64,000 bases of DNA from Stegostoma tigrinum. Its lineage: Eukaryota. This document shows positions 1-64,000 of the stretch, piece after piece. Every line of letters starts with the position of its first letter. Position 1 is the first letter of the stretch. Under the pieces are notes generated by a model, which was not told the origin of the DNA, made no database searches, and was given only the letters and a program-made list of their open reading frames with translations. Both the position numbers and the translations under genes were made by a program. The stretch covers positions 67,812,517 through 67,876,516 of the forward strand of contig NC_081363.1 in the NCBI RefSeq assembly GCF_030684315.1, read 5' to 3'.

Positions 1-92
1 ACACCCCTTTACACTGAATGGCTTCTTCTGGCTTTGCAAAGAGGAATATTTTGAGGCCAGGATCATTTTGAACTCTTGGGATCATAACAAAA

Positions 93-101
93 TGGGGGCT
101 C
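93..101 (+). promoter_or_regulatory. Primer-binding site (tRNA-Pro type) of the Gypsy element
   Basis: TGGGGGCTC three bases after the LTR-terminal ...TAACA; matches the start of the tRNA-Pro PBS TGGGGGCTCGTCCGGG. Confidence 0.65.
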
Positions 102-1904
102 TTGGAAAGATCAAAATCTCTAATTCCAGGTTGGGTTTAAGATTAAGGCAGTGAGTGGTGAGTATAGGTGTTTATTTCGGGAGTCGTATTTGGTTGGTGT
201 AAATAGAGGTGTGCCTTGCATAATAAGTCACTAAGAATTTATTGGGTGCGGAAGAAGTCACAAGGAATTTTATCAAAAGTGAGCATGGCAACGCTTTTGG
301 AATTGGCAGGCCAGCTGCCGATGAGGTTGAATTTGCCTGAGTGAAAAAGGGAGATAATTATAGCAATAGCTCAGCATTTACAATTACTGGGAATGCCATT
401 GGAATTGTTGGAAATGGCTAAAATTCAATTGCAAATAAAACAGTTAAACACGAAAAGGAAATGAAACAGTTTGAATTATGATTGAAAGCAGCGGAAAAGG
501 AAAAGAGAGGATAGCACTGGCAGAACAAACATGAAAGGGAAGAAAGGCCCAAACTTTCTAAGGCAGAAGAAAGGGAGAAACAGAGTGTTCTTGAACTTTG
601 GAGGTTAAAACTGAAAACTCAAAGTTGACTTAAAATGGTGACAGTAGAGGTGAAAGGTAGGAGTCATGATGAGAATGGTAATGGAGAGCTATCCCTACAA
701 AGCCAAAGGTTTGGTGGGGATCTGTTCAAATATGTCCAAGTGTTGCCTAAGCTTGACGAGAAGGATGTAGAGACCTTTCTCATTTCATTTGAGAAAGTAG
801 CTAAACAAATGAAATGGCCGGTGATAATGTAGGTGTTGTTGACCTAAACAAGAAGATATCTGGAGAGGTGATCAAAGCCATCTTAAGTGCATATGAACTG
901 GTGCCAGAAGCCTACAGACAACATTTTAGGAATCTAAGAAGGGAACTTGATTAAATATATGTATCGTTTCAAATGATCAAACAGAGTAATTTTGACAGGT
1001 AGAATGGTACATCGAAAATAGATCAAACATACAATGCTGTTAGAGAGAAAATTATTTTAGAGTTCAAAAATTCACTTCCTAGATTAGTGAGAATGCATCT
1101 GGAATATCAGACAATTAAAACTGCAAGATTATCAGATGAAATGGCTAATGATTATGAATTGGTTCATCAATGAAAGTTTGGCTTCTAACATCGATATCAA
1201 TCTATGAGATAAAAATTGGCGAAAAGAGAAATCCTCAGCTGTAAAGGGAAAAGGAAATCTTACTGAAGATAGAAAAGATTATTACTGTAGGGTCAAGAGG
1301 AAACCCATGGAGGGGAAAGAGAAGTAAAAAGCTCACGTGTTTCCACTGTAATAAAGCCGGCCACATGAAGTCTCAGTATTGGTGGTTTAGAAAAAGCGCT
1401 GGGAAGACAGATGTGGGAAAATAGGATAATCTGAGATTTGTTGGAGTGGTAAAGGTAAGTGCAGTAAAAACTAAAAAGCTGCAAAGAATGTACAGCCCGC
1501 TCAAGGTTTGGTTGAGAAGAAAGGGTCAGGTCTTTTTTAATAAGTTCCTTGCATGGATAAGTTTTGCTTATGTGTGCCAGGAGGAGTAGCTAAGGAAATC
1601 AAGATTTTAAGAGAGATGGGAGCAAGTCAATCTTTGATGGTGAGAGATAAGAAGATTCATGATTCAAAAAGACTAATGTCAAAAAAGTAATAATATTTGG
1701 AATTCGTAGTGAGAAGAGCAGTGTTCCATTATATAAAGTGAGGGTGGAGGGTCTGGTGAAAAGTGGAGAACTGGTGCTAGGAGTACAGAGAAATGCTCAC
1801 TTCTCAGAATGCAGTTTATCCTTGCTAATGATATAGCCTGATCACAGGTGTGAGCGATGACTCATGTGGTTGAAAAGCCTATGGAAAATCAAGCAACAGA
1901 CATA

Positions 1905-2233
1905 TTAGATTAGATTAGATTAGATTAGATTCCCTACAGTGTGGAAACAGGCCCTTCAGCCCAACAAGTCCACACCGCCCCTTGAAGCATCCCACCCAGA
2001 CCCATCCCCCTATAACCCACACAACCCTCAACACTACGGGCAATTTAGCATGGCCAATCTACCTAACCTACACATCTTTGGACTGTGGGAGGAAACCGGA
2101 GCACCCGAAGGAAACCCACACAGACACGGGGAGAATGTGCAAACTCTACACGTACAGTCGCCCGAGGCGGGAATCAAACCCGGGTCCCTGGCGCTGTGAG
2201 GCTGCAGTGCTAACCACCGAGCCACCGTGCCGC
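1905..2233 (-). mobile_element. tRNA-derived V-SINE (shark HE1-like)
   Basis: On the minus strand: A-box GGTGGCTCGGTGG, B-box-like GGTTTGATTCC, V-domain (ATTCTCCCCGTGTCTG...GGTGCTCCGGTTTCCTCCCACAGTCCAAAGATGTG), CR1-like 3' end and (TCTAA)n tail. Confidence 0.9.
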
Positions 2234-2647
2234 TCCAAATAGGAAGTATATCCTGGGGGGTTTCCTGGCTGTGTGGTAGTAAAGTTACAAAGCCACAGGT
2301 AGAAATAGGAGTAGAAATTGATCAAACGTTTGAGAAAAAAACAAATAGGTGGGTATCTCAATAAGAAAATACTGCTTCCCTGAGTCATTCTGGATTTTGA
2401 CTTTATGATCTAGGCTGATATCTGAGGGCATTATTGAAGAGGTGGACAGTATTTGAAGTACAAAACCTTTCAGAGAATAGGCTGAAGTTAATTAGCCAAT
2501 TATATCTTTGAAAGAGCCGTGACCTTCTCCCAATTTTTTTGACATTTCTCTGCCCTAAAATTCTTTCGGATAATAATAAGAAAAGCTTCTAAATTATTCA
2601 TGGAATTATTTAGTAATCTTAGATTTATGCTTTTTTGTTACGGCCCC

Positions 2648-2850
2648 AATCATACAGCATGGAAACAGACCCTTCAGTCCAAACAGTCCATGCTGAATAT
2701 AATCCCAAAATAAATTAGTCCCACCTGTCTGATCCTGGCCCATATCCCTTTTCATGTTCATGTACTTATCCAAATGTCTTTTAAATGTTGCAACTGTATC
2801 CACATCCACCACTTCCTCAGGAATTTCGTTCTACACATGAACGACCCACT
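2648..2850 (-). mobile_element. CR1 LINE 3' fragment
   Basis: ORF 2606-2812 reads TVATFKRHLDKYMN, the typical CR1 ORF2 C-terminus, followed by the 3' UTR. Confidence 0.75.
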
Positions 2851-3354
2851 GGCCCCATCAAGCCCACTCATGATTTTGAAGATCTTTGAGATTTTGTATT
2901 AAATGTAAATTTGTGAAAAGCTCCTCATTTTCATGAATAGTTTTATGCTTCCTGTATAAAACCAAAGATCATGTACAATTTTAGCAAGTTCTTCAACTTA
3001 TCCTGCACTTTATGGGAAGAATTTTATTCCCCTGCTCAGATGCAAGGAGCCAAGTGAATATATGCTACTTGAGTCCCTTAGACTTTGCTAACTCCCACCT
3101 ATTAAATTCAAGATGGTCGTAGCTTTCTGTCTAGGATTCTATTGGCTCCCTTATGTGATCACTCAAGGACTACATCTTGCTGACAGGTACCTTGCCATGC
3201 GATGGTCCACCAGGTTAAGCCTGGCAGGGCTGTGTGTAGTCTAGTGAGATCAAGGGCCATCCTACCTGGACAGCCATTGGAAATACTGCCAGTGCCATGA
3301 CTGCTATTGAGTGAAAAGTCGCACCTTTCTGCAAAGATTTGGGCTTATTCAAAT

Positions 3355-3572
3355 ACTGGAATAAAGAATCTAATGATGACCATAAATCCAGTGTTGATTT
3401 TGCATCACTAATATCCTTTAGGGAAGAAAACTGCTATCCTTAACTGGTTTGGCCTACATGTAACTCCAGACCGACAGCAACATGGTTGACTCTTATCTGC
3501 CCTCTGGGCTTTGAGGGACAGACAATAGATGCTGCCGAGTCAATGATGCCCTCATCCTGTGAATGAATAAAG
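3355..3572 (+). mobile_element. 3' half of tRNA-derived SINE (same family as 60193-60715)
   Basis: Shares GAATCTAATGATGACCAT, CACTAAT.TCCTTTAGGGAAG, TGGCCTACAT and CCTCATCCTGTGAATGAATAAAG with the 60193 copy. Confidence 0.75.
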
Positions 3573-4079
3573 AATTACATGATCATCAACACAAGTATGA
3601 AGCAACATTGGCAGGCTGATAACAATGAGGGCTGCCAACACTTCTACTATGTCTGCAAACCATAGTAAACAATAAAATTTATAACAGATGCGTGTTTTTG
3701 CACCTTCCAAAACCTGTCCTGCTTTTCTTGATATCTACGAAGTATGTGGCCCCAAAGAACATTGGGCACACATGTGCAGGAAAACTGGTCAAGGCCCAAA
3801 GGCCGAGCTCAGATCCTAGAACAAAACCATGGTGACCAGCAACCTTGACAGCAAAGAGAGTGTAAAGGAGATTCATAAACAGAAACATATCCATGAGGTT
3901 CAGAGTCAACTAAGCTAAATTTCAGATGATGCACAAGCTTTCTATATTTTTAACCACACAAATTAGTAGACAATCGGAAGATTTTACAATCATTAGTATC
4001 TTATTATCTAATAAGGCAAGCCAACACTCACGAAAAGCTGCAACTGACATGATAATTAATATCAACATACAAAAGGTAG

Positions 4080-5150
4080 AAACATAGGAAGTAGGAGCAG
4101 GAGTAGACCTTTTGAGCCTGCCTGCTATTCAACATGATAGTGGCTGATCATCCAACTTCATGCCTGTACCCACTTTCTCCCATACCCTTTGATCCCTTTC
4201 GGCTTAAGAACTAAATCTAACACTCAATGCTTTGGCCTCAACTATTTTCCTTTGCAAAGAATTCCATAGGTTCTCCACTCTCTGAGTAAAGAAATTGCTC
4301 CTCATCCCAGTCGTAAATGGCCTGCTCTGTATCTTCAGACTGATTCCTGTCATCAGGAACATTCTTTCTGCATTACCACATCTGATAATTTTAGAATTTT
4401 ATAGCCTTCTATGAGACTTCTCGTCACTCTTCATTCTTCTGAACTCCAATGAACATAGATTAAACAAATTCAGTCTGTCTTCAGGCATCGCTTTTGCATT
4501 CTCTGGAATCAGTCTGGTAAGCCTTTATTGCATTGCCTCAGTAGCCAGATTATCCTTCCTTAGATAAATAAACCAAAATCGCATATAAAATTCCAGGTGT
4601 GTTTTCACCAAGGCACTATCCTGTACTCAAATCCTCCCATTAGAAAGGTCAACATACCATTTGCTTTCTTTACTGTCCACTGCACCTGAATGCTTACTTT
4701 CAGCAAATGGTATGCAAGAACATCCGAGCCTTGCTGCACCTCCCCCTTTCCCAATCGATCACTATTCAGATAATAATCCGCCTTCTTGTTTTAGCTACCA
4801 AAATGGATAACCTCACATTTATTCAATGATACTACATTCTGCTGTGTATTTGTCCAATCACTCAACTTGTCCAAATCACACTGAAGCATCTTTGCATCCT
4901 ATTCACAGTTTAGCCTCCTGGCTTTCTCTCATCTACAAACTTGGAGATGTTTTTAGTTCCCTCTTCTGAACCTTTACTATATATTATGAATAGCCGGTCC
5001 AAGTACTGTTCCCTGCAGTACCCGACTTGTCACTGCATTTACTCAGAAAAGTATACTCAGAAATTTCTACTTTTTGTTTCCTGTCTATCAAACAATTCTT
5101 GAGCCACATCAGGCACTGCAATCAACCCAGTGAATTACAATTCTTCACGT
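4080..5150 (-). mobile_element. Old CR1 LINE fragment (RT C-terminal half and 3' UTR)
   Basis: Reverse complement resembles the other CR1 copies; 3' end at ...AACATAGGAAGTAGGAGCAGGAGTAGACC. Confidence 0.7.
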
Positions 5151-6394
5151 TAATCTCTAATGGCAGTGTGGATAGATGGAAGGGCAAACTGGTTAATCAG
5201 ATGAGAAGGGCAGCAAGTTAGACCAATGGGTAGGATGGCAAGTTGGGCAAGGTGGGTAAGGAGGCATGGCTGTGGGATGTTGGGATTCAGGGAAGTATTG
5301 GAGGGCTGATGGTGTTTGTGTCTTAGGAAATGTTAGGGTGACTTACAGTGTTGAGGATGATAAGGGATCAGGGGTTTGTTGGGAAGTCAGTAGGGATCAA
5401 AAGAAAATGAAAGATTGGACATGGGATCAAAGATATGCAGAGGAGCCAAGGGGTCAACAGGAGTTCGAGGGTCAGGGAATCAGGGAAGGGGGTCAGTTAT
5501 ACCATTACCCAGGAGTCAGAAATAGTTTTCATCAGTCTTTATCAATACCCGGTTAGGTATTCAGCTAAGATATTCAACGTCTCTGAAGTCTCTGTCTCTA
5601 ATTCAGAGGGTTCCAGACACAGGGTAATTGCCCATTAGAAGTTTAAAAATCCCTGACAGTTCTTGGGGAATAAATGCGTTGGGATTTTCTGGGGGCTCTG
5701 ATTATTACATTTGGAGACATATCTGGCCTCTGATTAACTGAAGTCTAGAAGACGTAGGCTTTTATAGAAGAAAAGAGAAGGAAGAGAGACAAAGGATGAG
5801 AGAAGCAAACAAAAAGACTTAAACAGGAGTGAGAAGAAGAATATCATCCTGCATTGGTAAGAAGTACTGTGAAAAATGAGAAATTCGGAATATAACACCG
5901 ATAGAGTGAAAGAGATGTGATGTTGTAGTGATGAAGATGGGGATGAAAGAAGTCAAAATGAGTAGGGTGTGTATAAAAGGGGCTGTGTTAATTATGATTG
6001 TAGCCAGGGGATCACCTGTTCTGCTATGAATAGTATGTTTGCTTAGCCAGCTAGTGATCTGTAACATTGCACACTCTGTGAATGATCAAAAAAAGGCATT
6101 ATCGTCAAGACTGAATCAGGATCATATGTTTCACCTTAAATCCCTGCCTAAGTGAGCTTCAGATAAGCTGAAGAACACCTTTGAACAGAAGTGAAAGGTT
6201 TACAGGTAAAATCAAAAAAACTTCTAACTATTTAAGAAGATTGGATAGACAATTTGTGAAGCGACTTCTGAGGATGCTATTCAAATTCAGCTATGGAATA
6301 CAATGGGGGTTTAAGTTTCACAATGAGCAATAGTGTACGATGTTGTGATATTGAACTGAGCTACTTCAGGCCTGAAATGCCCTTCTCTTGACTT

Positions 6395-6775
6395 AGAGTC
6401 ATAGAGTTGCACAGCATGGAAATAGACCCATCAGTTCAATTCGTCCATGTCGACCAGATATCCTAATCTTTTCCCATTTACCAACATTTGGCCAGACCCT
6501 GCTGAACCCTTCCTGTTGAATTATCCATCCAGAAGCCTTTTAAATTTCTAATTGTACCAGCCTCCACCTCTTCCTCTGTCAGTTCATTCCAGACACACAC
6601 CACCTTCTGCATGAAAATGTTGCCCTTGGATCCCTTTTAAATCTTTCCCGTCTCACCTTAAACCTATGCTGTCTAGTTTTGGACTCCCCTACCCTGGGGA
6701 AAAGACCTTGGCTATTCACCCTATCCATGGCCCTCATGATTTTACAAATCTCTACAGTGTCACCCTTCAGCATCC
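6395..6775 (-). mobile_element. CR1 LINE 3' fragment
   Basis: ORF 6579-6773 reads LKGDTVEICKIMRAMDRVNSQGLFPRVGESKTR.HRFKVR. Confidence 0.85.
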
Positions 6776-8295
6776 GATGATTAACTCTAATTCATCTTCG
6801 TATTTAGTTATTCCAATGCATTTTGTAGATTCTTAAATTTCATTGATTAAGGGGATACAACATTGGTGCCATCATTCACAATTCCACCCGAACCCTGTTC
6901 CCACCACTCCAATGTTCATTGTCTTTGCTGTGCTGTCATTAGCTCACATTTCCAGTGCGTTGCAGAACAAAATAATTTTAAACAATGCCGTAAAGGAACA
7001 ATTCTGACTAACTTGGCTCATTCCAGGAAAATCTGGGCCATTTTAATTTAACACTACTTGTAGTATTCTTCCAGTTCATTGTTCAACTAGTTTAGCTACT
7101 AAAGGAAAAAAAAATCACCCAGAAGATAGAAAAGACCTGATTCACAGAAAAAGTCTTTTGTAAGGAGCAAGTTGGAGCACCATAAATCTTTCATCAAACT
7201 CCAGTTTCATTCTGTCCTCTCCTGAAATTATGGGGACTTCCTGAGATACTTTGAAGTAGAGTTGTAATGCAAATTGTAGCATTAAAATGATTTGGACAGA
7301 TGTGCAGAAGTTTGATTAAAGTAGTAGGCCTTAGCAATTGCCTTACAGGAGAAAAGTTAGGAACAGAGGTGGTTTGGGATGGAAGTCTCAGAACTTAGAA
7401 CCAAAGGAGATGAAGACATGGCCATTAATGGCCTATGAGGTTCAGGGATATTACATGAAAAGCCCAGTTACCCAATGCTATAATGGGTGGATTTTTGCCC
7501 TCTCAATGACCATTCCCATAACATATGGCTTTGTATACATGTAGAATGCTAATTAGCTATCACTTTGGCCCAGAAATTAAATAAGCAGCTTGCTGTTTAC
7601 AAAACCATATATTCCTAACACTCTATTGTGAAACTTGGGGATTAACAGTCTACCTAGAGTAATCAAGACTACCCTTATTCTTGTCCAAAGGTGAAAATAT
7701 CTTGCATCTCCTTTCCAGTAAATCAAACTGGCCCTCACTGGCCCCACAACAACCAAGCCAAGCAGGCTCAAGATCAAACAAGACTGACGGTACACATGAC
7801 CCGATTCACTACTCTATTTTACTGTAAACAGTCAGTCCCAAAACATAACAAACTTTTGAACTCCATATTTGCAATTCTAACAACTTGGACCACAGGCTCC
7901 ATTCAATTACTCAGCTAAGGACATTTGTGAACATGCAAGAGCTACTTACCTCTAGCATTATATAATCAGGCCAAACATCAATCTTGCAAATAAGTTGATT
8001 TATACTTATCTTTGTTACTGTAAACTCTCAGGAAATACTGTGGAGTACTTTAGGAGATGTTGTAGTGAGTTCCTAGATTTTCCAGGGAGTCTGCAGCCTT
8101 TGGTACCAATACAATGTCTATTTTGGATCTGTGGTAAGGATCCTAACCCTTGTGATGAAGGTGTTCTGCTTTATAAGGAACTGAATGGATTGGGCAATGC
8201 CATGAAGGTCATTGATGATGGTAGATGGCAGTTTTCAATCACAAAAGATAAATAAAAACCTGTTCATTTGTACATTACGTTGCACTGCACCCAAA

Positions 8296-9953
8296 GGGTG
8301 GGGATGGAAAAATAGCTTGGGTGGTGGGGGTGGCCATGGGTACCCGCATGGGCCCAAGCTACGCCTGCCTCTTTGTAGGTTACGTGGAACAGTTCCTCTT
8401 CAGCACCTACACAGGCCCCAAACCCTACCTCTTCCTCCGTTACATTGATGACTGTATCGGCGCCGCCACTTGCTCCCCAGAGGAGCTCGAACAGATCATC
8501 CACTTTACCAATACCTTCCACCCCAACCTCAAGCTCACCTGGGCCATCTCCAACACATCCCTCACCTTCCTGGACCTCTCAGTCTCCATCTCAGGTAACC
8601 AGCTAGAAACTGATGTCCATTTCAAGCCCACTGACTCCCACAGCTACCTAGAATACACCTCCTCCCACCCACCCTCCTGCAAAAATTCCATCCCCCATTC
8701 CCAATTCCTCCACCTCCGCCGCATTCTGCTCCCAGGATGAGGCATTCCACTCCCGCACATCCCAGATGTCCAAGTTCTTCAAGGACCGCAACTTTCCCCC
8801 CCACAGTGGTCGAGAACGCCCTTGACTGCGTCTCCCGCATTTCCCGCAACACATCCCTCACACCCTGCCCTTGCACAACCGCCCCCAGAGGATCACCCTC
8901 ATTCTCACATACCACCCCACCAACATCTGGATACAACGTATCATCCTCCGGCACTTCCGCCATCTACAATCCGACCCCACCACCCAAGCTATTTTTCCAT
9001 CCCCACCCCTGTCTGCCTTCCGGAGAGACCACGCTCTCCGCGACTCCCTTGTCCGCTCCACACTGCCCTCCAACCCCACCACACCCTGCACCTTCCCCTG
9101 CAACTGCAGGAAGTGTTACACTTGCCCCCACACCTCCTCCCTCACCCCTATCCCAGGCCCCAAGATGATCTTCCATATCAAGCAGATGTTCACCTGCACA
9201 TCTGCCAATATGGTATACTGTATCCATTGTACCTGGTGTGGCTTCCTCTACATTGGGGAAACCAAGCGGAGGCTTGGGGACTGCTTTGCAGAACACCTCT
9301 GCTCGGTTCGCAATAAACAACTGCACCTCCCAGGTGCGAACCACTTCAACTCCCCCTCCCATTCCTCGGACGACATGTCCATCATGGACCTCCTGCAGTG
9401 CCACAATGATGCCACCCGAAGGTTGCAGGAACAGCAACTCATATTCCGCTTGGGAACTCTGCAGCCTAATGGTATCAATGTGGACTTCACAAGCTTCAAA
9501 ATCTCCCCTTCCCCCACTGCATCCCAAAGCCAGCCTAGTTTATCCCCTCCCCCCACTGCATCACAAAGCCAGCCCAGCCTGTCTCCGCTTCCCTAACCTG
9601 TTCTTCCTCTCACCTATCCCTTCCTCCCACCTCAAGCCACACCTCCATTTCCTATCTACCACCTCATCCCGCCTCCTTGACCTGTCCATCTTCCCTGGAC
9701 TCACCTATCCCCTCCCTACCTCCTCACTTATACTCTCCTCTCTACCTATCTTGTTTTCTCTCCATCTTCGGTCCGCCTCCCCCTCTCTCCCTATTTATTC
9801 CAGTGCCCTCGCCCCATCCCCATCTGATGAAGGGCCTAGGTGCAAGACGTCAGCTTTTGTGCTCCTGAGATGCTGCTTGGCCTGCTGTCTTCATCCAGCT
9901 CCACACTTTGTTATCTTGGATTCTCCAGCATCTGCAGTTCCCATTATCACTGA
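8296..9953 (+). mobile_element. 5'-truncated Penelope-like element (Neptune type) with pLTR and tail
   Basis: RT motifs GVAMGTRMGPSYA and YIDD; Cys linker CNCRKCYTC; GIY-YIG NMVYCIHC..C.FLYIGET; 3' pLTR with decayed hammerhead (CTGATGAAGGG at 9824) and tail ending CCCATTATCACTGA. Confidence 0.93.
8321..9596 (+). pseudogene. Frameshifted PLE RT and GIY-YIG endonuclease ORF
   Basis: ORFs 8321-8740 (RT, YIDD) and 8871-9596 (GIY-YIG) correspond to the continuous ORF at 50022-51326. Confidence 0.88.
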
Positions 9954-11350
9954 AACGTCATCGCCTTTTTGGGCTGAACTGGGCTACATTTTTGTTGTGA
10001 ATTTTAGTCTCTAACTTTAACTTCAAAGGTAGAAACACAACTTTCACTTGAATGTTCTAAAATAATAAATCAACTTTTGAATTTGTTTTAAATCTGTTAA
10101 TCTGGGCAAGTAGTTTAAGCAGCAGATCTAAGATTGTTTGCAGGTAATTGGAAAGAGAGATGCTTGGTAGCCCACATTTTGTAATTAGGCCTTGATTAGA
10201 TGTGGTATTTTTGGCATATGCTTTTATGATTATTTAAACATTTTCCTGTTTCTTTTTCCTCCCCACTTTGCAGTATTTTTGCCAATGACAAGGGTGGCTT
10301 TGGCAACTCCAAAAGCCTTTGGTACTAGTAAGAAAATCCCCTGGGCTGCTCTTGTATTTATATTGCAGAGCACTGATTTACACTAGCACTGAATGCATGC
10401 AATGTAGATTGAAACTTAGCAGAACACATACCACGTCAGCGCATGATAGAGTGACATAGCTGGGATATTGCACACTTTAAAGTTATTGTAACCTCAGTTC
10501 TCCACATCGATGGCAGCATTAAAAAACACATATCTATACATCCATCAAAGTCACACAAGCCTCTGAGAGTTGGACTTTGAAACGCTAAATGAGGAAACAC
10601 AGGCTTGTGGTACCTGATTTATTTACCTGACATTATTTGACACCTATGTTACATGCTTTGGAATGAGTAGAGATGGAATGAAAATTACCACACTGATTCG
10701 GAGCATTTCATAATTTTAAGGGATTTAATGTACATTAATGTATTTCAGCAGGAATCAAATGAGGCATACATCAGAATCTCAAAGAACTTGTGAAGCACCT
10801 GCAATAATCACAAGCAAATATCTAAACTACTTTTCTGGTTTATTTTGGAAAAACACATTTAGTAGGAATGTCTTTCTTTCACATATGTCCCACAATAATG
10901 TCTTTTACTGCCCGTCATACACTGCATAAGCAATTAACCTGTTTTAACAGCTTGCTTAAAGAAAATAACATACCAAGAAACTTAGATTTTTAACATTTCA
11001 GTTAAATTGAAAATGCAATTTCAATTCCAGGAATACACGTATTCATTCATTTATGTGTACTCTGTCCAAAGGTAGGCCCATTCAGTAGCTGACTGCTGTG
11101 AAAAGGGAACATGGCTTTCCTTTCTCTGACAGTTCTGCATGACAATTTTATTTTAAAATTTGCATGAGTTTGCCACTCTTCAGAAAATTTGACCTATTGA
11201 TCTTACTGTATATCCAAACTGACACAAGCATCTTTGGCTTGAGTTAAGATTCACACAACAGGATTCCAGACTACATCTTTTTGCTGATTTGTTGGTACAT
11301 CCATGAGTGACACATCAGGGCCAATAGATAAAGGAATCCTTACAGGTACA

Positions 11351-11440
11351 TGATAACAAAGTGTGGAGGTGGATGAACACAGCAGGCCAAGCAGCATCTC
11401 AGGAGCACAAAAGCTGACGATTTGGGCCTCGACCGTTCAC
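11351..11440 (-). mobile_element. Single-arm PLE pLTR mini-insertion ending inside the hammerhead motif
   Basis: Reverse complement of the pLTR 3' end, stopping at ...GACCGTTCA; flanked by GGTACAT repeats (11344-11350 and 11442-11448). Confidence 0.8.
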
Positions 11441-11825
11441 GGGTACATATCAGGTGTATTGTGAGTGTAAGCCTGGTCAACATATTACAAAAAGGAAAGA
11501 TACACTTATGGGTCAGATGTCTGCAGCTCAAACATTTGAAGCTAGACATTGGTGTGAAAGAAAGAAACTGTGCATAATTGCATTAAAGAAGACTAGAAAA
11601 AACATCCTATTGACTTATTCAAATATCCTGAAGGAAACCAATATTCTAATCCTTAAAAATGATTGGGTCACAACAACGTAAAGCATGGGAACAACTTCAT
11701 ATCAAGTAAGAAAAATGAAAAAAATCATGTATTGCTACTTCTTGTAAAGGGCACTGAATGTATGCAATTCATGCGGAAAGATGAAGCAACTAAGATGTTA
11801 GCATGGACAAACTTAATAGTGAACT

Positions 11826-12044
11826 GAGATAATGGGAACTGCAGATGCTGGAGAATTCAAGATGATAAAATGTGAGGCTGGATGAACACAGCAGGCCAAG
11901 CAGCATCTCAGGAGCACAAAAGCTGACGTTTCGGGCCTAGACCCTTCATCAGAGGATGAAGGGTCTAGGCCCGAAACGTCAGCTTTTGTGCTCCTGAGAT
12001 GCTACTTGGCCTGCTGTGTTTATCCAGCCTCACATTTTATCATC
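11826..12044. mobile_element. Palindromic PLE mini-element (hammerhead plus pLTR end, fold-back)
   Basis: Inverted arms meet at CTTCATCAGAG/GATGAAG (~11953); 17-bp TSD CTTAATAGTGAACTGAG at 11812-11828 and 12044-12060, overlapping the termini. Confidence 0.92.
11923..11954 (-). ncRNA. Minimal type I hammerhead ribozyme motif
   Basis: Minus strand reads CT-CTGATGA-A-GGGTCTAGGCCC-GAAA-CGTC-AG; intact core. Confidence 0.65.
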
Positions 12045-12219
12045 TTAATAGTGAACTGAGCAAGTTTTCGTGAGAAAATTAGTTCAGAATTGTAAACCTT
12101 TAAGTATATATTCTGTTAGTGGACTCCAGATTGTGTTCGAAAGATTGAAGTCAACACTAATTTAAGTAAAAAATGAATAGTATAATCCATCTAAAATCAC
12201 ATAGGATGCAAATGCATAG

Positions 12220-14330
12220 ATGGAATGTCCCAAGGACTCCATGCCAAAGCCAATTCTGGTGTTCCCCAACCAGCAACCTTGGTTGAACCGGGAAATCCAT
12301 TGCCTACTAAAGGCCAGGCATGCAGCATTCAAGCCAGACAACCTAGGCCTAGAAAATCCAGATATGACCTTTGCAAAGCCATTAGGGATACCAATAGATA
12401 GTACTGGACCAAGTTAGAGGCCCAAACCAACCAAATGGACGCCTGCCACCACCTTCAACAGCACCTAAACAACAGGATACAAAATGAAGCAGAGCAAAAT
12501 AGTAGACAAAAACACTTCCCTCGCTGATGCACTCAGAGCTTTCTATGCCCAGTTTGAGTAGAAGGCTAGTGGAATGGTGTCACCTGTCCCAACAGCTCAG
12601 GACTCACCTATTCCCTCTATCACCCTGCAGATATCAGATCAATCTTCTTGACAGTCAACCCAAGAAATCAATAGGCCAGGACAATGTCCCTGGCCATGCA
12701 CTTAAACCCTGTGTGGACCAGCTGGCAGAGGTATTCACTGACATCTTCAGCTTCTCCCTCCTGCAAGCCAATGTCCCCACCTGCTTCAAGAAGACCACCA
12801 TCATCCCAGTACAGAGAAAGTATGTGCAACTTGGCTTAATGACTACCACTCAGTGGCTCTGACCTCCATAATCATGGAGTTCTTTGAGAGGTTGTTCATG
12901 GCCTACATCAACACAAGCCTCCTAGCCTGCCTCGATCCCTTATAGTGGATGACAAGCGGATGCCACTTCCCAAGCCCTCCACTCATCCCTGGAATATCTG
13001 GACTTATCAACTACAGCTCTGCCTTCACCACCATAATGGCCTCCAGACTGATCTCAAAACTCCAAAACCTAGGTCTTGGTTCTGCCTTCTGCATCTGCAT
13101 AGACGGAAATCAGTGAAGATGGACAACTGTACATCTTCTACAATAACCTCAACATTGGAGCACCCCCACGGATGCATTCTCCCTGTACACTCACGACTGT
13201 GTGGCCAAATTCCAAATGAATGCTAAATGCAAATTTGCTGATGACACTTCTGTGATAGAATGAATATCAAACAATGATGTGTTAAAATACAGGAAAGAGA
13301 TAGAGGGCTAGTTGTCATGGTGTTGTGATAACAACCTTTCTCCCAATGTCAGCAAAACAAAACAACTGATCATTGACTTCGGAAAGAAAAGAGGAGGACA
13401 CACTCCCATCTACATCAACAGACCAAAGATTGGGAGTGTTGAGAGCATCAAGTTCCTAGGGTGCTAACCTATCCTGGATTTCCTACATAGATGTACCAGT
13501 CAAAAAGGCACAATGATGCCTCTTCGTCCACAGGTGGTTTAGGAAATTTGATATGTCCATAACCTTTACAGATGCATCATAGAAAGCATAATGTCTGCAT
13601 AATGGTCTGGTACAGCAACTGCACTGCCCAGGAGCATAAGAAACTATGGAATGTTGTGTGTTCAGCCCAGATCATCACAGAAGCCAACCACCCATCTATG
13701 GAATCCATTTATACTTCTCACCGCTATGGAAAGGCGGTCAACATTATCAAAGACCCCTCCCACCTCAATAATCCTCACCTACAACCTCTTCCATCAGACA
13801 AAAGATACAGAATTGAACACTGGTTCAAGAACAGCTTCCAACCTTCCGTAATTAGACTGAAGAATGGACTCTAACTTCAAATAATGCTGATCCTGTTAAT
13901 GCTGTTTCAGAGATAGTAGGAACTGCAGATGTTGGAGAATCTGACATAACAAGGTGTAGAGCTGGATAAACACAATAGGCCAAGCAGCATCAGAGGAGCA
14001 GGAAGGCTGACGTTTTAGGCCTCGACCCATCTTCAGAAAAATCTTTCAGAAAATTTTCTGAAGAAGGGTCTACGCCTGAAACGTCAGCCTTCCTGCTCCT
14101 CTGATGCTGCTTGGCCTGCTGTGTTCATCCAGCTCTACACCTTGTTAGCCTTGTTAATGCTGATCTTGCTTCACACGTCTTCTGCGCAATGTAATCTGTA
14201 TGCCTCACTGTGTCTAAGCACCCTATCATCTGTATGTTCTTGCTTAATACGATTTGCATGTACTGCTTACAAAAAAAATCTTTTCACTGTACTTAGGTAC
14301 ATGTGACTACAACAAATCAAATCAAATCAA
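12220..14330 (+). mobile_element. Rex1/Babar-type non-LTR retrotransposon, 5'-truncated and decayed
   Basis: FPNQQPWLN motif; ALKPCVDQLAEVFTDIFSFSLLQANVPTCFKKTTIIPV; KFADDT; 3' end TTTTCACTGTACTTAGGTACATGTGAC followed by (CAAAT)n. Confidence 0.85.
13905..14147. mobile_element. Palindromic PLE mini-element, CTGAAGA subfamily, inserted in Rex1
   Basis: Inverted arms meet at CTTCAGAAAA...TTTTCTGAAG; TSD TGTTAATGCTG at 13894-13904 and 14152-14162. Confidence 0.9.
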
Positions 14331-14619
14331 TTCAGTAATATCTGGGCAAGAACTCTCAGTTGAAAAGGACGGGGAATTTCAGCAAAATTAATGGCACATG
14401 GGCATCTCACCTGTAGTAGTTTTCAGTTGGCTAGTACTGAGGGAATTTTAAACTGCAAGTATCTGGTAGTTTTCTATGGAAATGGCTGCCTGACGCAAAG
14501 ATGAAAAATGACCTCTCCTCAACATTCAGTTGTGTTTCTCAGTCAGTATGCCAGTGTAATTTTAAGAGAAATACTCATGATACCACACTGTATCAAAGCA
14601 TGTAACCAACAGGTATAAA

Positions 14620-16160
14620 TCGCAAACTTCACCTCAACCGGGACCATCTGAGGCTTCACACTTGTGGAAGCATGCTGCTGTCTATTGTTATCCACCCCCT
14701 TTATAGTTGCCCGAACTATAGGTGCCTGTGAATATAATGGCTGTATACAACACCTAGCTGTAATAAAGTCTGTTGGATTCTTCAGCGCCATGATACATAT
14801 ACCCAATTTCTTAAGTTCCTGAATAACGGAACCTCCAGAAGCAGGTGGTGATGGTGAGGGAAAGCACTGAACAGAGGAGCTCAAACTGTAATACTGAGGC
14901 CATCAGCAACAGGTGGGAGTAGTGAAATGGACACACACTGGAAAAATGAGTGTTTTGGGCAATTAGGCCTCATAGAAAGAAGAGCATACAGACAAAAGAT
15001 TCATCATCCCAATGTTAACTATGAACTCCATTTCATGGAAGTGCTTCCTTTTTTTAACCTGTATTTTCCATCATATTTGTAATGATCTGATACTAGTGGA
15101 ATAAAGAACTGCTGCTTCACGGTCTTTGGGCCTCCTGCATGTTCAAATCTTACATGACATTTCTGGTGTGTTCAGCAGGATTCTACAGAACAATCATCAA
15201 ATCGTAGCAGATAAGATGCTGTTCAATAGGACTGAGAGAAGCACAAAGAAGAAAATATACTGAAAGGTTGCAAGGCTGAGTGGGTAGACTACTAAGCTGG
15301 CAGAAGGATACTTATCTAAAGTTGGAATATAAGGGGCCAAAATAACATGCAGGATGTATGGGACCCTGAACCACAAAACATCAAGCAGCTGGATACAGGT
15401 AATCACATCTATTTTGTTGAACCTATAGCTAAGGTCAGCCTTGGAAAATGGTTTGCAGAGTGGAGTTGCTTGAGGCCGGGAATCTGTTTAATGTCCTTGT
15501 TGCAAGACAGCATTGCAGAGCTTGAAATATTGGTGCATGATGCCTCAAGTGAAGTGGAGTCAAATGACGATGTGGAATCCTGAAGTGAGCTGTGTGTTGT
15601 GAATTCAGGGGACATATCCTGTGTGGAGAGGTCTACTTCCACCCTGGAAAGCGGTGCACTGGAGGCCTTTCGGGAGAGGGAGCAAACAAAGTAGTAGGCC
15701 CTTGCAAACTCCTGGACGCCTGACAATCTGGACACCAGAGTGTGTGATCCACCACAGAGCTTGGATCCCTTGGAAGAGACCAGTACAAAATAGAGACAGA
15801 AGAGTTCTTCTCAACTAAATGCTGGATACCACCCCAATTCTTACCATTTGCTCAGTTTGAAGATGCAAGAAAATATGCAAGTGGTGTGGGTGAAGAAGGA
15901 TGACTGAAGTAGTCAAACAGACCATCCCTGGGAAAAAAAAGGTGTCTTTGGGGAATGAGGCTTTGTGGGAAGAAGAAGCAAACAGATGAATGCTTCCCCA
16001 ATCCTATGCAGACTTCTCCTTCATTCCATGCAAATGTTGTAATTATTTTCTAAACTGACCATAATTTTTTTTCATGGTTGTAGTGACTTGATGCCAGTGG
16101 AATAAAGAATCCCTGCCTCATGATCTTTGGGCTGATCATGTGTGCAAGCCTTGTGTTACA
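14620..16160 (+). mobile_element. Ancient LTR-like element: two diverged direct repeats around a short internal region
   Basis: Collinear shared blocks in ~14620-15159 and ~15703-16160 (GCAAACT, ATCCACC, CCCAATT, GTGGTG..GGTGA, AGTGGAATAAAGAA, TCTTTGGGC, terminal ACA); PBS-like TGGTGTGTTCAGCAGGATTC just after the first repeat. Confidence 0.6.
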
Positions 16161-17049
16161 ATGGGATAATATAAGCCTTATTGCATTAGGCAAAATACCT
16201 TGCTGGAGGCAATACCCACGTAATTAACTTAAATAAATTGCAAATAAATTTAATAAACTTAAATACATTTCTCCAACAAAAACACAAAATCTTCAAGAAC
16301 ATTTGGAATATTGTTGTGGTTTTAAATGTGGCTTTTCTTTGAATTACTTATTCCCAAATCTTCAGTCTGTTAAGATAACCACCTCCCTGGTGCTGCAATG
16401 GTAAGTTATCAGTGGGTATCTGGGCAGCTTTCAAATCTCTGTCAACTAACTAGTTACTTGAAGATAGCTGCTTGGCAGCATCAGAAACTGCCTGTTGTAA
16501 ACATACTCACTGCATGGAAACAGCATCGTTCTTCTCAATGGTTTTCACTCTGCTACTTAGGCTCAGAATGAAGTGTAGTGTCATTAGACAATTTTTAAAC
16601 AACCAGCCACAGTTTTTCCACAAGATCTTCATGTATGAAGAAACACTTTGCTAGTGCTCCACACAAATACCTTTATTGCATTTCAACAAGGAATGCTAGT
16701 TTAGCCAAAAACATTGTCAGAAAAGCATTTTCTCCCCCTTCCAAAAGGTATCCCTGCATTATCAAAGGTATGAATGCTAACTTAACATATTGGGTAAAAG
16801 CTTGATTCTAAGCTGAAAGACAATTTAGTAATGCCTGTATCATAGAGATTTCATTTTGCTGGTTAGCTAGACACTATTTGATATTCAAGGAAGGTGTTGT
16901 ATATTGCTGTGACCAAAATGAATCTTCCTATCAGTTCTGTTCACAGTGTAACATCAGCATAACAGACTTTGAAATAAGGACTATGAACAATCTTGAAAAT
17001 AATTAAAATGAAAGAATATAAGCTTACTTTGATTATTATGTTCATTACA

Positions 17050-17275
17050 CATTCATGCATTTATTGGCCACCCCCAATTACCCTTAAGAAGTGAGTGTTA
17101 AGATGCTTTTTCAACACACAGCAGTTAGTTACATCCATAGAGCTGTAAGGAAAGGAAGTTCCAGGATACTGACCTAGTGACAATGAAGGTGTATTGTTAC
17201 AGTTCCAAGTCAGGATGATATGTAGTTTGGAGCAGAACTTTCAGGTGATGTCCCCATGTAGCTGCATTTGTTCTT
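17050..17275 (-). mobile_element. 3' fragment of CR1/L2-group LINE (family of 30580-31220)
   Basis: Reverse complement of the tail type GGGCAATAAATGC; also GGAAGTTCCAGGAT..TGACC.AGTGACAATGAAGG. Confidence 0.6.
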
Positions 17276-17894
17276 GTAGGTGGCACAGACTGCAGCAATG
17301 GCTAAACCTACAGACATTACAAGTCATGAAGAAGTGTCCAATACCATTTTAATTTATACACCTAGTGAAAAGGTAGAAGTAAGCTTTCTAAAGGTTGAGG
17401 AAGCAAGGATTGGGCAGGGTTCTCAAGGTAGACAAGGTAGCCAGGAAAGAACTAAAGAATGGATGTACGAGAGCTAGGAGGGGTTCTGAAAAAACCTGAC
17501 AGGTAGGATCAAGGAAAACCTCAAGGCGTTCTATGCTTATGCGAGGAACAAGAGGATGGCCAGAATGAGGGGAGAGCTAATCAGGGATAGTGGAGGAAAC
17601 TTGTGTGCGGAGTCAGAGGAGGTAAGGGAGGCCCTTAATGAATACTTTGCTTCAGTATTCACCAGTGAGAGGGACTTTGACGTTTGTGAGGACAGCATGA
17701 AACAGGCAGATATGCTCGAACAGGTGATGTTCAGAAGGAGGATGTGCTAGAAATTTTGAAAAACATGAGGATAGATAATTCCCCTGGGCCATACAGGATA
17801 TTCCCAAGGTTAATTCAGGAAGCAAGGGAAGAGCTTATTGACCCTTTGGCGATGATCTTTGCGTCCGCACTGTCCACTGGAGGAGTGGGGGGAC

Positions 17895-18398
17895 GGGAAC
17901 CCTGCAGCCTAATGGTATCAATGTGGACTTCACCAGTTTCAAAATCTCCCCTTCCCCCACCGCATCCCTAAACCAGCCCAGTTCGTCCCCTCCCCCCACT
18001 GCACCACACAACCAGCCCAGCTCTTCCCCTCCACCCACTGCATCCCAAAACCAGTCCAACCTGTTTCTGCCTCCTTAACCTGTTCTTCCTCTCACCCATC
18101 CCTTCCTCCCACCCCAAGCCGCACCCCCATCTACCTACTAACCTCATCCCACCTCCTTGACCTGTCCGTCTTCCCTGAACTGACCTATCCCCTCCCTACC
18201 TCCCCACCTATACTCTCTCCACCTATCTTCTTTTCTCTCCATCTTCGGTCCGCCTCCCCCTCTCTCCCTATTTATTTCAGAACCCTCACTCCATCCCCCT
18301 CTCTGATGAAGGGTCTAGGCCCGAAACGTCAGCTTTTGTGCTCCTGAGATGCTGCTGGGCCTGCTGTGTTCATCCAGCCTCACATTTTATTATCTTGG
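17895..18398 (+). mobile_element. PLE 3' fragment (end of GIY-YIG ORF and pLTR, no tail)
   Basis: Near-identical to 51143-51640. Confidence 0.92.
18301..18332 (+). ncRNA. Minimal type I hammerhead ribozyme motif in PLE pLTR
   Basis: CT-CTGATGA(18303-18309)-A-GGGTCTAGGCCC (stem II)-GAAA-CGTC-AG; predicted cleavage after 18330; palindromic ACGT stem III. Confidence 0.68.
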
Positions 18399-19914
18399 AT
18401 ACAGAATTGGCAGTCCAATCAAAGACAGCGGGTGGTAGTGTATGGAAAGTATTCAGCCTGGAGCTTGGTGACCAGTGGTGTTCCACAGAGATCTGTTCTG
18501 GAACCTCTGCTCTTTGTGATCTTTATAAATGGCTTGGATGAGAAAGTGGAAGGGTGCGTTAGTAAGTTTGCCAATGGGACTAAGGTTGGTGGAGTTGTGG
18601 ACAGTGTGGAGGGCTTTTGTAGGTTGCCATGGAACATTGACAGGGTGCAGAGCTGGGCACAGAAGTGGCAGATGGAATTCATACCAGAAAAATATAAAGT
18701 GGTTCATTTTGGAAGGTCAAGTGTGAATGCAGAATACAGGGTTAGTGGCAGGATTCTCGGCAGTGGGGAGGGTCAAAGGGATCTTGGGGTCCATGTCCAT
18801 AGATTCCTCAAAGCTGCCACCCAAGTTGATAGGGTTGTTAAGAAGGCACATGGTGTGTTGGCTTTCATTGGCAGAGGAATTGAGTTTAAGAGTCATGAGG
18901 TTATACTGCAGCTCTACAAAACTCTGGTTAAACCACAATTGGAATATTTTGTTCAGTTCTGGTCACCTCATTATAGGAAAGATGTTGAAGCTTTAGAGAG
19001 GGTGCAGAGGACATTTACCGGGGTGCTGCCTGGACTGGAGGGCAGGTCTTATGGCAAAAGCTTGAGGGAGCCAGTGCTTTTCTCATTGGAGTCAAGAAGG
19101 ATGAGAGGTGATTTGATAGTGGTGTAAAGATGATGAGAGGCAGAGATAGAGTGGATAGTTAGAGACTTTTCCCAGGGCGGAAATGACTATTATGAGGGGG
19201 CATAATTTAAATGTGATTGGAGGAAAGTAAACAGGAGATTTCAGAAGTAGGTTCTTTATGCAGAAAGTGGTGCGTGTGTGGAATGCGCTGCCGGCAGTGG
19301 TAGTGGAGTCAGATGTTTAGAGATGTTTAATCGACTCTTGGACAGGCACAAGGAGGATAGTAAAATAAAGAGTATGTATGGTAGATTGATCTTAGTAGGA
19401 TTATAGGTCAGCACAACATTGTGGGCCAAAGGGCCTGCACTCTGCTGTACTGTTCAATGTTCTATGTTCTAATGTCCATCAAGCCCTCACCTCACCCATT
19501 CCTCATTCAAGCCTAAACCACAAACTATTAGTTTCTAACACAGATCCCATATTTTATTACATTTAATTAATCAAATTTAAGTAATTCAATATGACAGAAA
19601 TCTTTGCCTGTTACATCAGGAGGGAATCCAGGGAAAACAAACAGAAGCTTGCAAATAATGCAGTAAAATTAGCAGCATGATTACTCTTGGCCATCTCTGA
19701 TCATCTTCCGGTGATTGGAACAGCCGTGTTGAAAGAGGTTTGCCACTTTTCGCAAGAAATACTACATAATCTGAATGACCTAAAAGGACTGACAATTTAG
19801 AGTTCAGAATGTAAAATAAAGTGAAATCAATGGTTTTAAAATAGCGAAAGGGTAATTGTGATCCTGCTTTATTCACTTGTATTAATTTGACCAATCCTAC
19901 TCTATCTAAATGCA

Positions 19915-20945
19915 AAAGAGCTGACGTTTTGGGCCTAGACCGTCCATCAGAAAAGGGCGATGAGGAGAGGGTTCTGAAATAAATAGGGAGAGGGGGGAGG
20001 TGGACCGAAAATGGATAGAGGAGAAGATAGGTGGAGAGGACAGTACAGGTGGGGAGGTAGGGAGGGGATAGGTCAGTCCAGGGAGAATGGACAGGTCAAG
20101 GGGGTGGGATGAGGTTAGTAGGTAGGAAATGGAGGTGCTGCTTGAGGTGGGAGGAGAGTAGAGGTGAGAAGAAGAACAGGTTAGGGAGGCGGAGACAGGC
20201 TGGGCTGGTTTTGGGATGCGGGAGGGGGAGGGGAGATTTTGAAGCTTGTGAAATCCACATTAATATCATTGTGCTGTAGGGTTCCCAAGCAGAATATGAG
20301 TTGCTGTTCCTGCAACCTTTGGATGGCATCATTATGGCACTGCAGGAGGCCCAGGATGGATATGTCGTCTAAGGAATGGGAGGGGGAGTTAAAATGGTTT
20401 GCGACTCTGAGGTGCAGTTGTTTCCTGCAAACCGAGCGGAGGTGTTCTGCAAAGCAGTCCCCAAGCCTCCACTTGGTTTCCCCAATGTAGAGGAAGCCAC
20501 ACCGGGTACAGTGGATGCAGTATATCACATTGGCAGATGTGCAAGTGAATATCTGCTTGATATGGAAAGTCATCTTGGGGCCTGGGATGAGGGTGAGGGA
20601 GGAGGTGTGGGGGCAAGTGTAGCATTTCCTGCGGTTGCAGGGGAAGGTGCCGGGTGTAGTGGGGTTGGAGGGCAGTGTGGAGTGGACAAGGGAGTCCCGG
20701 AGAGAGAGGTCTCCCCGGAAAGCAGACAAGGGTGGGGATGGGAAAATGCCTTTGGTGGTGGGGTCAGATTGTAGGTGGCGGAAGTGTCAGAGGATGATGC
20801 GTTGTATCCGGAGGTTGGTGGGGTGGTATGTGAGGACGAGGGGGACTCTCTTTTGGTGGTTATTGCGGGGATGAGGTGTGAGGGATGAATTATGGGAAAT
20901 GTGGTCGACACAGTCGAGGGTGTTCTCGACCATTGAGTGGGGGAG
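19915..20945 (-). mobile_element. PLE 3' fragment (GIY-YIG and partial pLTR)
   Basis: ORF 20181-20729 reads GTFPCNRRKCYTC...NVIYCIHCTRCGFLYIGETK. Confidence 0.92.
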
Positions 20946-20949
20946 GGGT

Positions 20950-21926
20950 ATCTGACCCCACCACCAAAGACTTTTTTCCCTCCCCACCCTTATCTGCTTT
21001 CTGGAGGGACCACTCTCTCCATGACACCCTTGTCCACTCCACATTCCCCTCCAACCCCACCACACCCGGCACTTTCCCCTGCAACTGCAGGAAGTGCTAC
21101 ACTTGCCCCCACACCTCCCCCCTCACCCCCAACCCAGGCCCCAAGATGAATTTCCATATCAAGGAGATGTTCACCTGCACATCTGCTAATGTGGCATACA
21201 GTATCCACTGTTCTCTTTGTGGCCTCCTCTACATTGAAGGCTTCGGGACCCTTTGCAGAACACCTACACTCGGTTCACAATAAACAACTGCACCTCCCAG
21301 CCGCGAACCATTTCCACTCCCCCTCACATTCTTTAGATGACATGTCCATCATGGGCCTCCTACAGTGCCACAATGATGCCACCCGAAAGTTGCAGGAACA
21401 GCAACTCATATTCCGCTTGGGAGCCCTGCAGCCCAATGGTATCAATGTGGACTTCACCAGCTTCAAAATCTCCCCTTCCCCTACTGCGTCCCAAAACCAG
21501 CCCAGTTCGTCCCCTCCCCCTACTGCACCACACAACCAGCCCATCTCTTCCCCTCCACCCACTGCATCCCAAAACCAGCCCAGCCTGTCTCTGCCTCCCT
21601 AACCTGTTCTTCCTCTCACCCATCCCTTCCTCCCACCCCAAGCCGCACCTCCATTTCCTACCTACTAACCTCATCCCACCTCCTTGACCTGTCCGTCTTC
21701 CCTGGACTGACCTATCCCCTCCCTACCTCCCCACCTATACTCTCCTCTCCACCTATCTTTTTTTCTCTCCATCTTTGGTCCGCCTCCCCCTCTCCCCCTA
21801 TTTATTCCAGAACCCTCACCAAATCCCCCTCTCTGATGAAGGGTCTCGGCCCGAAACGTCAGCTTTTGTGCTCCTGAGATGCTGCTGGGCCTGCTGTGTT
21901 CATCCAGCCTCACATTTTATTATCTT
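20950..21926 (+). mobile_element. PLE 3' fragment (GIY-YIG and pLTR, no tail), head-to-head with the previous fragment
   Basis: ORFs 20885-21283 and 21189-21602; hammerhead motif at 21833-21860. Confidence 0.92.
21831..21862 (+). ncRNA. Minimal hammerhead ribozyme motif in PLE pLTR
   Basis: CT-CTGATGA-A-GGGTCTCGGCCC-GAAA-CGTC-AG. Confidence 0.65.
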
Positions 21927-22660
21927 GTATCCATTTGTGACCTACTTTTGCAGTCTTCACAACTGACTTTTCTACCTGTATTTGTGTCATCAGTAAATTT
22001 AGCAGCCACACCTATGGTTCCTTCATTCAACAGATTTATAAAGATTGGAAAAAGTTGAGGTTCCAGCACTGTTCCCTCTGGCACCTCACTTATTGAGTCT
22101 TGCCAACCAGAATAAGATCCATTTGTGGTTACTCTCTGGTTTGTGGCAGATGCCCAATCTTCTATTTGTGATGATTTGTTTCCCCCGACAACATGAGTCT
22201 TAAATTCTGCATTATCTTGGACGTGGGAATTTATCAAATGCTCTCGGAGAGCTATGCACAGCAAATCCACTAGTTTGCATTTACTTCCATCACATGTTAC
22301 TTCTTTAATGAACTCCAATAAATTGGTTAAATCCATTCACAAATCTATGTTGACTCTGCTTGATTACCTCGAACTTTTTTAAGTTCTTTGCTATTTTGTA
22401 TTTAATAGTAGCTTCTGGCAATTTCCCCTGTGTCAGATATTAAACTAACTGCCCTATAGGTTCTTGCTTACGGTCTCCCTCACTTTTTGAATAAAGAAGT
22501 TACATCCATTGTCTTTCAAACTGATGAAACCTTCTCTGAACTTAGGAAATTTTTGAAAAATGTAACACAACAAATAATTCACTGTCCATCTCTTTTTAGA
22601 CCCTATAATGAAGTTCGTCAGAATCTGGGGACTCGCCACTATGCAATTGCAACAATACCT
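21927..22660 (-). mobile_element. Old CR1 LINE RT fragment
   Basis: ORF 21920-22336 reads LTNLLEF...VPEGTVLEPQLFPIFIN...KFTDDT. Confidence 0.8.
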
Positions 22661-22744
22661 CTTCCCTGGTAACTATAATTTTCTTGAGCTCCTCCTTTCC
22701 TTTTGTTTCATGAGCTGCAGCTACTTCTGGGATGTAGCATACTC

Positions 22745-22747
<3 letters not shown>

Positions 22748-22780
<33 letters not shown>
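22748..22780. repeat. (CT)n microsatellite
   Basis: Direct reading. Confidence 0.95.
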
Positions 22781-22781
<1 letters not shown>

Positions 22782-23444
22782 AGTGAAGCCCATTTCCAAA
22801 CTTGGTGTAACAGATTTTATGTAAACTTTTCTCTCTGCAGTTGAATTAGGTTGAAAGGGTTGTTTTCTTTGAGATTCAAGTAACTATGAGATTTAATTGT
22901 AGTGCAAAAATTATGAACAGTCCAGGTAGAGTCGAAACTAAAGATCTTATTTCGTCACCAGTGAGAGACAATACTGGGGCCTTTGATTGGATCCACTAAA
23001 AGGGAGGATTATTCGAGGATGAAGCGAGATTTTATTTCACCCAAAGTCCAAGAGTTTTATATGGCTGAATGGGACATGGAGGGAGACTTGTTTACCACTT
23101 TTAAAAAATGCTTCTATAAATGCTTGCAGTATCATATCCTACAAGGCAACAGGCCAAAACCTGAATTGTGGGATGAGGCTGGATAGTTTTGTCTGGCAGG
23201 AACATGATGGGCCTAATGACTTCTGCAAGCCAAATTCCTTTATGCTATGCAATAAAAAACTTTATTTCTTGCATGATACTAGGATATGTTGGAATCTTTA
23301 TGTTCCAATTTATAGTTTTGATTACTGAATAATAGCTTGTAAGTGCTTTCAGTTAAGATACATGTTCATAGAGCTATTTGGCCATGAGAATACATTCAGC
23401 ATTCATGGCTGAATTGCCAATAGCTGGCAGTAGTTAATTTTTGA

Positions 23445-23663
23445 ATAACAAGGTGTAGAGCTGGATGAACACAGCAGGCTAAGCAGCATCAGAGGAGCAG
23501 GAAGGCTGACATTTTGGGCCGAGACCCTTCTTCAGAAGAAGGGTCTAGGCTCAAAACGTCAGCCTTCCTGCTCCTCTGATGCTGCTTGGCCAGCTGTTTT
23601 CATCCAGCTCTACACCTTGTTATCTCAGATTCTCCAGCATCTGCAGTTCCTACTATCTCTGAT
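23445..23663. mobile_element. Palindromic PLE mini-element, CTGAAGA subfamily
   Basis: Apex CCCTTCTTCAGAAGAAGGG (~23534); GTAGTTAATT repeated at 23430-23439 and 23664-23673. Confidence 0.9.
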
Positions 23664-25274
23664 GTAGTTAATTATTATTCCTTTTGTAATCAGTGCTAAG
23701 TCCTGGATAGAATAGGATGTCATGCAGGCCGACAAGCTCTGCTTAAGTCAAAAACAAGGAATGTTTTACCAGAACCAAAGAAAAACAAAGAATGATATAC
23801 ATTCATACTCCCCCATTGTCAATTTGATTAACTCCAATAAATTAGAGGACATTTTGTTCTCTAGAACCACCTATTGCAATTGAGGTTGTACAATTGATGT
23901 TTCTCTCAATTATAAAAATACATAGCCAAAACTCAAGTCCTGGCATTTCACTCTCTATTAAAGAAACTATAAAGTGTGTACACTTGGAATACGTGGCAAT
24001 GAACATACATGGGCACAAGACATACTGAATAAGAGAATTTTTGGTTGGAAATACTGTTGGTGTCTTTACATGAGCGATAATTCCATTCATCAGCTCAGGC
24101 ACGACAGCTTCTGCTGACTTGTGCTCCCTAGAAACTATAGCACTGTTTTGGCAATTATATGTATGACCAAGATATTCAAATATTGGGAACTAGTTGTTAG
24201 GCTGTGGATGCATTATGGGAAGTACTTAAGATTGGGTTTCAAACCCTCACAATGTAAGGCTATTATTGGCAAGGTATTGATATCAAAGGATTGGGTCTAT
24301 CTTGATTCCAAATTGTTCAGAGACCCGGTTGAGATCAAAATTGAATGGACAAAGATGGTAGGGTCACAGATTGGGGGGGAAACAGGGAAGTTTATTGGTA
24401 ACTTAGTGATTCTTCTTTTGGACTATTGGACTCTTTCATGGTAAACTTTAAGGGCATGTGTTTGGATCAGGAATTGTCACAACAGTTTCATGTTTGAGCA
24501 TGTTATTTTGCTGGAATGTGATTGGCTAGCTCCTGTGTTTGCATTGCAAATTTATGGATTTTTAAATGAGATATTTGAAATGGGAAGAAAATTTAGCACA
24601 GTTATTTATAATAGTGAACAAAAAATAGCCATTGAAAAGTTAGGAATGCACAAAGGTTACCAACTTAATCAATGACAACTCAAAAGATTTACTGCAGGTT
24701 TAATAAGGAGACGAAACAGTCAAAATGTTATAAATACAGAATTGGACGTAAAAGCAAGGTGACCTTAACTGTCTATATTTTTAGAGTACTATATATTGTG
24801 GCAATGTCAGCCTTTTGTTGTTCAAGAAGAAGGAATAATTTAATGCTGCAATGCTGGGATGCAGCAGTCACTCTTACTTAATGCTGTTTTTCGTTTACAT
24901 GGAAAAACAATAAGTAACCTGCATCTGATTAAAGATCAACATGGTGCTCCAGCACGGCTGAAAGTTATCATCCCCTTCCGTTTCCAATCTTTGGGTCAGA
25001 GAAAGTTTGACGACTGACCAACATCTGTCTTCAATGAATGTATACAGTTTAACCTGAATACTGATTCACTGTTTGGAAACTGAAATAATGAAAAATAATA
25101 TTAATGCCCAAAAATACAATAAAGGCACTGTGGTAGATTTTGAATTTGAGCAATATTATATAAGAAGGGTAACAGCAAATCAGTGACCCCTTTCTAGCTG
25201 TCCTTGAAGCTAATGGAAATAAATATCAGAGGAGATAGAAAATGGGTTGTCAATTTACTTTCAAGATTAGAATT

Positions 25275-25560
25275 AAAGTCAGAATTTGGTTTATTGTCAC
25301 ATCGGCTCAAATACAGAAGTATAGGAGTACATTGAAAACTATACAATGTCGCCCCACACCTTGGCACCTAGATACAAACCTTAGCTTCAAAATAGAGAAA
25401 TAAAGAAAGAAAAGTTACATTACGTTACAGTTAATACAAGATAGAAGAATGAGAAATAAAGTTAAAAAGACAAACATTCTTGTCTTTCTGTAAAAGGCCT
25501 GCAATAGATCAATGCAGGGGGCTTCCAAATGTGATCTGACTGGGCTCTCAAGCCACTGAT
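25275..25560 (-). mobile_element. Non-autonomous element with Rex1-like 3' tail (fragment)
   Basis: TTTATTGTCACAT...GTACATTGAAAA is the reverse complement of the Rex1-type terminus TTTTCACTGTAC...ATGTGACAATAAA. Confidence 0.5.
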
Positions 25561-25713
25561 AATATTAATGGGATAATTTTATGTTATTAGGTCAAAGTCA
25601 AACTCAGTAGCTATCATATACACTTTTTAAAAAAAATAATATTGAAATCTCAATGTAAGGCGCGGATATTTTTAATTTCAACAGTTGACCTTGACAGGAA
25701 TGAGGCCATGATA

Positions 25714-25790
25714 GAGCAGCACAGTGGCTTAGTGGTTAGCACTGCTGCCTCACAGCATCAGGGACCTGAGTTCAAATCTTAGATTCAGTA
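25714..25790 (+). mobile_element. V-SINE tRNA head fragment
   Basis: GCAGCACAGTGGCTTAGTGGTTAGCACTGCTGCCTCACAGCATCAGGGACCTGAGTTCAAATC. Confidence 0.75.
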
Positions 25791-25946
25791 CAGACTCAAT
25801 GGGACAAATGGCCTCTTTCTGCACAGCAGGGATCCTGTCAGTGCCATGATTTTTTTTTGCACAGTCAGAAAGTACTTGGCATTTCTGCACCATTTGTTTC
25901 TTCTTTTTTCGAGAATTATTTGCCAAGCCACATATAGCAATGCTTT

Positions 25947-26165
25947 GGTGATAATGGGAACTGCAGATGCTGGAGAATCCAAGATAATAAAATGTGAGGC
26001 TGGATGAACACAGCAGGCCCAGCAGCATCTCAGGAGCACAAAAGCTGACGTTTCGGGCCTAGACCCTTCATCAGAGATGAAGGGTCTAGGCCCGAAACGT
26101 CAGCTTTTGTGCTCCTGAGATGCTGCTGGGCCTGCTGTGCTCATCCGGCCTCACATTTTATTATC
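25947..26165. mobile_element. Palindromic PLE mini-element, CTGATGA subfamily
   Basis: Apex CTTCATCAGAGATGAAG (~26075); 14-bp TSD TATAGCAATGCTTT at 25933-25946 and 26166-26179. Confidence 0.93.
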
Positions 26166-26210
26166 TATAGCAATGCTTTCTGCAGTTATGTATAATATCA
26201 GGAAGCACTC

Positions 26211-26525
26211 TGAAACAAAAACAAAAATTGCTGGAAAAACTCAGCAAACCTGGCAGCAAAAGATTGGTCTATACGTTGATATGGGGGCAAGAGTAAACAA
26301 AAACTTTTATTTAGGAAATGAACATATGACAGCTACTGACTTCAATTTTAACGTAATGGATTAATATGAAACATTGATCTTTTCCTAGGTACAATCAATC
26401 TTAAAGAAGGATCACTGAACCTAAAATGTTAACTCTGCTTACTGTCCACACATGCTGCCAGATTTGCTGAGTTTCTCAAACTATTTCCGATTTTGTTTCT
26501 GGCTTCCAGCATCCACAGTTCTTTG
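26211..26525. mobile_element. Older PLE pLTR family, inverted remnant
   Basis: 26211-26258 is approximately the reverse complement of 26453-26500; decayed hammerhead-like AAGAAGGATCACTGAACCTAAAATGTTAACTC at ~26404. Confidence 0.6.
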
Positions 26526-27429
26526 GGGTTTTTTTGGTTGCGAGCTCTGATTGGTGCTGATTATTTCAGAGACTGCAGATTCTGTGATCAAATATTCCAA
26601 AACAGTTTGAGGAACATATTACTGCAAAATTTGTGAATAAGTATCGGAAGAAATTAAATGTTCCAGGTAGAGAGTCAAATAGTCATTTCAGCACAGGACA
26701 CCATTTGGCTCATTGAGTATGCTGTAAATAAGCAGGTTTTTTTTGTGATAATGAACTATCATAAAAATCTGAGATGTATGGTGTTACTGACAGGCAACGA
26801 GTGCTGAGTGTGGATGTTCATTCTTTCGTTGGGAAAAAAACTAAACATGAAGGAACTTCATGTCGGCAATCTGTCATGACTTTTAAACTGATTTTCCTTT
26901 CAGCTCTCTTTCAAAAGAATGCCACCTTGTCTTATGTCTCCCATCCCAAAGATTTAGCTGGAATCTGAAACAGTCTGATGGGGATTTCTAAGTGCAAGCT
27001 GCATTCTGTTTCTTTGGGACAGCTTACTTTGTCACTTGAATTCACTACATGGTAACCACAGATCAACACTGACCCAGGATTCCGATCAGAATATTGGTCC
27101 CTCAGGTTGCATGGAAATAAATCTGATACTAATTATATATGTATAATCTATATATAATATATATCAGTATTTATAATATTCTGTATCTAATACTAATGGA
27201 TTGAATCTAGGCAAGTTGAAAATTTCCCTGATTGGAAAGCTCAGAGTGGGGCTGAAAATAAGTTTTTTTAAAAAAGGAAGATAGTTATATAGGAAATACA
27301 TGTGCAATAATTTTCAGACTTACCTTTCTTCTGCTTTAAATTGTACAACCCTTTTTTACACCCTAGGCTATTCCTGCTCCCATGATGAGGGAGGAGAATT
27401 GTTCAATTGTTCAATGAATCAGGTTAGAA

Positions 27430-28380
27430 ATGAGGAGTATTCTTGCAACAAAGCTGTCATCAGTTTCCTCCATCATAAGGTCAGCAGTGGGGATGTTCAC
27501 CGATGATTGTACAATATTCAGCACCATTCACGATTTTTCAGATATTGAAACAGTCCATGTTTAAATGCAACAAGACCTGAATGATGTCAAGCTTAGATTG
27601 ACAAGTGGCAAGTAACTTTCATGCCACACAAGCAATCCTCACTGGGCATTCAATGGCATTACCATCGCTGAAATTTCCACTATTATTATCTTGAGAGTTA
27701 CTATTGACCAGAAACAGAGCTGAACTAGATGTATAGATACCATGTGTACAAGAGTAGGTCAAAGGATAGGAATGCTGCAGCAAGGAACTCATCTCTTGAT
27801 TTCCCAAAGCCTGTCCACAAGACAGGAGTGTGATGGAATACTCCCAACATGCCTGTTTGAGTGCAGCTCCAAGAACACTCAATAAATTACTGTAATTTTC
27901 AGCAGGTCTGGCAGTATCTTTGGACAGAAATCAGAGTTAACATTTCAGGTTGCGTGATCCTTCCTCAGAACTTGGCCCAAAACATTAACTTGGATTTCTC
28001 TGCACAAATACTGCCAGGCTTGCTAAGCTTTTCCAGCAATATCTATTTTTGTTTTTGATTTACAACACTCAAAAAACTTGACACCATCCAAGACAAAGCA
28101 TCACAACCATAAACATTCATTCCCTCCACAACCAGTGTTCGGCAGCAACTGTGAGTACCATTTACAAAATGCACTGCAGAAATTCACCACAGTTTCTGGG
28201 CAGTACCTTCCAAACCCAAAACCACTTCCATATAGAAAGACAAAGGCAACAGATACCTGGGAACTCTACCATCTGTAAATTCCTCTCCAAACACACACCA
28301 TCCTGACTCGGAAATATATCTCTGTTCCTTCACTGTCACTGGGTTAAAATCCTGGAATTCCTTCCCTACCGGCAATATGG
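27430..28380 (+). mobile_element. CR1/L2-group LINE 3' portion
   Basis: Translates to GMFTDDC, QQDL..., DKWQVTF, RSVMEYS; tail shared with 30580-31220. Confidence 0.75.
27883..28063. mobile_element. Palindromic mini-element of the older PLE family, inserted in a LINE
   Basis: Diverged inverted arms meet at ~27972; minus-strand hammerhead AGTT-CTGAGGA-AGG..CCT-GAAA-TGTT-AACT; TSD AACACTCAA at 27874-27882 and 28064-28072. Confidence 0.75.
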
Positions 28381-28389
28381 ATGTTCCCA

Positions 28390-28695
28390 GAGCAAACTAA
28401 CAAAATACCTAAAGGAGTAGTCAGAACAGAAGCAGGGAAGCTGACTCCACTTGTTGAGGAATCTCGAATTAGGGAATACCATTTTAAAATAATGAGGATG
28501 TCACATACGTCCCAGGTGAGGAAAATGTTTTTAACTCAGAATTGTGTGAATCTGTGGAATTCTGTGCCCCAGAAAGCTGTGGAAGGTCAGTCTTTGAGAA
28601 TGAAAAAGGCATTGAAGTGTTTGATCAGCCATGGTCGTATTGAATGGCAGGGTGGGCTTGATGGTCTGAATGGTCTACTTTTGTTTCTGTTCCTA
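28390..28695 (+). mobile_element. CR1 3' fragment
   Basis: ORF 28381-28764 reads FLTQNCVNLWNSVPQKAVE, then a CR1-type 3' UTR. Confidence 0.75.
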
Positions 28696-28854
28696 AAATC
28701 GACTGCAAACATTCAACAATGCAGCTCACTATCACCTTTTCAGGGAAAACAAGGTCTAGCATGAAATAGAATATAGATAGAAAATATATAGAAAGTTCAA
28801 AAATATGAAACAAGAATCCTATATTTCACAACAGCCCCCTTCTGGAATTCTATG

Positions 28855-29362
28855 CCAAGTTCAGTTTACCCAGTTGTCAGAAGGATATTCTCAAGCAAGA
28901 GAGGGTTTAGAAGAAATTTACCAGGATGTTGCTGGGTATGGAAGGTTTGATTATAAGGAAAGGTTCTGACTTTTTTCTCACTGGAGGATAAGAGGTTGAG
29001 AAATGACCTGATAGAAGTTTATAAAATAATGAGACATATAGACAGGGTTAATAGTAGTTGTCATTTCCCTAGTTTGGGGGATTTCAAGACTAGGGGTACA
29101 TTTTTAAGATGAGAGCAGAAAGATATAAAAAAGGCATGAGAGTCCTTTTTTTTACAGGGGGTGGTCCGCATGTGGAATGAACTTCTTGAGGGAGTGGTAG
29201 ACGTGGCTACAATTACAATGTTTAAAAGACATTTGGATAAGTACATGAATAGGAAAGGTTTCGAGGGTTATGGGTCAGGAGCAGGCAGGTGGGACTAGCT
29301 TAGTTTGGGATCATGTTCAGCACGGACTGGATGGAAGAATGGGTCGGTTTCCATGCTATGAC
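28855..29362 (+). mobile_element. CR1 3' fragment
   Basis: Translates to DLIEVYKIMR...WNELLEGVVDVATITMFKRHLDKYMN. Confidence 0.85.
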
Positions 29363-30579
29363 TCAATAAGTATCAGTTCCATTACCATCATGAAGGGAAA
29401 TTAAAGTTACATAAGGGGGTATTTATTGCATTCAATGGCATTCAGCCTGTGTTTTACAGTAGGTTGAGTAATGCATCTATCTGCTCCTTTTTTGCTGTGA
29501 GGTATCCTCTTCCAAAGACACCAATTTGTCTGTTGGACTATTCCAGCAGTCTTCTCCTACTATTGCCACTAGCTGATAGAGGATCCAGCACAACTGTTTG
29601 AGCTTACCTGCTCAGTATTCAATTTCACCACTCCGTTGTTGACCTCTTTGAACATCTGTATCTTTTCCCAGTATTTAATGACAGACATTTCAGTACAGTA
29701 GTTACATGTCAAATGCCACCTGCTCACTCACATTAAGGACCCTGGATGTCAGAACCAGCTAATCGTCCTCAATGCAGTTTTCAGTCATTGAGTGTTTCAG
29801 GTCTTTGGCAAGTACAATATCTAACCATGAGTTTTGCTTCCTTCCTCATAGCATCAATGGAATGCACATGCGAGTTGCCACCTTGATTTGGTCTAAAGGT
29901 CCAATTCCTTCAGCCAATACTTGAGCTTCCCATGATTGCAGAGCAGCTTCATCCAGGTATCAGTCAACTTCAGCCATCAAGACTCAATGTCTGCACTGTG
30001 GAATCCTGCCGACAATCCAGAAATCTAATATGGGATATGGACATGTGGAATGCCCAGAAATCATGAAACAAAGATACTTTGTTCCACTTACATCAGGTCA
30101 TTATAAATATGAAGGAAATTAATTTTAAAAAAGTATTTACAACTGATGCTTGGAATGAAGCCTATGCTTTATATTCAAATGAGGAATGCTTTGTCAGTTC
30201 ATTCTTCCCATCAGACATCCTCCCCAAAACATTCTCTTTTTCAAGGGAATCTGTTTGACTATTCAAGCTGTCCTCCCTAACCATCGCCCCCTGCTGCTGC
30301 CAGTTTAATTTCATACTGAGCTGCTTGAAAACTGCTTTCTTGGTGAACACACACATGGTACATTGACCATTTACTAAGCAGTTAAGTGATGAGCATGTTC
30401 AATTGCATCATGATAGCTAGAGTGTTTGATTGGGCATTAATGGAAGAATTCTCTTCTTGCATCAACTGATCTGGGAAAGTGGTAAGGCTTAGGATGATAT
30501 CCATCATTTGCTCAAGATCTTCTCAGACCCTTATCAGTGCTGACACCTTCCCATTTTCATGGCTATCTTATTTCAGTTA

Positions 30580-31220
30580 ATATTGACCAGAAACTGAACT
30601 TCACTGGCCATATAAATATCATGGACATAAGGGCAGGTCAAAGGCTGGGAACTGTGCAGTGGCCACCTCACCTCTGACTCCAACAAAGCAGTCTACCATT
30701 GGCCAGGCACAAGCCAGAAGTTTAACAGAATAGTCCCCAGTTATATTTGGATATTTGGAGCTCCAAAAGCACTCGTGAAGTGTTATCTTGGACAAAGCAG
30801 CCCATTTGATTTGCACCACATCCACAAATATCCATTCCCTCCAATAATCATGCTCAGTAGAAGTAGTTTGTATCATCTACACGACGTATGGCACAAAGTC
30901 ACCAAAGCTTCCAAGACGGTACCCCTAAACCTATGCCTCTTCAGTCTAGAAGGTCAAAGGTACGGCAGATACATGGGGATACTGCTACCTGCAAGCTCCC
31001 CTCCAAGCTACTCATCATCCTGACTTGAAAACATATTGCCATACCTTCAATGTCACTGGGTAAAAATCTTGGAATTCCCTCCCTAATAGCAATGTGTGTT
31101 TACCAACTGCACATAGACTGCCATGGTTCAAGAGTGCAACTCACAACCACCTTCTCAAGGGCAACTAGGGATGTACAATAAAAGCTAGCCCAGCCAGCCA
31201 CATCCCATGAGTGAATTAAA
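30580..31220 (+). mobile_element. CR1/L2-group LINE 3' portion
   Basis: Collinear with 27700-28380; ends GGGCAACTAGGGATGTACAATAAAAGCTAGCCCAGCCAGCCACATCCCATGAGTGAA. Confidence 0.75.
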
Positions 31221-31754
31221 ACAAGGGTCTGAGCTCTGCGGAGAATCACCCATGCTGGAATCTTAGTCAGTCAAAGCTCTAGGAGTTGTATGCTTGAGGA
31301 TAATTGTTGTTTATTTGTTCACCTACTTGGTATCTACCCTCAAGGTCTTCACCTGCTGTTGGAGATTTGATAACATAGAGATAGGCAATAAATGTTGGAC
31401 TAGCCAGTGAAACCTCCCCGTAGCCTGGGTTAATCAAGTCAGCACTAATGCTGCGCAGAATAAATTTATGTAGCGTGTAAAACATAGGTATGTGGAACAA
31501 TATATTGAGCCTACCAAAAATCAAGCGATTTTGGATTTGGTGTTCTGTACTGAGAGAGGAATAATGAATAAATTTGATGTAAATGAGATCTTGAGAACAG
31601 TGAATATAATGTGACAGGATTTTAAATGAAATTCAGATGTAATCTCGCTCATACTGAAACAAGACTCTTGTTCCTGAGCTAAGGAAGCTAGGAAAATGAG
31701 GAACGAGACGCCACAATTGATTGCGAAGATATACTAAAGGGTTTGATGGTGGGT

Positions 31755-32673
31755 AGGGATGCACAGAGAGATCTGGATGTTCAGGTTCAATGTACCCTTA
31801 AGGTTGCAAGGTGGGTCAATAGAGTGGTTAAGAAGGCCTATAGCATGCTTTCCTTCATTGGATGGGGTACTGAGTACAAGAGTTGGCAGGTCATGTTCCA
31901 GTTGTATAGGACTTTGGTTTGACCACACCTGGAATACTGCATACAGTTCTGGTTGCCACATCACCAAAAGGATGTGGATGCTTTGGAGAGGGTGCTGAGG
32001 AGGTTCACCAGGATAACAAAGTGTGGAGCTGGATGAACACAGCAGGCCAAGCAGCATCTTAGGACGACAAAAGCTGACGTTTCGAGGCTGAAGGGTCTAG
32101 GCCCGAAACGTCAGCTTTTGTACTCCTAAGATGCTGCTTGGCCTACCGTGTTCATTCAGCTCCACACTTTGTTATCTCGGACTCTCCAGCATCTGAGTTC
32201 CCACTATCTCTAGGTTCACCAGGATGTTACCTGGAATGGAGGGTGCTAGCTATGAAGAGAGGTTGAGTAGATTAGGATTATTTACATTAGAAAGACGGAG
32301 GTTGAGGGGGGACCTGATTGAGGTTTACAAAATCCTGGGAGATATAGACAGGGTGGATAGCAAGAAGCTTTTTCCCAGAGTGGGGACTCAATTACTAGGG
32401 GTCATGATTTCAAGGTGAGAGGGAAAGAGTTTAAGGGACATATGTGTGGAAAGTTCTTTACACCGAGGATGGTGGGCATCTGGAACGCGTTGCTAGCAGA
32501 GGTGATAGAGGCAGGCATGATAGAATCATTTAAGATGTATGTAGACAGATACATGAATGGGCAGGGAGCAGAGGGATACAGATCCTTGGATTAGATAGAG
32601 AATCTGGATCGGTGCAGGCTTGGAGGTCCAAAGGGCCTTTTCCTGTGCTCTAATTGTCTTTGTTCTTTGTTCT
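31755..32673 (+). mobile_element. Younger CR1 3' fragment, interrupted by a PLE hairpin
   Basis: ORF 32224-32418 reads LPGMEGASYEERLSRLGLFTLERRRLRGDLIEVYKI; tail (TTTGTTC)n; same subfamily as 54600-55325. Confidence 0.9.
32012..32211. mobile_element. Palindromic PLE mini-element
   Basis: Arms meet at GACGTTTCGAGGC/TGAAGGG (~32087); 14-bp TSD AGGTTCACCAGGAT at 32001-32014 and 32212-32225. Confidence 0.92.
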
Positions 32674-33192
32674 TAGTGTTTAAATAAATACTACAAAGTT
32701 TAAAACATTACTCACTAGTACAAACTGAAAGGTAATGTGACAATGGTTAAAGAAAGAATTTAAAAATTGCACTCGATCAAAGAAATAATTTCATAAGATT
32801 GTCAGAAAAAGCAGTAAACCTCAGGATTGGGAGCAATTCAGAACCTAATAAAAGAAACTAAAAAGCAAAAGGAAATGCCAATATGAGTGCAGGCTAGTGA
32901 GGAACATCAAGGCAGATTGTAAAAGTAATCAATATTTGGCCCCATTACAGGTGGGGATGAGAGAATTTATTATGAAGAACAGGGAAATTGTGGAGAAAAT
33001 AAATAGTAACTTGTAATCAGTTTTCACATAAAAAATACATACAGAGAACTCTCAGAAATATTAGGAATCAAGGAACTTGTGTTGGTGAAGAACTAAAATA
33101 AATTAGTAGAGTAGTAGTACTTGAACAATTAGCTGGATTGAGGGTTGATAAATCTCCTTCACCAGTTCATCCCACAGTGTTGAAGGAAGTAA

Positions 33193-33983
33193 CAAAATGG
33201 TGGCAGAGTGAGACTGCCCAGCGGAGGTGCTCCGCTCCATCTGTTCTTTTCCTTTATTTCTTTCCTTGTTTCTCAAACTTGCAGCTTTTATTTACCAATG
33301 CCAAATAATGGAGACAGAAGGAGACCGGCATGGGGACAACAAGTCTAGGCAAGTCCCAAAAGTGAGGCCCAGGCCAAGCTGGTGTGGGAGGCAGAGAGTC
33401 AGGGTGACTCCCAGAAATGAGGCCCAGGCCAGGCCAGCACAGGCAAGGACCATGCCAGGCTGGCATGGGAGGTGGTAAGCCCAGGCGAGTCCTGAAGGCA
33501 AGGTCCAGGCCAGGCCACCATGGAGGCAGTCCGTCCAGGTAAGTGCCAGCGGCAAGTCCCAGATCAGGTTGATGTGGGAGGCAGTAAGTCCAGGTGAAAC
33601 CCAAAGGCAAGTCTCAGTACAGCTTCGCATGAAGACAGGCCCCATGGAGCAGAGGCCAATGCAGGGACAGCAGCGAGTCCCTTGGAGAATGCAAGCGAAG
33701 CATCCAGGATAGATGCCCAATATTTCTTATACACTTGGCCTGGTGGTCTGAAAGCTAGCATGGACTTTGTGAAAAGACTATTGTGCTAGTACTTTTTAAA
33801 AGAAAGCTTCTTTATCTTTTATTCTTATGCTGAACTTTAATTTATGGTTCTCTTAAATCTGTAACACTTACTAAAGTACCCTGTACTGAAGTACCCCGTA
33901 CCGAAGATGGCACCGAGAGACAACATTACAAACTTTTAACTGCACTCCTTTGAGTGCATGTGACAACAAAGGCTAATTCTAAT
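33193..33983 (+). mobile_element. Non-autonomous retroposon with Rex1-like 3' tail and GC-rich internal repeats
   Basis: Begins AAAATGGTGGC; recurring GGC(A/G)AGTCC units; ends ACTTTTAACTGCAC...GTGCATGTGACAACAAA, like the Rex1 termini at 14281 and 63501. Confidence 0.55.
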
Positions 33984-34214
33984 AGACACACCAAATGTAT
34001 TGGTGATTCTACTTGACAATTGTGCAACGGTTCCTGCTGTATTAAGTGTAACTGTACTGTTCAAGAAGGGAAGAAGAGGGAGATGGAGAAAGGATGAGAT
34101 ATATAGACATTTAGAAAAGAACGGTATAATTGGGTAGAGTCAACATGGACTTTTGAAAGGAAATTATTTTGAGGAAATTACTTGTTGCAGAGACAAAAAT
34201 GAACAATGAACACA

Positions 34215-34548
34215 GAATCTTTACAGTGTGGAAACAGGCCATTCAGTCCATCACATATGCACTGATCCTCCAAAGGTCATCCCAGCCAGATCTGTTCCTA
34301 TAATACCATATTTATCATTACTAGTCAAGCTAGCCTATACATCCCTGGGCACTATGAACAATTTAGTAATGCAAATCCACCTAATCTGCGCACATTTTGA
34401 ATGTGGGAGGAAGTCAGAGCACCCAGCAGAAATCCATGCAAACATCGGGAAAACGTGCAAACTCCACACAGTCAATTGCCAATGCTGGAATCAAACCCAG
34501 GTCCCTAGCACTGTGAGACATTAGTGCTAATCCCCTCTCCCACGCCGT
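34215..34548 (-). mobile_element. Diverged V-SINE (HE1-like)
   Basis: Collinear with 1935-2233 (TACAGTGTGGAAACAGGCC...TGTGGGAGGAAG..AGAGCACCC...GCAAACTCCACACAG...GTGCTAA). Confidence 0.85.
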
Positions 34549-35729
34549 GGCTTGAATTTGCAGAGGCTTTTTATCATAAGGTCGCCAACAGGAAGTAAGT
34601 ACATAAAATTAGAATGCTCGGGTTTGGGGGAATATTTTAGTTAGCTTTGAGAATTGATTAATACACAGACAGCAAATGGTAGGAATGGGCGAATCATTCT
34701 TGGGATAGTACGCTGTTGCTATTGGGCACTGCATGGGATAGTGCGAGGTCGGCACTGTTCGCAATTTATATGAGTGCTTTGAATGGGAGGACCAATTTCC
34801 TCCCATGATTAGGGTGTCATTGTATTTGAGTTACTAAAAGCTCACATGCAGGTACAGCAGGCAACTAGAAAGGCAAACAGTACATTAGCATTCAGGTCAT
34901 GACAGTTTCAGGACACATATAAAGATGACTTGCTGAAGTTATATGAACCATTGTATTTTTACAGTTTGTGTTTCCTTATCTTAGGTCAAATTTACTTGCT
35001 ACAGGGGACTGCAATGGAGGCATTAGAATTAGAACCAGTGATGTACTTTCAGGATAAAAGCAGATAATTTAAGGCAGAGATGAGGATGGAATTCTTCATT
35101 CAGGGGATTTTGAATCTTTATAATTGGCCATTCCACAGGGTCTTGCGAGGTCAATCATTGAGTTGGTTCAAGATAAACATTGATAGGTTTCTGCAGGCTA
35201 ATGGTATAAAGGATATAAAGATAATATGGGGAAAATGACACTGAAGAGATGATCAGCTACGATCTAAAATGACTGAGTAGCTCAATGGGCTGAATGACCT
35301 ACTCTTGTTCTTATAATTGTAAGAGTTAAGAGGGGAATACTTTTGCCGAGCTTAGGTCCTACTACTTTTTGTTCTCTGATATACTTCAGAACTGCTGAAT
35401 AAGAACTTTTTCTGATCTAGCCAATGATATTGAGAACAGGGGCAGTGTGGTATGGTGAGGCTCCCATTCAGCATTAGCCTACAGTATGTAACTCCACATG
35501 ACACCATCTCATTGAAGACTTTACATCATAGAGTGCTTGCATTCATGATATTGATTCATATTCAGGTTGGGGAAACATCACTGAATGAGTGCAACCAATT
35601 ATCAACCAGGCTGCAAGACATGTCCTCGTGAAGTAGTAGTTTGCACCATCTTGAACCTAGCAAAAGAGCAAGGATAGATTGACAGAATTTAGCTTGAATC
35701 AATGGAAAAAGGAATTAGAATAGAAGAGA

Positions 35730-36650
35730 ATGAATTGTTTGAAATGGTTATTTTTCAGATTTCAGAATGGTAATAATTTTCTGCAAGGATCACATCATTT
35801 TTTGATGTATTGGGATGGATATTGGGATACAGGGCAAAATATTGCAATTTATCGTTGTTACTAAACTTGGAAATGTGACAGGCAGACAGGATACCATCAA
35901 ATGAGCGCAACAAGACATTGGTAGTCTAGCCGAGTAGGCTGACAAGGGGCAGATAAAATTTGATGCAGAGAAATATAAGGTAATTCAAATTGCCAGAAGA
36001 CAAAAAGAGAGGTAATATGGATATAATGGCACAGTTCTAGTAATTGTAAGGGATGGTTGTTCATATTTATGATTCTTTAAAGTGGTTATGGCATATCGAG
36101 ATAGCAGTTGTAACAAATTTCGGATCTTGGGCTTCATGAATAAAGACATCAAATAGTAAAGCAGGGAAGGTACTCTGAAACTTTACAAATCTCTGGTTAG
36201 ACCACATCTAAGGCATTGCATTTGTTCAGATCACCACTCATCGGAAGTGTGGGAAGGCCCTTGAGAATGTGTGGAGATTTACCAGAATGATTCCAGAGGT
36301 GGGGCATTTTATTTACAATTTTTAATTGAAGAAGCTGAGTATGTTCCCCTTTGGAACATCAGAGAATAAAGGGGATTTGACAGAGTTGTATAAGATTATA
36401 ACAGGTTTAGGTAAGATAGGCACAGAAAAGCTGTTCCTCGAGGCTGATCATAAATAGATTTGGGAACTGAAATCTTTATTTTTAGGGTCTGCGATTACAG
36501 GGAGAAGATTGACTTTGAAGAAGATGAATGATTTAAATAAGTGAGTAGGAATCAACTGAAATTTGGTGCCCATGAGGGTAGTGGAAGTAGAAAATATCAA
36601 TAAGTTCAAAAGGAATTTGAACAGATGGTTGAGGGAAATAATACAGGACA
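35730..36650 (+). mobile_element. Old CR1 LINE 3' portion
   Basis: Translates to LYKSLVRPHL, DLTELYKIITG, VVEVENINKFKRNLNRWL. Confidence 0.75.
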
Positions 36651-37864
36651 TAGTGTGTGCCATTAAAAATACCACCATAACCCATTTACACAGTTGCAGC
36701 AATGAGGAACAGGAAGAAATTCCTGAAGTTACCATTTTCCGACATGGCTTTTTAAAAACTATTTGTTTATTTCTGTAACAAGACTTGATAAGACAAGTGC
36801 ACAAATCGCACATTTACACAATGCAGCGTGTGAAATCTGAAGATAAGTGGTATAAAGTTGTAGGGCTCTTGAGACAGCTGCAGGGCACTTGAGCCAATGG
36901 GCCTGACTGGATTGTTTGATGGAGAGCTGATGTGAACTGAAGCGACTGAGAGGACTCCGTCCGAGGTGCGATGCCTTTTGGTTCTGCATCACTCTGCACT
37001 TCCACGCCGCTTTGGTGAATCATGGGATACCAATGATAACTGCCAACAAACCTGTGGCTTGTACTTCCCAAACTTTTGAAATGATGGATCTTGACAGCAG
37101 GGAAGTAACACAACAGAAAGAAAGGAGCCAACCATTTATTTTAAAAGTAGACATTTTTAATCACCCCTCAACAACGCAAACTTGCAATCATATTGTGATT
37201 TTAATATTGCCCAAGCCATTTTACAGGAACTCAGGCACACACTTATCAGATGATGTCTTTCCATGAAAACTATTTAATCTGTTGTATCAATGGTATAAAG
37301 GATTAAATGAATAATACATTCTCTAATTAATACAAATTAACTGGGGGAATATAGGAAGAAAAAGAAATTTTGCAGAGGAGGAATTTTTTCAGTGGCTATC
37401 CTTATAATATTGGCTTGACACATTGCATTATAAATTAGCTTTACGTTTACTTTGGCTTCAATGCATTCCCTGCAAGGATTTTTGGTGAGATCAAGGTCAG
37501 ACTATATTACACTAAAGCCCAAAAGATCAGAGGTAGCCAACTCAAGAATCTTGTGGAGGAAGACTGGCCTTTACCCCTGTGCTCTGGGACATGCTGGATA
37601 TTTACTTAATCTTTGAGATTACAAAGAAGACACAGTCATTTGCAACTTGTACTGAACCTAGATCTGAAAGTGAGTATCTTTAATATTCGACTCATAAAGC
37701 TACAAAATGAAACAAAATATGTGTAATTTGAATCAACTGGTATTTTAAAAAAGGAGAAGGAATGAGAATGGATTCTTTGTAGATAGACAAAATATGGGTT
37801 TGTAAAATCATACAAAATAGTAGCAGAAATAGGCCATTCAGCCTGCTTGGGCAGTGATAGTATT

Positions 37865-38212
37865 TTTATTCATTAATAGGATGAGGACATCACTGGCTAG
37901 GCAGTGTTTATTGTCCATCCCTAATTGCCCAGCAGGCAGTTCAAAGTCAAACATATTGCTGTAGGCCTGGAGTCACATGTAGGCCAGACCAGGTAAGAAT
38001 GGCAGTTTCCTTCCCTAAAGGACATTAGTGAACCGGGTGAGTTTTTATTTTGACAATTGATTCATGATCATCATTAGATTTTTAGGTCCTAATATTTTAT
38101 TGAATTCAAATTCCATCTGCTGTGGTGGGATTTAGAACCTGGACCCCACAGAATGTTACCTGAGTCTCAGGATTAACAGTCCAGCAGCAATACCACTAGG
38201 CCACCACCTCTC
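37865..38212 (-). mobile_element. tRNA-derived SINE (family of 60193-60715)
   Basis: Reverse complement is collinear with 60193-60715; head GGTGGCCTAGTGGTATTGCTGCTGGACTGTTAATCC. Confidence 0.82.
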
Positions 38213-40279
38213 CTGTAGTAGTCTTAACTTCACTTACTTGCCTATAACCCTTGACTCCCTTTCCAGCAACAATCTGCTTAACTCTGATTTCCCTGCCATG
38301 TATACAAATTAACTTGATTTAACTGCTTCTCTGTTTATTTGAAAAATGTCTTTTCATTCTGGCCCTTCAGCTCTGCTGCATTCCCTTCCCTACATAGACA
38401 CAGCCTCCTTTGCCAGCTGTCGCTACCTGTGCAGTCCCCAAACACCTCATATTGAACATTCATATGTTTCTGGCTGGCGAAAGGAAACTACACTTGTGCC
38501 AATTCTAAATAATCAAACTGCTTGTCTGATTTTGCATGATGTCAAATAACTCCTCATTCACTGGCTAACTCCAAGTTTATCTCTCAGGAAATTAATATCA
38601 ATATCCATGGGAAGCCGCAAAGGATTTATCTTAGTAATATGGGAATAAAAGAAGGAGGTTATTCTTCCCTTTGTGTCTGTGCTGGCTCTCTGCAAGAGCA
38701 AAATCATGATGGGCAAAGAAGAGTCCAACCTATTTCTAGAAAAAGAGTGTCTGCCTGGGAACATTTTGCCACCCATAATTCTGTTTCATGTCTTTCCTTA
38801 ACACTGAACTTATCATATGTTATTCTCTTCTAGTATTTTGTCTCACTTTGAAATGTGGGTCAGCTTCTGTCTGTCCTGGTACATCCCGTGGCTGCTTATT
38901 CTACATTTTGCAAGTTGTTTGTATCTTAAACACTCTCAATGGCAGGAAAAAAAAGTGACCAGACTGCAAGGGAGCTTTTGTGACGTGCTCAGCAGACATT
39001 CTCAATACTAGATCCATTACATTCAGAAAGCTTACAATGTAACTTGGTGAGCATTTAACATAGGATTAATTTGATCAAGTTACATCCATATACTCATAGC
39101 TTTTCCCCTTTATAACTAATTGCATTGCTTACGTCCCATTAGTTCAGTTCTTTAAAAACAAATGAACATGGACATTTTTTACATCATGAAACAAATAATT
39201 TCTCAAACAGATACTGGTGAAATATTTAAAATCCAATCTACTTGGACATGTTTTAAACTCTAAGGTGTCTGATTCAACAATGAACTTGTTTTCAGCTGTT
39301 CTGAAATTCTACTTTCTCCATTCAATATGAATAGTGTTCTGTTTAGTCAAAGATGCCTTAGCTCTTTGTACAATGCCTCACTGTGTGCAAGTCTGTTAAC
39401 AGCTATACGATACTCCCAGATGTACTTTTACTGGCCACAAGATCCATTTTGATGCCAAATATTGAAAGATTGTATATTTCTTCTGCATGTTTTTGCAAAT
39501 TCCTCACACAGCCAAATATGCATACAAGTAATTTTATACACAGTTCACATTTGGTGCTTTAAAAATGTATTCACTTCTAATATGTTTTAAAGGTGGTTAC
39601 TTGAATGAATTAACACATGAAAAATTCATACACGATAATATACGTTGATTACTGGAAAACTAGGTTAAATTTGACAGCTCAGGCAACTTTTGTGGAAGGT
39701 GGGAAAACTATCAAAGATAATTATTTGTCCGATATATAAACCACCAGTTCCTTAAAATCAACTCTATCATGTGCTTCTTTTAGCAAAAAGATCAGATTGA
39801 AAGTGAAGTTGCAGAGTTAAATGTTAAACTATTTTCACATGAAGCCTGAGGATTAGTTGTTGAATACCAGGAGTGCCAATACCATGGTGAGGCCACATCA
39901 TATTGCTCTGCCTGTAGCTTCTGTTTGGATTTGTTTCTGCAACTTTACTTTGCAGCCTTTTAATGATATGATCTTATTGAGGATATTTGTCTTTATTTCT
40001 GCTGCACGGTCAGTTTGAGGACAGGAAGGAACACGGAACAGATTGAAGTCTTGGTTACCCTGCCATGGATGCATATTTCAAAGAAAAAGTACATATTTAT
40101 ACAGTACTCATTGTAAACAATAAGATATCTCAGGAAACTTGGCTTGCACATAAACGTTAAAACCTTTGGCAGTGGAGTCAGTGGTTCAGAACAGAGTCAA
40201 TGGGCATAAAAATGATTAAAGGAGAGGGTCTTTAAAGAAAGGCTTGAAGCGGTTGATAGTTACATGTTGTATTTATATT

Positions 40280-40540
40280 ATAGAACATATTGAACATAGA
40301 ACAGTACAGCACAGGAATGGGCCCTTCAGTCCACGATGTTATGCCAAACATGATATCAAATTAAACGAATCCCTTCTGCCTGCCCCATTACTGGCATATT
40401 CATATGTTTATCTCAAAGTCCCTTAAACAAACCCTTTTATATCTGCTTCCACCATCACCCCAAGCAGCATGCTCCAGGCACCTACCGTTCTCTCCGTAAA
40501 AAAAAACTTGTCCCTCACAACTCCTTCAAACATTACCCCT
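40280..40540 (-). mobile_element. CR1 3' end fragment
   Basis: (ATAGAAC)n AGTACAGCACAGGAATGGGCCCTTCAG is the reverse of the CR1 tail. Confidence 0.8.
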
Positions 40541-41314
40541 CTCAATGCTATGGACATTGTTACAAGAGGATTTGAACAGGAACATTAGGTCCATTAGGTC
40601 CATTTGAACATTAGGTCTCACATCCTTGAGATTATAAACTCTTCTGCCCTCAAGTCTATATGACAGCATCATAATTGGTGATGCTATGGGACTTCTCAGT
40701 ATTAACCATTTTAGATCTATGTATAACAATTGCAATTCTAGAGGAGTGATATATTGCAGGAATGGTCACTGTATTTAGGGCAGTGAATAAAACATACTCA
40801 ACATAGAAATCAAATTTAATCCCGAAGTTGACTTTTTGCATATGTTTATGAATGAGTTCATGATTTTAAAAAAAGTGAGAAAGTGAATGTCTGAAAAGCT
40901 CAGTGTGTGCAAGACAAATAAGTAGTAGTGAAGTGGGAAACTGACAAGACCAAGGAAATTCACAATCCCCATCTGCAGAGTGTTATCCATAAATACATCC
41001 ATCCTTGTCCCTGATTGGCCATGGATGAGGGTTAAAATGGCAGCCCCTCCAACCCAGTGGGCATGTTTCTCACTGGTGAGAAGGCAGATAGGGCATTGTT
41101 GAGTTGAGGAACTTAATGGCTTTGAATTAAACATTCAAGGTCTTTAGTTGCTGGTAAATTGAGAAGGTCACCAATGGACTTTCTCACCCAGCAGTTAATA
41201 ACTGACCTGGGAAGACTAGTACAAATATCTCCCTAAGACCAACTCACCTCATTAATTCCCCATCCTCCAATCTTCTTTGCTACCTCCAGGGAGGGAAAAA
41301 TTGGGTGGTGGATA

Positions 41315-41570
41315 TGAGGAAAATGGAAAATGGAAAATGGAGAATGAGTGATTGTGAGGGAGCAGAGTCTAAGTGAGAAAATGAAATGTTGAGTGTAAAC
41401 AAGTTGAAGAATGTGTGAAAGGAAATGAGTAGGTGTGAGAAAGGAAACAGTAGGAGAGTGTGAGAAAATAGAAAGTAAGTATGAAAAGTAGAGACTGAGT
41501 GTGAGGAAAGTATGAAAAAGTAAAGTGAGTGAAGAGGAAGTGAGTGCTTGCGTAAAATGTGAGAAAGTTT
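41315..41570. repeat. Purine-rich degenerate tandem repeat (GAGTGTGAGAAAA-like units)
   Basis: Recurring GTGAG/GAAAA units, direct reading. Confidence 0.55.
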
Positions 41571-43129
41571 TGCGGAAACAGTTTGATAACTGTTATCTTA
41601 AGTATCTGTAGCTGCTATTTTAAAATGTAATTTTAATTATTTTCTGAAGTTGAAAAGCAGTTAAACGGCTGATTTAAGATGTTGGCTGCTAAGTTCATGC
41701 ATCGGTGAAGGTTTGATATTGTACTTTGAGGTTAAGCTCTGAAATATTCAAGTTTGGTGTTTGATGTAGAGTGCTCTGGGCCAAGACATTCTTCAAATGA
41801 AGCAATGGGTAGAGTTTCTCTTCCTTACCCCCTAGGCATATATATATTATCATTGAGTAGAAAATAATCCCCATCTTGTGTTGAGCTGTGTAGCTGAGAG
41901 CAAGGCTGTGACAGTTGAATGTACATGTATCTGTGGGAGACTTGAATTGGGGCCATTAAGAATCAGCTCTGGTTAAAATGTTACTTAATGATTATTTGGA
42001 CCACACATGGCTATATGTAATAAATGTTATCTCTTTGTCAAATTTTCATTTATTTTCTGAAACCATACGGTAGATAACTACCCTTCAGAAGCTATAACAG
42101 GAGTATAAAAGTCAAGCCCTTCAGAACCACACCCCTGATTCTAACAGAGAAACAATTCAGGCAGATTCTGATGACAGTTCTTCAATATGATTCTTCAACC
42201 ACCAATCTGTTTATCTTTAATTTATTTAATTTGTGCAGTCAGAAGAAATCATTATTCTGTGTATTTGTCAGTTTATGAATCAAAAACAATAGTAGTGGTT
42301 TCATTCAAAGAGTCTTTATTTTCAACGATATTCATACAAATTGACTTAGACATCTGCTTCTGACGGCAACAATTATGGAACTTTAAGAGGCACCTTCATG
42401 AAAAAAGTGAAGTTACGTTTTTCCTTTGCTTGCAATATTGTGACTTGTCAATAACCTCAATGAATTACAGATGTATAAATGGCTCATTTTTAATATAATT
42501 TGCATCTGTTCTGAGCTGTGTTGGAATAGATTTCCAGTACACAAATAAGCAACTGCTTTTACTCTATTGTAGAGCATTTTTGTGGTAACTCATTGGCACC
42601 TCTGGTACCTTGAGCAGGTTATGAGTTGTTGATGTATGAGCCTTGACAGTGAATTTTGCTTGGTTATCCAAATGCTATTGCATCACAGAGCAGTCCTTAA
42701 CTTTTCAATTCTGATCCAGAATATTAATAGATTGCAATTAGATCTAAATGCTTTGTCATATCCAGACCCAAAATAGCGGTGGATAATTAAGCACCAAAGT
42801 ATGGACATCCTTGCCCTCAGTGATCGTGAAAGCCAGCTCATGAGTGCAAAATGCAGATTGGACCATTTGTAGCCATCTTTACCCCAACAAAAATACACAT
42901 CGGATGATCCTTAAAGATTTCCATGTGAGGTCATCCAGGCCCCCAATCTTCCACTCCCATTCCAGCACAAGTACCAGTGTTTAGAGAATTTGAGTCATCC
43001 CGTGTGTTATCAAATAACAGTTGTGTGCACCAGCACAAGAAGATCACAGGCTCCAACAACATCCAACTGCAGTAACAAAGAGCTGTGCTTCATCATTAGA
43101 CATCTAGCCCAGCTATTATAGTACAGCAA

Positions 43130-43500
43130 GGAGGTCCAAATTCAAATACCACTCCAGAAAGTGAGCACACAAAAGAAAGAGTCAATCCAGTGTAAAACTA
43201 ATACAGCTCCATCGGAAGAGAGATCTTTCAGTTGCAAAGTTATACCGAAGTCCTACCTGCCCTCTTTAATGGATGTAAAAGATCATATGGCATCATTTTA
43301 AAGTTTAAAAAAAAGGTCCAGTGTTTGGACCAATGTTTACCACTTGATCAATAGATTATTCAGCCATTACTATTTGTAGGAGCTTGTTGGGCTTAAATTG
43401 ATTGCTGTATTACCTACAATACAATAGTGACTTCACACCAATGAAATACTTTGAAGCATTCAATGGTTGTGAACAAGCAATTTAAATGAAAGTTCTTTTC
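43130..43500 (+). mobile_element. DeuSINE (SacSINE1/AmnSINE1-like), diverged
   Basis: Deu-domain-like GGATGTAAAAGATCATATGGCA and TTTGTAGGAGCTTGTTGGGCTTAAATTGATTGCTG; L2-like tail. Confidence 0.6.
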
Positions 43501-43669
43501 TTTCTTTCTGCAATACTGACATTTTCCTGAGTAATATGCGCATTTACTATAAAGCAGACAGAAAGGTTCAAAGACAGATAATTATCACCCTAACAGTCTA
43601 CTCCCAGATATCAGAGAGGCAATGGAATGGAAAATAAACATCAAAAAAGTTTTAAAATGACATGAATTT

Positions 43670-44445
43670 AATGTTGCTTTGTCTAGATTCTTCCAGAATT
43701 GCTCAGTCCAGAGTTCATTATAGCCTCTGTCCAATATGGATCTGAATCCCAGAGATAAGGTAAAATAACTGCTCTTTGACCTCAAGGCAACATTTGGCAA
43801 GATGGCACTGATGAGCTTTGGTTACATAGACATCAATGGCGGGGTTGGGGACAAAGTCTTGATTGGCTAAAATAATACCTAACACAAAGGATGATGGTGG
43901 TGGTTGGTAGAAAGTATACATATCAAACCCATGACATTGTTGAGGGTGTTGCTCAGGATTGCACTCTAAGTCTTATCATCTCCAATTGTTTCAAAAATTA
44001 CCTTGTTCCATCATAACACAGATATACGTTTGTTCACTGATGATTGCATAGTGTTTAGCTCTAGTTGTAATTTATTCATGAGATTAAATAGTCTTTGTCT
44101 TCATGCAGCAAGATCTGGACAATAACTAATTGGATAGTTAAGTATCAAGTGACATTTCAATCACAGATGTTCGAAGTAACGATTTTCTTTCATGAGAGTA
44201 AGCGTAATTCGTCTTGACTTTCAAGACTAGGGTTGCCCAGAAACTCAAATTAGCAATCTTTATGGCTGACATGGCAGCTGTGACACTGAGTATTTTGTAG
44301 CAAATGGCTCTCCTTCTGATATTCCTAACGCATTTCCATGATTTATAAACACAATTAGTTTAACAATGGAATCCTCTTCACTTGCTTAGATGAGTGCAGT
44401 TCCAAAAACGCTTCAGGATTTGACATTATCAAGGACAAAGCAGAT
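43670..44445 (+). mobile_element. Old CR1/L2-group LINE RT fragment
   Basis: Translates to ALFDLKATF, GVAQDCTLS, LFTDDC, QQDLDN. Confidence 0.65.
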
Positions 44446-44489
44446 TTTTTTTTGGCTTTTATCACCTTAAATATGCACTCATTAACCTA

Positions 44490-45140
44490 TCTACCACTGG
44501 TGTACCTTTCTTCAGGACTGGGGAAAGGGGAGGGAAGCCCAGAAATAAGTAGAGGGGGTGAGGCCAGGAGGAAGGTGAGATGGAGATAGGTGGATACAGG
44601 TAGTGGGTAATTGTCGTTGTGAAGCATTGTTCCTCCAGTTTATGTTTGGCCTCACTGTGACAGTGGAAGAGGCCAAAGATGGTCATGTCACCAGGGAAGT
44701 GGGAGGGGGAGTTAAAGTGGAACGTCGGGGAGTTAAAGTGGAAAGTCAGATGGTTGGTGTATGCAGAGTGGAGATGCTCTGCAAACCTGTCCCTGAGTCT
44801 GTGTATTATCTCCCTAGTATATAAGAGTCCATATTGGGAGAACGAATACAGTAGATGTGGTTCAATGAAGTGCAAGTGAATCCCTGCCAGATCTGAAAGG
44901 ATCGTTTGGGGCTTTGGACAGATGTGAGAGGAGTGGTGTCGGGGCAGGTGTAGTACTTCCTGTGGTTGCAGGGAAAGGTACTGAGTGTGGTGGAAGGATT
45001 GGCAGGGAGTGTGGAGCAGATGAAGGAGTCACAGAGTGAACAGTCCCTGCAGAAAGCAGACAGAAGTCAATGGGGGGGGGGGGAATACCTTTTTGGTGAT
45101 GGGGTCCGATTGTAGGTGTCGAAAATGTTGGAGGATGATT
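44490..45140 (-). mobile_element. Older PLE 3' fragment (GIY-YIG)
   Basis: ORF 44462-44875 reads RLRDRFAEHLHS...HFNSPSH...GLFHCH. Confidence 0.85.
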
Positions 45141-47369
45141 CTTGTCTCTGGAATTCAGTGTATTTCAATACAATTAGCATGCTCCATGACTTCTGAGTTC
45201 CTTATCAATACAATATGTGTCAGTAATTTCAATAAGGACTGTTTTATATTGTGAGACACTAATCTCATGTGGCTTTCAGCATAAATATGTATTTAATATA
45301 TTACAGTGAACTAACATAAATTATTGCTGATATCTGTCCCACTACTTGGTAATATTTCAAAGCTGCAACATGTTATGCAAAATATATTTTACCACTTCTT
45401 TTTTATTCAGCCTTTTAAAAAATATCAAATTCATTTAGAGAGGAAAAATATGTTTTTAACTTATGAATAACCACTTGGGTGTGCTACTGACACATGTTGC
45501 AAGCCCTAAGAGCAAAACCAAGAATGTATTTACAGTGAAAGGTACGCATTGAAGTTAATTCAGTTTAAACCAACTATAAATAACAGCCAGATAAATGTGA
45601 AAATGTTCATTTTAATGCTTTGCTTGTCGACACTGTTTTGCAAAGAGTCTCCAGCCACTAAGCCCAAAGTATAAAAAAGGAAATGGATTTGTATGCAGAT
45701 GCATAGATCGGCACCTTGCTTTGCTAAAGTACACCACCAATCAAAGAAGAAAAAATGTGCCGAATTATTCCAGTTTAAAAACTTGAAAACTTAAGAAAGT
45801 TCTGCTTTGCTGCTTTCAACTGCTATTTTAATTTATCCTTGTCTTGACACAGAAACTTCAACGGGACGGAATGTGAATTGAAATTGCACCATTAAAATGT
45901 CGGGAGATTCCACTATTGCCCAATGCGGAGTGGCTCCCTGTAAAGTGTGCACTGAGGAATATAGAACATGTCTGCTAAATCAAAATAATACCAGTTAAAT
46001 GGAGTCTGAGGGGAATGCTGCTTCCGAAACTATTTACTTATTCCAGCATTACATCATGTGGGTGGTGCAGTGGCTGTTGTGCCAGATTGTTCCACTCTGA
46101 ATTGGAGATCCAACAAAAATTAAAGTCTCATCTGACACCTGCTCTCGAGTGAACTCCCAGGGTGAGTCTCACTCTTTGAAAGGTTGGCATGCTGGCTGGG
46201 TAAAGGATTTAACACATCCTTTAGACATGTACTCGATAGCTCTGCCAAAGAGCAGCAGTGAAAGTGTCCACATCTGCCAGCTGGACTAACCTAACTTCCA
46301 GACTGATTGGAATAGTAAATTGTTACTGTAAATGGAACATTTTTTATTTTTAATGTACAAACTATCATCATTTTTGTCAGTTTTTTCTGCATAATTCAAT
46401 GGCACTTATGGGTGAGCGATTGCAGTGGTCAGGGCATAGTGATCTAATTTTCACTTGCACAAACTGGTTGCATGATGTGTTCAGCCATACATTTAAAAGA
46501 TATGAAATGATTTTTTAATTTCAGTTGACCGTAGAAAAGCAGATGTGATCCAGGCCTGTAGAGTGAAAACATATAATGAGGTTACTGTGACAAAAATAGT
46601 CATTTTTTTGGTTTTATGTAGTTTGGAAATAGCATGGGTAATTAAATTCAGAAATGACGCTGCTCCATCTGTAGATTCAAGTTGTTGTCCTGAGGTGACC
46701 AGGCTTCAAGAACAGTCAATGTTGTGTAATTGCTCCATATTTAAGTTATAAATGGGAGCTGCTATATTTGAAAGCTAAGTTATGATAACATACCCAAAAA
46801 CACAGAATTGAAAGACCATCCATTTTGATTGATGCACTGACTTCCTTAAACCTGATAAATTGTCAATTGGGAATCAAGCCAATTTTGTCTAAATCATCAG
46901 CTTGATGCTTACCACTCAGGCTAGGAATGACCATGACATCAGTAATAAATAATCATTATGCAATATGTTATCACATTAAAAAAGCTAAAATAGTTTAGAG
47001 AAGACTTAAAATGCTAATATAACTAATAAAGCATTTCAAATGCCACACTATGAATTATCATTATCTCATAATTTTTTTTAGAAAGATATTATAGTGTTTA
47101 GCAGTGGATGTGTTATATCTTATCACAGCTAATGACAGAATGTATTAAGCTATTGGATTGGTGACTGAAAGGTTAAGTAGTTAACATTTTGCCATAGGCA
47201 AAATAATTTGCATTTATGTTAAAAGTGATCAGTCAGCAAAAAATATCAGCTCCAGTTGCTCAGTTTTATTTTCAAATTCATTTCAATTCATTCTACAAAA
47301 TTCAAGATGTGTTCACAGGGTTCACAGTAGCACCTATACTCTTAATATTACTTGTATATTTAAGAAGGG

Positions 47370-47877
47370 AGATGGAACACATCCAGGGAATGATAGTTAA
47401 CTTAAGCCTAGTAATAAGAAAGACAAGAAAATCTTTACTCAAAGGTGCAACAGAAAAAAAAAAGCTCTCAGTGCTGAACATATAACAAATAGTGCAGATT
47501 TCAAGATAGGAATTCATACTTGACCAATCTTCGTGAATTCTTCAAAAGTAGGCAAATATAATGCAGCAAATGTGATACAATTAAAGTTTCAAAAGACCTT
47601 TATATAGAGCTAAGTTTAGAGCATGTGGACATATGGGACAATGTTGCAGAATGGTTAGCAAATGTTCTACTAAAGAGAAAATAATGAGTAGAGATTAAAG
47701 ATAGTCATTCAAATCAGCAGCAGCTGGGCAGTGGTCTTCTACAGGTATCACTATTGGGAGCTGGATTGCTCACTACAACATAAATGATTCAGACTTCAGA
47801 ATCAGAGGAACAATATTGAAATTTGCAAAAGATAATTAACTGGGACATCTAGTTGATACTAAAGAACACTACAATAA
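47370..47877 (+). mobile_element. Old CR1 RT fragment (resumes at ~52190)
   Basis: Translates to LTNLREFF, KFQKTF, SGLLQVSLLG, LKFAKDN; continues after the nested CR1. Confidence 0.6.
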
Positions 47878-48899
47878 ATGTATTGGAGGGTGGTAAATGT
47901 TATTCCACTGTGGAAGATAGGGAATAAGGATAATCCTGGGAATTTCAGATCAGTCAGTCTTACTTCTGTAGTGGGCAAATTATTGGAGAGGATTCTGGGA
48001 GGTAGCATTTATGATTATTTGGAAAAGAACAGTTTGATTCGAGACAGTCAGCACCGCTTTGTGAGGGGCAGATCATGCCTCACAAGTCTTATTGAATTCT
48101 TTGAAGATGTGACAAAATACATTGACGAAGGTAGAGCAGTGGATGTGGTCTATATAGATTTTAGCAAGGCATTCGATAAGGTTCCTCATGGTAGGCTCAT
48201 TTAGAAAGTAAGGAGGCATGAGATCCATAGAAATTTGGCTGTCTGGATACAGAATTGGCAGTCCAATAGAAGATAGAGGGTGGTAGAGTATGGAAAGTAT
48301 TCAACCTGGAGCTCAGTGACGAGTGGTGTTCTGCAGGGATCTGTTCTGGAACCTCTGCTCTTTGTGATCTTTATAAATGGCTAGGATGAGAAAGTGGAAG
48401 GATGGTTTAGTAAGTTTGCCGATGGAACTAAGGTTGGTGGAGTTGTGAAGGGTGTGGAGGGCTGTTGTTGGTTGCAACAGGACATTGCCAAGATACAGAG
48501 CTGGGCAAAGAAGTGGCAGATGGAATTAAACCCAGAAAAGTGTGAAGTGGTTTATTTTGGGAGGTCAAATTTGAATGCAGAATACAGGGTTCATGGCAGG
48601 ATTCTCAGCAGTGTGGAGGAACAGAGGGATCTTGGGGTCCATGTCCATACATCCCTCAAAGCTGCCACCCAAGTTGATAGGGTTGTAAAGAAGGCATATG
48701 GTGTGTTGGCTTTCATTGACAGGGGAATTGAGTTTAAGAGCTGCGGGGCTATGATGCAGATGTATAAAACCCTGATTAGACCACACTTAGAATATTGTAT
48801 CAGAGATAATAGGAACTGCAGATGCTGGAGAATCCAAGATAATGAAATGTGAGGCTGGATGAACACAGCAGGCCAAGCAGCATCTCAGGAGCACAAAAG

Positions 48900-48931
48900 C
48901 TGACGTTTCGGGCCTAGACCCTTCATCAGAG
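48900..48931 (-). ncRNA. Minimal hammerhead ribozyme motif in PLE pLTR
   Basis: Minus strand reads CT-CTGATGA-A-GGGTCTAGGCCC-GAAA-CGTC-AG. Confidence 0.65.
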
Positions 48932-49133
48932 AGGGGGATGGGGTGAGGGTTCTGGAATAAATAGGGAGAGAGGGGGAGGCAGACCGAAGGTGGAGAGAGT
49001 ATAGGTGGGGAGGTAGGGAGGGGATAGGTCAGTCCAGGGAAGACGGACAGGTCAAGGAGGTGGGATGAGGTTAGTAGGTAGATGGGGGTGCGGCTTGGGG
49101 TGGGAGGAAGGGATGGGTGAGAGGAAGAGCCGG

Positions 49134-49850
49134 TTAGGGAGGCAGAGACAGGTTGGATTGGTTTTGGGATGCAGTGGGTGGAGGGGAAGAGCTGGGCTGG
49201 TTTAGGGATGCAGTTGGGGAAGGGGAGATTTTGAAACTGGTGAAGTCCACATTGATACCATTAGGCTGCAGGGTTCCCAGGCGGAATATGAGTTGCTGTT
49301 CCTGCAACCTTCGGGTGGCATCATTGTGGCACTGCAGGAGGCCCATGATGGACATGTCATCTAAAGAATGGGAGGGGGAGTGGAAATGGTTTGCGACTGG
49401 GAGGTGCAGTTGTTTATTGCGAACCGAGTGGAGGTGTTCTGCAAAGCGGTCTCCAAGCCTCCGCTTGGTTTCCCCAATGTAGAGGAAGCCACACCGGGTA
49501 CAGTGGATGCAGTATACCACATTGGCAGATGTGCAGGTGAACATCTGCTTGATGTGGAATGCCATCTTGGGGCCTGGGATAGGGGTGAGGGAGGAGGTGT
49601 GGGGGCAAGTGTAGCATTTCCTGCGGTTGCAGGGGAAGGTGCCGGGTGTGGTGGGGTTAGAGGGCAGTGTGGAGCGAACAAGGGAGTCATGGAGAGAGTG
49701 GTCTCTCCGGAAAGCAGACAGGGGAGGGGATGGAAAAATGTCTTGGGTGGTGGGGTCGGATTGTAGATGGGGGAAGTGTGGAGGATGATGCGTTGTATCC
49801 GGAGGTTGGTGGGGTGGTGTGTGAGAACGAGGGGGATCCTCTTTGGGCGG
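49134..49850 (-). pseudogene. PLE GIY-YIG endonuclease fragment (inverted arm)
   Basis: ORF 49134-49874 reads GTFPCNRRKCYTC...NVVYCIHCTRCGFLYIGETKRR. Confidence 0.88.
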
Positions 49851-50021
49851 TTCCGAGACACCTGCATTCTGCATGCAGATGGCCTCAAGGCCCTCCGCTT
49901 CTTCCTGTCCCGCAGGCCCGACCAGTCCCCCTCCACCGACACCCTCATCCGCCTAGCCGAACTCGTTCTCACCCTCAACAACTTCTCTTTTGACTCCTCC
50001 CACTTCCTATAGACTAAGGGG

Positions 50022-51326
50022 GTGGCCATGGGCACCCGCATGGGCCCCAGCTATGCCTGCCTCTTTGTAGGTTACGTGGAACAGTCCCTCTTCCGCACCT
50101 ACACAGGCCCCAAACCCCACCTCTTCCTCCTGTACATTGATGACTGTATCGGCGCCGCCTCTTGCTCCCCAGAGGAGCTCGAACAGTTCATCCACTTCAC
50201 CAACACCTTCCACCCCAACCTTCAGTTCACCTGGGCCATCTCCAGCACATCCCTCACCTTCCTGGACCTCTCAGTCTCCATCTCAGGCAACCAGCTTGTA
50301 ACTGATATCCATTTCAAGCCCACCGACTCCCACAGCTACCTAGAATACACCTCCTCCCACCCACCCTCCTGCAAAAATTCCATCCCCTATTCCCAATTCC
50401 GCCGCCTCCGCCGCATCTGCTCCCACGACAAGACATTCCACTCCCACACATCCCAGATGTCCAAGTTCTTCAAGGACCGCAACTTTCCCCCCACCGTGAT
50501 CGAGAACGCCCTTAACCGCGTCTCCCGCATTTCCTGCAACACATCCCTCACACCCCGCCCCCGCCACAACCGCCCAAAGATGATCCCCCTCGTTCTCACA
50601 CACCACCCCACCAACCTCCGGATACAACGCATCATCCTCCGACACTTCCGCCATCTACAATCCGACCCCACCACCCAAGACATTTTTCCATCCCCACCCC
50701 TGTCTGCTTTCCGGAGAGACCACTCTCTCCGTGACTCCCTTGTTCGCTCCACACTGCCCTCTAACCCCACCACACCCGGCACCTTCCCCTGCAACCGCAG
50801 GAAATGCTACACTTGCCCCCACACCTCCTCCCTCACCCCTATCCCAGGCCCCAAGATGACATTCCACATTAAGCAGATGTTCACCTGCACATCTGCCAAT
50901 GTGGTATATTGCATCCACTGTACCCGGTGTGACTTCCTCTACATTGGGGAAACCAAGCGGAGGCTTGGAGACCGCTTTGCAGAACACCTCCGCTCGGTTC
51001 GCAACAAACAACTGCACCTCCCAGTCGCAAACCATTTCCACTCCCCCTCCCATTCTTTAGATGACATGTCCATCATGGGCCTCCTGCAGTGCCACAATGA
51101 TGCCACCCGAAGGTTGCAGGAACAGCAACTCATATTCCGCCTGGGAACCCTGCAGCCATATGGTATCAATGTGGACTTCACCAGTTTCAAAATCTCCCCT
51201 TCCCCTACTGCATCCCTAAACCAGCCCAGTTCGTCCCCTCCCCCCACTGCACCACACAACCAGCCCAGCTCTTCCCCTCCACCCACTGCATCCCAAAACC
51301 AGTCCAACCTGTCTCTGCCTCCCTAA
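50022..51326 (+). CDS. Partial PLE polyprotein: RT C-terminal half, Cys linker and GIY-YIG endonuclease (5'-truncated; in-frame TAG at 50010 upstream)
   Basis: 434-aa ORF with AMGTRMGPSYA, YIDD, CNRRKCYTC and VVYCIHCTRC.FLYIGET; the Cys linker is characteristic of the Neptune group. Confidence 0.88.
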   Translation: MAMGTRMGPSYACLFVGYVEQSLFRTYTGPKPHLFLLYIDDCIGAASCSPEELEQFIHFTNTFHPNLQFTWAISSTSLTFLDLSVSISGNQLVTDIHFKPTDSHSYLEYTSSHPPSCKNSIPYSQFRRLRRICSHDKTFHSHTSQMSKFFKDRNFPPTVIENALNRVSRISCNTSLTPRPRHNRPKMIPLVLTHHPTNLRIQRIILRHFRHLQSDPTTQDIFPSPPLSAFRRDHSLRDSLVRSTLPSNPTTPGTFPCNRRKCYTCPHTSSLTPIPGPKMTFHIKQMFTCTSANVVYCIHCTRCDFLYIGETKRRLGDRFAEHLRSVRNKQLHLPVANHFHSPSHSLDDMSIMGLLQCHNDATRRLQEQQLIFRLGTLQPYGINVDFTSFKISPSPTASLNQPSSSPPPTAPHNQPSSSPPPTASQNQSNLSLPP

Positions 51327-52829
51327 CCTGTTCTTCCTCTCACCCATCCCTTCCTCCCACCCCAAGCCGCACCCCCATCTACCTACTAACCTCATCCCAC
51401 CTCCTTGACCTGTCCGTCTTCCCTGGACTGACCTATCCCCTCCCTACCTCCCCACCTATACTCTCTCCACCTATCTTCTTTTCTCTCCATCTTCGGTCTG
51501 CCTCCCCCTCTCTCCCTATTTATTCCAGAACCCTCACCCCATCCCCCTCTCTGATGAAGGGTCTAGGCCCGAAATGTCAGCTTTTGTGCTCCTGAGATGC
51601 TGCTTGGCCTGCTGTGTTCATCCAGCCTCACATTTTATTAACTTAGAATATTGTGTTCAGTTCTGGTCGCCTCATTATAGGGAGATGTGGCAGCTTTAGA
51701 GAGAGAGCGGAAGAAATTTAGCAGGATGCTGCCTGGCCTGGAGGGCAGGTCTAATTAGAAAAGTTTGTGGGAGCTAGGTCTTTTCTCATTGGAATGAAGA
51801 CAGATGAGAGTTGGCTTGATAGTGATGTAAAGATGATGAGAGGCATTAATAGAGTGGATAGTCAGAGACTTTTTCCCACAGCGGAAATGACTATTACAAG
51901 GGGGCGTAATTTAAAGGCGATTGAAGGAAGGTATAGAGGAGATGTCAGAGATAGCTTCTTTACACAGAGAGTGGTGGGTTCGTGGAATGCACGGTCAGCG
52001 GTTGTGTTGGAGCCAAATACAACAGAGACATTTAAGCGACTCTTGGATAGGCACGTGGAGGATAGTAAAATGTAGTGTACACAGGGTAGTTTGATCTTAG
52101 AGTCGGTTAATAGATCAGCACAACATCATGGGCCAAACGGCCTGTACTGTGCTGTGCTCTCCTGTGTTATATGTTCTATAAAAACATAGAACAAATTTAC
52201 AAAACTTGCTGAATGGATACATAAATTGCAAGTTAATTTGAATATGGTTGAAAATAAAGTGGCGCAGGCTGGTAGAAGGGTTCAGAAAGCTCTAAAATCA
52301 TTAGGGAGTAAGATTCCAACATTAACAAAACGGTTGGGAAGCAATAGTGTCGAACAAAAGCCTGAAAGAGTGGGTTTCCGACAGGTCTTCCTGATATCAG
52401 GGCCCCAGCTGGGAATTGTAGGGGAGGGAAAACCAATGACAGGGAGATTAGGGATGAGTAGGCCATTGATTTGTGAGCTCAGATTGGAGGAGGTCATAGA
52501 ATGCCGAAAGAAAATGCAGGTCTTTGGAGGTGACAGGGGACTAGGGGATGAGGACTTTGGAGAACATTGGGAAGGAATTTGATTGAGGTGTGGTGTTGTT
52601 AACATTTTTGCCATGGGAACTGGCGGGGTGATGTGTGTGGGGTAAACTCTGTACTCCCTCCCGACCCATAAACAGTGCTAGAAAAGAATCTGACAGTACC
52701 TGGCAGTTATTGTAACGTCCATATGGCTGCAGAGTTTTCTAATGCCTGGAAAGCTGTCAAACTCATGTCACAACAGAAGGAGAGGTCAAATCTGAGCTAC
52801 TGATAGCTTCAATTTCAGCATTCTGAGAT

Positions 52830-54160
52830 TTGAGGGTCAGGAAACCGTTGAAATATGAGCTCTGTCATTGTGAGAGCAATCAGAGCTGGGAATTCTTAAC
52901 TAAGTAACTCACTTTCTGACTTCCCAAAAACTGCCCACTATCTACAAATTATGACCCTGATGGAATATCCTGAACTCGACTGAATGAGTATCATTCCAAT
53001 GAGCTCCCTGATTCCCAATGACAATTTTACTTGGGTTCCATGGTATCACCCTTGGTCAAATGCTGCTTTGGCGGTACGGAAGTTACTTTGACCTCAACTC
53101 ATTGAAATTAAGTCCTTCTGTCTATATTCACTCCAAGCCTTTATTGAGATCTAGAGTTGAATGGTCTTAGTGGAACACACATGAGCATTGGTAAACAGTA
53201 GCTGCCTTTGGTAATGTTTGACAGTATCTTCCATCACTTTGCTGATAGGGAATTAACTGAGGGGACAGTAATTGATGAGGTTGACTTAATCCTTACATTG
53301 TAGACAGGACATACCCAGGTAATTTTTCATTTCATCAGGTGGATGTCTGTATCATAGCTGCACTGGAACAGTTTTTCTAGATTGAGGTACTGTCAGTTTT
53401 AGAGTTCAAATTTTCAACACTACAATTGGGATGTTGTCAGATCCCGTACTTTTTGCTGTATCTAATGTACTCAGGCACATCCAAATGTCTCATGAAGTTA
53501 TTATTTGACAGAAGATAGAGTTTCTTATGCTAAGTACTTCTGGGGGAGGCCAAACTGAATTACCATGCCTGACTGAAGACGACTGCAAATTCTTTAGTCA
53601 CATCTTGTGCACTCTCTTGCTGGACTTTTCCAGTGCTGAGCATAAAGTATAAATCGAGCCTCCTCCTTCCATTAGCTGTACAATTGCCTACGGTCTTCCA
53701 ACTGGATGTTCAGGACTGCACAGCTTCATTCTGATACATTGTCTTCAGAGTTTGTTAATTAGTTCTATCACATTCTACTTCCAGTATCTAATATCTGGAA
53801 ATCAGTAATATAGCTTCACCAGGTTGATTGTGTGCTTCTGCATCTGACCTGCTCTCCTCTTTGAACAATGGTTGAACTGTTCAAAAATGGTAGTGGTAGA
53901 GCTGAAGCATAACAGCTTGTGCCTGAATGCATTTCTGTTGCCACTTATACCCAGAGTGCTTCCTGAATGCTCATCTTTCAGCCGCCAGATCTGTTCTGTT
54001 TCTATCCTATTTAGCATAGTTGTGGTGCCGCACAACATGATGGAGGATGTCTGTATTGTGAAGATGGGACTTCATGTTCCATACAGAGCGGGTGATGGTG
54101 ATTTCTACTAATATCCTCATGGACAACTGCATCTTTGACAGGTAACTTGATGTGCAAAAG
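52830..54160. mobile_element. Decayed CR1/L2-group LINE pieces in both orientations
   Basis: 52870-53000 resembles 27760-27870 on the plus strand; 53030-54150 resembles upstream ORF2 of the same group on the minus strand. Confidence 0.45.
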
Positions 54161-54599
54161 GCTGACTAGAACAGCAAGCAATTCATTAACTTCTCTGTCA
54201 CTAATATAGAGAGCATTTGATCGGTTGCCTCTTGTATTTCCTTACCTTCTCCTAGTTCACTTAGGCCAAACATGTCCTGAAATGTAGCAAGGCACTTGCT
54301 TCTTTTTCTAGCGTGTATCCTCTGTCTCATCATGTGGTTGCTTAGCACATGTGACCTTTCTCCTCCCTTCTTCAATATTTTTTCACAAGACTGTTACCCC
54401 TCAGCTTCTTAGCACCTTAGATTAGACAATATTGCTAATGGTTCTTTGGTGTGTCATCATCATCGAACTGCTCAAACTACCTACCTTGACCTCAAGGTCC
54501 CTCCAAATACGGGCCATCTCCAATGTCCTTCTTTGGGACCTCCCAAACTAGTCTCCAACCTTTTTGCAACTCAGGTGGACTGGAAAAGCCCTGGGGAAA

Positions 54600-55325
54600 A
54601 TTAATGCACAGAGATATCTGAGCGCTCATATCCACAGTACCCTGAAGGTGGCAATGCAGGTCGATTGAGTGGTCAAGAAGGCGTACGGCATGCTTTCGTT
54701 CATCAGACAGGGCATTGAGTACAAGAGTTGGCAGGTCATGTTACAGTTGTATAGGACTTTGGTTCAACCACATTTGGAATACGATGTACAGTTCTTGTCC
54801 CCACATTACCAAAAGGATGTGGACGCTTTGGAGAGGGTGCAGAGGAGGCTCACCAGAATGTTGCCTGGTATGGAGGGCGCTAGCTATGAGGAGACGTTGA
54901 GTAGATTAGGATTATTTACATTAGAAAGATGGAGGTTGAGGGTTGACCTCATTGAGGTGTACAAAATCATGAGAGGTATAGACAGGGTGGATAGCAAGAA
55001 GCTTTTTCCCAGAGTGGGGTCTCAAATACTAGGGGTCACAATGTCAAGGTGAGAGGGGGAAAGTTTAGGAGAGATATGTGTGGAAAGTTCTTTACACAGA
55101 GGGTGGTGGGTGCCTAGATTGCATTGCCAGCGGAGGTGGTTAAGGCGGGCACGAAAGCGTAATTTAAGATATATGTGGACAGATACATGAATAGGCAAGG
55201 AGCAGAGGGATATAGATCCTTGGACAATAAGCAACAGATTTAAATAGACGATCTGGACTGGCACAAGTTTGTAGGGCCAAAGGACCTGTTCCTGTGCTGT
55301 AATTTTCTTTGTTCTTTGTTCTTAT
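54600..55325 (+). mobile_element. CR1 3' fragment
   Basis: ORF 54669-55052 reads VKKAYGMLSFI...LYRTLVQPHLEY...DLIEVYKIMRGIDRVD; tail (TTTGTTC)n. Confidence 0.92.
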
Positions 55326-55659
55326 GGATTGGTATTGACCTGGGCACTCCAGCTGAAATTTAGAATGAGGCCCACCTTCCCACTGAAAGGCACTCCTGAA
55401 CTGGTTCAATATTAACTTGCTTCAGCAAGGTGGATCCTGAGCTCTGCAACCTGGAGGGAAAAAGTACCATTGGGATCTTCTGTTGGCCACAAGCTGTGCC
55501 AGGGTAAACCTGAGAGACTTGCCATGCAGTGTGACTATCCCTGCCACCAGCAAAGCTCCTACTAGAGTGTGTTGGCTAGAAGCATGATGCCCTCTGTCAG
55601 ATGTTACACCCTCCTCCCCAACCCTTATGTCAGCCTCCATATGTGAACCATCCAATCAG

Positions 55660-55800
55660 TCCCTATACCTACTGTGGTACTGAAATTGTTCTTTCAAAAG
55701 CCGATAAGAACGTCCTACGTGACTATAGCCATGTTTCACTAGTATTTATCATCTTTCTCCATTTGCTTGCAGTCTTTGACATAGTAGCACTGATTGATAT
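55660..55800 (+). mobile_element. L2-type RT fragment
   Basis: ORF 55601-55870 reads GTEIVLSKADKNVL...IIFLHLLAVFDIV, resembling the L2 motif STETALxKVxNDIL...LLDLSAAFDTV. Confidence 0.6.
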
Positions 55801-56199
55801 TGGCCGTCAATCTTCATCACCATTATTCCTCAATTTGTCAAGAACAAGCTTCTTGATGGTTGTGATTTGATCCGCGGGATGGACAGAACACTCTTCAACT
55901 TCAACAACTTGAAATTCCAGAGAAAATGACTCCAACCTACCTGTGGAACTTCAGTACGTGGATCACAATGTCATCTGTGCTCTCTTGCAACGAAATGTTC
56001 AACCAGCACTTATTGCCTTGGCAGAAGCATACTGAAGGGTTGGTCTCAGTCCCAACCTTGGGAAGATCAAATCCTCTATCAACCCATCCCAGGGCAAGTT
56101 GTGGTTCATCGGCCATTAAGATCAATGGAGAAATTGCTCCAAACAGTAACATTTCTCCTGCCTGGAAAGCTTTCTCTCACTTAAGGCTGAGAATATAAC

Positions 56200-56720
56200 A
56201 GAATACAATAGAATAAAATAGAATAGAATAGAAATTTATTGGCACTTGTATTTATGAAAATACAGTAAGATGTGTATGAGTCACCAAAATTATTTGGCAC
56301 AATTTTAATTATATAAATTATTAAATGGAACAATTGAGACAAATTTCGGACAAAGTTAATCTTTTCTTCCCTTCACAGTGACCTGGTGTGGCAATGGGAG
56401 AGCACCATTGCAGCCGCCCCAAGGCTGCCAAAGCAAGAATTTCCAAACCAGACCCACCACGTTGCCACGACTGAAGCTGGCAAGGAAGCCACTGCATTGC
56501 TGCCATAGCAAGGAGCGGCCAGACTGGACGCACCAAGACCCCAAGGCTTAAGCTCTTGCCAATTCAGTCACCGCCTAGAGCTATCACGTTGCTGCCGCAG
56601 CCATGAGGAACTGAATGGAATCACCATGCTGCCACCGCTATGGCCGGTGCTAAAACTGCTGGCAGGAGGAACAGACCGGAACCACTGATGATGAAGCCTT
56701 CAATAAAGCCACAGCCACTT
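56200..56720 (-). mobile_element. Non-autonomous element with Rex1-like tail, GC-rich body and (TTCTA)n end
   Basis: (AATAG)n AAATTTATTGGCACTTGTA...TACAGTAAGA resembles the reversed Rex1 terminus. Confidence 0.4.
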
Positions 56721-56740
56721 TCCCACAAGGATCCCCCTCA

Positions 56741-57760
56741 AGTGCTACCTTTGAATGCCTAAGAATGAGAGTCTTTGTTGACCATACTATCTGCTCTGAT
56801 ACCAAGTTCTTGTGTATAACACAGTCATCCGCATGACTCTTCTATATGGCTCCGAAGCATAGAGTATGAATAGTTGAAACCATAACACACTTAAGAAGTA
56901 CCATCAATGCTGTTTAAGACAGATTCTCTGCATCAGCTGGGCAGATAGGTATACTGACATCAACGCCCATGAAACACCTAATAAGAATAGGCACTCCATC
57001 TGGGCAGCACGGTGGCTCAGTGGTTAGCACTGCAGCCTTACAGTGCCAGGGACCTGGGTTCGATTCCAGCCTCGGGCGACTGTCTGTGTGGAGTTTGCAC
57101 ATTCTCCCCGTGTCTGCGTGGGTTTCCTCCCACAGTCCAAAGATGTGCAGGCTAGGTGGAGTGGCCATGCTAAATTGCCCATAGTGCTCAGGGGTGTGTG
57201 TGGGTTATAGGGGGATGGTTCTGGCTGGGACACTTCAAAGGGTGGTGTGGACTTGTTGGGCCAAAGGGCCTGTTTCCACACTGTAGGGAATCGAATCTAA
57301 TCTAATCTAATAGCACTAGCATCGAGGCCACAAACATTCAAATTCAGCTCTGCTGGGTCGGTCATGCACTTAGAATGTCTGAGTTCCAACTGCTAGAGCA
57401 ATCATTTTCTCCCGGCTCAAGGAAAGTGCTTGAACAAGACGAGCACAAAGGATGCATTTCAAAGACGCCCTGAAGACCCCCCTTAAGAAATACAACATAG
57501 ATGTCAACATATGGGAGACCCTCAATCAGGAGAAACCATCTCGTGTGAAGGGACACAATTCTTCAAGAACATCTGTCCGCAAGAGGAAATAAGATAAAGG
57601 AACTGGGGAAAGGAATCACATGATTTCAATGCCAAGGACTGACTCCAGCTCCCAGAAATACCTGTGAAATTTGTGATCAGAGATGCTGCTCCAGCATTGG
57701 GCTCATCAGCCATGCAAGGAAGCCATGATCAGTGATACAGAATCTCCGAAGTGGACAATT
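56741..57760 (+). mobile_element. RTE-clade LINE 3' fragment interrupted by a SINE
   Basis: Translates to TLLYGSEA, YHQCCLRQILCISWADR, GHALRM, HFKDALKTPLKKYNID...WETL. Confidence 0.8.
57002..57310 (+). mobile_element. V-SINE (HE1-like)
   Basis: A-box GGTGGCTCAGTGG, B-box GGTTCGATTCC, V-domain with a short internal deletion, (TCTAA)n tail. Confidence 0.92.
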
Positions 57761-57994
57761 ATGCTCTTTAGTGAGGAAATGCTGACAATATCATGTGTAT
57801 CCATGTGTAATATTTTAAAATGCAGATATAATAACATGCAGTCAATAAAGATATTATGTCTCCTGTGATTGGTCAGGTGGAGACTTTGAGCATGGTCCAA
57901 TTCCCAATTTCACACATCATCACAAGGCATAAGAGGACAGTGAGCACAGTTGTGCTTGATATAGTAATCACAGTCAGAATCCTGTGCCTCCCTA

Positions 57995-59230
57995 TAAGAA
58001 CACAGGAAATCCAAAATAGGAGGAGGGGTAGGCCAATTGGCCTCTCTTGCTTGCCCCACTATCCAACAAGACCATGGCTGATTTGTCACATGCCTCAGTT
58101 CCTCTTTTATCCAAACTGGTATAAAACTCCCCAGAATTTCAGAAAACAATCTGCCTCCTCTTTAAATAATTCTGGTGATCTAGCCTTTGCAAGTCTCTGG
58201 GTAGAACTTTCCAGAAAGTCACTACGCAGTTGGAGAAAAAGTTCCTTTGCAGCTCAGTTTTAAATGAGTGCTGCCGTCTTCTCTAACTATATCCCCAGTT
58301 CAAATTTCCCTTGCATCCAGAAGCATCATCTTAACCTACTTTATCGAGCCCCCTCAGAATCTTGTATGCTTCAATTAGATTATCCGTCATTCTTCTGAAC
58401 TCTAATGAATAAAGACCTAGCCTGTTTTCCGGTTCCTGAAACTCTACCATCCCAGATATCCCAGTCTGTTCTGAATAGATTCCAATGATAGCATATCCTT
58501 TCTTAAATGGAGGGATCAAACCTGCACACAATTCTCCAATTGCAGCCTCACCAATGCCTTGAAAGGCTGTAACAAGACTTCTCTATTTTAAACTCCAATC
58601 CCTGAACAATAAAGTTCCATTTGCCTTCTTAATAGCCTGCATGTTAACGTCTGGTGTTCCATGCACAAGAACACGCAGACCTCTCTGTGTTGTGCATTTA
58701 TTTGGTGTCCCTCTCCATTTAAATTGTAGTCTGCCTTTTGATGCTTCCATCAGTAAGCTTCAAATTTCAAGTTTTTGCCACTCACTCAACTTATCCATAT
58801 CACTTTGCAGATCCTTATATCCTCACTGCAACGTGCCCTCCTAACTATTTATGCATTAACAGCAAATTTGGATAAATTACAATCTGACCGTCCTGCAAGT
58901 AATTAATACAGATAGTAAATAATTGAGGTTCTGGGGCTGGTCCTAAGGGTTCTCCAGTAGTTATAACCTGAAAAAGTCCCATTATACCTGACTGTCTGTC
59001 TTCTGTTGTTTACCAATCCTCAACCCATTTTAATACAATACCATCGATACCATGAGCTTCTGTTTTGTGCAAAAACCTTGAATGTGACACATAATTGAAT
59101 GCTTTTTGGAATTGCAAATGCACTACATCTATCAGTTTCCCTTTTTCAAGCTTGCTAGTTATATCCTTAAAGAATGCCAACACATTTGTCATTCATGATT
59201 ATTCTTTCACAATACCACATTGACAGTGCA
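57995..59230 (-). mobile_element. Old CR1 LINE fragment
   Basis: ORFs 59010-59192 (FQKAFNYVSH...LKWVEDW) and 58331-58531 (LGLYSLEFRRM..NLIEAYKILRGLDKV). Confidence 0.82.
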
Positions 59231-60192
59231 AATGCATTTAATCAGGCAGAAGGATGGCAGTTGTGGATCTGAACACATTCCCATTATCTCCCTCAAATAT
59301 CAAGATGTGGACTGCATTCATGGGTGGTCTTCCCATCCATCTGTCAACTGAGGCCTGGGGATGTTTTTTGTAATGTCCTGAGATAGGAAGTAGTGGGTTT
59401 CCCTCATTCAAAACACGCAATGTCTGATTGAGAAATTTAGCATCGGAAGGAGAGGCATACTGAGAGTTACCTCCTGCCCTTGCTGCTGTCTATCACCATT
59501 CCAAACTACCCCATCCTCTCACAAGCCTCACCCAATGACCTGCTTCCCAATACCATTCAATTCTAGCATGGGGCTTCCAGGGACAATCCTAGGCATCAGA
59601 TGGATGTTGTTCAGGAGTGACCACCTCATCTCCAGTTGACGCTGCCATTTAACAGAGCTGGCACAAATTGGTTGGTAGCTTTTGTTGGGCAGGACCTCTG
59701 CCTCTAGGATCCTTGATCTCCAGGGAGGGCGCTCTGCACAAATGTCTGAGTGGATATTCCTGCTCTCTCTTTGGCAGCTAAGACACTCAACACCTCCATA
59801 AGAACTTGCTTCTCGTGTAAAAGTGAGATTGTTTATTAAATGCTGGTATAGAAGATCATTGTCTGGCTTTAGAACTAAAACAATACGAGGAAATTGTGAT
59901 TTAGGCATAATTACATTCATGTCAATCAAATTTAATAATCTTTAGCCACAACTTTGAAGATTTCTCAGTTTGTCAGTCCCATATTATAGATTTTGAAACG
60001 ATCAATGTGGAATTCTTCCATAACAATCGTATACTGGCATTGATAGATTGCAGCAAACATACATACAACAGTGCTTAAAGCTACTTTCAACAATACCTGA
60101 AAATGTTCCTACAAACAGTTTAATGGCTAAAAAAGAAAACCACAATTCATTGTTGGTATATAATTAGCAAGGGGAGTCAATTAGCAAATAAA

Positions 60193-60715
60193 GGGGAGGC
60201 AATGGCCTAGTGCTATTATTGCTGGACTGTCAATCCAGGGACCCTGATAACATTCTTGGGGGGAGATAATAGGAACTGCAGATGCTGGAGAATCCGAGAT
60301 AACAAGGTGTGGAGTTGGATGAACATATTTCAGGCCCCGAAACATCAGCTTTCCTGCTCCTAAGATGCTGCTTGGCCTGCTGTATTCATCCAACTCCACA
60401 CCTTGTTATCTAAAATTCTGGGGGCCCAGGTTCGAATCCCACCACAGCAGATGGTGGAAATTGAATTCAATAATTGACAAAAAATCTGGAATTGAGAATC
60501 TAATGATGACCATGAACTGATTGTTGCAAAAACCCACTTGGTTCACTAATGTCCTTTAGGGAAGGAAACTGCCATCCTTACCTGATCTGGCCTACATATA
60601 AATCCAGACATGCAGCAATGTGATTGACTCTTAACTGCCCTCTGGGCAATTAATGGGCATAAATACTGCCTAGCCAGTGACTCCCTCATCCTGTGAATGA
60701 ATAAAGAAAAAAAAA
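60193..60715 (+). mobile_element. tRNA-derived SINE with LINE-type tail, interrupted by a PLE hairpin
   Basis: A-box TGGCCTAGTG, B-box GGTTCGAATCC (60429), tail GGGCATAAATACTGCCTAGCCAG..CATCCTGTGAATGAATAAAG then poly-A. Confidence 0.82.
60263..60410. mobile_element. Asymmetric palindromic PLE mini-element
   Basis: Short tail-bearing minus arm (60263-60325); the plus arm starts within hammerhead stem II (GGCCCCGAAACATCAG); imperfect TSD ATTCT(T)GGGGG. Confidence 0.85.
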
Positions 60716-61899
60716 ATTAGGAAGAATGCAATAATGATGAAATGCAGTGAGATACCTGAAAGTTCCCTCAACTATATTGCATTGTTATGGACACTGCCCA
60801 ACCTGTTTAGAGATGTTATTACATATTCCTGGAACATGTGGGATGTGAACCTGGGCTTCTTACTTCATAGGTAGAGAAACTACCATTGCACGTCAAGAGC
60901 CCTCAATTTTTTTTCCCCTATATGTACCGGCCTCATGCAGATTTTCTTCATTCCTTTTGCAGTTCAGTCAGTATCAGACATGGAGGGGTAAAATAATAAT
61001 GAAGTGGCTATATTCAAAAGCCCCAGATGTGCAGAAATTACTTCCTTGGTTTCTTCCTTTCTTGTCTTCAGTCTAGAAATTCTTGAGTTACTTACAAGTT
61101 GTAAATCTCTGGTGAAAGAAATGGGCATTGTTCATTGGAGAACACAGAAGAAAAGTGCCTTTGAACCCCACTGGTATATAGCACCATGATCTTAAGTGAC
61201 CACAAAATCATAACTTTAAAGTATGAGCAAAATCAACCATATAGTTGTCAAAGTTAGTGGTCACATTTATTTACTTTTTAAAATCTCACATCAAAAGGCT
61301 TTGAGGAACTTTCATGCAAACTAGATACCAACAGTTCAAGAATATGTCTGGCCTATATCACACTGGGATGATGAACTGTCTGTTTATAACATTACCTTTC
61401 AGTGAACTTGACAACTTGTGTTAACACGTTATTATCCAAAGCAAATTTTAAAAACAAGCACAACGGATTATTACTGTGCAAAGTAAAATACGGTATCAAA
61501 ATATTCATTGACCAAAACAATGAGAAGAAGGAAGTAAACAAGAGGAAACCATCATAATTAATATACATTTAAATAAAGAAAAATTGAATTAATTTTTTGA
61601 TGTTTCTAATTTAAATCTTGATGATAATATTTGTATACTTGAATGAAATCAATTGAAGTTTGTTATCTTGTTGCTTTATTTAAAACTAATAAATAGCTTC
61701 AGCAAATTGTCGCCTCATAGCCTTCTCAAGTTCTTCCTTAGTCATCTCCAAGGCAACACGACTCTTTACTTGCTCTATATTCTTTTTCCTTATTCACAGG
61801 ATTTGGGTATTGCAGCGAAGGGCAGAATTTATTGGACTCCCCTAATTACCCTTGAAGAACAAGCTTGAAGAACCACTGCAGTCCATGATGTGAATGGAC

Positions 61900-63545
61900 T
61901 TGACAAGTGAATCAAAGAAAGTGACTGGCTCGGAGAATGTTCCTGGCCGTGGCCTCAGATCCTGCACAGACCATCTGGTGGAAGTGTTTGTAGACATATT
62001 TAACGTTTCCTACTACCATATGAGGTTCCCATCTGCTTCAAGAAGATCACTCCCATCCTGGTGCCAAAGAAAAATCAGGCAATATGTCTTAATGACCACA
62101 GCCCAATGGCTCTAAAATCCATCATTATGAAGTGCTTTGAGAGATTAGGAATGGCTCACATCAACTCCAGTCTCCCAGATTAACTTGATCCACTATAGTC
62201 CATTGCAATAGGCCCATAGCAGATGCTATTTCTCTGAGCATGCACTCATCCCCGGAACAACTGGAATACAAGGACATCTATGTCAGACTTCTACTTATTG
62301 ATTTTAGTTCCACCTTTAATACCATAATTTAAACTAAACTCATCTCCAATCTCTGACAGTTAGACTGTCTTCCCTTCTCTGCAACAGAATCGTTGACTTC
62401 TTGGCCTGAAGATCACAATAAGGATAAGCAACGATACCTCCTCAACAATAATCCTCAACATCAGTGTCATGTGAGCCTGCGTACTCAGTCCCTTACTGTA
62501 TTCCTTATATACGCATGACTGTTTGACAAAATTCACCTCCAGCTCCACATACAATTTGCTGATGACACCACCATGGTGGGTTGGATCTCAAAATGACAAG
62601 ACAGAATACAGGATAGGGAAAGAGACCTTAGTGGCATGGTGTAAAAACCAGAATCTTTGCCTCAATGTCAGCAAAATGAAGGAGCTGATCATTAACTTCA
62701 GGAAGTGGAGTGGAGGGCATGCTCCTGTCAAAGTCAATTGTACGAATGTGGAAGTGGCCAAGAGTTTCAAGTTCCTCGAAATAAATATCACTAACTATCT
62801 GTACTGATCTATTCACATCAACACTACAGTCAAGAGAACACAACAACATTTTCTGAAGAAGGGTCTAGGCTCGAAACATCAGTCTTCCTGCTCCTCTTGG
62901 CCTGCTTAGCCTGCTGTGCTCATCCAGCTCTACACCCTGTTATCTCAGATCCTCCAGCGTCTGCAGTTCCTGCTATCTCTGAAACAACAACATCGCTACT
63001 TCCTCAGAAGGTTAAAGAAGTTCACCATGTACACAATAACTCTTAACATTTTTTGTGGATTCACTATAGAGTGCATCATCCAGATGCATCACAGCTTTGT
63101 ATGGTTGTTGCTCTGCCCAAGACAACACGACATTACAGAGAGCTGTGAATATAGCCGAGTCCGTAACAAAAACCAGCCTTCCTTCCATCGACTCTCTACA
63201 CTTCTCATTGCATTGGGAAGGCAGCCTACATAATCAAAGGCCCCTCCCACCCCAGTTATACTCTCTTGCACCATTTTCTATCAGGCCGAAGATAACAAAA
63301 GTTTGAAAACACATATTAGCAGATTCAAGAGCAGCTTCTTCCCGACTGTTACTAGACTTATGAATGAATCTTTCATGTATTAGATTTGATCTTTTTCTGC
63401 ACCTTCTGTGCAGCTGTAACATTACATTCTGTATTTTCTTTTATAACCCTGATGTACACATTTATAGGTCTGATTTACCTGAATGGCACAGAAAGCAACA
63501 CTTTTCACTGTATCCAGGTACATGTGACAATTGAAAAACAAACAA
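61900..63545 (+). mobile_element. Rex1/Babar-type LINE, 5'-truncated and decayed
   Basis: Translates to VPGRGLRSCTDHLVEVFVDIFN, DFSSTFNTI, FADDTT, LNVSKMKELIINFRK; terminus CTTTTCACTGTATCCAGGTACATGTGACAA. Confidence 0.85.
62850..62983 (+). mobile_element. Single-arm 134-bp PLE mini-element (hammerhead to tail)
   Basis: Starts TTT-CTGAAGA-AGGGTCTAGGCTC-GAAA and ends CTATCTCTGAA; TSD ACAACAACAT at 62840-62849 and 62984-62993. Confidence 0.88.
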
Positions 63546-63589
63546 GCCAGATCATATCAAATCACAGTTCCATTTGGAAAGGAGTCCTT

Positions 63590-64000
63590 GCATTTTAGGC
63601 CGAAAGATAATGAGGTAGTAGCGATATATTTCTAACCCAGGATGTGTGGCTTGGAAGGGAATGTGCTGCTGGTGATCATATGTACCTGCTGCCCTTGTTT
63701 TGGGTGGTAGTGATTGTTGTGAAAGATGCTGTTGAAGGAACCTTGTTGAGTTTTTGCAGTGCACTTTCCCCCAGATACTATACACTAGAGCATACACCAC
63801 AACCATAGTGTGCCAGTAGTGGGGGGAGTGAATGTGATGGATGTGGCACCAATTATGCTGGCTGTTTTGTTCTCTATGACTTAACTTCTTGAGCATTGTT
63901 GGCATTGCTTTAATGCAGGCAAAGGGGAATATTCCATCACTCTCTGACAAGCATGTGGATGGTGGACAGAGTTTGGGAATCCAAAGGTGAATTACTTGCT
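63590..64000 (-). mobile_element. CR1/L2-group LINE fragment (family of 30580-31220)
   Basis: Reverse complement is collinear with 30660-31050. Confidence 0.65.

Follow-up and report, generated by a model that had tools for sequence, protein, structure and literature searches.

Short hairpins of a Penelope-like element in Stegostoma tigrinum end at a sharp 5' wall beside a hammerhead core

Six short, noncoding hairpins in one stretch of Stegostoma tigrinum DNA raise the question of why inverted insertions should so often turn beside the core of a hammerhead ribozyme. The initial annotation of this stretch saw two possible answers, a dedicated ~135-nt RNA with an ancestry of its own or a stop or template switch of the reverse transcriptase (RT) at the ribozyme fold. 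We therefore asked what the hairpins are, where in the genome their arms stop, and which process could account for the boundary.

Results

Six Hairpin Insertions and Their Parent Element

The window is the whole stretch of 64,000 nt analyzed here (Stegostoma tigrinum contig NC_081363.1, assembly GCF_030684315.1, positions 67,812,517–67,876,516, forward strand). Positions within the element are counted on its sense strand from 0, the C of the hammerhead core CTGA(T/A)GA. All six annotated hairpins were recovered as inverted repeats, with an arm complementarity of 91–98%, and each has its own TSD-like direct repeats, 13–17 bp long in five cases, whose scores are well above those of randomly placed control sites. 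The repeat of the sixth (10 bp, 1 mismatch) is weak taken alone, since a score of 9 was reached in 5 of 300 random placements (a score of 11 in none). For hairpins 5 and 6, both flanks match another repeat in the window with an overlap of 14–15 bp, the equivalent of an empty site. In all six, one arm carries an extra tail (33 nt in hairpin 1) and the other ends at or near TTATC, as had been noticed. The 5' ends given below for each arm are approximate.

Hairpin 1, 11826–12044: tailed arm on the minus strand (11826–11954, 5' end at −2), tail-less arm on the plus strand (11955–12044, from +2); TSD 11812–11828 and 12044–12060, 17 bp, exact.
Hairpin 2, 13905–14147, older subfamily: tailed arm on the minus strand (5' end at −5), tail-less arm on the plus strand (−4), short inserted spacer repeating the apex sequence; TSD 13892–13904 and 14150–14162, 13 bp, 1 mismatch.
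Hairpin 3, 23443–23663, older subfamily: tail-less arm on the minus strand (−1), tailed arm on the plus strand (+2); TSD 23430–23442 and 23664–23676, 13 bp, 1 mismatch.
Hairpin 4, 25947–26165: tailed arm on the minus strand (to −2), tail-less arm on the plus strand (from +2); TSD 25933–25946 and 26166–26179, 14 bp, exact.
Hairpin 5, 32012–32211: apex within the core (tailed arm +4, tail-less arm ~+15); interrupts a repeat that is unbroken at 54604–55324; TSD 32001–32014 and 32212–32225, 14 bp, exact.
Hairpin 6, 60263–60410: tailed arm from ~+67, tail-less arm from ~+15; interrupts a repeat that is unbroken at 37865–38217; TSD 10 bp, 1 mismatch.

The hairpins belong to an abundant Neptune-type Penelope-like element (PLE), among whose insertions they are the shortest. 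They are 95–97% identical to long copies in the window, and their pLTR belongs to an element with RT and GIY-YIG domains. Its other copies and features in the window are as follows.

8326–9956, plus strand: long 5'-truncated tailed copy.
11349–11439, minus strand: solo tail-less arm that starts inside the core.
17895–18400, plus strand: 5'-truncated tail-less copy (to −408).
19912–21930: long inverted pair, its minus-strand arm cut at the 3' end.
48799–51643: long inverted pair with the same architecture as the hairpins; tailed arm on the minus strand (~1.1–1.2 kb), tail-less arm on the plus strand (~1.6 kb); 14-bp direct repeat at its ends (read by eye).
50013–51326, plus strand: 3' part of the PLE ORF, with RT, CX4CX2C linker, and GIY-YIG-type endonuclease.
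51517–51524, plus strand: TATA-like TATTTATT at −34, lying 30 bases 5' of the −4 wall described below; putative promoter element.
51551–51580, plus strand: minimal hammerhead core (0 to +29) of a long copy, with predicted cleavage after +27.
62849–62985, plus strand: solo tailed arm from the wall, older subfamily, 10-bp TSD.

The ORF at 50013–51326 has 90 longer homologues, most of them with the RT domain PF00078, and its GIY-YIG match (E 0.0014) lies under the gathering score. In the Neptune clade, the linker between RT and endonuclease reads CX2-5CxxC (PMC8557442), so that the CX4CX2C linker indicates a Neptune-type PLE, an assignment by a linker motif that is also present in Nematis; a Poseidon-type identity was dropped on account of this motif. 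Where copies stand in tandem, the tail passes into the ORF, and locus L106 has an ATG at +167 that opens a frame of 539 aa, reaching to the locus end and containing a DKG motif. In L106 and L118, residues ~250–300 of the ORF, in its N-terminal part, form a low-complexity repeat tract rich in Pro, Thr, Ala, and Asp, which is variable in length.

By inspection, the core fits the minimal type I hammerhead (PMC4209133), with CUGANGA, a predicted helix II, GAAA, a palindromic loop 3, and UH; helix I has ~2 bp, compared with 4–5 bp in the minimal type I definition, and the predicted monomer favors a noncatalytic stem-loop. An Rfam search of the hairpins matched no hammerhead model and returned weak matches to miRNA models, which we judged to reflect generic hairpins.

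Several PLE insertions in the window have as their targets LINE-like, RT-encoding repeat fragments (18348–19471, 48244–48796, 51643–52178, 54604–55324, and 31759–32675). The window also contains a distant hammerhead-bearing repeat family with inverted arms of its own (47 nt, 83% complementary) at 26212–26499 and 27899–27968, found again at L070:9456–9575, which is probably another PLE. Similar repeats are known from cartilaginous fish.

A Sharp 5' Wall at the Hammerhead Core

Our genome sample consists of 70 segments, each 10 kb long and placed at fixed offsets along large contigs, amounting to 700 kb of 3.2 Gb. The 26 exact core 24-mers in the sample extrapolate to 118,800, compared with a true genome count of 115,535, so the sample looks representative. 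Of 165 sampled arms, 147 were kept (9 were dropped for <80% identity, 4 as tandem units, 3 as cut at the 3' end, and 2 at an edge), and 2 further hairpin mis-extensions were reset by hand. Among the 86 arms that reach position 0, 38 stop in −7 to 0 (5.5% per base) and 2 stop in −50 to −8 (odds ratio 59, p = 4e-21). The stop rate per base is also raised downstream of 0, at 1.4% in +1 to +6 and 0.5–0.9% in +7 to +59; upstream it is 0.16% in −20 to −8, 0.07% in −50 to −21, and ~0.1% beyond. This wall, ~7 bases broad, is present alike in tailed, tail-less, young, and old arms. An alignment artifact of subfamily divergence upstream of the core was considered and rejected, as the wall stays when eleven natural reference copies, from young and old subfamilies, are used.

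Across the whole genome, 31,553 of the 115,535 exact cores are without the reference base at −10, and ~81 of 100 among the matches listed are true breaks; at least about 22% of exact cores genome-wide are broken within 10 bases upstream. The control window from −23 to −11 yields 3,013 cases genome-wide, of which ~14 of 100 among the matches listed are true breaks, giving a break share of roughly 0.5% in these next twelve bases, with ~96,000 cores at risk as estimated from the sample. These tallies of 100 were made by eye on the first matches on contig C1, and the totals are those of the whole genome.

Breakpoints thus show a sharp step in −7 to 0 genome-wide and no smooth spread along the pLTR. 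The suspicion that 5' truncation is not random was right, the pile-up exceeding chance, and so was the placement of the boundary just 5' of the core and not at the GUC cleavage site: the main wall lies ~32 nt upstream of the predicted cut. The related claim that the palindromes turn at the core holds for the boundary, which is indeed at the core, but not for the turn itself, because there is no fixed apex and what is sharp is a limit, or wall, beyond which short arms do not extend. In 30 short pairs, at least one arm ends in −7 to 0 in 19 and both ends lie downstream of 0 in 11; none extends beyond −6, and apex midpoints range from −4 to +65.

Inverted Pairs Have One Tail and Coupled Arm Lengths

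Exactly one arm is tailed in 42 of the 45 inverted pairs of the sample. The modal 3' ends are at +91/+92 and +127/+128, ~36 nt apart, and the one-tail architecture covers arm sizes from 35 bases to >1.5 kb. Arms are short together or long together (30 pairs short/short, 11 long/long, and 4 mixed; p = 4e-7), a pairing that a limit set by the template would predict; we use this table because the Spearman correlation of arm ends is weak (0.35, p = 0.046, 33 pairs). Short pairs number 30 in 0.7 Mb, which extrapolates to ~137,000 genome-wide. Partner arms are nearest neighbors on the arm tree described below in only 7 of 42 comparisons, so that copying of both arms from a shared template is weakly indicated, through 2 shared private alleles in 24 pairs, compared with 0.08 expected.

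Junctions vary between loci, being blunt, microhomologous, or furnished with short copied snippets. Loop-less perfect palindromes are common at self-complementary 4-mers and at −4/−4, and junctions of the older subfamily have A-runs before T-runs. Among the matches listed, the break is followed by G in 71 of 100 at −5 and in ~34 of 100 one base further up (−6), an excess that copying of a cap would fit; in flank-like contexts, G stands at −5 in 14 of 25 (p = 0.002), 9 of these 14 being AG. A cap-derived G was considered as proof of a start site and rejected, as the AG and A-run additions fit palindromic or templated insertion equally. A genome-wide listing includes 21 long copies in which the base at −5 is altered, to G in 7 and to A in 1; this G may mark a variant lineage, or it may be a base added at an end and then fixed through template jumping.

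Hairpins as Products of the PLE Machinery

A dedicated, nonautonomous RNA of ~135 nt, similar to a SINE or a retrozyme, or else a master hairpin, could be mobilized in trans, and the very high copy number of short pairs would suit such a source. In a tree of 84 arms and 91 columns with rough support, from which inner arms and L041 were left out, the wall label changes 23 times, compared with 27.8 when shuffled (23 of 500 shuffles were as low), a slight clustering that includes one weakly supported group of six wall arms from the older subfamily. However, short copies show little sign of forming clades of their own: wall arms and long arms intermix, identical rows occur in both groups, and wall arms belong to young and old subfamilies alike. 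Where a SINE-like family would show its own lineage with fixed ends, we find this intermixed tree together with variable 5' ends and heterogeneous, locus-specific junctions, and where non-LTR retrozymes would show direct tandem units with a hammerhead in each, the hairpins are inverted pairs whose ends do not lie at the cleavage site. One junction does recur in 5 of 12 printed loci, but the query itself contained it, and the idea of a master hairpin drawn from this recurrence was set aside.

The same boundary is found in insertions that carry the body of the element. Eleven of these reach the core of the 5' pLTR, with starts at the wall in four (−4, −2, +3, and −4), at +17 in one, and at −301 or further upstream in six. 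The set is small and comes from 30 loci, excluding tandem arrays and copies truncated further downstream; 5' ends were read for 9 of 40 ORF-bearing matches, and both searches picked near-identical young copies. Insertions can thus start at the wall, from −4 to +3, while carrying the 5' body or as much as 1.4 kb of ORF, and a 135-nt RNA cannot template them, while the 6 of 11 that extend far upstream indicate that read-through RNAs are used too. The boundary being common to ORF-carrying insertions and to stubs, which are without the upstream box discussed below, we consider a dedicated short RNA very improbable, whereas the view of the initial annotation that the PLE machinery makes the hairpins is borne out.

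The Ribozyme Fold and Self-Cleavage

That the wall adjoins the core also invites the idea of RT stalling there on a longer RNA, at the ribozyme fold, a long-range helix, or a bound protein, with the cDNAs being joined at the stall. Arms stop in 44% of cases and pass in 56%, as at a leaky barrier; two RTs stalling together on one RNA would also give paired lengths; and a minor class of junctions (~5 of 100 among the matches listed) fits snap-back via the self-complementarity of the core. The predicted geometry argues otherwise: the monomer stem-loop spans 0 to +29, RT would meet it from the +29 side, and at position 0 it would already be past it. Moreover, the region shows no gain in folding over shuffles (z 0.86 and 0.06), no predicted helix ends at −5 and no long-range helix is predicted there, and a conserved box 30 nt upstream is left unexplained. 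A stop or template switch at the ribozyme fold, as initially proposed, is therefore less likely than it appeared, and we regard stalling near the core in general as improbable.

Self-cleavage of the hammerhead could set the ends more directly, and there is a second hotspot at the predicted cut, where +28 accounts for 39 of 100 breaks in +23 to +34 among the matches listed (8,385 in total) and where several internal-deletion or inversion junctions lie (L112, L117, and L121). It fails as the cause of the main wall, which is far from this site, and the stubs keep an uncleaved core. The +28 peak coincides with both the predicted cleavage site and a self-complementary word, so that the two are confounded: 22–24 of the 39 breaks at +28 among the matches listed are palindromes at self-complementary AGCT, and other self-complementary words are used as well (rough arm counts of ~1,900 at +28, 1,250–1,600 at +12, 700 at +15, and 250 at +23). 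The 9 nonpalindromic breaks at +28 among the matches listed are not clearly above their neighbors (1–12), and hammerhead cleavage was dispensable in vitro (PMC11167929). We find it hardly credible that self-cleavage sets the ends; a rather doubtful suggestion is that, in addition to the cause proposed next, in vivo cleavage by the hammerhead left a genomic trace in the form of the +28 peak.

The Wall as the Probable 5' End of the PLE mRNA

We assign a probability of roughly two in three to the reading that the PLE mRNA has its 5' end at the wall, where two cDNAs primed on opposite target strands would run off and become joined head-to-head. Four features of the genomic copies point to an RNA 5' end: cDNAs that cross the ORF stop at the wall, jumps occur at −4, arm lengths are coupled, and a TATTTAT-type box lies upstream. 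The L133 cDNA, whose outer 5' end is at −4, extends across as much as 1.4 kb of ORF, and both L132 and L133 show mid-ORF sequence attached, with a few bases inserted, to a segment that terminates at −4, which is what run-off followed by template jumping would leave. The box is at −34/−35 in 41 of 53 long arms and at −35/−36 in copies that are 74–83% identical to the query copies. Thirty bases is the usual spacing between TATA and start; TATTTATT also resembles an AU-rich mRNA decay element, and the box could be one. Transcription of D. virilis Penelope initiates within the upstream pLTR, 46 nt ahead of an intron (PMC2377424), and the intron end meets hammerhead helix I (PMC4209133); a putative TATA and Inr have been described in a rotifer pLTR (PMC3846280).

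Under the mRNA-end reading, the PLE mRNA would start inside the upstream pLTR at ~−4, just ahead of the hammerhead core, and its 5' leader would contain, in order, the core, the RT start sites (+92 and ~+128/+130), and the ORF start at +167 (the last as seen in L106). The RT-endonuclease would nick both target strands 10–17 bp apart, the distance given by the observed TSDs, and one cDNA would be primed per target strand, one from each start site, as suggested by the tail rule together with in vitro work on an anole element: one tail in 42 of 45 pairs matches the two RT start sites and the two-strand extension reported there (PMC11167929). Priming at the 5' pLTR copy would leave ~95 or ~135 bases of template, so that both cDNAs would run off the RNA end. 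Their 3' ends would then be trimmed and joined head-to-head by short microhomologies, often with templated snippets, as in the junctions observed, and the joining would favor self-complementary words, perhaps through a polymerase-theta-like pathway. The product would be a promoterless hairpin stub, and priming at the 3' pLTR copy would produce the long inverted pairs. The ribozyme would be found at the apex because it is sited at the mRNA start, not because of cutting there.

How the second arm forms is a separate matter, and one answer compatible with the wall being an RNA end is that a single cDNA folds back at its 3' end and is copied, the endonuclease resolving the second end at +92 or +130. 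Self-priming has been proposed for the palindromic inverted junctions of rotifer PLEs (PMC3846280), as has endonuclease resolution for the tail (PMC8557442), and folding back accounts for the paired lengths and the shared private alleles. Yet loop-less palindromes, which are common, are easier made by annealing two cDNA ends, the longer arm can be either one, and the anole protein uses two start sites in vitro to extend both strands (PMC11167929). We regard folding back of a single cDNA as unlikely, if a serious candidate.

With two cDNAs running off the mRNA end, the process may include a strong-stop-like step, in which twin cDNAs, begun at both start sites of the 5' pLTR, routinely run off the capped mRNA start and then jump templates or join as a hairpin; we place this suggestion slightly short of even odds. 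In LTR elements, minus-strand strong-stop DNA is primed near the RNA 5' end, runs off, and jumps, and in L1 twin priming, two primers lead to an inversion joined by microhomology. Unlike in either case, each of the two target strands would serve here as a primer, at one of two fixed internal sites of the RNA, and one RNA segment would be copied into both arms. If such a step exists, template jumps would build tandems, chimeras, and retrozyme-like units, and the ~10^5 hairpins would constitute a fossil record that maps the start site without RNA.

Discussion

Inverted tailed pLTRs, palindromic junctions, pLTR hammerheads, internal priming, and pLTR-derived tandem retrozymes have all been published (PMC8557442, PMC3846280, PMC4209133, PMC11167929, and PMC7229834). 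In a literature search covering mainly openly accessible texts, we found neither a 5' wall at the core nor a predominance of body-less hairpin stubs described.

[quoted passage not shown] Compared with what is described there, most inverted insertions here are body-less (30 of 45 sampled pairs are short), and their arms have 5' ends at a sharp wall. The protein of the anole Poseidon element PAc, modeled as a dimer, nicks and extends both target strands; as here, two internal RT start sites bound the tail, and hammerhead cleavage of PAc is the activity found dispensable in vitro, but the ORF starts at the hammerhead in PAc and 167 nt after it here, and the consulted text of that report describes neither a 5' wall nor hairpin stubs (PMC11167929). 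Penelope of Adineta vaga shares head-to-head inverted pLTRs, palindromic junctions, and an optional tail, has TSDs of 8–10 bp and the pLTR promoter motifs mentioned above, and differs in having few copies, which were read as self-priming on an antisense template, the available text giving no breakpoint statistics (PMC3846280).

The genome thus provides a large in vivo read-out of PLE integration, in which the rule of one tail per pair is near-strict and agrees with the two start sites observed in vitro, and in which arm lengths are coupled. From its sharp boundary, the transcription start can be predicted with a precision of a few bases, and the pattern bears on PLE integration, on the origin of inverted and tandem structures, and on the role of the hammerhead. 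In addition, ~10^5 near-perfect hairpins of 150–250 bp can pass for MITEs, SINEs, or microRNA precursors.

Like the hairpins, non-LTR retrozymes are noncoding, bear hammerheads, and come from PLE pLTRs, but they are described as direct tandem repeats, whereas the hairpins are single inverted pairs (PMC7229834; bioRxiv 10.64898/2026.07.22.740005). Direct tandem units of ~311–440 bp do occur elsewhere in the genome, composed of the pLTR end, the tail, and the first 100–200 bases of the body, frequently accompanied by an inverted block (L041:7200–8434, L109, L114/L115, L105, and L123). These units match what has been described for PLE-derived non-LTR retrozymes, and further tandem-unit matches lie on contig C11 with a spacing of 315 bp.
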